A stretch of 64,000 bases of DNA from an uncultured Collinsella sp. (GCA_959026725.1 CAUFMG010000002.1:119067-183066), one strand, 5' to 3'; shown: positions 1 to 64,000, numbered from the stretch's first letter. Translations and numbers: made by a program. Notes: generated by a model from the letters alone, not told the origin.

Positions 1-62
1 ATGTCGAGAGACGCTTATGCGATGAGCGTTGGCGTGTGGCGACGCGAGCTAGCGTCCGACGA

Positions 63-1478
63 TTAGAAGTCGGCGTTGCCCACGGTGCGCGGGTGCGGCA
101 GGACGTCGCGGATGTTGCCCACGCCGGTCAGATACATGACCAAGCGCTCGAAGCCCAGACCGTAGCCGGCGTGCTTGCAGGAACCGTAGCGGCGCAGGTC
201 AAGGTAGTACTTGTACTGCTCGGGATTCATGCCCAGGTCCTTGATGCGGGCCTCGAGCAGATCCAGGCGCTCCTCGCGCTGGGAGCCGCCGATAATCTCG
301 CCGATACCGGGAACCAGGCAGTCGGCGGCGGCGACGGTCTTGCCGTCCTCGTTCATGCGCATGTAGAACGCCTTGATCTCGGCCGGGTAGTCGGTCACAA
401 AAGTCGGTCGCTTAAAGTGCTCCTCGGTCAGGAAGCGCTCGTGCTCGGTCTGCAGGTCGATGCCCCAGCTGACGGGGTAATCAAACTGGTGGCCAGCAGC
501 GACTGCCTGCTCCAGGATTTCGACGGCCTCGGTATAGGTGACGCGGGCGAAGTCGGAGTTGGCGACATGGTCCAGGCGCTCGAGCAGACCCTTGTCCACA
601 AACTTGTTGAGCATATTGAGCTCGTCGGGGCAGGTGGCCATGACGTCCTTGAGGACATACTTGAGCATGGCCTCGGCGTTATCCATGTAGTCGTTAAGGT
701 CGGCGAAGGCCATCTCGGGCTCGATCATCCAAAACTCGGCGGCGTGGCGCGTGGTGTTGGAGTTTTCGGCGCGGAAGGTGGGGCCAAAGGTGTACACGTC
801 GCCAAAGGCCATGGCAAAGTTCTCGGCATTGAGCTGGCCGGAAACGGTGAGGCTTGCATGCTTGCCAAAGAAGTCCTGGCTCCAGTCGACCTCGCCGGAC
901 TCGGTGAGGGGCGGATTTTTGGGGTCGAGCGTGGTCACGCGGAACATCTCGCCGGCGCCCTCGCAGTCACTCGTGGTGATGATGGGAGTGTTGACGTAGA
1001 CAAAGCCCTGCTCCTGGAAGAAGCGGTGGATGGCGGCAGCCGCGACAGAGCGGATGCGGAACACGGCGCGGAACAGGTTGGTGCGCGGGCGCAGGTGCTG
1101 CTGGGTGCGCAGGAACTCGACGGTTGCGCGCTTCTTCTGCAGCGGGTAATCCGGGGCGCTGACGCCCTCGACCTCGATGGAGGTGGCAGAAAGCTCGAAA
1201 GGCTGGGGCGCATCGGGGGTCAGCTTGACGGTGCCGGTGCAAATGAGTGCGGCCGAGACGTTTTGATGGGCGATCTCGTCGTAGTTGTCGAGTGCCTCGC
1301 GGTTCATGACGACCTGCAGGTCGCGGAAGCAGCTGCCGTCGTTGAGCGTAACGAAGCCAAAGTTCTTCATGTCGCGGACGGACTTGACCCAGCCGGCGAC
1401 GGTGACGGTCTGGCCGCCGAGCGGCTCGGCATCGGCATAGAGCTGCGCGATTTTGGTGCGGTTCACGTATCCTCCCAT
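63..1478 (-). CDS. asnS: asparagine--tRNA ligase
   Basis: ORF 63..1682(-) trimmed to the ATG at 1478 ([14 protein letters not shown]...). Class IIb aaRS layout with an N-terminal OB fold ([25 protein letters not shown]) and [21 protein letters not shown] / GYGLGFERL motifs. The alternative start is 1502. Confidence 0.9.
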
Positions 1479-1571
1479 AACGGTTGAATGATAGTTATCC
1501 ATACAGTTCGATATTCTAGCAGCTCGGCTCATTTGGGCTATACAGATAAGGCATTGGCGGGATGGTTTTTC

Positions 1572-1609
1572 AAACGAAAAGCGCCCGCGGCCAAATGGTC
1601 GTGGGCGCT
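1572..1609 (-). terminator. intrinsic terminator after EIIA gene
   Basis: On the minus strand: aagcgcccac...gcgggcgc stem followed by ttttcgttt. Confidence 0.7.
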
Positions 1610-1647
1610 TGACGAGGTGCCTTTTGGCTGTGTGGCGTGGGGCCTGG

Positions 1648-2211
1648 CTACTTGGTCTTGGCAACCAGCAGCGGATCGCCAAGCTTGACGAGCGGATTGC
1701 CGCCGATAAGCGTGCCAGACTCGCCGACGTGGTCGATGCTCTTGAGGCGGTCGAGCTCAGAGACGATGACGGTCACGATGTCCTCGTGGCCGGCGGCTTT
1801 GATGGCGTCGCGGTCGAAGCTGATGAGCGGCTGGCCGGCCTTGACCACATCGCCCATCTCGACAAAGCGGGCAAAACCCTTGCCGTTCATTTCCACGGTG
1901 CCCAGGCCAACATGGATGAACACGCGCAGGCCGTCCTCGGTGATCATGCCGATGGAGTGGTTGGTGACGGTGGTGGCGCCGATGCGGCCGTTGGCGGGGG
2001 CGTAAATGGTGCCGGTAATGGGCTCGATGCCGTAGCCCTGGCCGAGCATGCCCGAGGCGATGGTCTCGTCGGGAACCTCACTCAGATTGACGAGCACGCC
2101 GTTGACGGGAGCGTAGATGACGCCTTCGCGGGTGGCGAAGCTTGCTGCGGGCGGAACGGACGCCTCGCCGGTCGAGGTGAAGGTGGACTTAAGCGAATCG
2201 AGCAGACCCAT
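1648..2211 (-). CDS. PTS glucose-family EIIA component (Crr-like)
   Basis: Trimmed to the ATG at 2211, preceded by [35 protein letters not shown] matches the two-His EIIA-Glc active-site region. Confidence 0.85.
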
Positions 2212-2373
2212 AGTTGCCTCCAACTTAAATAGGCGCATATCGCGCGTTTGGTTTGCCGGAAACGTTTCATATGTGTTTCGCGGCTTGGTCAACGCCCCTA
2301 TTCTACGCTGCTCAGCGATACCTCTGAGCTGGGATTATGTGATATATCAGTTGGAGGGAAACTTATTGCTGGT

Positions 2374-3354
2374 GTGTTTCTGCGCCACGGGTTCAAGTGG
2401 GGTACGCTTGAAGGCGAAAAACAAGGGCGCATAATTTGCGCGAAGGGAGCACATAAGATTGTCGAGAACCATGCGCTGTGGGGCGAGGAGCCGACCGAGG
2501 ATTATCCGGCGACGTTTACGTATTTGGGTGCCGAGCCGCTGCCCGATAAACCGAATGGCCGCCGCCCCGCGGTGATCATCTGCGGCGGAGGCGGGTTTAC
2601 GCATATCGCTCCGCATGAGCAGGATCCCGTGGCGTTTGCGTTTTTGGATCACGGTTACCAGGCCTTTGTGCTCAACTATGTGACGAGTTCTACGGGTGAC
2701 GTGAGCTTTCCGCACCCCCAGGCAGATCTTGCCAAGATGGTCGCCACGGTGCGCGCCAACGCCGACGAGTGGCATGTCGATCCTAAGCGCGTGTGCGTCG
2801 TGGGATTCTCGGCGGGCGGCATGATCTGTGCCTCGCTGGCAACACAGTGGAAGACCGGCCCCTTCGCGGCACTTGCCGGGGCGCGTCCGGACGACATTCG
2901 TCCCGATGCCGTGGTGCTGGGCTATCCGCTGCTCGACTTTGCCTATGTGCGCGACATGCAGACGCGCGACCCGCGTATCGATCTGCGCGTTCCCAAGACG
3001 GGCGGCAAGACGGGGCGCGATTTGCTCAACGACTATCTGTCGATGGTGACGGGCGGCGAGGCGACCGACGAGCACCTGGCCGACATCTGCCCCACCACGC
3101 ACGTTTCGCGCCAGATGCCCCCGACCTTTGTGTGGGGCGTGTCCGACGACAAGACGGCGCCGATCGCACAGGTCTATCCGTTTGCGCAGCGCATGGCCGA
3201 GGAGGGTGTCGCTTGCGAGATGCACGTCTTTGACCAGGGCGGTCACGGCCTTTCGCTCGGCAACGCCAACACCGCGGTCGACAACGAGGACAAGCAGGTG
3301 GCGGTCCGCCCTTGGATTCGCCTAGCCTTCCGCTTCCTGGAGCGCCATCTGTAA
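2374..3354 (+). CDS. alpha/beta-hydrolase fold esterase/lipase
   Basis: GGGGF oxyanion-type motif, GFSAGG nucleophile elbow and C-terminal GGHG. The start is uncertain: the frame opens at 2248, and GTG 2374 after GGAGGG (2353-2358) was chosen. Confidence 0.7.
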   Translation: MFLRHGFKWGTLEGEKQGRIICAKGAHKIVENHALWGEEPTEDYPATFTYLGAEPLPDKPNGRRPAVIICGGGGFTHIAPHEQDPVAFAFLDHGYQAFVLNYVTSSTGDVSFPHPQADLAKMVATVRANADEWHVDPKRVCVVGFSAGGMICASLATQWKTGPFAALAGARPDDIRPDAVVLGYPLLDFAYVRDMQTRDPRIDLRVPKTGGKTGRDLLNDYLSMVTGGEATDEHLADICPTTHVSRQMPPTFVWGVSDDKTAPIAQVYPFAQRMAEEGVACEMHVFDQGGHGLSLGNANTAVDNEDKQVAVRPWIRLAFRFLERHL

Positions 3355-3381
3355 GAGTCTCGGCATCCCAGCCCTTCAATA

Positions 3382-3449
3382 ACTTGCGGTGAAATAGCTC
3401 CGATCTGGGGCATCAACCAGCCCATCCAGGAACTATTCCACCGCAACTT
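3382..3449. repeat. ~70-bp palindromic intergenic element, copy 1
   Basis: Arms aacttgcggtgaaatag / ctattccaccgcaactt. Related copies lie at 7522-7589 and 48221-48290. Confidence 0.85.
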
Positions 3450-3468
3450 CGTTTTTGATGCCCCGCCC

Positions 3469-3692
3469 GGAAACTGCGTCCCAGTTTTGCCTTTCAAGGT
3501 GGGACGCAGTTTCCCATAGGGCCTCGACTGGGAAAGCGCGTCCCGTTTCGAGCGGGGATTCTGGGATGCATTTTCCGTAAGAGGCCTGTTAGGGAAACCA
3601 TATCCCGTTTCGAGCCAGAATTCTGGGATGTAGTTTCCCCGAGAGGCCTCATCGGGAAACTATGGCCCTGAACTCTCCTGCCTGTCCCCATT
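3469..3692. repeat. tandem hairpin array, 62-bp period, about 3.5 units
   Basis: GGAAA-N5-(G/T)CCC arms start at 3469, 3531, 3593 and 3655. Inverse arms GGGA-N5-TTTCC start at 3501, 3563 and 3625. Unit 1 is a perfect 14-bp stem. Confidence 0.85.
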
Positions 3693-3741
3693 GCGCCAAT
3701 CTGCTGATTGAACGTCGTTGTGTGTTCGCGCTATCATGCAT

Positions 3742-3780
3742 GGTTACAATTGGTTAGCCATGGCAAACGGTTAGCCATGG
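3742..3780 (+). promoter_or_regulatory. direct repeats GGTTAGCCATGG x2 (plus GGTTAC) upstream of feoAB; candidate metal-regulator operator
   Basis: ggttagccatgg occurs at 3752-3763 and 3769-3780. GGTTAGCC loosely resembles a DtxR/IdeR half-box. Confidence 0.25.
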
Positions 3781-3827
3781 TGAACATAAATACAACGCCC
3801 TGTGGGCGCCGGGGGAGGAACACGGAC

Positions 3828-6188
3828 GTGAAGCTCGATACGCTCGAGATTGGAAAGGACGCCGTTGTCGCATCGGTGGCATCGGACGATCAGGCACTCC
3901 GACAGCATATTTTGGACATGGGTCTAACGCCGGGCACCGAAGTCACCATGATGAAGTACGCCCCCATGGGTGACCCGCTCGAGATCCGCCTGCGTGGCTA
4001 CGAGTTGACACTGCGTAAGGACGATGCCGCTCGCATCGAGCTCGTGGGTATTCACGACACCGATACGGGTCCGCGCGCTAACGCCGCAATCGGCACGACG
4101 GAGCATCCGGCCCTGGGCGAGGGGACGTATTCGCCCCGTGCGGCAAAGACGGCCGTGCCAGAGGGCGCGCCGCTGCACTTTGCCCTCGCCGGCAACCAAA
4201 ACTGCGGCAAGACCACGTTATTCAACCAGCTGACGGGCTCCAACCAGCACGTCGGTAACTTTCCCGGCGTGACGGTCGACCGCAAAGATGGCACCATCCG
4301 TAACCATCCCGAGGCGAGCGTTACCGACCTGCCCGGCATTTACTCCCTGTCGCCGTACACAGGCGAGGAGGTCGTGAGCCGTCAGTTCATCCTCGACGAG
4401 CGTCCGGACGCCATCATCGACATCATTGACGCCACCAACATCGAGCGCAACCTGTACCTGACACTGCAGCTCATGGAGCTTGACCGTCCTATGGTCATCG
4501 CGCTCAACATGATGGACGAGGTGACCGCCAACGGCGGCGCCGTGGACGTCAACTTGCTCGAGAGCCTGTTGGGCGTGCCCGTTGTCCCCATTAGCGCTGC
4601 CCGCAACGAGGGCATCGGCGAGCTGGTGGACCACGCCCTGCACGTGGCGCGGTTCCGCGAGCGCCCTGGTCGCCTGGACTTTTGCGCGCCCGACGGTCCG
4701 GACGGCGGTGCGCTGCATCGCTGCATCCACGGTATTGCTAACCTGATCGAGGACCATGCCGTGACGGCGCACATCCCGGTGCGCTTTGCGGCGACCAAGC
4801 TGGTCGAGGGCGATGAGCTGGTAACCGAGGCGCTTCACCTGGATCGCAATGAGCTCGACGCTATCGAGCACATCATCACCCAGATGGAGGGCGAGGCCGG
4901 CACCGACCGCCTATCTGCGCTGGCCGATATGCGTTTTAGCTTTATCGGCGACGTGTGCGGGCGTTGCGTCGTCAAGCCGCACGAGAGCCGCGAGCACGTG
5001 CGCTCCGTCAAGATTGACCGCATCCTGACAGGTCGTTACACAGCCATTCCGGCGTTTCTGGTGATCATGGGCCTCGTCTTTTGGCTGACGTTTGGCGTGA
5101 TCGGCGCGGCGTTGCAGGGACTCATGGAGGACGGTATCGCTGCCATCATCGCCTCGGCCGATGCGGGCCTCAAGGCGTTCGGTACCAACGACGTGGTGCG
5201 CTCGCTGGCTGTCGACGGCGTGCTTACGGGCGTGGGCAGTGTGCTGACCTTCCTGCCGATTATCGTCGTGCTCTTTTTGTTCCTCTCCATTCTGGAAGAC
5301 TCCGGATACATGGCGCGCGTGGCCTTTGTCATGGATAAGGTGTTGCGTCGCTTTGGCCTGTCGGGCCGCAGTTTCGTGCCCATGCTCGTCGGTTTTGGCT
5401 GCACCGTGCCGGCTATCATGTCGACCCGTACGCTCCCATCCGAGCACGACCGCAAGATGACGGTCATGCTCACGCCGTTTATGAGCTGCTCAGCCAAGCT
5501 GCCGGTTTACGGCTTGCTGTGCGGGGCGTTTTTCCCGCAGGCGACGGTTCCCGCCATGGTCTCGCTCTATCTGATCGGTATCGTGGTCGGCTGCGTCGCG
5601 GCTTTGGTGCTCAACCGCACGGCATTTAAGGGCGACCCGGTGCCGTTTATCATGGAGCTCCCCAATTACCGCCTGCCGAGCGTCAAGACGACGGTGATGC
5701 TGGCATGGGATAAGGCCAAGGACTTCATCACCAAGGCCTTTACCATTATCTTTGCCGCTACGGTGGTCATCTGGTTCCTGCAGACGTTCGATATCCGCTT
5801 TAACGTGGTCGCCGACCAGTCGCAAAGCCTGCTTGCGGGCCTCGGCAGCATCATCGCGCCGGTGTTGGCCCCGCTCGGTTTTGGTGACTGGCGCGCATCC
5901 ACGGCGCTCGTCACCGGACTTATTGCCAAAGAGAGCGTCATCTCGACCCTCACCGTGCTTTTGGGTGCTACGTCGCCCGCGGCACTGTCGACCATGTTTT
6001 CGCCGTTCACCGCCTACGTGTTCTTGGTCTTTACGTTGCTGTACCCGCCTTGTGTGGCGGCAATCGGCGCCGTCAAGAGCGAGTTGGGCGCGCGCTATGC
6101 CGTGGCCGTATTCGCGTTTCAGGTCGCCGTTGCCTGGATCGTGGCGTTTGTCGTGCATTCGGCGGGCATATTGCTGGGGTTGGCTTAG
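3828..6188 (+). CDS. feoB: fused FeoA-FeoB ferrous iron transporter
   Basis: N-terminal FeoA-like domain (LEIGKDAVVASV...GYELTLRKDDAARIEL), then a FeoB G-domain (ALAGNQNCGKTTLFNQLTG, DLPGIYSL) and a polytopic membrane domain. GTG 3828 follows GGGGGAGG. Alternative starts are 3777 and 3708. Confidence 0.85.
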   Translation: MKLDTLEIGKDAVVASVASDDQALRQHILDMGLTPGTEVTMMKYAPMGDPLEIRLRGYELTLRKDDAARIELVGIHDTDTGPRANAAIGTTEHPALGEGTYSPRAAKTAVPEGAPLHFALAGNQNCGKTTLFNQLTGSNQHVGNFPGVTVDRKDGTIRNHPEASVTDLPGIYSLSPYTGEEVVSRQFILDERPDAIIDIIDATNIERNLYLTLQLMELDRPMVIALNMMDEVTANGGAVDVNLLESLLGVPVVPISAARNEGIGELVDHALHVARFRERPGRLDFCAPDGPDGGALHRCIHGIANLIEDHAVTAHIPVRFAATKLVEGDELVTEALHLDRNELDAIEHIITQMEGEAGTDRLSALADMRFSFIGDVCGRCVVKPHESREHVRSVKIDRILTGRYTAIPAFLVIMGLVFWLTFGVIGAALQGLMEDGIAAIIASADAGLKAFGTNDVVRSLAVDGVLTGVGSVLTFLPIIVVLFLFLSILEDSGYMARVAFVMDKVLRRFGLSGRSFVPMLVGFGCTVPAIMSTRTLPSEHDRKMTVMLTPFMSCSAKLPVYGLLCGAFFPQATVPAMVSLYLIGIVVGCVAALVLNRTAFKGDPVPFIMELPNYRLPSVKTTVMLAWDKAKDFITKAFTIIFAATVVIWFLQTFDIRFNVVADQSQSLLAGLGSIIAPVLAPLGFGDWRASTALVTGLIAKESVISTLTVLLGATSPAALSTMFSPFTAYVFLVFTLLYPPCVAAIGAVKSELGARYAVAVFAFQVAVAWIVAFVVHSAGILLGLA

Positions 6189-6230
6189 TTATGAATTGAC
6201 GGCGCAACCTCTGTGTATCGAATTGTTTTC

Positions 6231-6264
6231 GGCCCCGCTTCTGTACTGACGGATGCGGGGCCGT
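6231..6264 (+). terminator. hairpin after feoB
   Basis: ggccccgc...gcggggcc stem with a weak T tract. Confidence 0.45.
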
Positions 6265-6308
6265 TGCTATATAATCGCCTCCGCTCAAAACGATTGGAGA
6301 CGTTATAT

Positions 6309-7505
6309 ATGACTCAGACAAGGCAAGACGGCATCACGCTCAAGCAATGGCTCCCACTCGTCGGTCTCACCTGCTGTGCGTTCGTGTTCAACACGTCGGA
6401 GTTTATGCCCATCGGCCTTTTGACTGATATCGCCGCGTCGTTCTCGCTCACCGAGGCCCAGGCGGGCATCATGATCTCGGTCTATGCCTGGGGCGTCATG
6501 CTGCTGTCGTTGCCACTCATGGTGTTCGCTTCGCGTTTCGAGTTCAAGCGGATGCTGCTGGGCGTGCTTGCCGTGTTCTCGCTGGGCCAGTTCCTGTCCG
6601 CCTTGGCGCCGACCTATCCCATCTTAGTCTGCGCGCGCCTGGTGGTTGCCTGCGCGCACGCCGTGTTCTGGTCGGTCGCCTCGATCATGGCGTCGCGCCT
6701 GGTTGACACACGCCACGGGGCGCTCGCTATCAGCATGATCGCCACGGGCTCGTCCATCGCGCAGATCTTTGGCCTGCCTCTCGGTCGCGCCATTGGCTTG
6801 GCCGTGGGCTGGCGCATGACGTTTGCCGTGGTCGGGGGCCTCTCAGCCATCGCGGTCGTCTACCAGGCAGCGGTGTTCCCGGCCATGCCGGCGGGTGAGC
6901 GCTTTACCGTCAAACAGCTGCCCGAGCTGCTCAAGAACCCGCTCCTCATCGCGCTCTACGCAGTCACGGTCTTCATGGCGACCGGCTATTACGCAAGCTA
7001 CAGCTATATCGAGCCCTTCCTGGCGCAGGTCGCGCACGTCGATGCGGGCGCCATCACCATGACGCTGACGGCGTTTGGCTGTTCCGGCTTGGTGGGCAGC
7101 TGGCTGTTCAGCCGCCTGTTCGACGGGCACCGTTTTCCGTTCCTTGCTATCACGCTCTCCGGCGTGCCGGTGGCCCTGCTGCTCATGGGGCCGGCCGCAT
7201 CGTCGCTCGTGACAGTGCTTGCCGTCTGCGCACTGTGGGGTTGCTGCGCCACGGCCTTTAACGTGGCGTTTCAGGCCGAGCTCATCAAGCACACGCCGGC
7301 AGATTCGTCGGCCGTCGCCATGTCGATCTTCTCGGGCCTGTTTAACCTCGGTATTGGCACGGGCACCGCAATCGGCGGTGCCGTGGTTTCGGGTCCCGGT
7401 ATCGCTTGGATCGGCTTCGCGGGCGGGGCGATTGCCGTCGTGGGCGTCATCCTCGCCATCACGGTGATGTTCCCAGCCATCCGCCGCGCAAAGCCCGTCG
7501 CCTAG
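6309..7505 (+). CDS. MFS transporter (sugar-efflux-like)
   Basis: Trimmed to the ATG at 6309. About 12 hydrophobic segments. The N-terminus FNTSEFMPIGLLTDIA is typical of SotB/YdeA-type MFS proteins. Confidence 0.8.
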   Translation: MTQTRQDGITLKQWLPLVGLTCCAFVFNTSEFMPIGLLTDIAASFSLTEAQAGIMISVYAWGVMLLSLPLMVFASRFEFKRMLLGVLAVFSLGQFLSALAPTYPILVCARLVVACAHAVFWSVASIMASRLVDTRHGALAISMIATGSSIAQIFGLPLGRAIGLAVGWRMTFAVVGGLSAIAVVYQAAVFPAMPAGERFTVKQLPELLKNPLLIALYAVTVFMATGYYASYSYIEPFLAQVAHVDAGAITMTLTAFGCSGLVGSWLFSRLFDGHRFPFLAITLSGVPVALLLMGPAASSLVTVLAVCALWGCCATAFNVAFQAELIKHTPADSSAVAMSIFSGLFNLGIGTGTAIGGAVVSGPGIAWIGFAGGAIAVVGVILAITVMFPAIRRAKPVA

Positions 7506-7521
7506 CCACATCCTCCTCATC

Positions 7522-7589
7522 AGTTGCGGTGAAATACGGACTGCTGGGCCCAATAAACCCGGCAAACAGTCCCTATTCCACCGCAACTT
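7522..7589. repeat. ~70-bp palindromic intergenic element, copy 2
   Basis: agttgcggtgaaatacggactg / cagtccctattccaccgcaact, followed by attttgg. Confidence 0.85.
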
Positions 7590-7659
7590 ATTTTGGGGGA
7601 GGGGATGCACGGCAGGCATACAATGGATGTCGTTGTGTTGAGCTTACCGGGAGGCTGTT

Positions 7660-9036
7660 ATGTGGGCATACGAGACGACGTTCTATCAGATCTATCCGCT
7701 GGGCTTTTGCGGGGCTCCGCGCGAAAACGCCGCGCCCGTTGCCGAGGATGAGCTCGCCCAGGCTGCCAACGCCGCGCCCAACCCCGATGCTCCTATCATG
7801 AAGGTCGCCCAATGGGCCGACTACATGCAGGAACTCGGCGTTGGCGCTGTGCTCATCAACCCACCGCTCGAATCTGATAGCCACGGCTACGATACACGCA
7901 GCCTGCGCCATATCGACCGTCGCCTGGGTGGGGACGCCGACTTTGCCGCCGTATGCGACACGCTGCATGCCCATGGCATCCGCGTGGTGCTCGATGCCGT
8001 CTTCAACCACGTCGGCCGCGGTTTTTGGGCCTTCCGCGATGTGCAGGAGCGCAAGTGGGACTCGCCGTACAAGGACTGGTTCCACATTGGCTTTGACGGC
8101 GATTCCTGCTATGGCGATGGCTTTTGGTACGAGGGCTGGGAAGGCCATTTTGAGCTTGTGAAGCTCAACCTGCAAAATCCCGCTGTGGTCGATTACCTGC
8201 TCGAGTCCGTGCGCCGCTGGGCCGAGGTCTTTGGCGTCGACGGCCTGCGCCTGGACGTTGCCTATATGCTCGACCGCGACTTTATGCGACGCCTGCACGT
8301 CTTTACCCGTGAGCTCAAGCCCGACTTTGTGCTGATCGGCGAGACGCTCCACGGCGACTACAACCAAATCGTCAACGACGAGATGCTCGACTCCTGCACC
8401 AACTACGAGTGCTACAAGGGCCTGTACTCCAGCTTTAACTCGGTCAACATGTTCGAGATCGCCCATTCGCTGCACCGCCAGTTTGGCGGCGATCCGTGGT
8501 GCATCTACCGCGGCAAACATCTGCTGTCGTTTGTCGACAACCACGATGTGCCGCGCCTGGCAAGTATCCTCACCGACAAGTCGTGTCTGCGTCCCGCCTA
8601 CGGCATGCTCTTTGGCATGCCGGGCATCCCGTGCGTCTACTATGGCAGCGAGTGGGGAATTGCCGGCGAAAAGGGTGGCCCCGATGGCGACTGGGCGCTG
8701 CGACCTGCGCTCAATGAGCCTGCGCCCAACGAGCTGACGGCGTTCATCACGCAGCTTGCGCACCTTCGCTCGGCCGACGACGCGGCGGCCCGTGCTCTCA
8801 ACTACGGTGCCTATCGCAACGTGGTGATCCAGAACAAGCAGCTGCTGTTCGAGCGCGCCTGCGATGACGCGACGGTGCTCGTGGCGGTGAACGCCGTGGA
8901 CGAGCCTTACACCTTTGGCGCCGGCGAGCTCAACGGCTCTTTTGTCGATTTGCTTGCCGACGGTGTGCTCACGGTCGAGCTGACGGGCACCCTCGAGCTT
9001 GCGCCCTACGAGGTGCGTTATCTGCTGAGGGCCTAG
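7660..9036 (+). CDS. GH13 alpha-amylase family glycosidase
   Basis: The four GH13 regions are present: VVLDAVFNHVG, GVDGLRLDVAYML, VLIGETL and FVDNHDVPR. Confidence 0.8.
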   Translation: MWAYETTFYQIYPLGFCGAPRENAAPVAEDELAQAANAAPNPDAPIMKVAQWADYMQELGVGAVLINPPLESDSHGYDTRSLRHIDRRLGGDADFAAVCDTLHAHGIRVVLDAVFNHVGRGFWAFRDVQERKWDSPYKDWFHIGFDGDSCYGDGFWYEGWEGHFELVKLNLQNPAVVDYLLESVRRWAEVFGVDGLRLDVAYMLDRDFMRRLHVFTRELKPDFVLIGETLHGDYNQIVNDEMLDSCTNYECYKGLYSSFNSVNMFEIAHSLHRQFGGDPWCIYRGKHLLSFVDNHDVPRLASILTDKSCLRPAYGMLFGMPGIPCVYYGSEWGIAGEKGGPDGDWALRPALNEPAPNELTAFITQLAHLRSADDAAARALNYGAYRNVVIQNKQLLFERACDDATVLVAVNAVDEPYTFGAGELNGSFVDLLADGVLTVELTGTLELAPYEVRYLLRA

Positions 9037-9039
9037 GCC

Positions 9040-9603
9040 ATGGCAACGTCTGACGAGGGCTATCAACATATTGAGCATGGGTTTGAGCCCGTGTTTGACG
9101 AGCGTTCGCGCGTTTTGGTGCTCGGGTCGTTTCCCTCGGTGCTTTCGCGCGCCAATGCCTTTTATTACGGCAACCCTCAGAATCGCTTTTGGCGCGTGAT
9201 GACCATGTGCCTCGGTATGCCTGTGCCGCCCAACGAGGGCGATCCTTTGGCAAGCGGTGAGCCCGCGACGCTCGATGCCTCCATTGCCGCCAAGCGGGCC
9301 ATGCTGCTGGACGGCGGCGTGGCCCTGTGGGATGCAATTGAGAGCTGCGACATTAAGGGCTCGAGCGACGCGAGCATCCGCAACGTTGTGCCGGCACATA
9401 TCGAGCGCATTACCGATGCCGCGCCGATCGAGGTCGTTGTCTGTAACGGCGGTACGGCAGGGCGACTCTACAAACGCTACTTGCAAGATCGGACGGGGCT
9501 GCCCGCCATCGTCCTGCCCTCGACAAGTCCTGCCAATGCCGCCTGGCGCCTGAAACGTCTTGTTGAGCGTTGGCGCGAAGCCGTTGACTGGGCTGTTATT
9601 TAA
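9040..9603 (+). CDS. uracil-DNA glycosylase superfamily protein (hypoxanthine/deoxyinosine glycosylase-like)
   Basis: VLVLGSFPS...NPQNRFW and LPSTSPANA motifs. Confidence 0.7.
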   Translation: MATSDEGYQHIEHGFEPVFDERSRVLVLGSFPSVLSRANAFYYGNPQNRFWRVMTMCLGMPVPPNEGDPLASGEPATLDASIAAKRAMLLDGGVALWDAIESCDIKGSSDASIRNVVPAHIERITDAAPIEVVVCNGGTAGRLYKRYLQDRTGLPAIVLPSTSPANAAWRLKRLVERWREAVDWAVI

Positions 9604-9604
9604 T

Positions 9605-10267
9605 TTAGATTTTTGTTTGAGCGTGGGCGCCCAGACGTTTCAGAACGCCTCGCCAGATCGGCGCGGGCACGGCTGGCTCGGCGCAAACCATGCCGTCGGC
9701 GTCGACGTTGGCGGCATTGCCGCCGCCAAGTCGCTGTGCATGCTCGACGGAGCAGCCCATGCGCACAGCGCCCACAAGCTTATCCATCGCTTCCGAAAAC
9801 GGTCGCCGCAAGAGTCCCATGCGCGGAGAGCGACGAAGCGCTGCGATGCCGCCGCCGGAACAGATGACAACGCCGCCACACCACAATTGGTCATGGTGCT
9901 CACATGCCTTGTGCAGACGAACGGCGGTCCCGCGCGCCTGCTCAGTGCCCTCTTGTGCGGCTCGAATCGCGGCATAGACACGCGTTCCCGTACTGCCAAA
10001 GCGCTCAAGCGCCTGCTCGATAGCAGTCAACGTCTCATCGTCAGCCACATCTTCAATGGCCAGCACGATGCCATCGGCAACGCCGTCGACATTATCCGCC
10101 TTCAAGTCAACCGGGTGGGGGAGTACGGTGCCGGAAAACCGGGCATAGGCGGCGATGGCATCCTGCAGGTCCCAGAGCAAAAACTCAAGATCGGCGCTAT
10201 TGGGAATGCTGATATACGCAATGGTTTGCAACGTTTTTGGTACATCGCCGCGTGCGGTCGTCTCCAT
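9605..10267 (-). CDS. hypothetical protein
   Basis: ATG at 10267 preceded by AAAGGAGG, with a protein-like composition. No family was recognised (a GGVVICSGGG glycine-rich segment is present). Confidence 0.6.
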   Translation of the reverse strand: METTARGDVPKTLQTIAYISIPNSADLEFLLWDLQDAIAAYARFSGTVLPHPVDLKADNVDGVADGIVLAIEDVADDETLTAIEQALERFGSTGTRVYAAIRAAQEGTEQARGTAVRLHKACEHHDQLWCGGVVICSGGGIAALRRSPRMGLLRRPFSEAMDKLVGAVRMGCSVEHAQRLGGGNAANVDADGMVCAEPAVPAPIWRGVLKRLGAHAQTKI

Positions 10268-10360
10268 GCCGCCTCCTTTCCGGTTGGTTTCCGTTTAGGT
10301 TACACCGTCTGGCGGCGCCTCGCCGCGCTATCCTAGTGCAACCCTTACGAAAGGAACGCC

Positions 10361-11497
10361 ATGCGACTGCCCATGAATACCTCGCTTGCCACGCTCAAGC
10401 CCTCCGGTATCCGCCGGATCAACGCGCTCGCTGCCCAGCACCCGGGGTGCATCGCGCTTGCGCTTGGCGAGCCCGATTTTCCCACGCCCGATGTGATTAG
10501 TGCCGAGGTGACCGCCGCACTGGACCGCGGTGACACGCACTATCCGCCCAACAACGGTCGCCCCGCCCTGCGTGAGGCGTTGTCTGCCTACATGGGGGGC
10601 GCGGGCCTTACGTTTTCCGCCGACGAGGTCATCCTGACCGACGGCGCGACCGAGGCCCTGTCGGCAACATTCATGGCCATGCTCAACCCCGGCGATGAGG
10701 TCATTATTCCCACGCCGGCCTTTGGCCTGTACGAGAGCATCGTCGTGGCCAACCACGCCAAAGCAGTCTTTTTGGATACGGAGCCTGCGCAATTTCAGAT
10801 CGATGAGGAAGCGCTTCGTGCCTGCGTGACACCGGCGACCAAGGCCATCGTCATCTGCTCGCCCAACAATCCTACGGGCTGTATCCTCAACGCGGCTTCG
10901 CTCGACGCCGTGGCGCACGTGGCGGAGCAGATGGGCATCTACGTGGTCTGCGACGACGTATACAACCGCCTGGTCTATGTGGATGGCTACGAGCGCTTCG
11001 CCCAGCGACACCCGGAGCTGCGCGAGCAGACGGTCGTCATCGAGAGCTTCTCCAAGCCCTGGGCTATGACCGGCTGGCGCCTGGGTTGGCTCGCAGCCGC
11101 AGCCCCCGTCATCGCCGAGATCGCAAAAGCTCACCAATACCTAGTATCGAGCGCCGTCTCCTTCGAGATGGACGCCGCAGCCCGAGCCCTCACCGTCGAC
11201 CCCACCCCTATGCTCGAAGTCTACCGAGCTCGTCGCAAACGTGTACTCGCAGCCTTAAACGCCATGGGCCTCGACGTAGTGGAACCAGCCGGCGCCTTCT
11301 ACGCCTTCCCCAGCATCAAGCAGTACGGCCTAACCAGCGAAGACTTCTGCATCAAAGCCATCAAAGAAGCAAACGTAGCCCTAGTCCCGGGAGACTGTTT
11401 CGGCACCGAAGGCCACATCCGCTTAAGCTACTGCGTCTCCGACAAAGACCTAGACGAAGGCCTCCACCGCCTGTCCACCTTCATTTCGACCTTATAG
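10361..11497 (+). CDS. class I/II PLP-dependent aminotransferase
   Basis: SFSKPWAMTGWRLGW PLP-lysine motif and PNNPTG motif. Confidence 0.85.
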   Translation: MRLPMNTSLATLKPSGIRRINALAAQHPGCIALALGEPDFPTPDVISAEVTAALDRGDTHYPPNNGRPALREALSAYMGGAGLTFSADEVILTDGATEALSATFMAMLNPGDEVIIPTPAFGLYESIVVANHAKAVFLDTEPAQFQIDEEALRACVTPATKAIVICSPNNPTGCILNAASLDAVAHVAEQMGIYVVCDDVYNRLVYVDGYERFAQRHPELREQTVVIESFSKPWAMTGWRLGWLAAAAPVIAEIAKAHQYLVSSAVSFEMDAAARALTVDPTPMLEVYRARRKRVLAALNAMGLDVVEPAGAFYAFPSIKQYGLTSEDFCIKAIKEANVALVPGDCFGTEGHIRLSYCVSDKDLDEGLHRLSTFISTL

Positions 11498-11594
11498 TCC
11501 TTAGGGACGCAACACATCAGCCCACCGACCCAAGCATTATGAGTGGGGCGCGCCGGCCAACGGCAACCCTGGCTGCCCCAAAGTCACCGCAGGC

Positions 11595-11722
11595 CGCGCC
11601 GCCAAAGGCCAGGCGCAAGCTTTTCGTAGATTCCGCACGAGCCGAAGAGCACTAAATGTGCTTTCCGAGCGAGCCCAGGACCTGACCGAGCGGAAACCTT
11701 GCGCCTGGCCTTCGGCGGCGCG
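11595..11722 (+). repeat. long-hairpin element, divergent copy D
   Basis: 25-bp outer stem cgcgccgccaaaggccaggcgcaag / cttgcgcctggccttcggcggcgcg. It encloses the core ttccgcacg..agcactaaatgtgctttccg..caggac, shared with copies at 22584, 24600 and 41881. Confidence 0.8.
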
Positions 11723-11759
11723 TGCCGGATGGTGGAATTGTGTGCAGCCCGGTTTTCCG

Positions 11760-11788
11760 TTGACCGACGCCGGGGTCCCCGCCATAAT
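11760..11788 (+). promoter_or_regulatory. candidate rplJ promoter
   Basis: TTGACC, 17 nt, CATAAT. Confidence 0.5.
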
Positions 11789-11902
11789 ACTTTCGGTTCA
11801 CGCACGAATCCGCTGCCAGAGACAGCCGGCGCAAACGGGTCTTACCCGCGAGCTTAATGGGACTTCCCGCCAGCCGAGGTGGTCGAGTAGATATGTCTTC
11901 TC

Positions 11903-11939
11903 GCCCCCGTCGCTCATGCAGCGCGGGGGCTTTCTTTTT
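11903..11939 (+). promoter_or_regulatory. terminator-like hairpin in rplJ leader (possible L10-leader attenuator)
   Basis: gcccccgtcgc...gcgcgggggc followed by tttcttttt, about 65 nt upstream of the rplJ ATG. Confidence 0.4.
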
Positions 11940-12004
11940 GGACATGCCCCCGTCACGTCCTTGTGGCGGACCGTGCCCGGAAAGAATTTGAGGAGGTGTA
12001 ATTC

Positions 12005-12526
12005 ATGCCCCAGCAGTACAAAATCGACAAGGTTGCAGAGATCGAGTCCCGTATCGCCGAGAACGCCGGTCTGTTCGTCGTCAACTACAACGGTCTGACG
12101 GTTAAGCAGGCTCAGGAGCTGCGTCATCAGCTTCGCGAGTGCGGCGCCGAGATGAAGGTCTACAAGAACAACCTGGTCAAGATCGCTCTCAAGAACCAGG
12201 AGCAGCCCGAGCTCGACGAGATTCTCGCCGGCCCCGTCGCTTATGTGTTCTACGAGTCCGAGCCGGTCGAGGCCGCTAAGGCCCTTAAGGACTTCTCCGC
12301 TAAGTCCAAGGGCGTCCTTGAGATCAAGGGCGGTATCTCCGACGGCAAGGCCGTTTCCGCTGATGATGTTAAGGCTATCGCCGAGCTGCCCACCAAGGAT
12401 CAGCTTCTCGGCCAGATCGCCGGTCTCATCTCCGGTTTCGCTCGCGACATCGCTGTCTGCGTCAACGGCGTTTCCTCTGGTCTCGCTCGTTCGATCCAGC
12501 AGGTCTCCGAGCAGAAGGCAGCCTAG
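12005..12526 (+). CDS. rplJ: 50S ribosomal protein L10
   Basis: Size, position before rplL, and L10-like sequence. Confidence 0.92.
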   Translation: MPQQYKIDKVAEIESRIAENAGLFVVNYNGLTVKQAQELRHQLRECGAEMKVYKNNLVKIALKNQEQPELDEILAGPVAYVFYESEPVEAAKALKDFSAKSKGVLEIKGGISDGKAVSADDVKAIAELPTKDQLLGQIAGLISGFARDIAVCVNGVSSGLARSIQQVSEQKAA

Positions 12527-12628
12527 TCGCTGTTTTCACCCGCGGCGGCAACGCCGCACCCCTGGCGCATTCGCGCCGTGTTTTAACTGATCTCCGTGCA
12601 TCCGCACGGAAACCGAAAGGACTTAGAA

Positions 12629-13006
12629 ATGGCTAAGCTTACCACCGATGAGATCATCGATGCTCTTAAGGAAATGACCCTTCTCGAGGCTTCCGAGCTC
12701 GTCAAGGCTATCGAGGACACCTTCGGCGTTTCCGCCGCTGCTCCTGCCGCTGTTGTCGCCGCTCCCGCTGCTGGCGCTGCTGAGGCCGAGGAGAAGACCG
12801 AGTTTGACGTCGTGCTCGAGGGCTTCGGCGACAACAAGATCCAGGTCATCAAGGCCGTCCGTGAGCTCACCAACCTTGGCCTGAAGGAGGCCAAGGAGGT
12901 CGTCGAGGGCGCTCCCAAGGCTGTTCTCGAGGGTGCCAAGAAGGAGGACGCCGAGGCTGCCAAGGAGAAGCTCGAGGCTGCTGGCGCTGCTGTCACCCTC
13001 AAGTAA
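12629..13006 (+). CDS. rplL: 50S ribosomal protein L7/L12
   Basis: Trimmed to the ATG at 12629. Ala-rich hinge and C-terminal [24 protein letters not shown]. Confidence 0.93.
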
Positions 13007-13034
13007 TCAGGCTTTCTCGCCAGATTTCTTTGCA

Positions 13035-13070
13035 GACGGGGTTCGCATTGCGAGCCCCGTCTTTTTTGTT
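13035..13070 (+). terminator. intrinsic terminator after rplL
   Basis: gacgggg...ccccgtc stem plus a T6 run. Confidence 0.8.
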
Positions 13071-13320
13071 TTTCGGTCCCTCGACATCGGTAGCTCAAAC
13101 TGCCATGTTCTGTGATTTGCGTCGTATCGGGTACCCTGCCGTTGGGCAATAAAATTGCACCATTCGAGCAATAATTTGCGTTGACCTGCTGAAGAATTGT
13201 CTCTGCCTTGTAGCGACATATGGTTCCAGCGGTAAGATGCTTGGGTATCGCAATTTGGTCTGCGGCTGTGTGCCGCACGCATGGGGCGCTTTTGCGCCTG
13301 CGAAAGGATCCTTGAATAAC

Positions 13321-14229
13321 ATGAAGGCAATCATCCCCGCCGCCGGTCTTGGCACGCGTTTTCTGCCTGGCACCAAGTGCACCCCCAAAGAGATGCTGCC
13401 GGTTCTCGACAAGCCGGTCATCCAGTATGTCGTTGAGGAGGCGCTCGACCCCGAGGAGGTCGACGATGCCATCATCGTAACTTCTCCCGGCAAGCCCGAG
13501 CTGCTGAACTACTTCCAGCCCGATCGCTCGCTCGAGAACCTGCTGCGCGAGCGCGGCAAGAACGCCTATGCCGATGCCGTCGCCCACGCTGGCGGTATGC
13601 CGGTCGACTTCCGTTATCAGTACGAGCCCAAGGGCCTCGGCCATGCTATCCGCTCTGCTGCCGACGCCGTGGCAGGGGAGAACTTCCTGGTTCTTCTGGG
13701 CGACTACGTTGTGCCTAACCGCGACATCTGCGACAAGATGCTCGCCGTTTCCAAGGAGCACGGTGGCGCTTCGGTTATCGCCGTCGCTGCTTGCTCGCCC
13801 GAGGAAGTCAGCCGCTACGGCGTTATCGCCGGCGAGCGCGTCGGTTCGCTCGAGGGCGCCGAGGGCGTTGCCGATGCCGAGCCGGGCGCTGTCTGGCGCA
13901 TCGGCGGTCTGGTCGAGAAGCCCGCTCCCGAGGCTGCTCCGTCCAACCTGTACATCGTCGGCCGCTATCTGCTGAGCCCGCTGGTCATGGACCTGCTGGC
14001 CGATCAGCAGGCTGGTAAGGGCGGCGAGATCCAGCTCACCGACGCAATGGCCCGTTCGCTCGATCGCGAGGCCATGTATGCGGTCGTCATCGACCCGCTG
14101 TCGGGCTACGACACCGGCACTCCCTCTGGCTGGATGGCCACCAACGCCCTCATGGCTGCAAGCGACCCCCGCTTTGCCAGCGCCTTCTGGGACGCCATCG
14201 ACGAGCGCGGCGGCTTGATGCGCAAGTAA
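13321..14229 (+). CDS. galU: UTP--glucose-1-phosphate uridylyltransferase
   Basis: Trimmed to the ATG at 13321. AAGLGTRFLPGTKCTPKEMLPV signature. Confidence 0.85.
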   Translation: MKAIIPAAGLGTRFLPGTKCTPKEMLPVLDKPVIQYVVEEALDPEEVDDAIIVTSPGKPELLNYFQPDRSLENLLRERGKNAYADAVAHAGGMPVDFRYQYEPKGLGHAIRSAADAVAGENFLVLLGDYVVPNRDICDKMLAVSKEHGGASVIAVAACSPEEVSRYGVIAGERVGSLEGAEGVADAEPGAVWRIGGLVEKPAPEAAPSNLYIVGRYLLSPLVMDLLADQQAGKGGEIQLTDAMARSLDREAMYAVVIDPLSGYDTGTPSGWMATNALMAASDPRFASAFWDAIDERGGLMRK

Positions 14230-14249
14230 GCCTTCGAGCATCGACATTT

Positions 14250-14282
14250 ACGGGTGCGGACCTCGGTCCGCGCCCGTTTTTA
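14250..14282 (+). terminator. intrinsic terminator after galU
   Basis: acgggtgcggac / gtccgcgcccgt stem plus a T run. Confidence 0.8.
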
Positions 14283-14515
14283 TAAGAGCTGCGATTGCCG
14301 CCCCTTTGTTCACAGAAAATATATGAACAGATGTTCGATACGCATATATCTACCTGCGTGTTTTCTGTCGAAAAACTTTGCTACTCCAAAAACTCAATCG
14401 CGTCAAGGCTTTTCTTGCCCAACGGTCGGTACCTGATAAACTATTAGGTTGCGATAACTGGCGAAGCTATGCCTCGCCAACCCACCGAGCATTTCCGTGA
14501 AGGAGGAAAAACCTG

Positions 14516-22489
<7,974 letters not shown>

Positions 22490-22515
22490 TTTCCTAGTGC
22501 GTTAACCGTCCTTCC

Positions 22516-22552
22516 AAAGACCCGCTTCCCAACAGGGGAGCGGGTCTTTTTT
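22516..22552 (+). terminator. intrinsic terminator after rpoC
   Basis: agacccgcttccc / ggggagcgggtct stem plus a T6 run. Confidence 0.85.
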
Positions 22553-22556
22553 GATG

Positions 22557-22750
22557 AGGAACGTTGCCCCGACGAGCACGTCGGATTCCCGGAACGGGCC
22601 GCCCGCTGTTTAAGTTTGTCGCGAGTTCCGCACGCAAAGGAAAGCACTTAATGTGCTTTCCGTCTTGCGCAGGACTGTAGAGCAGCAAACTTAAACAGCG
22701 GGCGGCCCGTTCTGGGAATCTGCCCCCGCGCACAGAAGGGGATTCCTTTT
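22557..22750 (+). repeat. long-hairpin element, copy A
   Basis: Hairpin 22584-22720 includes a perfect 27-bp stem gaacgggccgcccgctgtttaagtttg / caaacttaaacagcgggcggcccgttc. The core is identical to copy B. Confidence 0.9.
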
Positions 22751-22756
22751 GCCAAA

Positions 22757-22790
22757 AAGGGACAGGTTTATTTTGGTAGGTTATTCATGC
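22757..22790. repeat. left inverted repeat bounding the sigma cassette
   Basis: gggacaggtttattttggt (22759-22777) is the exact reverse complement of 24546-24564. Confidence 0.85.
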
Positions 22791-22868
22791 TTGAATTTGA
22801 AACATTCCGTTCGGTCAAAGCGTATCTATGGTGAGGGCCTCATCAAGAATCATTAACGTCACCGGGAG

Positions 22869-23393
22869 GTGATTATGGAAGAACAAGCATTTAGACAGGC
22901 GGTCGAAGATCACCGGGATGTCGTGTTTCGGATCGCATTGACGTACCTACGCGATCGTGCCGATGCCGACGATGTTGCCCAAGATGTCTTTCTTAAGTTG
23001 CTCAAAAGCGATGGACACTTTGATAGTTGGGAGCATCTTCGTCGCTGGCTTATTCGGGTCACGATCAATGAATGCAAATCGCTCTTTCGAAAGCCATGGA
23101 GGCGCATAGAGGATATTGAGAACTTGGCCGATTCACTCTCGGCAGCGCAGGATGAGACCAAGGTGGTCCTGTCAGACGTTATGCGACTTCCGGAACGATT
23201 CCGTGTTCCCATCGTGCTCTATTACTATCTAGGCTTTTCGACCTCAGAGATTGCCGAGTTGTTGCATGTACCAGCCGCGACCGTTCGAACGCGTTTAGCT
23301 CGCGGTCGATCGAAGCTCAAATTCATCCTAGAGGAGGGCGACCGTGAAATCCAATCAAATCAAGCAGGCCTTCGAGTCCATCCAAGCCGATAG
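22869..23393 (+). CDS. ECF-type sigma-70 family RNA polymerase sigma factor
   Basis: Region 2 (DDVAQDVFLKLL, RWLIRVTINE) and region 4 HTH (STSEIAELLHVPAATVRTRLARGRSKL). ATG 22875 is also possible. Confidence 0.85.
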   Translation: MIMEEQAFRQAVEDHRDVVFRIALTYLRDRADADDVAQDVFLKLLKSDGHFDSWEHLRRWLIRVTINECKSLFRKPWRRIEDIENLADSLSAAQDETKVVLSDVMRLPERFRVPIVLYYYLGFSTSEIAELLHVPAATVRTRLARGRSKLKFILEEGDREIQSNQAGLRVHPSR

Positions 23394-24420
23394 CAATCTT
23401 GCAGATCGCGTCCTTAATACCGCTGCGGGTGAGCCGCTTCATCGAAAGGGCCACGCGAAGCCTCTCTATGTTGCCGTAATCGGATGTCTTGTCGGAGTGC
23501 TGGCGACCGGAGGGGTCGCCTACGCCGTCGTCAATTCCAGATATTTTGCCTCAGCCTGGGGAAACCACGGCAACGGGGATTCCATTACCTGGACCAACGG
23601 TGGCTCATCGGGGACTAAATACACCTACACCAGAGAGTTTGGTGATGGCATCGCGCCCCAAAGCCTGGAGGGTGCAGTTCAGAAAGTTAATCTGTCCGTC
23701 GAGGGTAACGGCTATACGCTCGATATCCATGAGATGGCTATTGACCAAAACGGCTGCGGCGCCGTGACGTTTACGTTGTCAAATCCAAATGGAGTTAACT
23801 ACTACAAGCCAGCAGCAGAGATTGGCGAACTTGTTCTCTATGGTGAAGAAGAGCAGGGCATCGGCACGCCCGATATGAAGTTCGGCGAGGAATGGCCTGA
23901 CACACGCAGCACAATTGATAAGGACACATCAAGCGATACTGTCATTAATGGCACGATGTACTTTGCCGCTATGGATCGCGAGCGAGATTTGCAACATGCT
24001 GTCACCTGGAATATCCATTGGACCGAGGGTGAAGGTGAGAGTGCGAGGCGGTTTGAGGCGTCGACACCCGAGTTCAATATTGGAGCGTACGTCGATACAA
24101 AGGAACTCCGCTCCGGTGACTCGCCTCTTGAGATTAGCCCGTTTTCCATCCAGACGCACATCGATGGTTTGGGCTATGAAGCAGTTGATAATAAGCTGAC
24201 CGTCAGCTACAAGGATGGATCGGAGCAGATTATCGAAGATGACGACGCAGGGGTGTTCAACTTATATTTTTCTTATGGGCGCAATAGCGGAGAGAACATC
24301 TGGGTGCCAACGAAGTTGATTGATGTCGATCAAGTTGTCTCGGTAACCCTTGAAATTGTGAGGTATACATCAACAGGGGAGACCGAAACGAAAGAGCCCT
24401 TTACCATCGTCTATTCGTAA
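23344..24420 (+). CDS. putative membrane anti-sigma factor (single TM, extracytoplasmic domain)
   Basis: GTG start after GAGGAGGG, overlapping the sigma gene by 50 nt. Short N-terminal cytoplasmic part, one TM (LYVAVIGCLVGVLATGGVAYAVV) and a large C-terminal domain. Confidence 0.55.
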   Translation: MKSNQIKQAFESIQADSNLADRVLNTAAGEPLHRKGHAKPLYVAVIGCLVGVLATGGVAYAVVNSRYFASAWGNHGNGDSITWTNGGSSGTKYTYTREFGDGIAPQSLEGAVQKVNLSVEGNGYTLDIHEMAIDQNGCGAVTFTLSNPNGVNYYKPAAEIGELVLYGEEEQGIGTPDMKFGEEWPDTRSTIDKDTSSDTVINGTMYFAAMDRERDLQHAVTWNIHWTEGEGESARRFEASTPEFNIGAYVDTKELRSGDSPLEISPFSIQTHIDGLGYEAVDNKLTVSYKDGSEQIIEDDDAGVFNLYFSYGRNSGENIWVPTKLIDVDQVVSVTLEIVRYTSTGETETKEPFTIVYS

Positions 24421-24427
24421 GATTTGG

Positions 24428-24460
24428 GGTCGCTTCCTACTAGGGGAAGCGGCCTCTTTT
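24428..24460 (+). terminator. intrinsic terminator after the anti-sigma gene
   Basis: ggtcgcttcc / ggaagcggcc stem plus tctttt. Confidence 0.7.
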
Positions 24461-24525
24461 GCGTTAAATGGAAACGCCGCCGATTTCCATGCGACAGATG
24501 AGAGCAGATCACCGCTGGAGCGCGA

Positions 24526-24568
24526 CGTTTCCCCAGATAAAACCGACCAAAATAAACCTGTCCCTATT
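24526..24568. repeat. right inverted repeat bounding the sigma cassette / dispersed ~46-nt motif
   Basis: gacgtttccccagataaaaccgaccaaaataaacctgtccctatt recurs at 52509-52555 with about 3 mismatches. Confidence 0.85.
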
Positions 24569-24571
24569 CGG

Positions 24572-24766
24572 AAGGGAACGTTGCCCCGACAAGCACGTCG
24601 GATTCCCGGTCCGGGCGGCCCGCTGTTTAAGTTTGTCGCGAGTTCCGCACGCAAAGGAAAGCACTTAATGTGCTTTCCGTCTTGCGCAGGACTGTAGAGC
24701 AGCAAACTTAAACAGCGGGCCGCCCGGGCCGGGAATCCGCCCCCGCGCACAGGAGGGGATTCCTTT
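24572..24766 (+). repeat. long-hairpin element, copy B
   Basis: Hairpin 24600-24738 with a 36-bp stem and 1 mismatch. Direct repeat of copy A. Confidence 0.9.
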
Positions 24767-24822
24767 TGTGTAGGCTTTGCGGAAATATGGCTATTTTGGG
24801 ATACGCCCGGCGGCGTGGTCTG

Positions 24823-24851
24823 TTGACGGCACAGCTAACGCCACGTATCCT
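24823..24851 (+). promoter_or_regulatory. candidate rpsL promoter
   Basis: TTGACG, 17 nt, TATCCT. Confidence 0.5.
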
Positions 24852-24944
24852 ATCGAACTGCGTGTTTCGTAGGGGGATGCTGACCCCTCGATTCAAGCCG
24901 TTGCACTTTACAGAAAGCTGGAATCATTCGAGAAGGAGTACGCT

Positions 24945-25322
24945 TTGCCTACTATTAACCAGCTGGTTCGCCAGGGCCGTCGTTCCGTGCCCAAGAAGTC
25001 CAAGAACGCTGCTCTGCAGCACAACTCCCAGAAGCGCGGCGTGTGCACCCGCGTCTTCACCACGAGCCCCAAGAAGCCGAACTCGGCTCTTCGTAAGGTT
25101 GCCCGTGTTCGCCTCGTCAACGGCATCGAAGTTACTGCTTACATCCCGGGTGAGGGCCACAACCTGCAGGAGCACTCTATCGTGCTCGTCCGCGGCGGTC
25201 GTGTCCGTGACCTCCCTGGTGTCCGTTATCACGTCATCCGTGGCGCCTACGACGCTGCTCCGGTCCAGAACCGTATGCAGGCCCGTTCCAAGTACGGTGC
25301 TAAGCGCCCTAAGGCTAAATAA
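24945..25322 (+). CDS. rpsL: 30S ribosomal protein S12
   Basis: [11 protein letters not shown]...[10 protein letters not shown], with a TTG start. Confidence 0.95.
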
Positions 25323-25395
25323 GCCAGATAATGTTTTGATACTTTCGCCGTGTGCCGCCTAAGCGCCGCACGGTAGACACTTAAGGAGATTTCAC

Positions 25396-25869
25396 ATGCC
25401 GCGTCGTGCAGCAGCTAATCGTCGTGAGGTTCAGCCTGACGCCGTTTACAACAACCGCCTGGTGACTCAGCTCATCAACAAGGTCCTTCTTGACGGCAAG
25501 AAGGCCACCGCTGAGCGCATCGTTTACACCGCTTTCGAGATCGTTGCCGAGAAGTCCGAGGGTGGCGACGCTCTCGCTACCTTCAAGAAGGCTATGGACA
25601 ACGTCAAGCCCACGCTCGAGGTTAAGCCCAAGCGTGTCGGTGGCGCTACCTATCAGGTCCCGATGGAGGTCAACTCCCGTCGTTCCACCGCTCTGGGTAT
25701 CCGCTGGATCGTCAACTTCTCCCGCGCTCGCAAGGAGAAGACCATGGCCGAGCGTCTCGCCAACGAGATCCTCGACGCTTCCAACGGCCTGGGCGCTTCC
25801 GTCAAGAAGCGTGAGGACGTCTTCAAGATGGCCGAGGCCAACCGCGCGTTCTCTCACTATCGTTGGTAA
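25396..25869 (+). CDS. rpsG: 30S ribosomal protein S7
   Basis: Canonical S7 sequence. Confidence 0.95.
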
Positions 25870-25889
25870 GTTTAAGGTAAGGAACTAAC

Positions 25890-27989
25890 ATGGCTAAGCC
25901 TAAGTACAAGCTTTCCGATACCCGTAACATCGGCATCATGGCCCACATCGATGCCGGTAAGACCACCACGACCGAGCGTATTCTTTACTACACCGGTAAG
26001 ACCCACAAGATCGGTGAGGTCCATGAGGGCGCTGCCACCATGGACTGGATGGTTCAGGAGCAGGAGCGCGGCGTAACCATTACCTCCGCTGCTACCACGT
26101 GCTTCTGGAAGAAGGACGGTACCGACTACCGCATCCAGATCATCGACACCCCGGGCCACGTTGACTTCACCGCCGAGGTCGAGCGCTGCCTGCGCGTCCT
26201 CGATGGCGCTGTCGCCGTCTTCGACGCCGTTGCCGGTGTTCAGCCCCAGTCTGAGACCGTTTGGCGTCAGGCTTCTACCTTCAACGTCCCCCGCATCGCC
26301 TTCATCAACAAGTATGACCGCGTGGGCGCAGACTTCTTCAACGCTATCGAGACCATGAAGGATCGTCTCGACGCCAACGCCGTGGCCGCTCAGGTCCCGA
26401 TGGGCGCCGAGGACAACTTCTGGGGCGTCATCGACCTCGTCACCATGACTGCTTGGGACTTCAAGGCCGACGACAAGGGCATGACCTACCCCGAGCCGAT
26501 GGACGAGATCCCGGCTGAGTTTGCTGACATCGCTGCCACCAAGCGCGAGGAGCTCCTCGACGCTGCTGCCAGCTTTGACGACGAGCTCATGGAGAAGATC
26601 CTCATGGAGGAGGACTTCACCGTCGAGGAGCTCAAGGCTGCCCTGCGTAAGGGCGTTCTGGCCAACGAGCTCAACCTCGTCTTCGTGGGCTCCGCCTACA
26701 AGAACAAGGGCGTTCAGGAGCTGCTCGACGCTGTCGTCGACTACCTGCCCAGCCCGCTCGACGTTGAGGCCGTCACCGGTACCGATCCGGATACCGGCGA
26801 GGAGATCCAGCGTCATCCTTCCTTCGACGAGCCTTTCTCCGGCCTGGTCTTCAAGATCATGACCGACCCGTTCGTCGGTAAGCTCACCTACGTCCGCGTT
26901 TACTCCGGCCGCGCCGAGTCCGGCTCCTACGTGGTCAACGCTTCCAACGGTCAGCGCGAGCGCCTCGGCCGCATCCTCGAGATGAACGCCGCCGAGCGTA
27001 TCGACCGTGACGACGCTGCCGCCGGCGACATCGTCGCTTGCGTCGGCTTCAAGAACTCCACCACCGGTGACACCCTGTGCGCCGAGGGCAAGGAGATCGT
27101 CCTCGAGAAGATCGAGTTCGCTAAGCCCGTTATCGACGTTGCCATCGAGCCCAAGACCAAGGCCGAGCAGGACAAGATGTCCCTGGCTCTGACCAAGCTC
27201 GCCGAGGAGGACCCGACCTTCCAGGTGTCCACCAACCACGAGACCGGCCAGACCATCATCGCCGGCATGGGCGAGCTGCACCTCGAGATCATCGTCGACC
27301 GTCTGCTCCGCGAGTTCAAGGTTGACGCTAACGTTGGTAAGCCCCAGGTTGCCTACCGCGAGACCGCTGGTCACGACGTCGAGAAGGCTGAGGGCAAGTT
27401 CGTCCGTCAGTCCGGCGGTCGCGGTCAGTACGGTCACGCCGTCATCAAGCTCGAGAAGATGGAGGAGGGCTTCGGCTACGAGTTCGTCAACGCTATCGTC
27501 GGCGGCGTCGTGCCTAAGGAGTACATCCCGTCCATCGACAAGGGCATCCAGGAGGCCCTGAACACCGGTGTTATCGCCGGCTTCCCGGTCCTCGACGTTA
27601 AGGTCACCCTGTTCGACGGTTCTTACCACGAGGTCGACTCCTCTGAGGCCGCCTTCAAGATCGCCGGTTCCATGGCTATCAAGGACGCCCTCAAGAAGTC
27701 CGATCCGCAGCTGCTCGAGCCGATCATGGCTGTCGAGGTCGAGACCCCCGAGCAGTACATGGGCGACGTTATGGGCAACCTCTCCGGTCGCCGCGGCAAG
27801 ATCGAGGGCATGGAGGATCGCAAAAACAGCAAGCTCATCCGTGCCAAGGTGCCGCTGGGCGAGATGTTCGGTTACGCTACCGACCTTCGCTCCCAGACCC
27901 AGGGCCGTGCATCCTACACGATGCAGTTCGACTCTTATGAGCCCGCGCCCAAGTCCATCGTGGACGAGGTCATGAGCAAGAATGCCTAA
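25890..27989 (+). CDS. fusA: elongation factor G
   Basis: [15 protein letters not shown] and DTPGHVDF GTPase motifs; full-length EF-G. Confidence 0.97.
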
Positions 27990-28049
27990 GTTCGAGCTCC
28001 CTGTTACGTAATCCGCGAGAACATCTCTCGCACTCTTTGGAGGTTTAAG

Positions 28050-28358
28050 TTGGCTACCCAGAAGATCCGCATTCGCCTCAAGGGCTATGATCACGAGGTC
28101 GTCGATCAGTCCGCGAAGCTCATCGTCGAGACCGCTCAGAAGACCGGCGCTCGCGTTTCCGGTCCTGTCCCCCTGCCCACCGAGCGCAACCTGTACACGG
28201 TTATCCGCTCGCCGCACGTGAACAAGGACTCCCGTGAGCAGTTCGAGATGCGCACTCACAAGCGCCTCATCGACATCCTCGACCCCACCTCGGGCACCGT
28301 TGATTCGCTCATGCGTCTCGACCTCCCCGCTGGCGTCGACATCGACATCAAGCTCTAA
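28050..28358 (+). CDS. rpsJ: 30S ribosomal protein S10
   Basis: [12 protein letters not shown]...[13 protein letters not shown], with a TTG start. Confidence 0.95.
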
Positions 28359-28377
28359 GCGATATCGCTCATAGCTT

Positions 28378-28415
28378 AAAGGGCCCCGCTGCCGTTACGG
28401 TAGCGGGGCCCTTTT
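28378..28415. terminator. bidirectional terminator between rpsJ and birA
   Basis: aaagggccccgct / agcggggcccttt stem with A and T runs on both sides. Confidence 0.85.
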
Positions 28416-28474
28416 GTTTAGCATGATGGGATTGGACCGCCGGATAAGGCTGCCGAGCGGCTGGCTGTGGCGCC

Positions 28475-29251
28475 CTATTCGCTCGCGGGACGCAGCGATG
28501 CCTCCTCAAAATGGAAGGATCGCAAACCGCCTTCCGTTTCGATACACGCGCGACCAAAGCCATCGACGGTTTTAAAGATGCCGCGTGCTAGCTCGTCGCC
28601 GGCAGGGGAACGGGCGATAACGTGCTCCCCAATCCAATTGAGGTGAGTGACATATTCGCCGTGGACGGGCGCGAGCGGTCCGCCGTCTTCTTCCATGGCG
28701 TTAAGACGCTCTGCCCACGCATCTACAGCGTCTATAACTGCGTGATAGACCTCATCGAGGAGCATGTTGACGGTGGGAACGCTCTCGTTAAGGTCCGAGA
28801 GGCCAATTGCCGCCAGACCGCCATCGGGTACCTCTTGGGGCGTGTAGTTTACGTTGACGCCAATGCCGCAGACGGCGAAGGGCTTGCCTTCGTTATCGCG
28901 TGCGGCCTCGACCAGAATGCCGCCGAGCTTGCGTCCTCGCGCGACAAGGTCGTTGGGCCATTTAAGGTGAATCTCGTTTGCAAGACCCTGCTTTTCGAGT
29001 GCTTCAAGCACCGCTAGGCCGCTGACGGCGGCAAGACCAGAGAACTTTGCAGGATTAACGCATGGGCGCAGGACAATCGAAAGCAATAAGTTGCCGACGG
29101 TTGAGTCCCACTTGTGCCCGCGCCGGCCGCGTCCTGCTGTTTGAGCCCGGGCGGCAAGTCCTGTGCCGTGCGGCGCTCCCTGTTTTCCTGCTTCGAGCAG
29201 GTCATCGTTGGTCGATCCGGTTACGTCGACTATCGTTAATTTGGCATCCAT
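28475..29251 (-). CDS. birA: biotin--[acetyl-CoA-carboxylase] ligase (class I, no HTH domain)
   Basis: GRGRRGHKW biotin-binding motif. At 258 aa it has no N-terminal repressor domain. Confidence 0.85.
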   Translation of the reverse strand: MDAKLTIVDVTGSTNDDLLEAGKQGAPHGTGLAARAQTAGRGRRGHKWDSTVGNLLLSIVLRPCVNPAKFSGLAAVSGLAVLEALEKQGLANEIHLKWPNDLVARGRKLGGILVEAARDNEGKPFAVCGIGVNVNYTPQEVPDGGLAAIGLSDLNESVPTVNMLLDEVYHAVIDAVDAWAERLNAMEEDGGPLAPVHGEYVTHLNWIGEHVIARSPAGDELARGIFKTVDGFGRACIETEGGLRSFHFEEASLRPASE

Positions 29252-29349
29252 AACGGTTGCTACCTCCTAAGTTAATAAGGCAATCGCGTAATGGTGTCGA
29301 GAGATAGACACAATGTGAAGCCTTTGTCGCATTTGGACAATTTAATGTT

Positions 29350-29411
29350 AACACGTCAACAACGACTAAAATGCGCTATCCTCTCTTGGTCGATGTAAAC
29401 ACGTCAACAAC
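29350..29411 (+). promoter_or_regulatory. 14-nt perfect direct repeat aacacgtcaacaac x2 upstream of fabH; candidate operator
   Basis: 29350-29363 and 29398-29411, 48 nt apart. The second copy ends 16 nt before the fabH ATG. Confidence 0.3.
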
Positions 29412-29427
29412 TCAAAGGAGGCTAGTG

Positions 29428-30387
29428 ATGGGTTTCACGATTCTTGGAACAGGCTCGGCGCTTCCTGAGCGCAGTGTTTCCAATGACGAGCTGTCTGAGT
29501 TCCTCGATACCTCGGATGAGTGGATTTTTACCCGCACAGGTATCAAGAGCCGCCACGTCTGTACCACCGAGTCACTTGACGACCTTGCCGTAGCGGCGAG
29601 CGAGCGGGCACTCCAGGTGTCCGGAATCGACGCGAGCCAGCTGGATCTGATCGTTTGCTCGACGACGACGGGTGACCACCTTGTTCCCGCTGAGGCGTGT
29701 GCCGTTGCTGAGCGACTAGGAGCGGCGTGCCCTGCCTTCGATGTCTCGGCGGCCTGTGCCGGCTTCGTGTTTGCGCTCGATGTCGCCGAGGGCTATATCG
29801 AGCGCGGTCGTGCCGAGCGCGTGCTTATCGTTGCTGCTGAGCAGATGACGCGCGCGCTCGACTGGACCGACCGCGCCACCTGCGTGCTCTTTGGCGATGG
29901 GGCAGGCGCCGCAGTGATTGGGGCTGGGGGAGACAGCCCCCTTGCCGTTGAGCTTTCGACGGCGCCCGACGTCGAGACGTTACACGTTCCCGGTCTGGTC
30001 GGCACCTCGCCGTTTAAGGCTTCCGCAGATAGCGCGAGCGTGCTGTCCATGAATGGCCGCCGCGTGTTCAAGTTCGGCGTCAACGCCATCTGTGACACGG
30101 TCCATAAGCTTGCGATCGATGCGAGCATTTTGGTCGAAGACATCGATCATTTTGTATTCCATCAGGCTAACGAACGAATCCTGAGCCAGGCGGTCAAGCG
30201 TCTGGGCGTGCCGGACGAGCGTGTGGTTCGCACGTTGCGCGAGACCGGCAACATTTCGAGCGCATGCATTCCGCTTGCCCTCGACCGGCTGGCAAACGCC
30301 GGTGCACTTCACACGGGCGACACGATCGCCTTGGTTGGATTTGGCGCCGGTCTGGATATAGGTGGCTATCTGCTTCGTTGGAAGTAG
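29428..30387 (+). CDS. fabH: 3-oxoacyl-ACP synthase III
   Basis: Trimmed to the ATG at 29428 after AAAGGAGG. AACAGF Cys site, and FHQAN / GFGAG motifs. Confidence 0.9.
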   Translation: MGFTILGTGSALPERSVSNDELSEFLDTSDEWIFTRTGIKSRHVCTTESLDDLAVAASERALQVSGIDASQLDLIVCSTTTGDHLVPAEACAVAERLGAACPAFDVSAACAGFVFALDVAEGYIERGRAERVLIVAAEQMTRALDWTDRATCVLFGDGAGAAVIGAGGDSPLAVELSTAPDVETLHVPGLVGTSPFKASADSASVLSMNGRRVFKFGVNAICDTVHKLAIDASILVEDIDHFVFHQANERILSQAVKRLGVPDERVVRTLRETGNISSACIPLALDRLANAGALHTGDTIALVGFGAGLDIGGYLLRWK

Positions 30388-30438
30388 TCGCACATAGGAA
30401 ATAAAAACGCCCTAGGGCACAACCAAAGGAGAACTACC

Positions 30439-30675
30439 ATGGCAGATCAGAAGACCTTCGAGCGCGTTTGCGACGTTATCCGCGAGACCGCTGGTCTTGA
30501 CGACGTTGAGATGAAGCCCGAGTCCACGCTCGAGGAGATTGGTCTCGACAGCCTGGGCACCGTCGAGATCCTCGTCGCCGTCGAGGACGAGTTTGGCATC
30601 CAGCTCGATACCGAGGAGAACCCCAAGACGGTCGGCGAGTTCGCCGATACGGTCGAGGCGGCATTGGAGAAGTAG
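30439..30675 (+). CDS. acpP: acyl carrier protein
   Basis: 78 aa with the LGLDSL phosphopantetheine site. Confidence 0.9.
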   Translation: MADQKTFERVCDVIRETAGLDDVEMKPESTLEEIGLDSLGTVEILVAVEDEFGIQLDTEENPKTVGEFADTVEAALEK

Positions 30676-30677
30676 AG

Positions 30678-31622
30678 ATGCTCAAGACTCCTCTCTGCGA
30701 TCTGCTCGGCATCGAAAAGCCCGTGTTCCAGGGCGGTATGGCCTGGATTGCCGATGCCTCGCTGGCGTCCGCAGTGTCCGAGGCGGGTGGCTTAGGCATC
30801 ATTGCGGCCATGAACGCCGACGCCAACTGGCTGCGCGACCAGATTCACGAGCTGCGCGCCAGGACGGATAAGCCCTTTGGCGTCAACGTCATGCTCATGA
30901 GCCCGTTCGCCGACGAGGTTGCACAGGTCGTGATTGACGAGCGAGTGCCGGTCGTCGTGACGGGCGCCGGCAATCCCGCCAAGTACATGAAGGCGTGGAA
31001 CGAGGCGGGCATCAAGGTCATCCCGGTCGTTGCCTCGGTGGCGCTGGCGCGCCTCGTGGCACGTCGTGGAGCCACGGCGGTTGTTGCCGAGGGTACCGAA
31101 TCGGGCGGCCATATTGGCGAGACCTCGACGATGGCACTGGTGCCGCAGGTCGTCGATGCGGTTGACATTCCCGTCGTGGCCGCCGGCGGTATTGCCGACG
31201 GCCGCGGCGTGGCGGCCGCCTTTATGCTGGGCGCCGAAGGCGTGCAAGTGGGTACGCGCTTTCTGGTCGCAGACGAGTGCACCGTCTCGGAGCAGTACAA
31301 AGAGATGGTCCTGAAGGCCAACGACACTTCAACGCGTGCGACCGGTCGCTCGACGGGACATCCAGTGCGCGCCCTCAAGAGCCCCTTCACCAACGCCTAT
31401 GCCAAGAGCGAGGGTTCCGGCGCGAGTGCCGAGGAGCTCGGTGCTATGGGAACCGGTGCGCTGCGTAAGGCCGCCAAGGACGGCAACTACGAAGAGGGTT
31501 CGTTTTTGTGTGGACAGATTGCCGGCATGGTTAGCGAGCGCCAGAGCGCACGCGAAATCGTTGACGATCTGGTCGATGGCGCCGAGCGCGTCCTGAAGGG
31601 TGCGTCCGCATGGGTAGCGTAG
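30678..31622 (+). CDS. fabK: enoyl-ACP reductase II (FMN-dependent, FabK type)
   Basis: Near-colinear by eye with streptococcal FabK: PVFQGGMAWIAD, GAGNPAKYM, AEGTESGGHIG, AAGGIADGRG. Confidence 0.8.
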   Translation: MLKTPLCDLLGIEKPVFQGGMAWIADASLASAVSEAGGLGIIAAMNADANWLRDQIHELRARTDKPFGVNVMLMSPFADEVAQVVIDERVPVVVTGAGNPAKYMKAWNEAGIKVIPVVASVALARLVARRGATAVVAEGTESGGHIGETSTMALVPQVVDAVDIPVVAAGGIADGRGVAAAFMLGAEGVQVGTRFLVADECTVSEQYKEMVLKANDTSTRATGRSTGHPVRALKSPFTNAYAKSEGSGASAEELGAMGTGALRKAAKDGNYEEGSFLCGQIAGMVSERQSAREIVDDLVDGAERVLKGASAWVA

Positions 31623-32536
31623 CGTTTCTGTTTGCCGGCCAGGGTGCCCAACACCCCGCGATGGGCGTCGACCTGATCGAGACATCGCCGGCGGCCGCCG
31701 AGGTGTTCACCATTGCCGACGAGGTGCGCCCGGGGACGAGCGAGCAGTGCCGGAGCGCCTCCAAGGAGGAGCTCTCGCAGACCGAGAACACGCAGCCTTG
31801 CGTGTTCGTGCACGACTTGGCTGTCGCCGTCGCCCTGCGCGAGCGCGGCGTGGTGCCTGCCGCCTGTGCGGGATTCTCGCTGGGCGAGGTCGCTGCACTC
31901 AGCTTTGCGGGGGCATTCGATACGCGAGCGGGTTTTGAGCTCGTGTGTGAGCGCGCGGCATTGATGGCCACGGCGGCCGAGCGTCACCCTGGCGGCATGC
32001 GCGCCGTCATCAAACTTGATGCTGCGCAAGTCGAGAACCTGGCTGCGCAGGCCGGCGAGGACTGCTGGCCGGTCAACTACAACAGTCCCCAGCAGACGGT
32101 TGTGGCCGGAGCGCCCGATGCGCTGCAGACCCTCGACGTCCTAGTAAAAGAGGCTGGCGGCCGCGCCATGAAGGTCGCGGTGTCGGGTGCATTTCATAGC
32201 CCCTATATGGCCGAGGCGACCTGTGGCCTTGCCGCATATATTGAGGCCGGTCACGCGCCGTCCCCGTTGCTCATTCCTGTTTTGGCAAATATGACAGCGG
32301 CGCCCTATCCGGCGGACCCCCAGACGGCATCGGATGTCTTGGCCAATCAGGTGAGCAATGCCGTGCGCTGGGTCGATACGCTGCATGCTCTGCAGGATCA
32401 AGGCATCGACACATTTATTGAGGTCGGCCCCGGCAAAACGCTGTCCGGCCTGATCAAGCGTACGTTGAGCGACGTTCGTGTGTATTCGTGCGAGACGGCC
32501 GAGCAGGTCGCAGCTATTGCCGACGAGCTCGCATAG
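31610..32536 (+). CDS. fabD: malonyl CoA-ACP transacylase
   Basis: FAGQGAQ and GFSLGE active-site motifs. Confidence 0.9.
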   Translation: MGSVAFLFAGQGAQHPAMGVDLIETSPAAAEVFTIADEVRPGTSEQCRSASKEELSQTENTQPCVFVHDLAVAVALRERGVVPAACAGFSLGEVAALSFAGAFDTRAGFELVCERAALMATAAERHPGGMRAVIKLDAAQVENLAAQAGEDCWPVNYNSPQQTVVAGAPDALQTLDVLVKEAGGRAMKVAVSGAFHSPYMAEATCGLAAYIEAGHAPSPLLIPVLANMTAAPYPADPQTASDVLANQVSNAVRWVDTLHALQDQGIDTFIEVGPGKTLSGLIKRTLSDVRVYSCETAEQVAAIADELA

Positions 32537-32566
32537 TCCACAGGGCTGTAACCCGAAAGGAATGAC

Positions 32567-33340
32567 ATGGGCAACTTGAACAATGGCGCGCTCGAGCGCA
32601 ACGACTCACGTCGCGTGGCACTGGTCACGGGCGGCTCGCGGGGTATCGGCCGCGCCTGCGCTATCGGTCTGGCGGAGGATGGCTACGATATCGCCGTCGT
32701 CTATGCCGGCGGCGTCGATGCGGCGCGCGAGACGTGCGACGCCTGCGAGGCGGCTGGCGCCACGGCGCGCTCATATCAATGTGACGTGGCCGACCCCGCT
32801 GCCGTCAACGCGTGCGTGGAAGCGGTCCTCAACGACTTTGGCTCCATTTGGGCGCTCGTCAACAACGCTGGCATCACCCGCGATGGCCTGCTCATGCGCA
32901 TGGGCGATGACGCCTTCGATCGCGTGCTCGATGTCAATCTTAAAGGAACGTTTAACACGACGCGTGCGCTCACCAAGACCTTTATGCGCCAGCGCGGCGG
33001 CTGCGTCGTCAACATGAGCTCGGTTGTGGGCCTGATGGGCAATGCCGGGCAGGCCAACTACGCTGCCTCCAAGGCGGGCGTGATCGGCCTGACCAAGGCG
33101 GTGGCGCGCGAGCTTGCGCCCCGCGGTGTACGAGTGAACGCGGTCGCCCCCGGGTTTGTCGAGACAGATATGACGGCAAAGCTCTCGGAGAAGGTGTGTA
33201 CGGTAACCGAGGAGCAGATTCCCCTTAAGCGTATGGCGCAGCCCGAAGAGGTGGCCGGTGTGGTGCGATTTTTAGTGAGCGATGCGGCTGCCTACATTAC
33301 GGGCGAAGTCGTACGCGTCGACGGCGGAATGGCGATGTAG
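32567..33340 (+). CDS. fabG: 3-oxoacyl-ACP reductase
   Basis: SDR motifs: TGGSRGIGRA, NNAG and YAASKAG. Confidence 0.9.
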   Translation: MGNLNNGALERNDSRRVALVTGGSRGIGRACAIGLAEDGYDIAVVYAGGVDAARETCDACEAAGATARSYQCDVADPAAVNACVEAVLNDFGSIWALVNNAGITRDGLLMRMGDDAFDRVLDVNLKGTFNTTRALTKTFMRQRGGCVVNMSSVVGLMGNAGQANYAASKAGVIGLTKAVARELAPRGVRVNAVAPGFVETDMTAKLSEKVCTVTEEQIPLKRMAQPEEVAGVVRFLVSDAAAYITGEVVRVDGGMAM

Positions 33341-33376
33341 AAACCAGGGCCGAAGAACGGCTTGGATGAGGAGACC

Positions 33377-34627
33377 ATGATGGAACAGAGAGTTGCAATC
33401 ACCGGTATCGGTGCCGTGTCGCCGCTCGGCAACACCGCGCTTGCCACCTGGGCGGCCATGTGCGCCGGCACGTGCGGCATCGGCCCGATCACGCACTTCG
33501 ATACCGATGCGTTTGCCGTCAAGGTGGCAGCCGAGGTCAAGGGCTTTGACGGCAACGAGTACTTTGGCAAGCGTGACGCCAAGCATCTCGACCCCTGCGT
33601 TCAGTTTGCGATGGCGGCTTCGGACGAAGCCATGCACGATGCGGGCTTTGATGTCGAAGGCGCCATCGATCGCGAGCGCCTGGGCGTCTACGTGGGCTCG
33701 GGCGTGGGCGGCATGACGACGCTCGTCGACAACGTCCATACGATTGCCGAACGTGGGCCCCGCCGCGCATCGCCCTATATGATCGCGATGATGATCCCCA
33801 ACATGGCATCGGGCAATATCGCAATCCGCCACAAGGCAAAGGGCCCGACCCTGCCCGTGGTGACCGCGTGCGCAACCTCGGCCCATGCGGTGGGCGAGGC
33901 GTTCCGCGCCATCAAGCACGGCTATGCCGACGCGATCCTCGCGGGCGGCGCCGAGGCTGCAATTATCCCCGATGCCGTTGCGGGCTTTACGTCCTGCCGC
34001 GCATTGACCACCAACCCCGATCCCGCGACGGCCTGCCGTCCGTTCGATGCAGACCGCGACGGCTTTGTGATGGGCGAGGGCGCCTGCGTGCTGGTACTCG
34101 AGAGCATGGAACATGCGCAGGCGCGCGGTGCGCACATTTATGCCGAGGTCGTGGGCTACGGCAACACCGATGATGCCTATCACATCACGAGTCCTGATCC
34201 CGAGGCTGCCGGCATTGCCCGCGCGATATCGCTGGCGGTGACCGAGGGCGACGTCAAGCCTTCCGAGGGTCTCTACATCAATGCCCACGGCACATCGACC
34301 AAGCTCAACGATTCGTCCGAGACGACGGGCATTAAGCGTGCGCTCGGCGAGGACGCGGCGCGCGCCGCGCACGTCTCGTCGACTAAGTCGATGACCGGCC
34401 ACATGATCGGTGCCACGGGCGCCATCGAGGTCATGGCCTGCGCCATGGCGCTCGAGCAGGGCGTGGTGCCGCCGACCATTAACTACCACACGCCCGATCC
34501 CGCCTGCGATCTTGACTACACGCCCAATCGCGCGGTTCGCGCCGACCTTACCTGGGCGCTTTCGACCAACCTGGGCTTTGGCGGACACAACGCCGCCATC
34601 GCGCTGCGTAGATATACGAGGAGCTAG
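33377..34627 (+). CDS. fabF: 3-oxoacyl-ACP synthase II
   Basis: KAS I/II motifs (ACATSAHA, NAHGTST, FGFGGHN). ATG 33377 or 33380 follows GAGGAG. Confidence 0.9.
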   Translation: MMEQRVAITGIGAVSPLGNTALATWAAMCAGTCGIGPITHFDTDAFAVKVAAEVKGFDGNEYFGKRDAKHLDPCVQFAMAASDEAMHDAGFDVEGAIDRERLGVYVGSGVGGMTTLVDNVHTIAERGPRRASPYMIAMMIPNMASGNIAIRHKAKGPTLPVVTACATSAHAVGEAFRAIKHGYADAILAGGAEAAIIPDAVAGFTSCRALTTNPDPATACRPFDADRDGFVMGEGACVLVLESMEHAQARGAHIYAEVVGYGNTDDAYHITSPDPEAAGIARAISLAVTEGDVKPSEGLYINAHGTSTKLNDSSETTGIKRALGEDAARAAHVSSTKSMTGHMIGATGAIEVMACAMALEQGVVPPTINYHTPDPACDLDYTPNRAVRADLTWALSTNLGFGGHNAAIALRRYTRS

Positions 34628-34630
34628 AGC

Positions 34631-35104
34631 ATGGATTCCAAAAGACTTGCCGAGATAGCCGATGTTATGGAGAACCGCGGCCTCACGCGCGTACGCGTTG
34701 AGGAGCCCGATGGCACCGCGGTCGAACTCGAGCGCGCGAGCGCCGCACAGCCGGTTGCCGTGCCCATGCCCATGCCGAGCGCTATAGCCACTCCAGTTGC
34801 AGCTCCCACAGTCGCGCCTGCCGCACCGGAGCCCGCCGCGCAGGCGCCTGCCGCCGCACCGGAGCCCAAGGGCACCGAGGTGACCGCTCCCATGGTCGGC
34901 GTGTTCTATGCTGCCCCGGCGCCGGGCGACGAGCCGTTTGTGCACGTGGGCTCCAAGGTCAAGGCCGGCGAGACCCTCTGCATCATCGAGGCCATGAAGG
35001 TTCTCAACGAGGTGACGGCCGAGGCGGATGGCGAGGTGCTCGAGATCTGCGTGGCCGACGGCGACCTCGTGGAGTTCGGCAGCTGCCTCATGAGGATCGG
35101 ATAG
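34631..35104 (+). CDS. accB: acetyl-CoA carboxylase biotin carboxyl carrier protein
   Basis: Ala/Pro linker and the CIIEAMKVLNEV biotinyl-lysine motif. Confidence 0.85.
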   Translation: MDSKRLAEIADVMENRGLTRVRVEEPDGTAVELERASAAQPVAVPMPMPSAIATPVAAPTVAPAAPEPAAQAPAAAPEPKGTEVTAPMVGVFYAAPAPGDEPFVHVGSKVKAGETLCIIEAMKVLNEVTAEADGEVLEICVADGDLVEFGSCLMRIG

Positions 35105-35536
35105 GTGATATCCATGAACAAAGAAGAGCTCAAGAAGCTGTTACCGCATCGCGAGCCGATGCTTTTGCTCGACGAAGCCGAGCTGGTGGGCGACGAGGCC
35201 CACGGCAAGATCACGATTACGGGCGACGAATACTTTTTGCAGGGGCATTTTCCGGGAAACCCGGTGGTCCCCGGCGTGATCCAGTGCGAGATGCTCGCCC
35301 AAAACTGCTGCGTGCTGCTGATGGGCGATGAGGAGGCGCGCGGCGCGACGCCGTTCTACACGAGTCTGGACAAGGTGCGCTTTAAGCGTCCGGTGCGCCC
35401 GGGCGACACGGTGGATCTGGTGTGCTCCATCACGCGTGCGCGCGGGCCGTTCCGCTTTGCGACGGGTACCGCGAGCGTCAACGGTGAGGTTTGCTGCCGC
35501 GCCGATATGTCTTTTGCACTCATGCACGAAAGTTAA
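35105..35536 (+). CDS. fabZ: 3-hydroxyacyl-ACP dehydratase
   Basis: LPHREPMLLLD and FLQGHFPGNPVVPGV motifs. ATG 35114 is an alternative start. Confidence 0.9.
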   Translation: MISMNKEELKKLLPHREPMLLLDEAELVGDEAHGKITITGDEYFLQGHFPGNPVVPGVIQCEMLAQNCCVLLMGDEEARGATPFYTSLDKVRFKRPVRPGDTVDLVCSITRARGPFRFATGTASVNGEVCCRADMSFALMHES

Positions 35537-35546
35537 GGAAGGCTCC

Positions 35547-36890
35547 ATGTTCGACAAAGTGCTCATCGCCAACCGCGGCGAAGTCGCGGTCCGTGTTATC
35601 CGCGCGTGCCGCGATATGGGCATCAAGACCGTCGCTGTTTATTCCACGGCCGATGCGGACGCGCTGCACGTGCAGCTTGCCGACGAGGCGTATTGCATCG
35701 GTGGCCCGCGTCTTGCCGAGAGCTACCTCAACGACGATGCTGTGCTCACCTGTGCCGTAAAGTCGGGAGCTAAGGCAATTCATCCCGGCTATGGCTTCTT
35801 TTCCGAGAAGGCGAGCTTCGTGCGCGACTGCGACAAGTATGGCCTGGCGTTTGTTGGTCCTTCGGCCAAGGTGATCGACAGCATGGGCGACAAGGACGCC
35901 GCACGTCGAACGGCTGCCGCGGCGGGCGTGCCCATCGTGCCGGGCTGCGATTTGCTCAAAAGCCCCGAGGAGGCAACGGCCGAGGCCGAGCGCATTGGCT
36001 GTCCCGTGCTCATTAAGGCGCGTGCAGGTGGCGGCGGTCGCGGTATTCGCAAGGTCGAGCGCGTGGAAGATGCGGCAAAGGCGTTCATCGAGGCGCGTGC
36101 CGAGGGCGAGGCCGTCTTTGGCGACGGCGAGTGCTACATGGAGAAGTTCGTCGCGCCGGCGCACCATGTCGAGGTGCAGATTATGGCCGATAAGCAGGGC
36201 CATGTGTTTTCGCTTGGCGAGCGCGAGTGCTCGGTGCAGCGTCGCAACCAAAAGCTGATCGAGGAGAGCCCCGCGCCGTGCCTCGACGGACACGACGACA
36301 TTCGTGCTCGCATGCACAAGGCAGCGCGTGACCTGGCTCGTGCCGTCGGCTACGAAGGAGCCGGTACCATCGAGTTCCTGTATTCGGACGACGGCAATTT
36401 CTACTTTATGGAAATGAACACGCGCTTGCAGGTGGAGCATCCGGTTACGGAGTTTGTGACCGATACCGACTTGGTCAAGTGGCAGCTGCGCGTGGCAGCC
36501 GGCCAGCCTCTGCCCTTTGAGCAGGAGGATATGCCGGTCCGCAACCACGCCATGGAGTGCCGCATCAATGCCGAAACGCCGGACTTTCTGCCGTCATGCG
36601 GAACGGTCACCGCGTTGCGTGTGCCGGGTGGTCCGCGCGTGCGCTGGGATTCCGCCATGTTTGCCGGTGCGAAAGTTCCGCCGTACTACGACTCCATGCT
36701 CGGCAAGCTCATCGTGTGTGCGCCCACGCGTGACGGCGCCATTCGCAAGATGCGCTCGGCCCTGGGCGAGCTCGTGATTGAGGGCGTGAGCGAAAACAGC
36801 GAGCTTCAGCTCGACGTGCTGGCAAACGACGAGTTCTTGTCGGGCATGTATCACACCGATCTAATGGGGCATCTCTATGCTGATGAATAG
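35547..36890 (+). CDS. accC: acetyl-CoA carboxylase biotin carboxylase
   Basis: Trimmed to the ATG at 35547. MFDKVLIANRGEVAVRVIRAC, GGGGRGI and EMNTRLQVEHPVTE. Confidence 0.92.
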   Translation: MFDKVLIANRGEVAVRVIRACRDMGIKTVAVYSTADADALHVQLADEAYCIGGPRLAESYLNDDAVLTCAVKSGAKAIHPGYGFFSEKASFVRDCDKYGLAFVGPSAKVIDSMGDKDAARRTAAAAGVPIVPGCDLLKSPEEATAEAERIGCPVLIKARAGGGGRGIRKVERVEDAAKAFIEARAEGEAVFGDGECYMEKFVAPAHHVEVQIMADKQGHVFSLGERECSVQRRNQKLIEESPAPCLDGHDDIRARMHKAARDLARAVGYEGAGTIEFLYSDDGNFYFMEMNTRLQVEHPVTEFVTDTDLVKWQLRVAAGQPLPFEQEDMPVRNHAMECRINAETPDFLPSCGTVTALRVPGGPRVRWDSAMFAGAKVPPYYDSMLGKLIVCAPTRDGAIRKMRSALGELVIEGVSENSELQLDVLANDEFLSGMYHTDLMGHLYADE

Positions 36891-38601
36891 AAAAGCGAAG
36901 ACGGTCAACGTCCTCGAGGGACCGATGACCGAGTCGTGCGCCGAGTTTCCCGCGCGCCACGTGTTTATCAAGTGCCCGGAGTGCCGCCGCGTGATCGATG
37001 AGGCACGCCTGCACGACAACCTCGAGGTCTGCCCTCGTTGCGGCAAACACTTTCGCGTGAGCGGGCGCGACCGCATGCACATGACGATTGACGAGGGCAC
37101 GTTTGAGGAATGGGATGCCAGTCTGGCGCCGGAGGACTTCCTTTCGTTTCCCGGCTATGCCGACAAGCTCAAGAGCGTGAGCGAACGTTCGGGCGAGCGC
37201 GATGCCGTTGTGTGCGGCAAGGGCAAAATCTGCGGTTGCGATACGGCGCTCTTCTTTATGGACGCCAACTTTATGATGGGCTCGATGGGTTCCGTGGTGG
37301 GCGAGAAGATCTGCCGCACATTTGAGCGTGCGACCGAGCTGGGACTGCCGGTCGTTGGCTTTACCGTATCGGGTGGCGCCCGCATGCAGGAGGGCGTGAC
37401 CTCGCTCATGCAGATGGCCAAGATTTCTGCGGCGGTTAGGCGCCATAGCGAGGCGGGCGGCCTGTATATCACGGTGCTCACTGACCCCACGACCGGAGGC
37501 GTAACCGCGAGCTTTGCCATGGAGGGCGATATTATCCTGGCCGAGCCCGATGCCCTGACGGCATTTGCCGGCCCGCGCGTGATCGAGCAGAACATGCACA
37601 AGCGCCTGCCCAAGGGATTCCAGCGCTCCGAGTTTTTGCTGGAGCACGGCTTTTGCGATGCCGTTGTTCCGCGTGGCGAGATTGCGCTCACGGTAGGCGA
37701 GCTGCTGGCGCTGCACGAAGGGCACGCGCCCGGCCTGGGGGCACCGCATGAGATCGTGCATACGGGTCGCCGTGGCAAAAAGCTGGGACACTTGTTCAAG
37801 CGCTCGGCCGCACCAAAAACCGCGCTCGAGATTGTCAAGCAGACCCGCTCGGCAGATCGCGCCACGGCAGGCGAGATGATCTCGCTGGGCCTGGATGGAT
37901 TTGTGGAGCTGCACGGCGACCGCTACTTTGGCGACGACGCCGCTGTGGTGGCTGGCATTGGCTGGAAAGACGGGCGCCCCGTAACGGTCATCGCCATCGA
38001 GCGCGGCACCACGACCAAAGAGCGCATGCGTCGCAACTTTGGCATGGCACATCCCGAGGGCTACCGCAAAGCGCGTCGCCTTATGCGCCAGGCCGAAAAG
38101 TTTGGTCGACCGGTTCTGTGCCTGGTCGATACTTCGGGCGCGTTTTGCGGCATCGGTGCCGAGGAGCGCGGCCAGGGCGAGGCGATTGCTCAGAATCTCA
38201 TGGAGATGAGCGGCCTTAAGACGCCGATTGTCTCGGTGGTGACAGGCGAGGGCGGCTCTGGTGGCGCGCTGGCGCTGTCCGTGGTCGACCGCATCCTGAT
38301 GCTCTCGAGCTCGGCCTATTCAGTCGTGAGCCCCGAGGCCTGTGCGTCGATCCTGTGGAAGGATACCGAGCGTGCGGATGAGGCCGCCGAGGCGCTTAAG
38401 CTCACGGCCCCCGATCTGCTGGCGCTCGGCATCATCGACGGCATTGTTGACGATAAGGGCCTGTCGCATGAGGAGATCGCCGGTGCCGTCATGTCCTCGG
38501 CATTTGATGCCTTCGATACGCTTGGGCAGCTCGACGACGCGACCCTCACAAACCTCCGCTACGAAAAGTACCGCGCAATCGGTCGATACCGCACGATGTG
38601 A
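36877..38601 (+). CDS. acetyl-CoA carboxylase carboxyltransferase, fused beta (AccD) and alpha (AccA) subunits
   Basis: N-terminal Zn ribbon CPECRR...CPRCGKH (AccD). The C-terminal half carries the AccA-like GAFCGIGAEERGQGEAIAQNL. Confidence 0.85.
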   Translation: MLMNRKAKTVNVLEGPMTESCAEFPARHVFIKCPECRRVIDEARLHDNLEVCPRCGKHFRVSGRDRMHMTIDEGTFEEWDASLAPEDFLSFPGYADKLKSVSERSGERDAVVCGKGKICGCDTALFFMDANFMMGSMGSVVGEKICRTFERATELGLPVVGFTVSGGARMQEGVTSLMQMAKISAAVRRHSEAGGLYITVLTDPTTGGVTASFAMEGDIILAEPDALTAFAGPRVIEQNMHKRLPKGFQRSEFLLEHGFCDAVVPRGEIALTVGELLALHEGHAPGLGAPHEIVHTGRRGKKLGHLFKRSAAPKTALEIVKQTRSADRATAGEMISLGLDGFVELHGDRYFGDDAAVVAGIGWKDGRPVTVIAIERGTTTKERMRRNFGMAHPEGYRKARRLMRQAEKFGRPVLCLVDTSGAFCGIGAEERGQGEAIAQNLMEMSGLKTPIVSVVTGEGGSGGALALSVVDRILMLSSSAYSVVSPEACASILWKDTERADEAAEALKLTAPDLLALGIIDGIVDDKGLSHEEIAGAVMSSAFDAFDTLGQLDDATLTNLRYEKYRAIGRYRTM

Positions 38602-38617
38602 CAAAGGGACAGCCCGC

Positions 38618-39856
38618 ATGTCATATTGGGAAAGGCGTTCCATGCTACAAGTTTCTAACACCTCGTTTACAACGTCGGTTTCATCAAACGCCATGGCCGT
38701 GGTGGACTATCTGTCCAAAAGCATGATGTCGGCGCTGCCCTTTATTGTCTGCGCGGCGTTGTTCCGCACCGTCGCTGTCATTATGGGCGAAGGCATGCTG
38801 GGCCTGTGGTCTGCCGATTCCGATATCTATCGCCTGTTCTACAGTTGGCTCTATAACGCCGGCTACTACTTTTTGCCCATTTATCTTGGTTGGGCGGCCG
38901 CCCGCCAGCTCGGTTGCTCGGAGCAGCTGGGCATGATGCTGGGCGGCGTATTGATTGCGCCCGATCTGCTTAAGCTCGTCGATGTCGCATCGACGACGGC
39001 GGCATCGATGACTTCCGTGTATGGTCTGTTTCCCGCGCCGGTCAACGATTACACGACGACTGTTATTCCGGTTCTCATCTCGGTGCCCGTGCTATGGCGA
39101 GTGGAGTGTTTCTTTCAGCGCGTTATCCCTCAGGCCGTGGCGTTTTCGTTCGTTCCGTTTGCGACCATGCTCGTTATGGTTCCGGTTTCGCTGTGTATTA
39201 CGGCGCCGGCGGGCAGCTATCTGGGCATGCTGTTGGGCCAACTTATGTTTATGCTTGGCAATTCCGGTGGCATCGTGTCGCTGCTCACGCTCATGGGGCT
39301 TGCCGCGGGTTGGGAGTTTCTTAAGATTGCGGGCGTCAGCAACGTTGTCCTATCGCTTGCGTACGCGCAGTTTATGAGCGTGGGAACGGATTCGTGCATT
39401 CTCATTGCCGCGACAATGGCGACGTTCGCCGTTTGGGGCATGCCCTTTGGTGCGTCGCTCCGCGTTGCGGATAAGGATGAGAAGGCGCTCATGCTGGGCT
39501 ATTCAATCTCGGGCGTGCTTGGCGGCGTAAGCGAGCCGGCGCTGTACGGCTGCGGTTTTAAATATGGCAGGTGCCTGACGTGCATGGCCATTGGCGGCGC
39601 CGTCGGAGGCCTTGTTGCAGCCGTGGGCCACGTTACGGCTTATACCATCGGCATGACGAATGTCCTCATGGTCATTGGCTTTGCCACGGGCGGTATTTCG
39701 AACCTGCTGTGGTGCTGCGTTGCCGGCGGCACGGCATTTGCGGCGTCTGCGGCGCTGAGCTACTGCTTTGGCGTGGTGCCGACGAAGGGGCGAGCGACGG
39801 GGGACGGAGCCGATTCACCCGAAACCTCGAAGAGCGTGGCCGAAGTAAGCGCGTAA
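38618..39856 (+). CDS. PTS EIIC-domain membrane protein (glucose/beta-glucoside family), no EIIB/EIIA
   Basis: Trimmed to the ATG at 38618. Polytopic, with GVSEPALYG matching the EIIC G[IV]TEPA[IL][YF]G motif and YFLPIYLGWAAARQLG resembling the Bgl-type EIIC core. Confidence 0.6.
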   Translation: MSYWERRSMLQVSNTSFTTSVSSNAMAVVDYLSKSMMSALPFIVCAALFRTVAVIMGEGMLGLWSADSDIYRLFYSWLYNAGYYFLPIYLGWAAARQLGCSEQLGMMLGGVLIAPDLLKLVDVASTTAASMTSVYGLFPAPVNDYTTTVIPVLISVPVLWRVECFFQRVIPQAVAFSFVPFATMLVMVPVSLCITAPAGSYLGMLLGQLMFMLGNSGGIVSLLTLMGLAAGWEFLKIAGVSNVVLSLAYAQFMSVGTDSCILIAATMATFAVWGMPFGASLRVADKDEKALMLGYSISGVLGGVSEPALYGCGFKYGRCLTCMAIGGAVGGLVAAVGHVTAYTIGMTNVLMVIGFATGGISNLLWCCVAGGTAFAASAALSYCFGVVPTKGRATGDGADSPETSKSVAEVSA

Positions 39857-39894
39857 ACCTGTGCGACACAAGGACGATTCCTTTGCCATATTCC

Positions 39895-39930
39895 AAGGCC
39901 GTGGCCCGTGTGGGTTGCGGCCTTTTTTGT
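39895..39930 (+). terminator. intrinsic terminator ending the fab-acc-EIIC unit
   Basis: aaggccg...cggcctt stem plus a T6 run. Confidence 0.7.
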
Positions 39931-40007
39931 ATCTGGGGGACAAAGTGGCTACACTACAATCCGTTTGAGCAATAGATATATAGGTAGTACCGTGGGGGCG
40001 GATGTAG

Positions 40008-41162
40008 ATGGTCGAGTGGATTGTTAAGCGTGCGCAGGGCGACCGTGCGCGCGTGGGCACGTTGACGGGCGTTGTGTGTATTCTCGCCAATGTGGCACTA
40101 TGTGCTGCGAAGGGCGCAATTGGCGTGGTTTCGGGATCGGTTTCGATCGTGGCGGATGCCATGAACAACCTGTCCGATGCCAGCTCGAATATCGTGAGCG
40201 TGCTGGGCTTTAAGCTGGCGAGCAAGCCGGCCGACCCCGAGCATCCTTACGGTCACGGTCGCTACGAGTATCTCTCGGGTCTGGTCGTGGCGGCGCTCGT
40301 ACTGCTGATCGGCCTTGAGCTTATCAAGTCCTCGGTTGAGCGCGTCATCCACCCCGAACCTGTCGAGTTCTCGCTTGCCCTGGTGACGGTTCTAGTGCTT
40401 TCGATGGTCGTAAAGCTCTGGATGGCGGCCCTCAACCAAAAGCTCGGTGACCGTATTGAGTCCGATACGCTGCATGCGACGGCTCAGGACTCAAAGAACG
40501 ATGTCCTGGCCACGGGCGCTGTGCTGGCGTGCGCGATTGTTTCCCAGGTGACGCATGTCAATCTTGATGCTTGGGTCGGCCTTGCCGTTGGCGTCTATAT
40601 TGGCTGGAGCGGCTTTGAGCTTATCCAAGATACGGTGAGCCCCCTTTTGGGCCAGGCACCCGATCCCAAGCTGGTCAAGCACATCCGAGACAAGATCATG
40701 AGCTACCCCGGCGTTTTGGGTGTTCATGACCTGATGGTTCACGATTACGGTCCGGGCAGGAAGTTTGCAAGTGCGCACGCCGAGATGGCGGCCGAGGCCA
40801 GCCCGCTGGAAAGTCACGACACGCTCGATAACATCGAGCAGTCGTTTAGGGACGAGGACGGCATGATCGTCACGCTCCATTACGATCCCATCGTGACCGA
40901 CGATTCAAATGTGGCGAGCATGCGTCTGCGCATCAACGCTATGGCCCAGGAGATCGATAGACGCCTTTCGATTCACGATTTGCGTTGCGTGCCGGGCCCC
41001 ACGCACACCAATGTGATCTTTGACTGTGTGCGACCCTCGGATTTGGACATGGATGCCGATGAGCTCAAACACGCGCTGGCACAACGGGTCGAATCGGAAT
41101 ATCCCAAGTCGATTGCAAAGATTACGATCGACGAAGACTACGTAGGGCATACCCACGAGTAG
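40008..41162 (+). CDS. cation diffusion facilitator family transporter
   Basis: Six-TM N-terminal domain with the SIVADAMNNLSDA motif, and a cytoplasmic C-terminal domain. Confidence 0.85.
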   Translation: MVEWIVKRAQGDRARVGTLTGVVCILANVALCAAKGAIGVVSGSVSIVADAMNNLSDASSNIVSVLGFKLASKPADPEHPYGHGRYEYLSGLVVAALVLLIGLELIKSSVERVIHPEPVEFSLALVTVLVLSMVVKLWMAALNQKLGDRIESDTLHATAQDSKNDVLATGAVLACAIVSQVTHVNLDAWVGLAVGVYIGWSGFELIQDTVSPLLGQAPDPKLVKHIRDKIMSYPGVLGVHDLMVHDYGPGRKFASAHAEMAAEASPLESHDTLDNIEQSFRDEDGMIVTLHYDPIVTDDSNVASMRLRINAMAQEIDRRLSIHDLRCVPGPTHTNVIFDCVRPSDLDMDADELKHALAQRVESEYPKSIAKITIDEDYVGHTHE

Positions 41163-41201
41163 GGCTGTGCCGGCAAAGCAAGTTATACAGAAGGGGAGAC
41201 T

Positions 41202-41828
41202 ATGAAGAAGCTGTATCTGCTCCGCCACGGCCAGACGGAATTCAACGTCAAAAAACTCGTCCAGGGTCGCTGCGATTCACCGCTCACCAATTTGGGTCGT
41301 CAACAGGCGCAGACAGCCGCCGCATGGCTCAAGGTCCATGGCGTCGTCCCCGACAAAGTGGTCTCATCGCCCTTAGGCCGAGCCATGGACACGGCAAGTC
41401 TCGTCGCATGCGAACTCCTCGGTCCGGATGCAGCAGTCGAGCCCTGCGAAGGCATCATCGAGCGCAGCTACGGCACCTTCGAAGAAGGCCCCCACGACGC
41501 CCTGCCCACCGACGTCTGGGACCCCGGCGAGGACCTGATTCCATTTGGCGGAGAAGGAAGCCATGCCCTGCAGGAGCGCATGGTAGACACCCTCACCAAT
41601 ATCATGGGCGCCGAGGATATCGAAACCCTCCTAGCAGTAAGCCACGGCAGCGCCAGCCGCCAATTCATCAAGGCTGCAGCCCCAGAGGGCTTCGAGCTCC
41701 CAGCAAAACTCCCCAACTGCGCCATCATGATCTTCGATTTCGATGAGCAAAAGCCACAAGCAGAAGGCGAACCAATGCAGTGTAAGTTCACCCTTCAGCA
41801 AATAGTGGACCCCCAACAAAGTAATTAG
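41202..41828 (+). CDS. histidine phosphatase family protein
   Basis: LLRHGQTEFN catalytic RHG motif, plus a later SHG. Confidence 0.8.
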   Translation: MKKLYLLRHGQTEFNVKKLVQGRCDSPLTNLGRQQAQTAAAWLKVHGVVPDKVVSSPLGRAMDTASLVACELLGPDAAVEPCEGIIERSYGTFEEGPHDALPTDVWDPGEDLIPFGGEGSHALQERMVDTLTNIMGAEDIETLLAVSHGSASRQFIKAAAPEGFELPAKLPNCAIMIFDFDEQKPQAEGEPMQCKFTLQQIVDPQQSN

Positions 41829-41880
41829 CTGAGCGAGCAGAGTTAAACAGACATCAACGTGTCGTCTCCCGAGCTTGGCA

Positions 41881-42005
41881 GAGGGGCGGCGAAATATATT
41901 AAGTTTGTCGCGAGTTCCGCACGCAAAGGAAAGCACTTAATGTGCTCTCCGTCGTGAGCAGGACTGTAGAGCAGCAACCTTAATATGTCTCAGGCCCGCC
42001 CCCTC
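41881..42005 (+). repeat. long-hairpin element, copy C
   Basis: The core differs from A/B at about 4 positions. The outer stem is replaced by gaggggcgg...atattaag / cttaatat...ccgccccctc. Confidence 0.85.
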
Positions 42006-42291
42006 CGCCGCACACTGGGAACGTGCCACGCACTTTACCTGCGTAAACAATGTGAGTGAAATATGAATCTCGATGGATACGCCCGCAGCCGTGTATACTA
42101 AACAGCTGTGTGTAACCAGGGGAGTATTCTGGCTGGACAAAATGCCTGCTTAATAGGGTTGTCAGGTAGTCTGGGCGCAATACAAGACTGGGGAGCACGT
42201 CGTGTAAGTAGTGGTCCTCTAGGGGCGTACGCTCGGTGGTGTACGCATTGTCCCAAGACCACGCGAGAGTTGGGATCATATCTTGATCAGC

Positions 42292-42903
42292 ATGATTCTC
42301 GGCCGCAAGATTGGCATGACCCAGGTTTGGGACGAGGACGACAACGTCGTTCCCGTCACGGTCATCCAGGCTGGCCCCTGCGCTGTCTCGCAGGTTAAAA
42401 CTCAGGCAACCGACGGCTATGACGCCGTCCAGATCGGTTTCGGCGACATCAAGGCCAAGAACGTGAACAAGCCCATGGCTGGTCACTTCGCTAAGGCTGG
42501 CGTCGAGCCTGTCCGTTTCCTTCGTGAGGTCCGCGTCGAGAACGGCGAGGAGCACAAGGTCGGCGAGGTCGTCACCGTCGCTGATTTCGCTGATGTCGAG
42601 AAGGTCGACGTCATCGGTACCTCCAAGGGTAAGGGCTTCCAGGGTCGCATCAAGCGCTGGGGTCAGCGCCGCGGTCCTATGACGCATGGTTCTCACTTCC
42701 AGCGTCACCCCGGTTCTATCGGTCAGTGCGCCTATCCTGCGCGCGTCCTCAAGGGCGTCAAGATGGCCGGTCACATGGGTAACGAGCGCGTTACCGTCAA
42801 GAACCTTTCCGTTGTCCGCATCGATGCCGAGCAGAACCTCATCTTGGTCAAGGGCGCTGTCCCGGGTGCCAAGAATGGTCTCGTCGCCATCCGTATGGCC
42901 TAA
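42292..42903 (+). CDS. rplC: 50S ribosomal protein L3
   Basis: [14 protein letters not shown]...; the TTG at 42283 is an alternative start. Confidence 0.93.
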
Positions 42904-42949
42904 GGGCCCAGCCCATTTAGCCCAGCGTCATACCAAGGAGAACACTTAA

Positions 42950-43576
42950 ATGGCAAAGTTTGAAGTAAAGAACAGCGAGGGCAAGAAGGTCGCCGAGGCC
43001 GAGCTCGCCGCTGAGGTGTACGGCATCGAGCCGAACATCCACGTTATGCACCACATCGTCAAGTGCCAGATGGCCTCTTGGCGTCAGGGCACCCAGTCCG
43101 CTAAGGGCCGCTCTGAGGTTTCCGGTGGCGGCAAGAAGCCTTGGCGTCAGAAGGGCACCGGCCGTGCCCGCCAGGGTTCCATCCGTGCTGCCCAGTGGCG
43201 TCACGGTGGCGTTGTCTTCGCCCCCAAGCCCCGTTCCTACGCTAAGCGTATGAACAACAAGGAGGTCAAGCTGGCTATGCGCTCGGCGCTGTCCGCCAAG
43301 CTGGCCGATGGCGAGCTCGTGCTCGTCGACGACTACGGCTTCGAGAAGCCTTCCACCAAGGCTGCCGTTGCCATGCTCAAGGCTCTCGGCCTTGAGGGCA
43401 AGCGTCTGACCATCATCGTTCGCGATGAGGACGTCAACGCCTACCTGTCGTTCCGCAACATTCCCAAGACGTTCATCATCACTGCCGACGAGGCCAACAC
43501 CTACGATCTCGTCAACAACAACGCCGTGCTGATGCCCGCCGACATCGCCGCTCACTTCGGGGAGGTGCTTGCTTAA
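42950..43576 (+). CDS. rplD: 50S ribosomal protein L4
   Basis: GGGKKPWRQKGTGRARQGS motif. Confidence 0.93.
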   Translation: MAKFEVKNSEGKKVAEAELAAEVYGIEPNIHVMHHIVKCQMASWRQGTQSAKGRSEVSGGGKKPWRQKGTGRARQGSIRAAQWRHGGVVFAPKPRSYAKRMNNKEVKLAMRSALSAKLADGELVLVDDYGFEKPSTKAAVAMLKALGLEGKRLTIIVRDEDVNAYLSFRNIPKTFIITADEANTYDLVNNNAVLMPADIAAHFGEVLA

Positions 43577-43864
43577 ATGACCGCCCACGAGATCATCATC
43601 CGTCCGATCGTGTCCGAGCGTTCCTTCTCCGGCATGGAGCAGAACAAGTACACGTTCGAGGTCGCCAAGGATGCTAACAAGTATCAGATCAAGGACGCTG
43701 TCGAGGAGATCTTCGGCGTCAAGGTCGTTCGCGTGAACACCCTGACGGTCAAGCCCAAGACCAAGCGCGTGCGCTATGTCGCCGGCAAGACCCGTTCTTG
43801 GAAGAAGGCCATCGTCACGCTGGCCGAGGGCGACACCATCGAGGTCTTTGGCAACCAGGCCTAA
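43577..43864 (+). CDS. rplW: 50S ribosomal protein L23
   Basis: Size, synteny and L23 sequence. Confidence 0.92.
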   Translation: MTAHEIIIRPIVSERSFSGMEQNKYTFEVAKDANKYQIKDAVEEIFGVKVVRVNTLTVKPKTKRVRYVAGKTRSWKKAIVTLAEGDTIEVFGNQA

Positions 43865-44043
43865 GACTCGCTGCTGTTGAGTGAGCTCATGCCTCCCAAA
43901 TAGGGGAGGCGAGAGCTCAAGGTTTTGGGCGTATAAAATGGACACGCCCGGAGCCGTGTATACGTCCGGTGTCATCGCACCCGAGGCAGAACCTCGAATC
44001 CCTGTCTGCGATGGCTAACGGATTCCTATTGAAAGGGATTGTA

Positions 44044-44874
44044 ATGGCTGTAAAGCACCTTAAGCCGACCTCCGCTGGTAGGCGTTGGCAGACGATCTCC
44101 GACTTCTCCGAGATCACCTGCACCAAGCCCGAGAAGTCTCTTCTCGAGCCCCTGCCCAAGAAGGCCGGTCGTAACAACAACGGCCGCATCACCACCCGCC
44201 ATCAGGGCGGCGGCGTGAAGCGTCGTTACCGCGTGATCGACTTCAAGCGCAACAAGGACGGCGTGCCCGCCAAGGTTGCCACGATCGAGTACGATCCGAA
44301 CCGTTCCGCTCGCATCGCTCTGCTGCACTACGCTGACGGTGAGAAGCGCTACATCCTGGCCCCCAAGGGCCTCGAGGTCGGTCAGACCATCATGTCCGGT
44401 TCTGACGCCGACATCAAGCCGGGCAACGCTCTGCCCCTCGCCGACATCCCCGTCGGTACGCTCATCCACGCCGTCGAGTTCCAGCCGGGCAAGGGCGCTG
44501 CTATCGCCCGTTCCGCCGGTAACTCCTGCCAGCTGATGGGTAAGGAGGGCAAGTACGCTATCGTCCGTATGCCTTCCTCCGAGATGCGCCGCATCCTCGT
44601 TACCTGCCGCGCCACCGTCGGTGAGGTCGGCAACGCCGATCACTCCAACATCGTCATCGGCAAGGCCGGCCGTAAGCGTCACATGAACGTGCGCCCGACC
44701 GTCCGCGGTACCGTCATGAACCCTGTCGACCACCCGCACGGCGGTGGCGAGGGCAAGAACCACACCTCTGGTCGTCCCTCTGTTACCCCCTGGGGTAAGC
44801 CGACGAAGGGCCTTCGTACGCGCAAGAAGAAGAAGGTCTCGAACCAGCACATCATTCGTCGCCGTAAGAAGTAA
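44044..44874 (+). CDS. rplB: 50S ribosomal protein L2
   Basis: Trimmed to the ATG at 44044. [14 protein letters not shown] motif. Confidence 0.95.
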
Positions 44875-44906
44875 TTTCGGATACCGAGTTTTAGGAGAAA
44901 GCACTT

Positions 44907-45167
44907 ATGAGCAGAAGTCTCAAAAAGGGCCCGTTCGTGGAGACTCGCCTTCTCTCGCGTATCACCGCGATGAACGAGGCTGGCAAGAAGGACGTCGTGA
45001 AGACCTGGTCCCGCGCGTCCACCATCTTCCCCGAGATGGTTGGTCACACCATCGCCGTCCACGACGGCCGCAAGCATGTGCCCGTGTATGTTACCGAGTC
45101 CATGGTTGGTCACAAGCTCGGCGAGTTCGCGCCGACTCGTACGTTCCGTGGCCACAAGGCCAAATAG
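44907..45167 (+). CDS. rpsS: 30S ribosomal protein S19
   Basis: SRSLKKGPF...HDGRKHVPV. Confidence 0.95.
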
Positions 45168-45181
45168 GGGGTTAACCGTAA

Positions 45182-45553
45182 ATGGCAACTAAGTCTATTG
45201 AAACTGAGGCCACCGAGGTTCGCGCCGTCGCTAAGTACGTGCGTGTTTCCCCCAGCAAGGCCCGCCTGGTGGTCGATCTGATCCGCCGCAAGCCTGTCGC
45301 TCAGGCCTTCGACATCCTCCACTTCTGCGACCGCGCCGTCGCCGTGGATGTCGAGAAGGTTCTCCGTTCCGCCGTTGCGAACGCCGAGAACAACAACGGT
45401 CTGCGTGCCGACAACCTGGTTGTCGCCGCTGCCTATGTTGACGAGGGTCCGACGCTTAAGCGCATCCGTCCCCGCGCCAAGGGTTCCGCTTCTCGCATTC
45501 TGAAGCGTACTTCCCACATCACCGTCGTCGTTGCTCCTCGAAAGGAGGCGTAA
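45182..45553 (+). CDS. rplV: 50S ribosomal protein L22
   Basis: Synteny and L22 sequence. Confidence 0.92.
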
Positions 45554-45559
45554 AGCTGT

Positions 45560-46270
45560 ATGGGTCAGAAAGTCTACCCCACCGGCTTCCGTCTTGGCAT
45601 CACCGAGAACTGGCGCTCCCGCTGGTTCGCAGAGAAGGATTACGCTAAGACCCTCGGTAACGATCTCGAGATCCGCAAGTACCTCGAGAAGCGTCTTTCC
45701 CGCGCAGCTGTCTCCCGCGTCGAGATCGAGCGCGCTGGCGACAAGGTGAAGGTCATCATCCTCACCGCTCGCCCCGGCGTTGTCATCGGTAAGAAGGGTG
45801 CCGAGATCGATACCCTCCGCACCGAGCTCGAGAAGGTCGCTGGCGTCTCCAAGGGCCAGCTCTCCGTCGACGTTGTCGAGATCAAGCGCCCCGAGCTCGA
45901 CGCCAACCTCGTTGCTCAGTCTATTGCCGAGCAGCTCGAGGGCCGCGTTGCCTTCCGTCGCGCTATGCGCAAGGCTGTCCAGTCCGCCCGCAAGGCCGGC
46001 GCTAAGGGCATCCGTATCCAGTGCTCCGGTCGTCTCGGCGGTGCCGAGATGGGCCGTCGTGAGTGGTACCGTGAGGGTCGCGTGCCTCTGCACACCCTCC
46101 GTGCCAAGATCGACTACGGCACGGCTGTCGCCAGCACCACCATGGGCGCTTGCGGCGTGAAGGTCTGGATCTACCTGGGCGAGAAGCTCCCGGGCCAGCC
46201 TGTTCCCAACCCTGCACTCGAGGGCTCTTCCCGTCCTCGTCGTCGTAACTCCGAGAGGAGGGGTCAGTAG
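45560..46270 (+). CDS. rpsC: 30S ribosomal protein S3
   Basis: [14 protein letters not shown]..., with a basic C-terminal tail. Confidence 0.95.
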
Positions 46271-46773
46271 TGCTTGCCCCTAAGCGTATTCTTCACCGCA
46301 AGGTGCAGCGTGGCTCCATGAAGGGCCAGGCCAAGGGTAATACCGAGCTGCATTTCGGCGAGTTTGGTATCCAGGCTCTCGAGGCCCATTGGATCACCAA
46401 CCGTCAGATCGAGGCCGCTCGTATTGCCATGACCCGCTACATGAAGCGTGGCGGTCGTGTCTACATCACGATCTTCCCCGATAAGCCCATCACCAAGAAG
46501 CCTGCCGAGACTCGCATGGGTTCTGGTAAGGGTAACCCCGAGGAGTGGGTGGCCGTCGTCAAGCCCGGCCGCATCATGTTCGAGGTCAAGGGCGTGCCCG
46601 AGGAGGTCGCTCGCGAGGCTCTGCGTCTTGCACAGCACAAGCTTCCCATCAAGACCAAGATTGTTGCCGCCAAGAACGCCGAGCAGCGCATCCAGAAGGA
46701 GATGGCTGAGGAGGCCGCTCTCGAGGCCAAGTGGGCTGCTGAGGACGCCGCCGCCGCCAAGGAGGAGAACTAA
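46270..46773 (+). CDS. rplP: 50S ribosomal protein L16 (with Ala/Glu-rich C-terminal tail)
   Basis: MLAPKR...[10 protein letters not shown]. About 30 extra C-terminal residues ([31 protein letters not shown]). Confidence 0.92.
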
Positions 46774-46988
46774 TGAAGCCCGCAGAGATTCGTGAGCTCT
46801 CGGACGCTCAGCTCGTTGAGAAGCTGAAGGAAATGCGCGCCGAGCTCTTTAACCTTCGTTTCCAGATGGCCACCAGCCAGCTGGACAACACCGCTCGCGT
46901 CAACACCGTGAAGAAGGACATCGCTCGCGTCCTCACGGAGCAGCGCGCCCGCGAGATCGCAGCGGAGAAGTCCGCTGTCGCCGAGTAG
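46773..46988 (+). CDS. rpmC: 50S ribosomal protein L29
   Basis: Size, synteny and LRFQ motif. Confidence 0.9.
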   Translation: MKPAEIRELSDAQLVEKLKEMRAELFNLRFQMATSQLDNTARVNTVKKDIARVLTEQRAREIAAEKSAVAE

Positions 46989-47004
46989 GACCTAAGGAGA
47001 GAAC

Positions 47005-47265
47005 ATGACTGATTCGCGTAACTCGCGTAAGGTCCGTACGGGTGTCGTTACCTCCGTCTCCGGTGCCAAGACCATCGTTGTCACCATCACCGAGCGCAAG
47101 CGTCACCCCAAGTACGGCAAGATGATGACCAGCTCCAAGAAGCTGCACGCTCACGACGAGGAGTGCACGGCTGGCGTGGGCGATACCGTCCGCGTTATGG
47201 AGACCCGTCCTATGTCCAAGATGAAGCGCTGGCGCCTCATCGAGGTCGTCGAGCGCGCTAAATAA
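47005..47265 (+). CDS. rpsQ: 30S ribosomal protein S17
   Basis: Synteny and S17 sequence. Confidence 0.9.
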   Translation: MTDSRNSRKVRTGVVTSVSGAKTIVVTITERKRHPKYGKMMTSSKKLHAHDEECTAGVGDTVRVMETRPMSKMKRWRLIEVVERAK

Positions 47266-47383
47266 GCAGTCGCTCTTACGACTTATACGTTTCCGAAGAT
47301 GTGCGTATGCCTGGCTTGCATACCACGGGCCGTATAAAGGCTGCGCACCTCTCTTCGGTTCTTAGTTCGGAGGAACATCTACC

Positions 47384-47752
47384 ATGATTCAGATGCAAAC
47401 CATGCTGAACGTCGCCGACAACTCCGGCGCTCGCAAGATTCGCTGCATCAAGGTGCTTGGCGGTTCCAAGCGTCGTTATGCAGGCATCGGCGATGTGTTC
47501 ATCGGTGCTGTCCAGGAGGCTACCCCTGGCGCCAACGTCAAGAAGAAGGACGTTGTCCGTTGCGTCGTCGTTCGCACCGTTAAGGAGATCCGCCGCAAGG
47601 ATGGCTCCTACATTCGCTTTGATGAGAACGCCTGCGTTGTCATCAACAACGATGGTTCGCCCGTCGGCACCCGTATCTTCGGGCCCGTCGCTCGCGAGCT
47701 TCGTGACAAGAAGTACATGAAGATCGTCTCGCTCGCTCCCGAGACCCTGTAG
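47384..47752 (+). CDS. rplN: 50S ribosomal protein L14
   Basis: [16 protein letters not shown]... Confidence 0.95.
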
Positions 47753-47765
47753 TTAGGGGAGATAT

Positions 47766-48071
47766 ATGTATATCAAGAAGGGCGATAAGGTCCAGGTTCT
47801 CTCTGGTAAGGATCGCGGCAAGCAGGGCGTTGTCCTGCGTGCTCTCCCCGCCGAGAACAAGGTCGTTGTCGAGGGCGTTTCGGTCGTCAAGAAGGCCGTC
47901 AAGCCCAACGCTGCCAACCAGCAGGGCGGCATCGTTTCGCAGGAGGCTCCCATCGACGCCTCCAACGTCAATCTCGTTTGCCCCGAGTGCGGTAAGGTTA
48001 CCCGCGTCGGTCACGAGAAGGACGGCAAGAACAAGCTGCGCGTCTGCAAGAAGTGCGGCCACAAGTTCTAA
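47766..48071 (+). CDS. rplX: 50S ribosomal protein L24
   Basis: [21 protein letters not shown] motif. The C-terminal CPECG...CKKCG Zn-ribbon-like cysteines are present. Confidence 0.9.
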
Positions 48072-48097
48072 GCTGCCCGCAACATCAAGTTGCTAGC

Positions 48098-48135
48098 AAA
48101 GGCCCGGATGCCCCTACGGCATCCGGGCCTTTTTC
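48098..48135 (+). terminator. intrinsic terminator after rplX
   Basis: ggcccggatgc / gcatccgggcc stem plus a T5 run. Confidence 0.9.
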
Positions 48136-48220
48136 TATCCCTACTCATTGGGGACAGACTTAAATGAGTGGCCGTTGAGGACGTTCTTAAACGGCTAGTC
48201 ATTTGGGACAGCCTTGTGCT

Positions 48221-48290
48221 AAGTTGCGGTGAAATAGGGACTGATGAGGGGCTCTAGAGGGCCAAACAATCCCTATTTCACCGCAACTTA
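48221..48290. repeat. ~70-bp palindromic intergenic element, copy 3
   Basis: Perfect 21-bp arms taagttgcggtgaaataggga / tccctatttcaccgcaactta. Confidence 0.9.
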
Positions 48291-48329
48291 GGTGAGGTCT
48301 GTGGTAATGCGCGGCAATCGGATGAATGC

Positions 48330-48383
48330 GGCAGGAAAGGAACGTCCCCATGTGCCGGCATCCGGGGACGTTCCTTTCCTGCC
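48330..48383. repeat. perfect 20-bp-stem hairpin related to the 3469-3692 array arms
   Basis: ggcaggaaaggaacgtcccc, 14-nt loop, ggggacgttcctttcctgcc. Confidence 0.85.
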
Positions 48384-48630
48384 GGCAGTTTGGGACAGTC
48401 CTTTGTGGTCAGATGATTCGTTACGTTCGTTTTCTTCTGGGGATCACTTGCTGCGCAATTCTGCGTACTTGAGTGCGCAGGATTGCGTGAACGTGCGCAG
48501 AAATGCGCCGTTTACGGTTGAATAATGACCGTTTGGCGGTAATACGCGCAGAAGTACGCACATACACGCGTATTTGTGCGAATATAGAGCCGTCAGAAAT
48601 GAAAGACGTTCCATGACACAGGAGGCACTC

Positions 48631-49710
48631 ATGGCAGATTCCAAACAGGCTCCGCTCGATGCTGCGGCGGCCGCAAAGGCTGCGTTCGCTTCGGTTCAGG
48701 ACAAGCCGTTCCCTAACGACATCTTTACGGCTCCCGAGCTCCGTTGGGCCGTGATCGGTTGCGGCGTTATCGCCAACCAGATGGCTCAGTCCCTCGCCCT
48801 TGCCGGCCGCAAGCTCGCGGGCGTTGCCAACCGCACGGTGTCCAAAGCTCAGGCTTTTGCGGAGCAGTATGGTGTCGAGAAGGTTTACGACACCGTCGAC
48901 GATCTCTACGCCGACCCGGACATTGATGCCGTTTACATCACCACGCCGCACAACACGCACATCACTTATCTGCGCGCCGCGCTGGCCGCTGGTAAGCACG
49001 TGCTCTGCGAGAAGGCCATTACGCTCAACTCCGCCGAGCTCGACGAGGCCCGCGCTATCGCCGACGAGCACAACGTGGTCCTTATGGACGCCACCACGGT
49101 GCTCCACATGCCCCTGTATCAGGAGCTGCGTCGTCGCATGGATGCGGGCGACTTTGGCCGCATGAACCTTGCCCAGCTCAACTTTGGCAGCTTCAAAGAG
49201 TACGGCGACCTGACCAACCGCTTCTACAACCGTAATCTTGCCGGCGGTGCCATGCTCGACATTGGCGTGTATGCGCTTTCCGTCATGCGCCTGTTTATGG
49301 CCAGCCAACCCACCGAGGTCGTGTCTCTGGGCAACACCTGCGAGACCGGTGTCGACGTCGCGGGCGGCATCGTCTGCCGTAACGCCGAGCAGCAGCTGGG
49401 CGTTGTGAGCCTTACGCTCCACTCCAAGCAGCCCAAGCGTTCGGTCATCAGCTTCGATAAGTGCTATATCGAGGTCAACGAGTATCCGCGCGCCGATCAC
49501 GCGACCATCGTGTGGACTGCAGACGGTCACCGCGAGGAAGTCCACGCTGGTATCGAGGCCTATGCCCTGTGCTATGAGATGGCCGATCTGGAGAAGGCCG
49601 TTGTCGGTGACGATTCGAAGTGCGAACTTCTGGACTATGCTTCTGATGTTATGGAGCTCATGACCAAGCTCCGCGCCGATTGGGGAGTCGTGTACCCCGA
49701 GGAGGAGTAA
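48631..49710 (+). CDS. Gfo/Idh/MocA family oxidoreductase
   Basis: Rossmann WAVIGCGVIANQMA and the VLCEKA motif. ATG 48631 follows GGAGG; 48613 and 48574 are alternatives. Confidence 0.75.
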   Translation: MADSKQAPLDAAAAAKAAFASVQDKPFPNDIFTAPELRWAVIGCGVIANQMAQSLALAGRKLAGVANRTVSKAQAFAEQYGVEKVYDTVDDLYADPDIDAVYITTPHNTHITYLRAALAAGKHVLCEKAITLNSAELDEARAIADEHNVVLMDATTVLHMPLYQELRRRMDAGDFGRMNLAQLNFGSFKEYGDLTNRFYNRNLAGGAMLDIGVYALSVMRLFMASQPTEVVSLGNTCETGVDVAGGIVCRNAEQQLGVVSLTLHSKQPKRSVISFDKCYIEVNEYPRADHATIVWTADGHREEVHAGIEAYALCYEMADLEKAVVGDDSKCELLDYASDVMELMTKLRADWGVVYPEEE

Positions 49711-49713
49711 GCG

Positions 49714-50460
49714 ATGCTTGCGGAAGATAGGCTCAACGCGATCGTGTCGATGGTGCAGCAGGCTGGCTCGGTTACCGTGCCGGAGCTTGCCGAGGCCCTG
49801 GGCGTGACGCCGTCCACCATTCGCCGTGACTTGCAGACGCTTGATCGCGCGCACCGCATTGCCAAAGTGCACGGAGGCGCCACGAGCCTTGAGCGCGCGC
49901 ACGTGACGCGCGACCTGACGATCAGCGAGCGCAGCGACCTCCACAACGACGACAAGGAGCGCATCTGCGCCCGTGCCGCGGCTCTCGTGGAGCCCGATAG
50001 CTTCGTGTATATCGATTCGGGCTCGACGACGCTCAGGCTCATCGAGCATCTTCCGCATCTCGAGGGCGTCACCTATGTGACCGATTCTGTGCTCCACGCT
50101 CAGCATCTTGCCCTGCGCGGCATGCGCACCGTGGTGCTGGGCGGCGAGCTCAAGCCCGAGACTGAGGCGCTCGTTGGTCCCGATGCCCTGGCAACCCTGG
50201 ACCGCTACAACTTTAACTGCGGTTTTTGGGGTTCCAACGGCATTGCCGCCGAGCAAGGCTTTACGACGCCCGATATCGAGGAGGCGCAGGTCAAGCGTAT
50301 CTCGATGCGTCATACCGCTAAACGCTTCGTAATCTCGGACGCCAGTAAATTTGGCATGGTGGCGCCCGTCAAGTTCGCGGACTTCCGCGATGCAACGATC
50401 ATCACCGCGGGCGAGGTTCCCGCCAAGTACCAGTCGATGGACAACGTCATCACGGTCTAG
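49714..50460 (+). CDS. DeoR/GlpR family transcriptional regulator
   Basis: N-terminal HTH VTVPELAEALGVTPSTIRRDLQTL and a C-terminal sugar-phosphate sensor domain. Confidence 0.85.
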   Translation: MLAEDRLNAIVSMVQQAGSVTVPELAEALGVTPSTIRRDLQTLDRAHRIAKVHGGATSLERAHVTRDLTISERSDLHNDDKERICARAAALVEPDSFVYIDSGSTTLRLIEHLPHLEGVTYVTDSVLHAQHLALRGMRTVVLGGELKPETEALVGPDALATLDRYNFNCGFWGSNGIAAEQGFTTPDIEEAQVKRISMRHTAKRFVISDASKFGMVAPVKFADFRDATIITAGEVPAKYQSMDNVITV

Positions 50461-50684
50461 CGACAGGGGCAGGACAAGGCTAAAACCACCACAAAGGTGC
50501 CTGTCCCCATTGTGGTGGTTCCGATGGCCCCGCCGGGCATGGTTGCCCAGTACCCCTGTTTCCATACGACGTGATCATGTCTGTCGGAGCTATCGGCTCT
50601 AATCAAAACGCAAACACAAGGTAATACGCAGGTTTTGGCCCTCTGGAGGCGAGGGGTGGGCCTGCTTGTGCAAAAGGAGGAAAC

Positions 50685-52175
50685 ATGTCAGCTACGAACG
50701 AGAAAACGGGAGGCGGCGCCTACGACGTCGTCGCCATCACGGCGTGCCCAACGGGTATTGCCCACACGTTTATGGCGGCAAAGGGGCTTGAGGATCAGGC
50801 TGCCAAGATGGGCGTGAGCATCAAGGTCGAAACCCAGGGCTCGGGCGGTGCCAAGAACGTGTTGACGGCCGCCGACATCGCGGGTGCCAAGGGTGTCATC
50901 ATCGCGGCGGACAAGAACGTCGAGCTCGACCGCTTTGACGGCAAGCCGGTCTATTCGTGTGCCGTCACGCGCGGCATCAACGATACCGAGGAGCTCATCA
51001 ACATCGCACTGGCAGGCAATGCGCCCATCCATCACGTAGCCGGCGGTGCGTCCGCTCAGCCTGCCGTTGAGGGCGAGTCCGAGGGCCTGGGCCGCAGGGT
51101 CTACAAGGACCTTATGAACGGCGTCTCGCACATGCTGCCGTTCGTCGTCGGTGGCGGCATCCTTATGGCGCTCTCGTTCCTGCTCGACCAAGCAGGACTG
51201 GGTACGAGCGCCTACGGTCACAGCACGCCGGTCGCGGCTTTCTTTAACCTGGCGGGCAACCAAGCGTTCAACTTTATGCTGCCCATCCTTGCGGGCTACA
51301 TTGCCATGTCCATCGCCGACCGCCCGGGCCTTGCCGCGGGCTTTGTGGGCGGCTGGATCGCCAAACAGGGCTTTACGCTCGGATATCTGACGACGGCCAT
51401 GGATGCCGACGCTCAGGCACAGCTGGTCTCCGCAGGCTTTTTGGGTGCGCTGCTGGTCGGTTTTGCCGCCGGTGTCATCGTTAACGCGCTCAAGAAGGCG
51501 GCAAGCGTGCTGCCCGAGTCGCTTGACGGCATCAAGCCCATGCTCATCTACCCGGTGTTCGGCATTCTTCTGACCAGCCTGTTTATGATGGCCGTCAACC
51601 CCATCATGGGCGTCATCAACACCGCCATCACCGGTGCGCTCAATGGCCTCTCCGGCACGAGCATCGTCCTGCTGGGCATCATCTGCGCCGGCATGCAGGC
51701 GACCGACATGGGTGGCCCCATCAACAAGGCCGCGTACGTCTTTGGCACCGCCGCCCTTGCCGAGCAGACCGTTCAGGGCAACATGATCATGGCTGCCGTC
51801 ATGGCCGGAGGCATGGTTCCGCCACTGGTCATCGCCCTTTCCACGACGTTCTTTAAGAACCGTTGGACCGAGGCCGATCGCAAGGCCGGTCTGGTGAACT
51901 ACATCATGGGTCTGTCGTTTATTACCGAGGGTGCCATTCCCTTTGCCGCAGCCGATCCGCTGCGCGTGCTGCCCGCCTGCATCCTGGGCTCCGCGACCGC
52001 CGGTGGCCTGTCGATGATCTTCGGTTGCGCCAGCCCCGCTCCGCACGGTGGCGCTTGGGTCATCGCGGTCATCACGAACCCGGTGCAGTACCTGCTGGCA
52101 CTTGCCATCGGCGCCGTGGTTGGTTGCCTGGTTCTGAGCTTCCTCAAGAAACCTCTCGACAAGACTGCCGAGTAA
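50685..52175 (+). CDS. fruA: PTS fructose-family EIIBC component
   Basis: EIIB-Fru ITACPTGIAHTFMAA cysteine site, then the EIIC membrane domain. Confidence 0.85.
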   Translation: MSATNEKTGGGAYDVVAITACPTGIAHTFMAAKGLEDQAAKMGVSIKVETQGSGGAKNVLTAADIAGAKGVIIAADKNVELDRFDGKPVYSCAVTRGINDTEELINIALAGNAPIHHVAGGASAQPAVEGESEGLGRRVYKDLMNGVSHMLPFVVGGGILMALSFLLDQAGLGTSAYGHSTPVAAFFNLAGNQAFNFMLPILAGYIAMSIADRPGLAAGFVGGWIAKQGFTLGYLTTAMDADAQAQLVSAGFLGALLVGFAAGVIVNALKKAASVLPESLDGIKPMLIYPVFGILLTSLFMMAVNPIMGVINTAITGALNGLSGTSIVLLGIICAGMQATDMGGPINKAAYVFGTAALAEQTVQGNMIMAAVMAGGMVPPLVIALSTTFFKNRWTEADRKAGLVNYIMGLSFITEGAIPFAAADPLRVLPACILGSATAGGLSMIFGCASPAPHGGAWVIAVITNPVQYLLALAIGAVVGCLVLSFLKKPLDKTAE

Positions 52176-52202
52176 CGAAAAACCAGATTCATTTCTCAAT
52201 AG

Positions 52203-52239
52203 AAAAGCGGCAACGTCCATCACTGGCGTTGCCGCTTTT
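52203..52239 (+). terminator. intrinsic terminator after fruA
   Basis: aaaagcggcaacg / cgttgccgctttt. Confidence 0.9.
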
Positions 52240-52255
52240 GTTGTCTGCTGGTTTG

Positions 52256-52472
52256 TCTAAATCTGTAACAACTAGACTGTCAGAAGCGGATTAGGTGTTA
52301 CAGATTGAGATGCTTCTGAGCCGCGCCGCCCCTTTGTCTCAATCTGTAACAGCTGTGACCGATTTTGCCGAGTTACTGTTACAGATCGAGATTTTCTCTT
52401 GAGGGGGGATTCGAATGTCTCGATCTGTAACAGATAGACCGGAAAATGGGTTCTAGCTGTTACGGATCGAGA
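52256..52472. repeat. tandem hairpin array, 81-bp period, 3 units (6 alternating 15-nt arms)
   Basis: Arms tct(a/c)(a/g)atctgtaaca at 52256, 52337 and 52418. Inverse arms tgttac(a/g)gat(t/c)gaga at 52296, 52377 and 52458. Loops are 25 nt and spacers 26 nt. Confidence 0.9.
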
Positions 52473-52508
52473 CGTTTTGGGACCGCGGCTGAGCCATCGT
52501 GGCGGCTT

Positions 52509-52555
52509 GACGTTTTCCCAGATAAAACCTGCCAAAATAAACCTGTCCCTATTTG
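52509..52555. repeat. dispersed ~46-nt motif (third copy of the sigma-cassette inverted-repeat sequence)
   Basis: gacgttttcccagataaaacctgccaaaataaacctgtccctatt. It forms an aaacctgtc/gacaggttt hairpin next to the rluA-family stop. Confidence 0.8.
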
Positions 52556-52562
52556 ACAGGTT

Positions 52563-53222
52563 TTAGGGCTCCCAGGGGCAGGGGGCTTCGATGTGGATGT
52601 GCTCGCCGGTTACGGGATGCGTGAAGGACACGCTGTGGGCGTGGAGCATCAGGCCGCAGGGACGCGGCGTTCCGTACAGGTCGTCGCCTACCAGGGGATG
52701 ACGCTCGCTCGCCAGATGCACACGGATTTGGTGCTTGCGGCCGGTGAGCAGCTCGACATCGATATACGAGCGCGTGGGCAGGCCACGACGGCTCTTAAGA
52801 CGCTTGAGCACCTTCACGCGCGTCTGAGACGGCTTGCCGCTGGCGCCGACGCGCATCTTGCGGCTGTCGTGACGGTCGCGGGCGATGGGCTTGTCGATGA
52901 GCTTTTCGTTCCAGTCGATCTTGCCCTCGGCGAGCGCCAGGTAGTGCTTTTCGAAAGCGTGGTCGATGACCATCTGGTCAAAGGCGGGCTGCGTCTGCTT
53001 GTCGAGCGAGAACAGCACCACGCCGGTGGTGTCGCGGTCTAGGCGGTTGAGCGGCTGCATATCGGTCGCGGCAAAGCCGTCGCCCATCGCCAGCAGCAGG
53101 TCGCTGGCGTAGTCGGTGAGTGTGCGCTCGCCGGTGCCGTCGCCGTGGACGATCATGCCGGCGGGCTTGTCGATGGCCATGAGCCAGGCGTCGCAGTAGA
53201 GGACTTGAGGTTCTTCGTTCAC
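52563..53222 (-). CDS. RluA-family pseudouridine synthase
   Basis: NRLDRDTTGVVLF catalytic Asp motif and KHQIRVHL; GTG start. Confidence 0.85.
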   Translation of the reverse strand: MNEEPQVLYCDAWLMAIDKPAGMIVHGDGTGERTLTDYASDLLLAMGDGFAATDMQPLNRLDRDTTGVVLFSLDKQTQPAFDQMVIDHAFEKHYLALAEGKIDWNEKLIDKPIARDRHDSRKMRVGASGKPSQTRVKVLKRLKSRRGLPTRSYIDVELLTGRKHQIRVHLASERHPLVGDDLYGTPRPCGLMLHAHSVSFTHPVTGEHIHIEAPCPWEP

Positions 53223-53237
53223 GTGTAAGCCTTTCGG

Positions 53238-55730
53238 TTAGCTGATTCCCACAAACATGCAGCCCGAGGTCGCCCCGCGCAGACGGGCGGCGGGCTTGCG
53301 GCCGGCCTGCGCGGCTTCGACGGCACGACGGACGCGGGCGACGGCACGGCCCACCTCATCTGCCTCGAGCAGCGTTCCGTCCACCATGAGACGACGCACG
53401 CCGGCATCGAGCAGCTGAGGAACCTGCGGCGTGAGGTCGATGGGGTAGGCATCGTACAGGCGAGAGCGGCCGTGGATGTCGGTGCGGACGGGCATGACCT
53501 TTCCGTCGATATTCTTGAGCGAGAGCTTGCGGGCACGCAGACGGCAGTTGACACAATCGTGGATGCAGCCGTTGGCAACCTGCAGAATGCAATGCTCGCT
53601 TGTCATGACGCGCGGGCGGCCAAAGACGGTGATGCCCAAAGCCGCGGGCGCGGCGGCACCGAGCGAGACAATCTCGTCGAGCGTGATTTCGGGCGAGAGC
53701 CAAAACGCACCGGCTCCGCGCTCGGCAAGCGCCTCCATGCAGGGCGTGTTGTGCACCGGCAGGCAAGAGCGAATTTCGGCCGTGGCGCCGGCCTGCGCGG
53801 CTACGGCGAGCTCGGAGATATTACCGACGGCGACGGTAGCTCCGGCATTGATCCAGGGATCGACGCGCTCGTGGTCGACGGCGCGGCAGACCTCGTCGAG
53901 TACGGGTACGATGCCCTGCTCAAACGCATCGGCGGGGGAGAGCTCGGCCGCATCGAGCGCATCGGTGGTCATGTAGATGCGCGTGGCGCCCTCGGCGCGA
54001 GCTGCCTCGGCGGCTTCGAGCGTGGTGACGGCGGCGCAGATCTGCGGCTCATCGCGGTAATGCTCGGGCATAGCGCGCGTACATTTGTCGAGCACCGGAA
54101 TCTCGAGAGTTTTCGCGCGCTCCTCGTACGGCGCCAGAATGGCCTCTTCCAGTGCCTTGCAAGCGGCGGCGCGCACCTTGTGAACGGCGGAGAAGCCCAT
54201 GCCGCAGCCGGCGTCGAGCGAAACGTCAAAGCTCGCTGCCTCAAAGGGCGAGGAGCCCATGCGGCCCACATGCTCAACCAGGTCTGCCGCCTCGACGGCG
54301 CGGGTCTTGGCGGCCTCGACGGTGAAGCCTGTGGCGGTGGCTGTGAGCGTGGGGTTGTCATAGCAGGTGAGTGTGACGGTAAACGGCTCGCCCAAGCGCG
54401 CCACGACGGACACATCAACAGCTCGGCGGCGCAGCACATCGCGCTTGAGCGCGGCGCCGGCGGCGTCGATGGCACGCTGACTGCGAATCACGCGGACGCG
54501 GCAGCCCTCGGGCATGCTGCGCGGCACGCGACATTCGATGATGTCGCCCGCGGCGGCATCATCGGCGGCAATGGTGGTCAGGAACTGGTCAAACTCGTTA
54601 TCGTGGCGAAGCTCCAGCAGGTCGCCCTTGCCCACGGGCTCAAACAACTCAATGCGGGCGATGGCGGCGCGGCGACGGCGGTCGTCGGGCTTGAGGCCGC
54701 GCACATCGCGGTTGGCCGGGCGGCTGCCCAGCACCGTGCCCACGATCTGGCCGCGGTTGTTGGAACGCTCGTAACTCATCATCTCGTCGCCCGAGGTGCC
54801 GTCCTGATAGGCGTGCGTAAAGTCGCGGTTGAAGCAGCGCTTGAGCTGGCGCTGGCGGGCGGCTTCCTCGTCCTTGGCAACGGTGGTTCCGGATAGCATG
54901 TCGTCAATTTCGTGACGATACACATCAACGATGGAGTACACGTAATCGGGCGCCTTCATGCGGCCCTCGAGCTTGAGCGACGCGGCACCGGCGTCATACA
55001 GACGGCGAACAAGCTGCGAAGTGTTGGTGTCACGCGGGCATAGCGCACGCTCGCGGCCGGCGGGGGAGAGCGCGCGACCGTTCTCGTCGATCAGCTCGTA
55101 GGGCAGGCGGCAGGGCTGGGCGCACATGCCACGGTTGGCCGATCGTCCCGCCATGGCAAAGCTCGAAAGCAGGCACAGGCCCGAGTAGCAAAAGCAGATG
55201 GCGCCATGGCTAAAGACCTCAAGGTCCACATCGGGCGCGGCATCATGAATGGCGGCAATCTCGTCGATGGAAAGCTCGCGCGAGAGGGTCACACGGTCGG
55301 CGCCCTGCTCGCGGCACCAAAGGGTTCCGCGGTCGTCGTGGATGTTTGCTTGGGTTGAGATGTGCGTCTCGATGCCGGGCATCGTGCGCTTGACCTCAAA
55401 GAACAGGCCCCAGTCCTGGATGATGAAGGCATCGGCGCCCAGCGTGGAGCAGCGATGGATGAGTTGCAGCGCATCGGCCATCTCGGACTGCTTGATGACG
55501 ATGTTGACCGTGACGTAGACGCGCGACCCGGCTAGATGTGCAGCGCGGCAGGCTTGCTCAAAGGCCTCGTCGGTAAAGTTGGTGGCCTTGCGGCGGGCGT
55601 TGAAGCTGCCCATGCCGCAGTAGATGGCGTCTGCCCCGGCGGCGAGTGCGGCGGCAAAGGGCTCAGGCCCTCCAGCGGGCGCCAAAAGCTCGGGTCTGCG
55701 GTTGGTGGTTCGACTGGCGGTTGCGGTCAT
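53238..55730 (-). CDS. U32 family protein, long form (830 aa)
   Basis: N-terminal U32 signature EVFSHGAICFCYSGLCLLS, with a second Cys-rich region near the C-terminus (SEHCILQVANGCIHDCVNCRLR). Confidence 0.8.
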   Translation of the reverse strand: MTATASRTTNRRPELLAPAGGPEPFAAALAAGADAIYCGMGSFNARRKATNFTDEAFEQACRAAHLAGSRVYVTVNIVIKQSEMADALQLIHRCSTLGADAFIIQDWGLFFEVKRTMPGIETHISTQANIHDDRGTLWCREQGADRVTLSRELSIDEIAAIHDAAPDVDLEVFSHGAICFCYSGLCLLSSFAMAGRSANRGMCAQPCRLPYELIDENGRALSPAGRERALCPRDTNTSQLVRRLYDAGAASLKLEGRMKAPDYVYSIVDVYRHEIDDMLSGTTVAKDEEAARQRQLKRCFNRDFTHAYQDGTSGDEMMSYERSNNRGQIVGTVLGSRPANRDVRGLKPDDRRRRAAIARIELFEPVGKGDLLELRHDNEFDQFLTTIAADDAAAGDIIECRVPRSMPEGCRVRVIRSQRAIDAAGAALKRDVLRRRAVDVSVVARLGEPFTVTLTCYDNPTLTATATGFTVEAAKTRAVEAADLVEHVGRMGSSPFEAASFDVSLDAGCGMGFSAVHKVRAAACKALEEAILAPYEERAKTLEIPVLDKCTRAMPEHYRDEPQICAAVTTLEAAEAARAEGATRIYMTTDALDAAELSPADAFEQGIVPVLDEVCRAVDHERVDPWINAGATVAVGNISELAVAAQAGATAEIRSCLPVHNTPCMEALAERGAGAFWLSPEITLDEIVSLGAAAPAALGITVFGRPRVMTSEHCILQVANGCIHDCVNCRLRARKLSLKNIDGKVMPVRTDIHGRSRLYDAYPIDLTPQVPQLLDAGVRRLMVDGTLLEADEVGRAVARVRRAVEAAQAGRKPAARLRGATSGCMFVGIS

Positions 55731-55836
55731 ATCCTGCCTTTCAAAATGCTCAGATACTCAAAAGTATAGTGGTGCTGTTGCGGTGGACGAGCCCTGTGGC
55801 CCAAGCAGGATAAAGTCTTCAGCAGCCCTTGCAGCA

Positions 55837-55908
55837 AAAATGATCCGTTTCCCTCCGTCCCCAGCGGATCAGGTGATCCATGGGGGACGGAGGGAAACGG
55901 ATCATTTT
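55837..55908. repeat. perfect 26-bp-stem hairpin in the U32/ridA divergent region
   Basis: aaaatgatccgtttccctccgtcccc, 20-nt loop, ggggacggagggaaacggatcatttt. Confidence 0.9.
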
Positions 55909-55990
55909 GAGCTTCACCGTCCGGTCGTGCCGTTCAGCGGCCGACAGGCGCCGTTGGGCGATAAATTATTCTCGCAACGTGATAATAATC

Positions 55991-56019
55991 TTGCATCGCG
56001 CGGAAACCTTGAGTACTAT
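55991..56019 (+). promoter_or_regulatory. candidate ridA promoter
   Basis: TTGCAT, 17 nt, TACTAT. Confidence 0.45.
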
Positions 56020-56108
56020 CCCAAATCAAGCGCGGTGTTCAGACCGAATTGTGCCTCCCGGTGCGAACGCCGCGCTCACGCTCTCTATCTGATCGTAAGG
56101 AGAAAAAC

Positions 56109-56486
56109 ATGAGCAAGACCGTCGTGTCTTCCGATAACGCACCCGCAGCCATCGGCCCGTATTCCCCCGGCATCCAGACCGGCAACATGGTGTTCCTGTC
56201 CGGCCAGCTGGGCATCGACCCCGCAACCGGCAAGATGCCCGAGGGCGTCGAGGCCCAGGCTAAGCAGTCCCTTGCTAACGTCGAGGCGCTGCTGACCGCT
56301 GCCGGCGCCACCTTTGCCGATGTCGTCAAGACCACGGTCTACCTGGCCGACATCGCCGACTTCGCTGCCGTGAACGAGATCTACGCTTCCAAGTTCGAGG
56401 CTCCGTTCCCCGCGCGCAGCGCTTTCCAGGTTGCCGCCCTTCCGGCCGGCGGTCTGGTCGAGATCGAGGTCGTCGCCGCTCTCTAA
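56109..56486 (+). CDS. ridA: RidA/YjgF family reactive-intermediate deaminase
   Basis: Trimmed to the ATG at 56109 after AAGGAG. APAAIGPYSPGIQTGNMVFLSGQLG and the C-terminal IEVVA. Confidence 0.85.
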   Translation: MSKTVVSSDNAPAAIGPYSPGIQTGNMVFLSGQLGIDPATGKMPEGVEAQAKQSLANVEALLTAAGATFADVVKTTVYLADIADFAAVNEIYASKFEAPFPARSAFQVAALPAGGLVEIEVVAAL

Positions 56487-56520
56487 GGCGTTGGCAACAA
56501 CTAAACATGACATGCAAAAA

Positions 56521-56554
56521 GACCCTGCAGCGCGTGTGAACTGCAGGGTCTTTT
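56521..56554 (+). terminator. intrinsic terminator after ridA
   Basis: gaccctgcag / ctgcagggtc stem plus tttt. Confidence 0.85.
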
Positions 56555-56569
56555 GTCAAGCGATGCGAC

Positions 56570-56596
56570 AAAAATGATCCGTTTTCCTCCGTCCCC
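56570..56596. repeat. solo copy of the 55837 hairpin left arm
   Basis: aaaaatgatccgttttcctccgtcccc, 1 mismatch against 55837-55862. Confidence 0.85.
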
Positions 56597-56610
56597 AAGG
56601 AGTCAGCGGG

Positions 56611-57318
56611 TTAGCCTTCCTTGCGGACTTTTTGCAGGTAGCGGTAGACGCTGGGCTCCGAGATGCCCAGCGCGGTGGCGGCGCAGGCTACGGCGCCCTT
56701 GAGCATGAACACTCCGTTGCCGTTGAGGTGGCGAATGACGTCCACGCGGTCGCTTTGACCAAGCGACGCCACATCCAGCCCGCGAGCGCTCAGCAGCTCG
56801 GCAATGCTGCGGTCGATGAGCTCCTGTGTGGACTCCGAAAGGCTTTCGACCTCGATAGAGGCGGGCTCCGTGCGCGTCGGCGCCGCGTCGAAGCACGCCA
56901 TGAGCTGCTGTGCCATGGCGTTGATGGAGCGCACGGTCGAGAGGTCGGTGTTGACGCAGAGCATACCGACGATCTCGTCATTCTCGCGGATAAAGTACGT
57001 CGCTGACTCCAATGTCTTGCCACCGGCACCGCGGCCCTCGTAGCCCGTAATAAACGGCAGGTCGCGATACTTGGCGTCGTGCATGATCTTGAGCGCCAGG
57101 TCGGTGGCGGGACCGCCGACCTTGCGACCGCTCACGATGCCGTTGCGAATATCGACGATGGCGTGGTCGGGATCCGAGAAATCGTGCAGCACGATTTCGC
57201 TGTTTTTGCCGAGTATCTGCTCCAGGAAATCGACCATCGGCAAAAAGCGACGTACGGTCTCGTTCACGGGCAACTCCTTGGGGTGAAATCGGAAATGTTC
57301 ATAACAATTTTTTCTCAT
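56611..57318 (-). CDS. YheO/DauR-like transcriptional regulator (PAS-like sensor plus C-terminal HTH)
   Basis: LGKNSEIVLHDFSDPDHAIVDIRNG is typical of the YheO-like PAS domain. The C-terminal HTH is ATALGISEPSVYRYL. The start at 57318 is uncertain. Confidence 0.65.
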   Translation of the reverse strand: MRKNCYEHFRFHPKELPVNETVRRFLPMVDFLEQILGKNSEIVLHDFSDPDHAIVDIRNGIVSGRKVGGPATDLALKIMHDAKYRDLPFITGYEGRGAGGKTLESATYFIRENDEIVGMLCVNTDLSTVRSINAMAQQLMACFDAAPTRTEPASIEVESLSESTQELIDRSIAELLSARGLDVASLGQSDRVDVIRHLNGNGVFMLKGAVACAATALGISEPSVYRYLQKVRKEG

Positions 57319-57618
57319 GGTAACACGCCATTCCTCATCTCGTATATTCGCAGGTACATTGCGTAATACAGACGAGCGGTAGGAATTCGGCGGTAAACGG
57401 TCGACCAAAAGAAAAGTTAGATGTTATTTTGACCAGACACTTTCTTGACCTGCGGAAATGCATTGTCTCAGCTCAAGAATAGTCTGATAACAAAAAATTA
57501 TTATTGAGAATGAGAATCATCTTTAATACGATATGCAACGAAGGCACACCTCAACCCCGCACTGCGTCACAATAGAGCGTTAGATGCGAAAACAACTACT
57601 TCGAGGATTGGTGGTCAA

Positions 57619-59013
57619 ATGACCCAGGAGACGGTTAAGAACGGCACTGAAGCCCTGTTCACTCGTGAAGGCATGCCTCCCGTTAAGGAAATGATCCCGT
57701 GTGCCCTTCAGCACGTACTGGCTTCGTTTGCCGGTATCATCACCCCGGCTGTCATCATGGCCGGCGTCTACGGCTTTAATAGCCAGCAGAGCACCGACAT
57801 CATCCAGGTCGCGCTCATTCTTTCGGCAATCGACACGGCCCTTCAGGCCTTCGCTCCCTTCCGTCGCTTCGGCGGCGGCCTGCCCATCGTCATGGGCGTT
57901 TCGTTCGCGTTCCTCCCGGCCCTCCAGGCCATGGGTGCCTCGGGCTTTAGCTTTGGTGCGCTGCTGGGCGGCGAGATCGTCGGCGGCGCCGTCGCGGTCC
58001 TCTTTGGTCTGGCTTACAGCAAGATTAAGTGGCTATTCCCGCCCGTCGTGACCGGTACGGTCATCTTCTCCATTGGCGTCTCTCTCTATCCCACGGCTGT
58101 CAAGTATATGGCCGGCGGTATGGGTACGCCGCTGTGGGGCACCCCGCAGGCCTGGTGCGTCGCTCTTATCACCTTCGCCGTGGTCTTTGCGCTCGCCAAC
58201 TTTGGCAAGGGCACGCTCAAGCTGGGATCCGTGTTCTTTGGCATGATCGTTGGCATGATCGTTTCGATCCCCTTTGGCATGATCGACTTCTCCAGCGTCG
58301 CCACCGCTCAGGTCTTCGCCCTTCCCAAGCTTATGCCCTACGCGCTCGAGTTTGATCCCGAGGTCTGCATTACCCTCGCTGTCGTGTTCCCCATGGTTGC
58401 CATCCAGGTTATCGGTGACGTTTCCGCCGCCTGCCTGGGCTCCATCGACCGTATGCCCACCGAGCGCGAGCTCTCCGGCGCTATTGTGTCCCAGGGCCTC
58501 ACCTCTATGGTCGGCGGCCTGCTGGGCGGTCTTCCCACCAGCGCCCTTGGCCAGAACGTGGGCATCATCTGCTCCAACAAGGTCGTCAACAAGTGGGTCT
58601 TTGTGATCATCGCGGCCGTCTTTGCCATCGCCGGTCTGTTCCCGCAGCTCTCTGCCGTGCTCTCCGCCATCCCGCAGCCCGTCATCGGCGGCGCGACCGT
58701 CGGCGTCTTTGGCACCATCACCATGAACGGCGTGCGCATGTTCACCCGCGAGGGCCTCACGCAGCGCACCACCACCATCGTCGGCACCTCGGTCGTCTTT
58801 GGCCTGGGTATTTGGATGGCCAGCGGCTGCCTCGCCGGCGAGGGCATGCCCACCTGGGTGCCCACCGTCATCGGCTCCAATGCCGTAACCCCCACCGCCA
58901 TCATGGCCATTGTCCTTAACCTGATCCTTCCGCAGACGCCGGTCGTGGCTCAGCACATCGATGCCGCCAAGGATGCCGCTGTGGATCTGGTCTTGCCCGA
59001 GAGCAAGAAGTAA
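57619..59013 (+). CDS. NCS2 family nucleobase (xanthine/uracil) permease
   Basis: Polytopic, with the NCS2-type motif IPQPVIGGATVGVFGTITMNG. Confidence 0.85.
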   Translation: MTQETVKNGTEALFTREGMPPVKEMIPCALQHVLASFAGIITPAVIMAGVYGFNSQQSTDIIQVALILSAIDTALQAFAPFRRFGGGLPIVMGVSFAFLPALQAMGASGFSFGALLGGEIVGGAVAVLFGLAYSKIKWLFPPVVTGTVIFSIGVSLYPTAVKYMAGGMGTPLWGTPQAWCVALITFAVVFALANFGKGTLKLGSVFFGMIVGMIVSIPFGMIDFSSVATAQVFALPKLMPYALEFDPEVCITLAVVFPMVAIQVIGDVSAACLGSIDRMPTERELSGAIVSQGLTSMVGGLLGGLPTSALGQNVGIICSNKVVNKWVFVIIAAVFAIAGLFPQLSAVLSAIPQPVIGGATVGVFGTITMNGVRMFTREGLTQRTTTIVGTSVVFGLGIWMASGCLAGEGMPTWVPTVIGSNAVTPTAIMAIVLNLILPQTPVVAQHIDAAKDAAVDLVLPESKK

Positions 59014-59209
59014 CCAATTCGGTGCTATTCGTCGGCGGACGTATCGCCTCGTCCGCCGACGTCATGCGGCGATAGGCCGCACTTCAAAGGGCTTGTCCCT
59101 TTGGTGAAGCGTTGACGGGAGAGGGCCCGTTTCCGGTGTAGGCCGGCGCTTCGCACTTCCGCTATGTCAGAGGTGTCAAACCCCGCCCCTGATGTTGAAG
59201 GGAGCATTC

Positions 59210-60565
59210 ATGCTTCTGGTCGCTAACGGTTCCGTCTTTACCCGCAACGCTCAGACCCCGTTCATTCCCAACGGTGCGGTTGCCATTGACGGAGATACGA
59301 TCGTCGAAGTGGGCCCCGAGCGCGAGCTCAAGGCCAAGTACCCGGATGCCGAGTACGTCGACGCCCAGGGCAACCTCATCATGCCCGGACTTATCAACTG
59401 CCATACCCACATCTACTCGGGTCTGGCCCGCGGCCTTGCCATTAAGGGCTGCAACCCCACCAACTTCCTGGAGAATCTTGAGCAGCAGTGGTGGAAGATT
59501 GACGACAACCTGACGCTCGACGGCACCAAGGCCAGCGCCTATGCCACGATCCTGGATTCCATCCGCGACGGCGTCACCACGATCTTCGATCACCACGCGA
59601 GCTTCTGCGAGATTCCGGGTAGCCTCTTTACCATTAAGGATGCAGCTCAGGAGCTGGGCATGCGTTCGTGCCTGTGCTACGAGGTCTCCGACCGCCGCGG
59701 TCAGGAAAAGTGCGACCAGGCCATTGCCGAGAACGCCGAGTTCGCCCAGTGGGCCGCCAAGGAGCGTCGCGAAAACGACAACCACATGATCGCCGCCATG
59801 TTTGGCGGTCACGCCACCTTTACGCTGTCGGACGAGACCATGGATAAGATGGCTGAGGCCAACAACGGCCTGACCGGCTTCCACATCCATGTGTGCGAGG
59901 GCATGAATGACGTGTGGGACTCCCGCCTCAACCGCGGTGGCATTAGCCCCGTCGAGCGCCTGCTGCAGCACAATCTGCTCGGTCCCGACACCATGCTGGG
60001 TCACTGCATCCACGTGACGCCCGCCGAGATGGACATCGTCAAGGAGTCCGGCACCTGGCTCGTCAACAACCCCGAATCTAATATGGGCAACGCCGTGGGC
60101 TGCGCCCCCGTGCTCGAGTTCTTCCGCCGCGGCATTCCCGTGTGCATGGGCACCGACGCCTACACCCACGATATGCTCGAGAGCCTTAAGGTCTTCCTGA
60201 TCATTCAGCGCCACAACGCCGCTATGCCCAACGTGGGCTGGTGCGAGGCCATGACGATGCTGTTCGAGAACAACGCCAAGATGGCCAGCAAGTACTTCGA
60301 TCGCAAGCTCGGTGTGCTCGAGCCCGGCGCTGCCGCCGACGTTATCGTTATGGACTACAAGCCCTTTACGCCGCTGAGCGAGGAGAACATCGACGGCCAC
60401 ATGCTCTTTGGCATGATGGGCAAAAACTGCCGCACCACCATCATCAACGGCCGCGTCCTGTACAAGGATCGCGAGTTCGTTGGCATTGATGAGGACAAGA
60501 TCAACGCGTGGACCATGGCCGAGTCCAAGAAGCTCTGGAGCACGCTCAACGATCGCGCCTACTAA
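59210..60565 (+). CDS. ssnA: SsnA-like amidohydrolase (putative aminohydrolase)
   Basis: Trimmed to the ATG at 59210. LINCHTHIYSG metal-binding HxH. Length and neighbourhood (next to ygfK) fit SsnA. Confidence 0.7.
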   Translation: MLLVANGSVFTRNAQTPFIPNGAVAIDGDTIVEVGPERELKAKYPDAEYVDAQGNLIMPGLINCHTHIYSGLARGLAIKGCNPTNFLENLEQQWWKIDDNLTLDGTKASAYATILDSIRDGVTTIFDHHASFCEIPGSLFTIKDAAQELGMRSCLCYEVSDRRGQEKCDQAIAENAEFAQWAAKERRENDNHMIAAMFGGHATFTLSDETMDKMAEANNGLTGFHIHVCEGMNDVWDSRLNRGGISPVERLLQHNLLGPDTMLGHCIHVTPAEMDIVKESGTWLVNNPESNMGNAVGCAPVLEFFRRGIPVCMGTDAYTHDMLESLKVFLIIQRHNAAMPNVGWCEAMTMLFENNAKMASKYFDRKLGVLEPGAAADVIVMDYKPFTPLSEENIDGHMLFGMMGKNCRTTIINGRVLYKDREFVGIDEDKINAWTMAESKKLWSTLNDRAY

Positions 60566-60713
60566 TTACAAGTAGATTCACGCGCGTCGGATGTTTCGCC
60601 GCATCCGACGCGCGTATAGGCGACCTCCGCGGGGTCGCCGGCGCTGTGCTAGCGCTACACCGTATTTGCGCCCGCCGCGCGGTCTCGCCGGGCGTTACAG
60701 AGAGGAGCTCACT

Positions 60714-63713
60714 ATGAGCGACATCATGAGGCCGATCCCGTTTTCGCAGCTGATGAACTGGATCATCGAGGAGAATAAGACCCAGGGCGCCGTCTTTGGC
60801 GTGCGCAAGATGGTCACGACCAACCAGGAGGGCGCGCTTCCCATTTTTGACGAGCGCATTGAGACTCCGTTTGGCCCGGCCGCCGGCCCCAACACGCAGC
60901 TTGCCCAGAACATCGTGGCATCCTACGTGGCCGGTTCCCGCTTCTTTGAGCTCAAGACCGTTCAGGTTATGGATGGCGAGGAGCTCTCCAAGTGTGTGAA
61001 CAAACCCTGCATCGTGGCGCAGGATGAGTGCTACAACTGCGAGTGGTCGACCGAGCTCGAGGTTCCGCAGGCTTTTGCCGAGTACGTGAAGGCATGGTTC
61101 GCCTGCCACCTGATCGCTCGCGAGTACGGCCTGGGTAGCCCGGACGGCTTTGTCTTCAACATGTCCGTGGGCTATGACCTGGAGGGTATCAAGAGCCCCA
61201 AGGTCGACGCCTACATTGAGGGCATGAAGGACGCCAGCGGCTCTGACGTCTGGAACGAGTGCCGTGCCTGGGCGCTCGCCAACCTGGACAAGTTTGAGCA
61301 TGTCGACGCCGCGTTTGTCGAGTCCATCCCGGCACGCGTCTCCAACTCCATCACCGAGTCCACCCTGCACGGCTGCCCGCCGGCGGAGATCGAGCGCATC
61401 GCGACCTATCTGATCACCGAGAAGGGCCTCAACACCTACATCAAGTGCAACCCCACGCTGCTGGGCTATGAGTTTGCCCGCCAGCGTCTGAACGAGCTGG
61501 GCTTTGACTACATCGTCTTCGATGACACGCACTTCCGCGAGGACCTGCAGTGGGCCGATGCCGTGCCCATGTTCGAGCGCCTGATTGCCCTGTGCGCCGA
61601 GCGCGGCCTGGAGTTTGGCGTCAAGCTGACCAACACGTTCCCCGTCGACGTGACGAGGAACGAGCTGCCCTCCACCGAGATGTACATGTCCGGCCGTTCG
61701 CTGTTCTCGCTGACCATCGAGGCCGCCCGCCGCATTACCGAGCAGTTCGATGGCAAGCTGCGCATCAGCTACTCCGGCGGTGCCACGGTCTACAACATCC
61801 GCGCCCTGTACGATGCTGGCATTTGGCCCGTCACTCTGGCGACCGACGTGCTCAAACCCGGTGGCTACGAGCGCTTTAGCCAGATGGCCGGCGAGTTTGC
61901 CGACCTGGATGGCAAGCCGTTCGCGGGCGTCTCTCTCGACGCCGTGACCGCGATCCAGACCGACTCGCTCACCAACCCGCTCTACAAGAAGCCGCTGCGC
62001 CCGCTGCCCGACCGCAAGGTCGCCGGCAAGAGTCCGCTTTCCGACTGCTTTACCACGCCGTGCCGTACGAGCTGCCCCATCCAGCAGGATATTCCCGCCT
62101 ATCTGGCGGCTGTTGACGAGGGCCGCTACGAGGATGCGCTCAACATCATCATCGAGCGCAACGCCCTGCCGTTCATCACCGGCACCATCTGCCCGCATCC
62201 CTGCGGCCGTGCCTGCGAGCGTGCGTTCTACGAGCCCGAGGGCGCCCAGATCCGCGCCAGCAAGCTCAAGGCCGCCCGCGAGGCCATGACCGCCGTGCTG
62301 CCCAAGCTACGCGCCCAGGCCATCGCAAGCGACGGCGAGCGCAACGTTGCCGTTATCGGCGGCGGCCCGGCCGGCCTGGCGACGGCGTTCTTCCTGACGC
62401 GTGCCGGCGTGCCCGTCACCATCTTCGAGGCCCGCGACTCTCTCGGCGGCGTGGTCCGTCATGTCATCCCCGAGTTCCGTATTGCCAGCGACGATATCTC
62501 CCACGATGCCGAGCTCTGCTTGGCCTTTGGCGCCAAGGTGCAGCTCAATGCTCGCGTGGATTCCATTGACGAGCTCAAGGCCCAGGGCTTCACCGACGTG
62601 GTCGTGGCCACCGGTGCCTGGATGCCCGGCTCTGCAGGTTTGGGCGAGGGTGCCGAGCTCGACGTGCTGGAGTTCCTCGAGGCCGCCAAGAAGGGCGAGA
62701 AGCTCGAGCTGGGCGAGGACGTCGTAGTCATTGGCGCCGGCAACACCGCCATGGACGCGGCTCGCGTGGCCAAGCGCCTGGCTGGTGTGAAGAACGTGCG
62801 CCTGGTGTATCGCCGCACCAAGAAGCAGATGCCCGCCGACGAGGAAGAGCTCGATCTTGCTCTTGCCGACGGCGTTGAGTTCTGCGAGCTGCTGGCGCCT
62901 AAGGCGCTCAACGGCGCCGTGCTGACCTGCGACGTTATGGAGCTAGGCGAGCCGGATGCAAGCGGCCGTCGCAGCCCCGTCGCCACGGGCGAGACCGTTG
63001 AGCTTTCCGCCACCACGGTGATTTGCGCCGTGGGCGAGGGCATCGATGCCAGTCTGTACGATGCCGCGGGCGTCGAGCACGACCGTCGCGGCCGCCTTGC
63101 CGCCACCTCCACCGGCGTTGAGGGCGTCTGGGCTGCGGGCGACTGCCGCCGCGGTCCTGCCACCGTGGTTGAGGCTATTGCCGACGCCGCCGAAGTCGCC
63201 CGTGCCATTGCCGGCGTGGACTTTAACAAGTACGCCGACCAGAATGCTCAGGCCGATCGCGAGGACGCCTGCTACGAGCGCAAGGGGTCGCTGTGCCGCG
63301 ACAAGCGCAACTGCACCAAGACTCGTTGCCTGGGCTGCGGCTCGGTGTGCGAGGTCTGCTGCGACGTGTGCCCCAACCGCGCCAACGTGGCAATTAAGGT
63401 GCCGGGCCTGGCCAAGCATCAGGTCGTCCACGTCGATGGCATGTGCAACGAGTGCGGCAACTGCGCTGTGTTCTGCCCCTACCAGGAGGGTCGTCCCTAC
63501 AAGGACAAGCTCACCCTGTTCTGGAGCGAGCAGGACATGGAGAACTCCGAGAACGAGGGCTTCCTGGCTGTGGACGAGGACCACTTTAAGGTCCGCGTCG
63601 CCGGCACGGTCCGCACCGTCTCGGTCGATGCCGTCAACACCGGTCTTCCCGAGGCCGTCCGCCTGACCATCAGGGCCGTGCGCGACAACTATTCGTACCT
63701 TCTTAAGAAATAG
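60714..63713 (+). CDS. ygfK: YgfK-like Fe-S/FAD oxidoreductase (putative selenate reductase subunit family)
   Basis: Trimmed to the ATG at 60714 after AGAGGAG. About 1000 aa, with an N-terminal DPD/DHOD-like barrel and GltD-like dinucleotide folds VAVIGGGPAGLATAFFL and VVVIGAGNTAMDAAR. C-terminal Cys clusters are CLGCGSVCEVCCDVCP and CNECGNCAVFCP. Confidence 0.75.
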   Translation: MSDIMRPIPFSQLMNWIIEENKTQGAVFGVRKMVTTNQEGALPIFDERIETPFGPAAGPNTQLAQNIVASYVAGSRFFELKTVQVMDGEELSKCVNKPCIVAQDECYNCEWSTELEVPQAFAEYVKAWFACHLIAREYGLGSPDGFVFNMSVGYDLEGIKSPKVDAYIEGMKDASGSDVWNECRAWALANLDKFEHVDAAFVESIPARVSNSITESTLHGCPPAEIERIATYLITEKGLNTYIKCNPTLLGYEFARQRLNELGFDYIVFDDTHFREDLQWADAVPMFERLIALCAERGLEFGVKLTNTFPVDVTRNELPSTEMYMSGRSLFSLTIEAARRITEQFDGKLRISYSGGATVYNIRALYDAGIWPVTLATDVLKPGGYERFSQMAGEFADLDGKPFAGVSLDAVTAIQTDSLTNPLYKKPLRPLPDRKVAGKSPLSDCFTTPCRTSCPIQQDIPAYLAAVDEGRYEDALNIIIERNALPFITGTICPHPCGRACERAFYEPEGAQIRASKLKAAREAMTAVLPKLRAQAIASDGERNVAVIGGGPAGLATAFFLTRAGVPVTIFEARDSLGGVVRHVIPEFRIASDDISHDAELCLAFGAKVQLNARVDSIDELKAQGFTDVVVATGAWMPGSAGLGEGAELDVLEFLEAAKKGEKLELGEDVVVIGAGNTAMDAARVAKRLAGVKNVRLVYRRTKKQMPADEEELDLALADGVEFCELLAPKALNGAVLTCDVMELGEPDASGRRSPVATGETVELSATTVICAVGEGIDASLYDAAGVEHDRRGRLAATSTGVEGVWAAGDCRRGPATVVEAIADAAEVARAIAGVDFNKYADQNAQADREDACYERKGSLCRDKRNCTKTRCLGCGSVCEVCCDVCPNRANVAIKVPGLAKHQVVHVDGMCNECGNCAVFCPYQEGRPYKDKLTLFWSEQDMENSENEGFLAVDEDHFKVRVAGTVRTVSVDAVNTGLPEAVRLTIRAVRDNYSYLLKK

Positions 63714-63724
63714 GCGAGTCTCTT

Positions 63725-64000
63725 ATGGCCAAATCCATTCAACATAACGTGGCCTACGTTGCCTGCGGAAGCGGTTGTGCCTCCGCAGGCGGCGACGCCC
63801 GCTGCAGCGAAGGCTGCATTGGCTGTGGCGCCTGCGTCACGGCCTGCCCCCACGGTGCCATTGCGCTGGTCGATGGAATCGCCCGCGTGGATCGCTCAAA
63901 GTGCACGGGCTGTGGCCTGTGCGGCATGGCGTGCCCGCAGCGCGTGATTGCCTTCGTTCCCGGCTACCAGAACATTCTGGTGCGCTGCAACAACACCGAT
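63725..64000 (+). CDS. 4Fe-4S dicluster domain protein (partial, runs off the window)
   Basis: My own translation from ATG 63725 gives MAKSIQHNVAYVACGSGCASAGG...CIGCGACVTACP...CTGCGLCGMACP. The frame is open to the end of the window and is not in the supplied ORF track. Confidence 0.6.
   Translation, partial: MAKSIQHNVAYVACGSGCASAGGDARCSEGCIGCGACVTACPHGAIALVDGIARVDRSKCTGCGLCGMACPQRVIAFVPGYQNILVRCNNTD

Follow-up and report, generated by a model that had tools for sequence, protein, structure and literature searches.

The hairpin-bearing window and its genes

The window, that is the whole stretch of 64,000 nt of Collinsella DNA analysed here, carries four copies of a long-hairpin element, called D, A, B and C in their order along the sequence and all on the plus strand. 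With genes assigned by Pfam, copy D is flanked by an aminotransferase gene, whose stop codon lies at least 60 nt before it, and by rplJ, whose promoter-like site follows about 40 nt after it. Copy A is located after rpoC and its terminator, and copy C between a histidine phosphatase gene and rplC. Copy B stands between the terminator of an anti-sigma gene and the promoter-like site of rpsL. No tRNA or tmRNA gene was found in the window. The features are as follows.

11594-11722, plus strand: copy D, divergent subfamily, covariance model 88.5 bits
11760-11788, plus strand: rplJ promoter-like site TTGACC-17-CATAAT, immediately 3' of D
22585-22719, plus strand: copy A, hairpin proper (repeat unit 22558-22751), covariance model 118.8 bits
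22758-22777, plus strand: terminator-like 20-mer AGGGACAGGTTTATTTTGGT, 3' half of a hairpin and T-run
22869-23393, plus strand: ECF sigma factor gene (Pfam), between the direct copies A and B
23344-24420, plus strand: DUF4179 anti-sigma gene (Pfam), between the direct copies A and B
24546-24565, minus strand: terminator-like 20-mer GGGACAGGTTTATTTTGGT, inverted, just upstream of B
24599-24739, plus strand: copy B, hairpin proper (repeat unit 24575-24768), covariance model 118.9 bits
24823-24851, plus strand: rpsL promoter-like site TTGACG-17-TATCCT, 84 nt 3' of B
41876-42010, plus strand: copy C (core 41899-41983), covariance model 86.3 bits
52531-52549, minus strand: third occurrence of the terminator-like 20-mer GGGACAGGTTTATTTTGGT

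Are these four copies clearly set apart from other hairpins? A covariance model built from 41 non-redundant members of the family scored them at 86-119 bits, and all remaining matches in the window reached at most 31 bits. The weak matches fall about equally on both strands, which indicates that they are generic hairpins. Thus the initial annotation was right to place four copies on one strand at these sites, and the window holds nothing else comparable. The central 23-mer gave no match in 100 shuffles. The predicted folds reach -116.8 kcal/mol for A (z -11.2 against shuffled sequence), -124.7 kcal/mol for B (z -11.8), -94.0 kcal/mol for D (z -7.7) and -67.7 kcal/mol for C (z -3.5), the weak fold of C being due to its origin as a recombinant of two alleles, described below.

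Copies A and B are the centres of a direct repeat. They had been described as sharing an identical core of about 90 nt; the sharing holds, but it extends over 194 nt at 95% identity. The outer helix of each is predicted to run for about 37 uninterrupted pairs, and not for the perfect 27 bp formerly given for A; read by eye, each run contains one G·U. The differences between A and B are compensated changes, and the swapped outer-helix arms that had been noticed in B are indeed C-G to G-C changes of this kind. Copy D has its core TCGTAGATTCCGCACG...CAGGACCTGACCGAGCG within a 25-bp helix with one A·C mismatch (by eye); the helix had been called unrelated to the others, and D does form a separate subfamily, but the mismatch inside the helix had been overlooked. 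Open reading frames in this GC-rich window were scored with a codon-usage model. Coding potential of the antisense ORFs over A and B was rejected on their strongly negative codon scores; the MLSFACGTRDKL ORFs, already taken for repeat artefacts, score -60 and -75, and their compensated-stem pattern is unlike coding sequence.

Some further observations concern the surrounding genes. The rpoC gene (18008-22489) encodes a long beta' subunit of 1493 aa, and its precomputed Pfam matches include PF03118 (RNA polymerase alpha C-terminal domain) as well as the usual Rpb1 domains. The str and S10 operons (25890-28358 and 28475-42283) are rearranged, with rpsJ directly after fusA and tuf elsewhere; the gap of about 13.6 kb between rpsJ and rplC holds a biotin ligase gene, a fab/acc fatty-acid cluster, PTS EIIC, a CDF transporter and the histidine phosphatase. 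A motif GGATACGCCCG(G/C)(C/A)GC(G/C)GTG is common to 24800-24855 and 42066-42100, downstream of B and C and just upstream of rpsL and rplC, and may be a promoter-region element shared by r-protein operons. A cluster of at least three hairpins GTTACAGAT(T/C)GAGA...TCTC(A/G)ATCTGTAAC occupies 240 nt of intergenic DNA at 52240-52480, upstream of the third GGGACAGGTTTATTTTGGT motif.

A conserved centre between free arms

The anatomy of the element was read from an alignment of 41 non-redundant copies. Its centre of about 70 nt is conserved and asymmetric, an irregular helix whose mismatches and bulges are fixed in place. Invariant within it are TTCCGCACG, the 9-bp apical stem capped by a TTAAT loop, and CAGGAC. 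Further out follow segments that are unpaired yet conserved, TCGCGAG (5') and GT(AG/CCG)AGCAG (3'). The basal stem, of 9 bp, is conserved in part and covaries (TTAAGTTTG/CAAACTTAA and variants). The outer arms are GC-rich and unrelated between loci, their sequence being locus-specific and even allele-specific, so that the centre is much more conserved than the arms. The whole outer helix has a median length of 35 bp and a range of 22-69 bp, two chimeric copies left out. Apart from the covarying basal stem, no terminal inverted repeat is common to all copies, no conserved head tetranucleotide was seen at the arm ends, and no consistent direct repeats at the arm ends would indicate a target-site duplication. 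When filled and empty sites were compared, at site A and at the dpaL locus, the flanks were found replaced and not duplicated. Identity with a known MITE or REP family, with target-site duplications, had been named as an outcome that would refute the initial annotation; neither such duplications nor common terminal repeats were seen.

Covariation and its spectrum

Pairing in the alignment of 41 sequences is kept in 98.0% of cells, against 75.3% in shuffles and 33-48% with slid partners, and each of the 22 outer pairs varies in both of its partners. The earlier description of a conserved asymmetric core within outer stems that pair through different sequences is therefore correct, and the covariation that it proposed to examine is very strong. 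Then does the covariation speak for a selected RNA structure? The spectrum of changes was derived from a minimum spanning tree over 80 unique arm alleles. On this tree there are 60 fully compensated pair changes, of which 31 are of the transversion type and 29 of the transition type, and 32 one-sided changes. Note that transversion-type double changes, for example C-G to G-C, have no route through a wobble intermediate. Mismatches stand at 50 of 2239 arm positions (2.2%), with G·T (15) about as frequent as A·C (14), and G·U makes up less than 1% of pairs. This spectrum is the one expected from copying of arm to arm and not from stepwise compensation in RNA. Among the one-sided changes on the tree edges, G·T outnumbers A·C by 13 to 5, which leans mildly towards what a sense-strand RNA or single-stranded DNA would show.

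Judged from the sequences, the arms apparently keep their complementarity by copying at the DNA level and not through selection on RNA. Three papers describe how template switching between inverted repeats homogenises and expands the arms and inverts the spacers (PMC8604942, PMC8794818, PMC13100816). The search for new RNAs has a trap of which this family is a clear case from nature: the covariation is of textbook quality (22/22 pairs), yet its spectrum points to copying at the DNA level. The RNA reading offered at first, an RNase III stem or an ncRNA, gains no support from this covariation, and it is further weakened by the lack of a promoter directed into the element and of any Rfam match, both described below.

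Alleles upstream of rplC

The rplC locus, compared in ten genomes with an identical L3 protein, allows the changes to be followed at one site. Three alleles occur upstream of rplC, with arms of 27, 41 and 54 bp. Their arms can be aligned and are about 40% different with indels (by eye, on the printed alleles), and every allele pairs perfectly. One allele carries four compensated changes in the apical stem, and the unpaired core segments are identical across the alleles. The genes that flank the element differ by 1-11%, the r-protein genes by 1-2% (third positions) and the upstream genes by 5-11%, and the class of the allele does not agree with the phylogeny of the flanks. Copy C itself is a hybrid: its left arm and left half-core are those of allele X1, its right half-core and right arm are those of allele Y, and the junction lies within the apical hairpin. 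The sequences gaggggcgg/ccgccccctc, formerly taken for an alternative stem of C, thus reflect a hybrid of two alleles instead. The locus is occupied in 10/10 related genomes.

Inversion of the centre relative to the flanking genes was observed in L090 and L102 only (L-numbers are our handles for related sequences), and the comparison of further ortholog groups revealed no other flip. The idea that the centre often turns back and forth was accordingly rejected, since it has flipped at one locus only. In L116, L070 and L072 the arms are chimeric, and these copies may be ectopic recombinants or joins made in the assembly of metagenome-assembled genomes.

Distribution of the family

Few genera of the human gut are as prevalent or as rich in species as Collinsella. 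When GTDB was scanned for an exact pattern, with one genome standing for each species, at least 119 stretches with the element came up, and nearly all of those listed belong to Collinsella or Coriobacteriaceae. About two dozen of the listed matches are cut by a contig end, as expected for a repeat that breaks assemblies. The matches listed include 88 full-length copies, which represent at least 25 orthologous loci. One copy lies at a contig end in L021 (CAVHBE010000088.1), binned as Methanobrevibacter smithii; this contig is most likely mis-binned Collinsella.

A census of a whole replicon was made with the covariance model on NZ_OY725717.1, a 900-kb replicon of C. aerofaciens that is syntenic with the window. 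It holds 13 copies at 10 loci:

census loci: the pair at pnp|rnj; rplC; rpsL; rplJ; upstream of groES
census loci, continued: thrC|thrB; manA|uvrD (two copies); murB; a peptidoglycan-binding gene; the pair at tsaD|cstA

A stretch of 460 kb of this replicon is free of any copy. In the census and in the loci read, the element is a non-coding, multi-copy sequence of 115-200 bp, and every copy is intergenic. Several core subfamilies are common to multiple loci, D being the most divergent.

Has such a repeat been recorded before? Rfam gave no match at gathering score in the window, and none overlapping A or B even at E <= 10; the test included the Collinsella-1 family and ribosomal-protein leaders, and no family matched the element. 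The Rfam search suggested in the initial annotation thus came out empty. A literature search found no paper on a Collinsella repeat, and the family appears to be previously undescribed. Phage origin was rejected, given no blastn match in 50,697 phage records and only 2 real copies on IMG/VR contigs; plasmid origin was also rejected, as the sole PLSDB match is the 900-kb piece of C. aerofaciens chromosome labelled as a plasmid. For the assembly, binning and comparison of Collinsella genomes it is of consequence that an undescribed repeat breaks assemblies, marks points of recombination and deletion beside the core operons of transcription and translation, and has accessory genes bracketed between its copies.

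Gain, loss and cargo

The window, L130, L132 and L139 have copy A, which is cleanly missing from L131, L133, L134, L135 and L137. In the genomes without it, rpoC is followed by a complete second terminator, of which the 20-mer AGGGACAGGTTTATTTTGGT is part. This presence and absence among strains, with the second terminator in place of A, indicates that A is a recent copy of the whole 194-nt unit of B, arms included; the comparison of filled and empty site A does not show a clean insertion. Copy B is present in 8/10 genomes and deleted in two, and in L133 the deletion has an endpoint inside the right arm. Copy D is present in 10/10 related genomes. The far flanks are conserved on both sides at most loci, and most loci are fixed and stable; thus current mobility is low. 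The idea that the element is a general marker of variable-region boundaries was rejected because of these conserved far flanks.

The YgeY|dpaL locus is filled in L111 and empty in NZ_OY725717.1. At the empty site stands the terminator hairpin of dpaL, 8 nt from the stop codon (GGCGGAG, a 13-nt loop, CTCCGCC), and this sequence can be recognised in the arms that L111 carries at the filled site, in an ambiguous alignment of one filled/empty pair. Furthermore, the atypical basal stem TTTGCTCCG of the filled allele matches the native TTTACTCCG. These two observations suggest that the element sits in or beside a host terminator hairpin. As far as one pair of alleles can tell, the element may have been inserted into the terminator loop, or beside the hairpin with inverted copying of the flank.

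Two cases of cargo were met. One is the ECF sigma/anti-sigma pair between A and B, whose codon usage is atypical and which one related genome (L136) lacks. At manA|uvrD, in L071 and NZ_OY725717.1, a two-ORF cassette lies between two inverted copies; it has no Pfam match, on which ground an AbiE-type identity guessed by eye in L071 was rejected. Since the flanks are conserved on both sides at most loci, cassette capture is not the general role of the element. Two inverted GGGACAGGTTTATTTTGGT 20-mers bracket the sigma/anti-sigma genes, and the motif also precedes the sense copy at pnp|rnj (L003, 2663-2681). Their role as ends of a sigma-cassette transposon was rejected, because the right-hand one is present in L136, which lacks the cassette, and because the motif is half of a terminator hairpin. 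Another inverted-repeat element of about 200 nt (TTCGGAAGTATGCGGCAAAAT ... ATTTTGCCGCATACTTCCGAA) occurs in the rpoC-rpsL spacer at L136 2400-2620, L134 2400-2560 and L133 2700-2760; together with the presence or absence of the sigma cassette, it makes this spacer a hot spot of structural variation.

Gene context and polarity

The initial annotation had placed the element at boundaries of RNAP and r-protein operons, in the direction of transcription. Both features are coincidences of this window. Family-wide the neighbours are ordinary housekeeping and metabolic genes (thrC|thrB, metK|sdaA, manA|uvrD, pnp|rnj, groES, murB, tsaD|cstA and others), so the link with RNAP and r-protein operons is only local, and about a third to a half of the copies are antisense to the nearest gene. 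Several loci lie upstream of strongly expressed operons (rplJ, rpsL, rplC, groES, rnj). In the census 7 copies are on the minus strand and 6 on the plus strand although genes are mostly minus, so that there is no replication-strand bias; an element specific to one replication strand as ssDNA was rejected on this count.

Is there any rule in the orientation? Tabulated over the family, it is mixed relative to genes, yet polar towards stop codons. With the element read in the reader's orientation, stop codons on its 3' side are 15-64 nt away (n = 6) and those on its 5' side 61-623 nt away (n = 8), a difference with p = 0.0007 in the Mann-Whitney test and p = 5e-6 across ortholog groups. Two placements recur, either directly next to the stop codon of an opposite-strand gene or upstream of a co-oriented gene. 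Doublets are always head-to-head with every copy facing the outer gene, as at pnp|rnj, tsaD|cstA and the group-2 locus.

As for transcription signals, the proposed position between a terminator or 3' end and the next promoter holds in the window for A and B, each with a canonical terminator before it and a promoter-like site next after it; D is found just before such a site. Of 112 unique sets of flanks, none has a sigma-70-like promoter directed into the element, and an independent sRNA gene was rejected on that basis. A T- or A-rich tract adjoins the arms at only 3-4 of 90 unique loci. The hairpin is thus not followed by the U-tract of an intrinsic (Rho-independent) terminator, and A and B themselves follow separate canonical terminators.

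Origin and role of the element

What is this element? Our leading explanation, to which we give an even chance, is that the four hairpins belong to a non-coding, dispersed palindromic repeat of Collinsella, REP/MITE-like and present in about 13 copies per 900 kb, which seeks hairpins, acts at the DNA level and has arms that evolve in concert, and that they are not a cis-acting RNA of RNAP and r-protein operons. Under this explanation the arms would be kept and lengthened by copying one from the other, through intramolecular template switching or gene conversion between inverted repeats, and the same process would account for the single observed flip of the centre. Part of the arm sequence would come from the host terminator hairpins where the element sits, which would make it hairpin-seeking. 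The lopsided centre would survive homogenisation because a putative trans-acting protein, a mobilising enzyme or a host factor, recognises its folded form; the conserved centre is probably a recognition site of this putative kind. Sharing about 70 nt of homology, the copies would also serve as recombination points, which may have given rise to allele C, the chimeric arms elsewhere and the accessory genes bracketed by two copies. Against the DNA-element explanation are the facts that no enzyme or parent element was found, that there is no target-site duplication and that most loci are fixed. Conservation of the core far above that of the arms fits a host function as well as a selfish element, and the stable orientation and gene-end polarity could reflect a role at the level of transcription, hence of RNA.

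A role at that level, as a terminator, an insulator or an RNase III stem, is a serious rival owing to the polarity and the stable orientation. The hairpin might be a structured RNA in neighbouring mRNAs, either an orientation-dependent terminator or insulator that does without a U-tract or a stem for RNase III processing or stability; its internal loops would bind a protein and its arms would merely be double-stranded. The folds are very stable and the covariation is strong, orientation is kept at nearly all orthologous loci, and the 3' side at 15-64 nt from stop codons of the opposite strand is where a terminator would stand. The head-to-head pairs between co-directional genes (pnp|rnj, tsaD|cstA) resemble back-to-back terminators, the dpaL copy sits at the terminator position of the empty allele, and G·T is in mild excess over A·C among one-sided changes. 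However, half of the compensated changes are of the transversion type and doubles outnumber singles two to one, standing mismatches are G·T about as often as A·C, G·U is below 1% of pairs, neither side has a U-tract, and Rfam has no match. Moreover, A and B, placed after canonical terminators and before promoter-like sites, should be poorly transcribed, and sense copies 12-23 nt upstream of thrB and sdaA, after a co-directional gene, argue against a simple terminator in that orientation. From sequence evidence, then, a structured RNA seems unlikely, at perhaps one chance in a handful. By analogy with REP/BIME sequences that bind gyrase and IHF, the element could instead be a domesticated DNA site of the host, a cruciform or hairpin bound by a nucleoid, topoisomerase or replication factor and no longer mobile. 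This we consider rather improbable. Near-fixation at orthologous core-genome loci (C in 10/10, D in 10/10 and B in 8/10 genomes), conservation of both far flanks and a core that is invariant while the arms diverged by about 40% would suit such a site, as would the position of several copies shortly before operons of very strong expression (rplJ, rpsL, rplC, groES, rnj), since extrusion would be favoured there by negative supercoiling. But no candidate protein was found, some loci are polymorphic (copy A; dpaL, filled in L111 and empty in NZ_OY725717.1), and subfamilies common to several loci together with mosaic elements imply past spread or conversion. The 460 kb of replicon without a copy would also be odd for a general chromosome-structuring site.

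The bracketed cargos raise yet another question, whether the element serves site-specific recombination in the manner of attC or dif, as a place of insertion and excision for cassettes of accessory genes. The sigma/anti-sigma pair between the direct copies A and B, the two-ORF cassette between inverted copies at manA|uvrD (L071 and NZ_OY725717.1), and the hybrids with breakpoints in the centre (copy C; the chimeric arms of L116, L070 and L072) would be in line with it. Yet at most loci both flanks are conserved and cargo is absent, the copies around the two cassettes differ in relative orientation, no integrase is adjacent, and by inspection the R''/R' core-site consensus of attC is absent. 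The arms of A and of B are each self-complementary, which a crossover in the centre would not leave, and the hybrids are equally explained by homologous recombination in the sole shared 70 nt or by chimeric assemblies of metagenome-assembled genomes. We regard this possibility as very improbable. To return to the dispersed DNA repeat, a bolder form of that explanation takes the centre of about 70 nt alone as the mobile unit. This centre would always insert in the same orientation, into a host hairpin or next to one (in the typical case a terminator just past a stop codon), and would gain its arms by inverted copying of the flank through a putative structure-specific enzyme ('inverted target duplication'), with fold-back or template-switch synthesis from the flanking host DNA. 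This form is quite improbable in our view; if true, it would be a kind of bacterial mobile element not described before. If the centre of the repeat turns out to be recognised by a protein, the inverted layout, with a conserved centre and free arms, and the strict stop-codon polarity would point to a mechanism of mobilisation or termination not yet described in Actinomycetota.

Comparison with known systems

If the repeat moves, which enzyme could move it? No transposase, RT or integrase adjoins the copies among the neighbours in the window, at the loci of relatives or in the annotated census, in accordance with what had been noted for the window. About 1.9 Mb of Collinsella DNA yielded no autonomous parent IS that shares the ends of the element, ends being compared there for IS200/IS605 tnpA only; copies of IS21, IS30, IS256, IS3, IS110 and IS1595 are annotated in the census as well. 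The IS200/IS605 tnpA of L145, the only Y1 transposase seen nearby, was rejected as a partner because its end hairpins are unrelated to the element. This gene lies between rpsJ and the biotin ligase gene (L145 18230-19110, equal to NZ_OY725717.1 533230-534110), and the matching site of the window, about 28360-28475, has the rpsJ terminator only. A second identical tnpA is at NZ_OY725717.1 422883-423341, and another follows rplL in L172.

The bacterial MITEs (Correia/NEMIS, ERIC, RUP, BOX) share with the Collinsella element a length of 115-200 bp, a non-autonomous nature, intergenic placement, a long hairpin, positions beside promoters and terminators, and presence/absence polymorphism at some loci. 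They differ in having conserved terminal inverted repeats, target-site duplication and an identifiable parent IS, while the termini of the Collinsella element differ at every locus and no such duplication or parent was seen. Of the two readings first offered, the non-autonomous MITE in terminator-promoter gaps is nevertheless the nearer one, with its conserved terminal repeats and target-site duplication removed. An explicit contrast is given by a second repeat family of the window, which has the classical MITE layout. Its three copies (3385-3451, 7521-7590 and 48220-48291) have conserved inverted arms of 22-23 bp (AAGTTGCGGTGAAATAGGGACTG / CAGTCCCTATTTCACCGCAACTT) around a variable centre of about 25 nt, and fold at -34 to -56 kcal/mol.

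Sites that work as folded single strands, such as attC, the end hairpins of IS200/IS605 and single-strand origins of the ssoA type, likewise have conserved bulges, mismatches and loop while the remaining stem is free, and their function is orientation-dependent, as it would be in the Collinsella element. In contrast to them, the copies have no link to an integron integrase, a Y1 transposase or a rolling-circle replicon, and they show no replication-strand bias (7 minus, 6 plus). The attC core sites R''/L''...L'/R' (RYYYAAC / GTTRRRY) are absent from the alignment by inspection, and there are only two cases of cargo, in different relative orientations and with no integrase adjacent. Template-switch mutagenesis of quasipalindromes produces compensated multi-base changes of any type, growth of arms and occasional inversion of the spacer, all of which are seen here. 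It is, however, a mutational process and not an element, and it leaves the conserved centre and the spread to many loci unexplained.

The REP/BIME/REPIN sequences of Proteobacteria, with their RAYT transposases, should be compared last. REPs are 20-40 nt long and conserve the sequence of the palindrome itself, whereas the Collinsella element conserves an asymmetric centre of about 70 nt between long, locus-specific arms. The head motif GTAG/CGTC of REP/REPIN has no counterpart in a conserved head tetranucleotide, and the host is an actinobacterium; in the loci read, no RAYT gene was seen with copies on its two sides. On the other side, both are non-coding, multi-copy and strictly intergenic, often right after stop codons and so near the 3' ends of genes; both occur singly or as inverted pairs with a short spacer, form hairpins with compensated stems and occupy conserved orthologous sites. 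The roles proposed for REPs in termination, mRNA stability and protein binding are likewise those proposed here for the Collinsella element.
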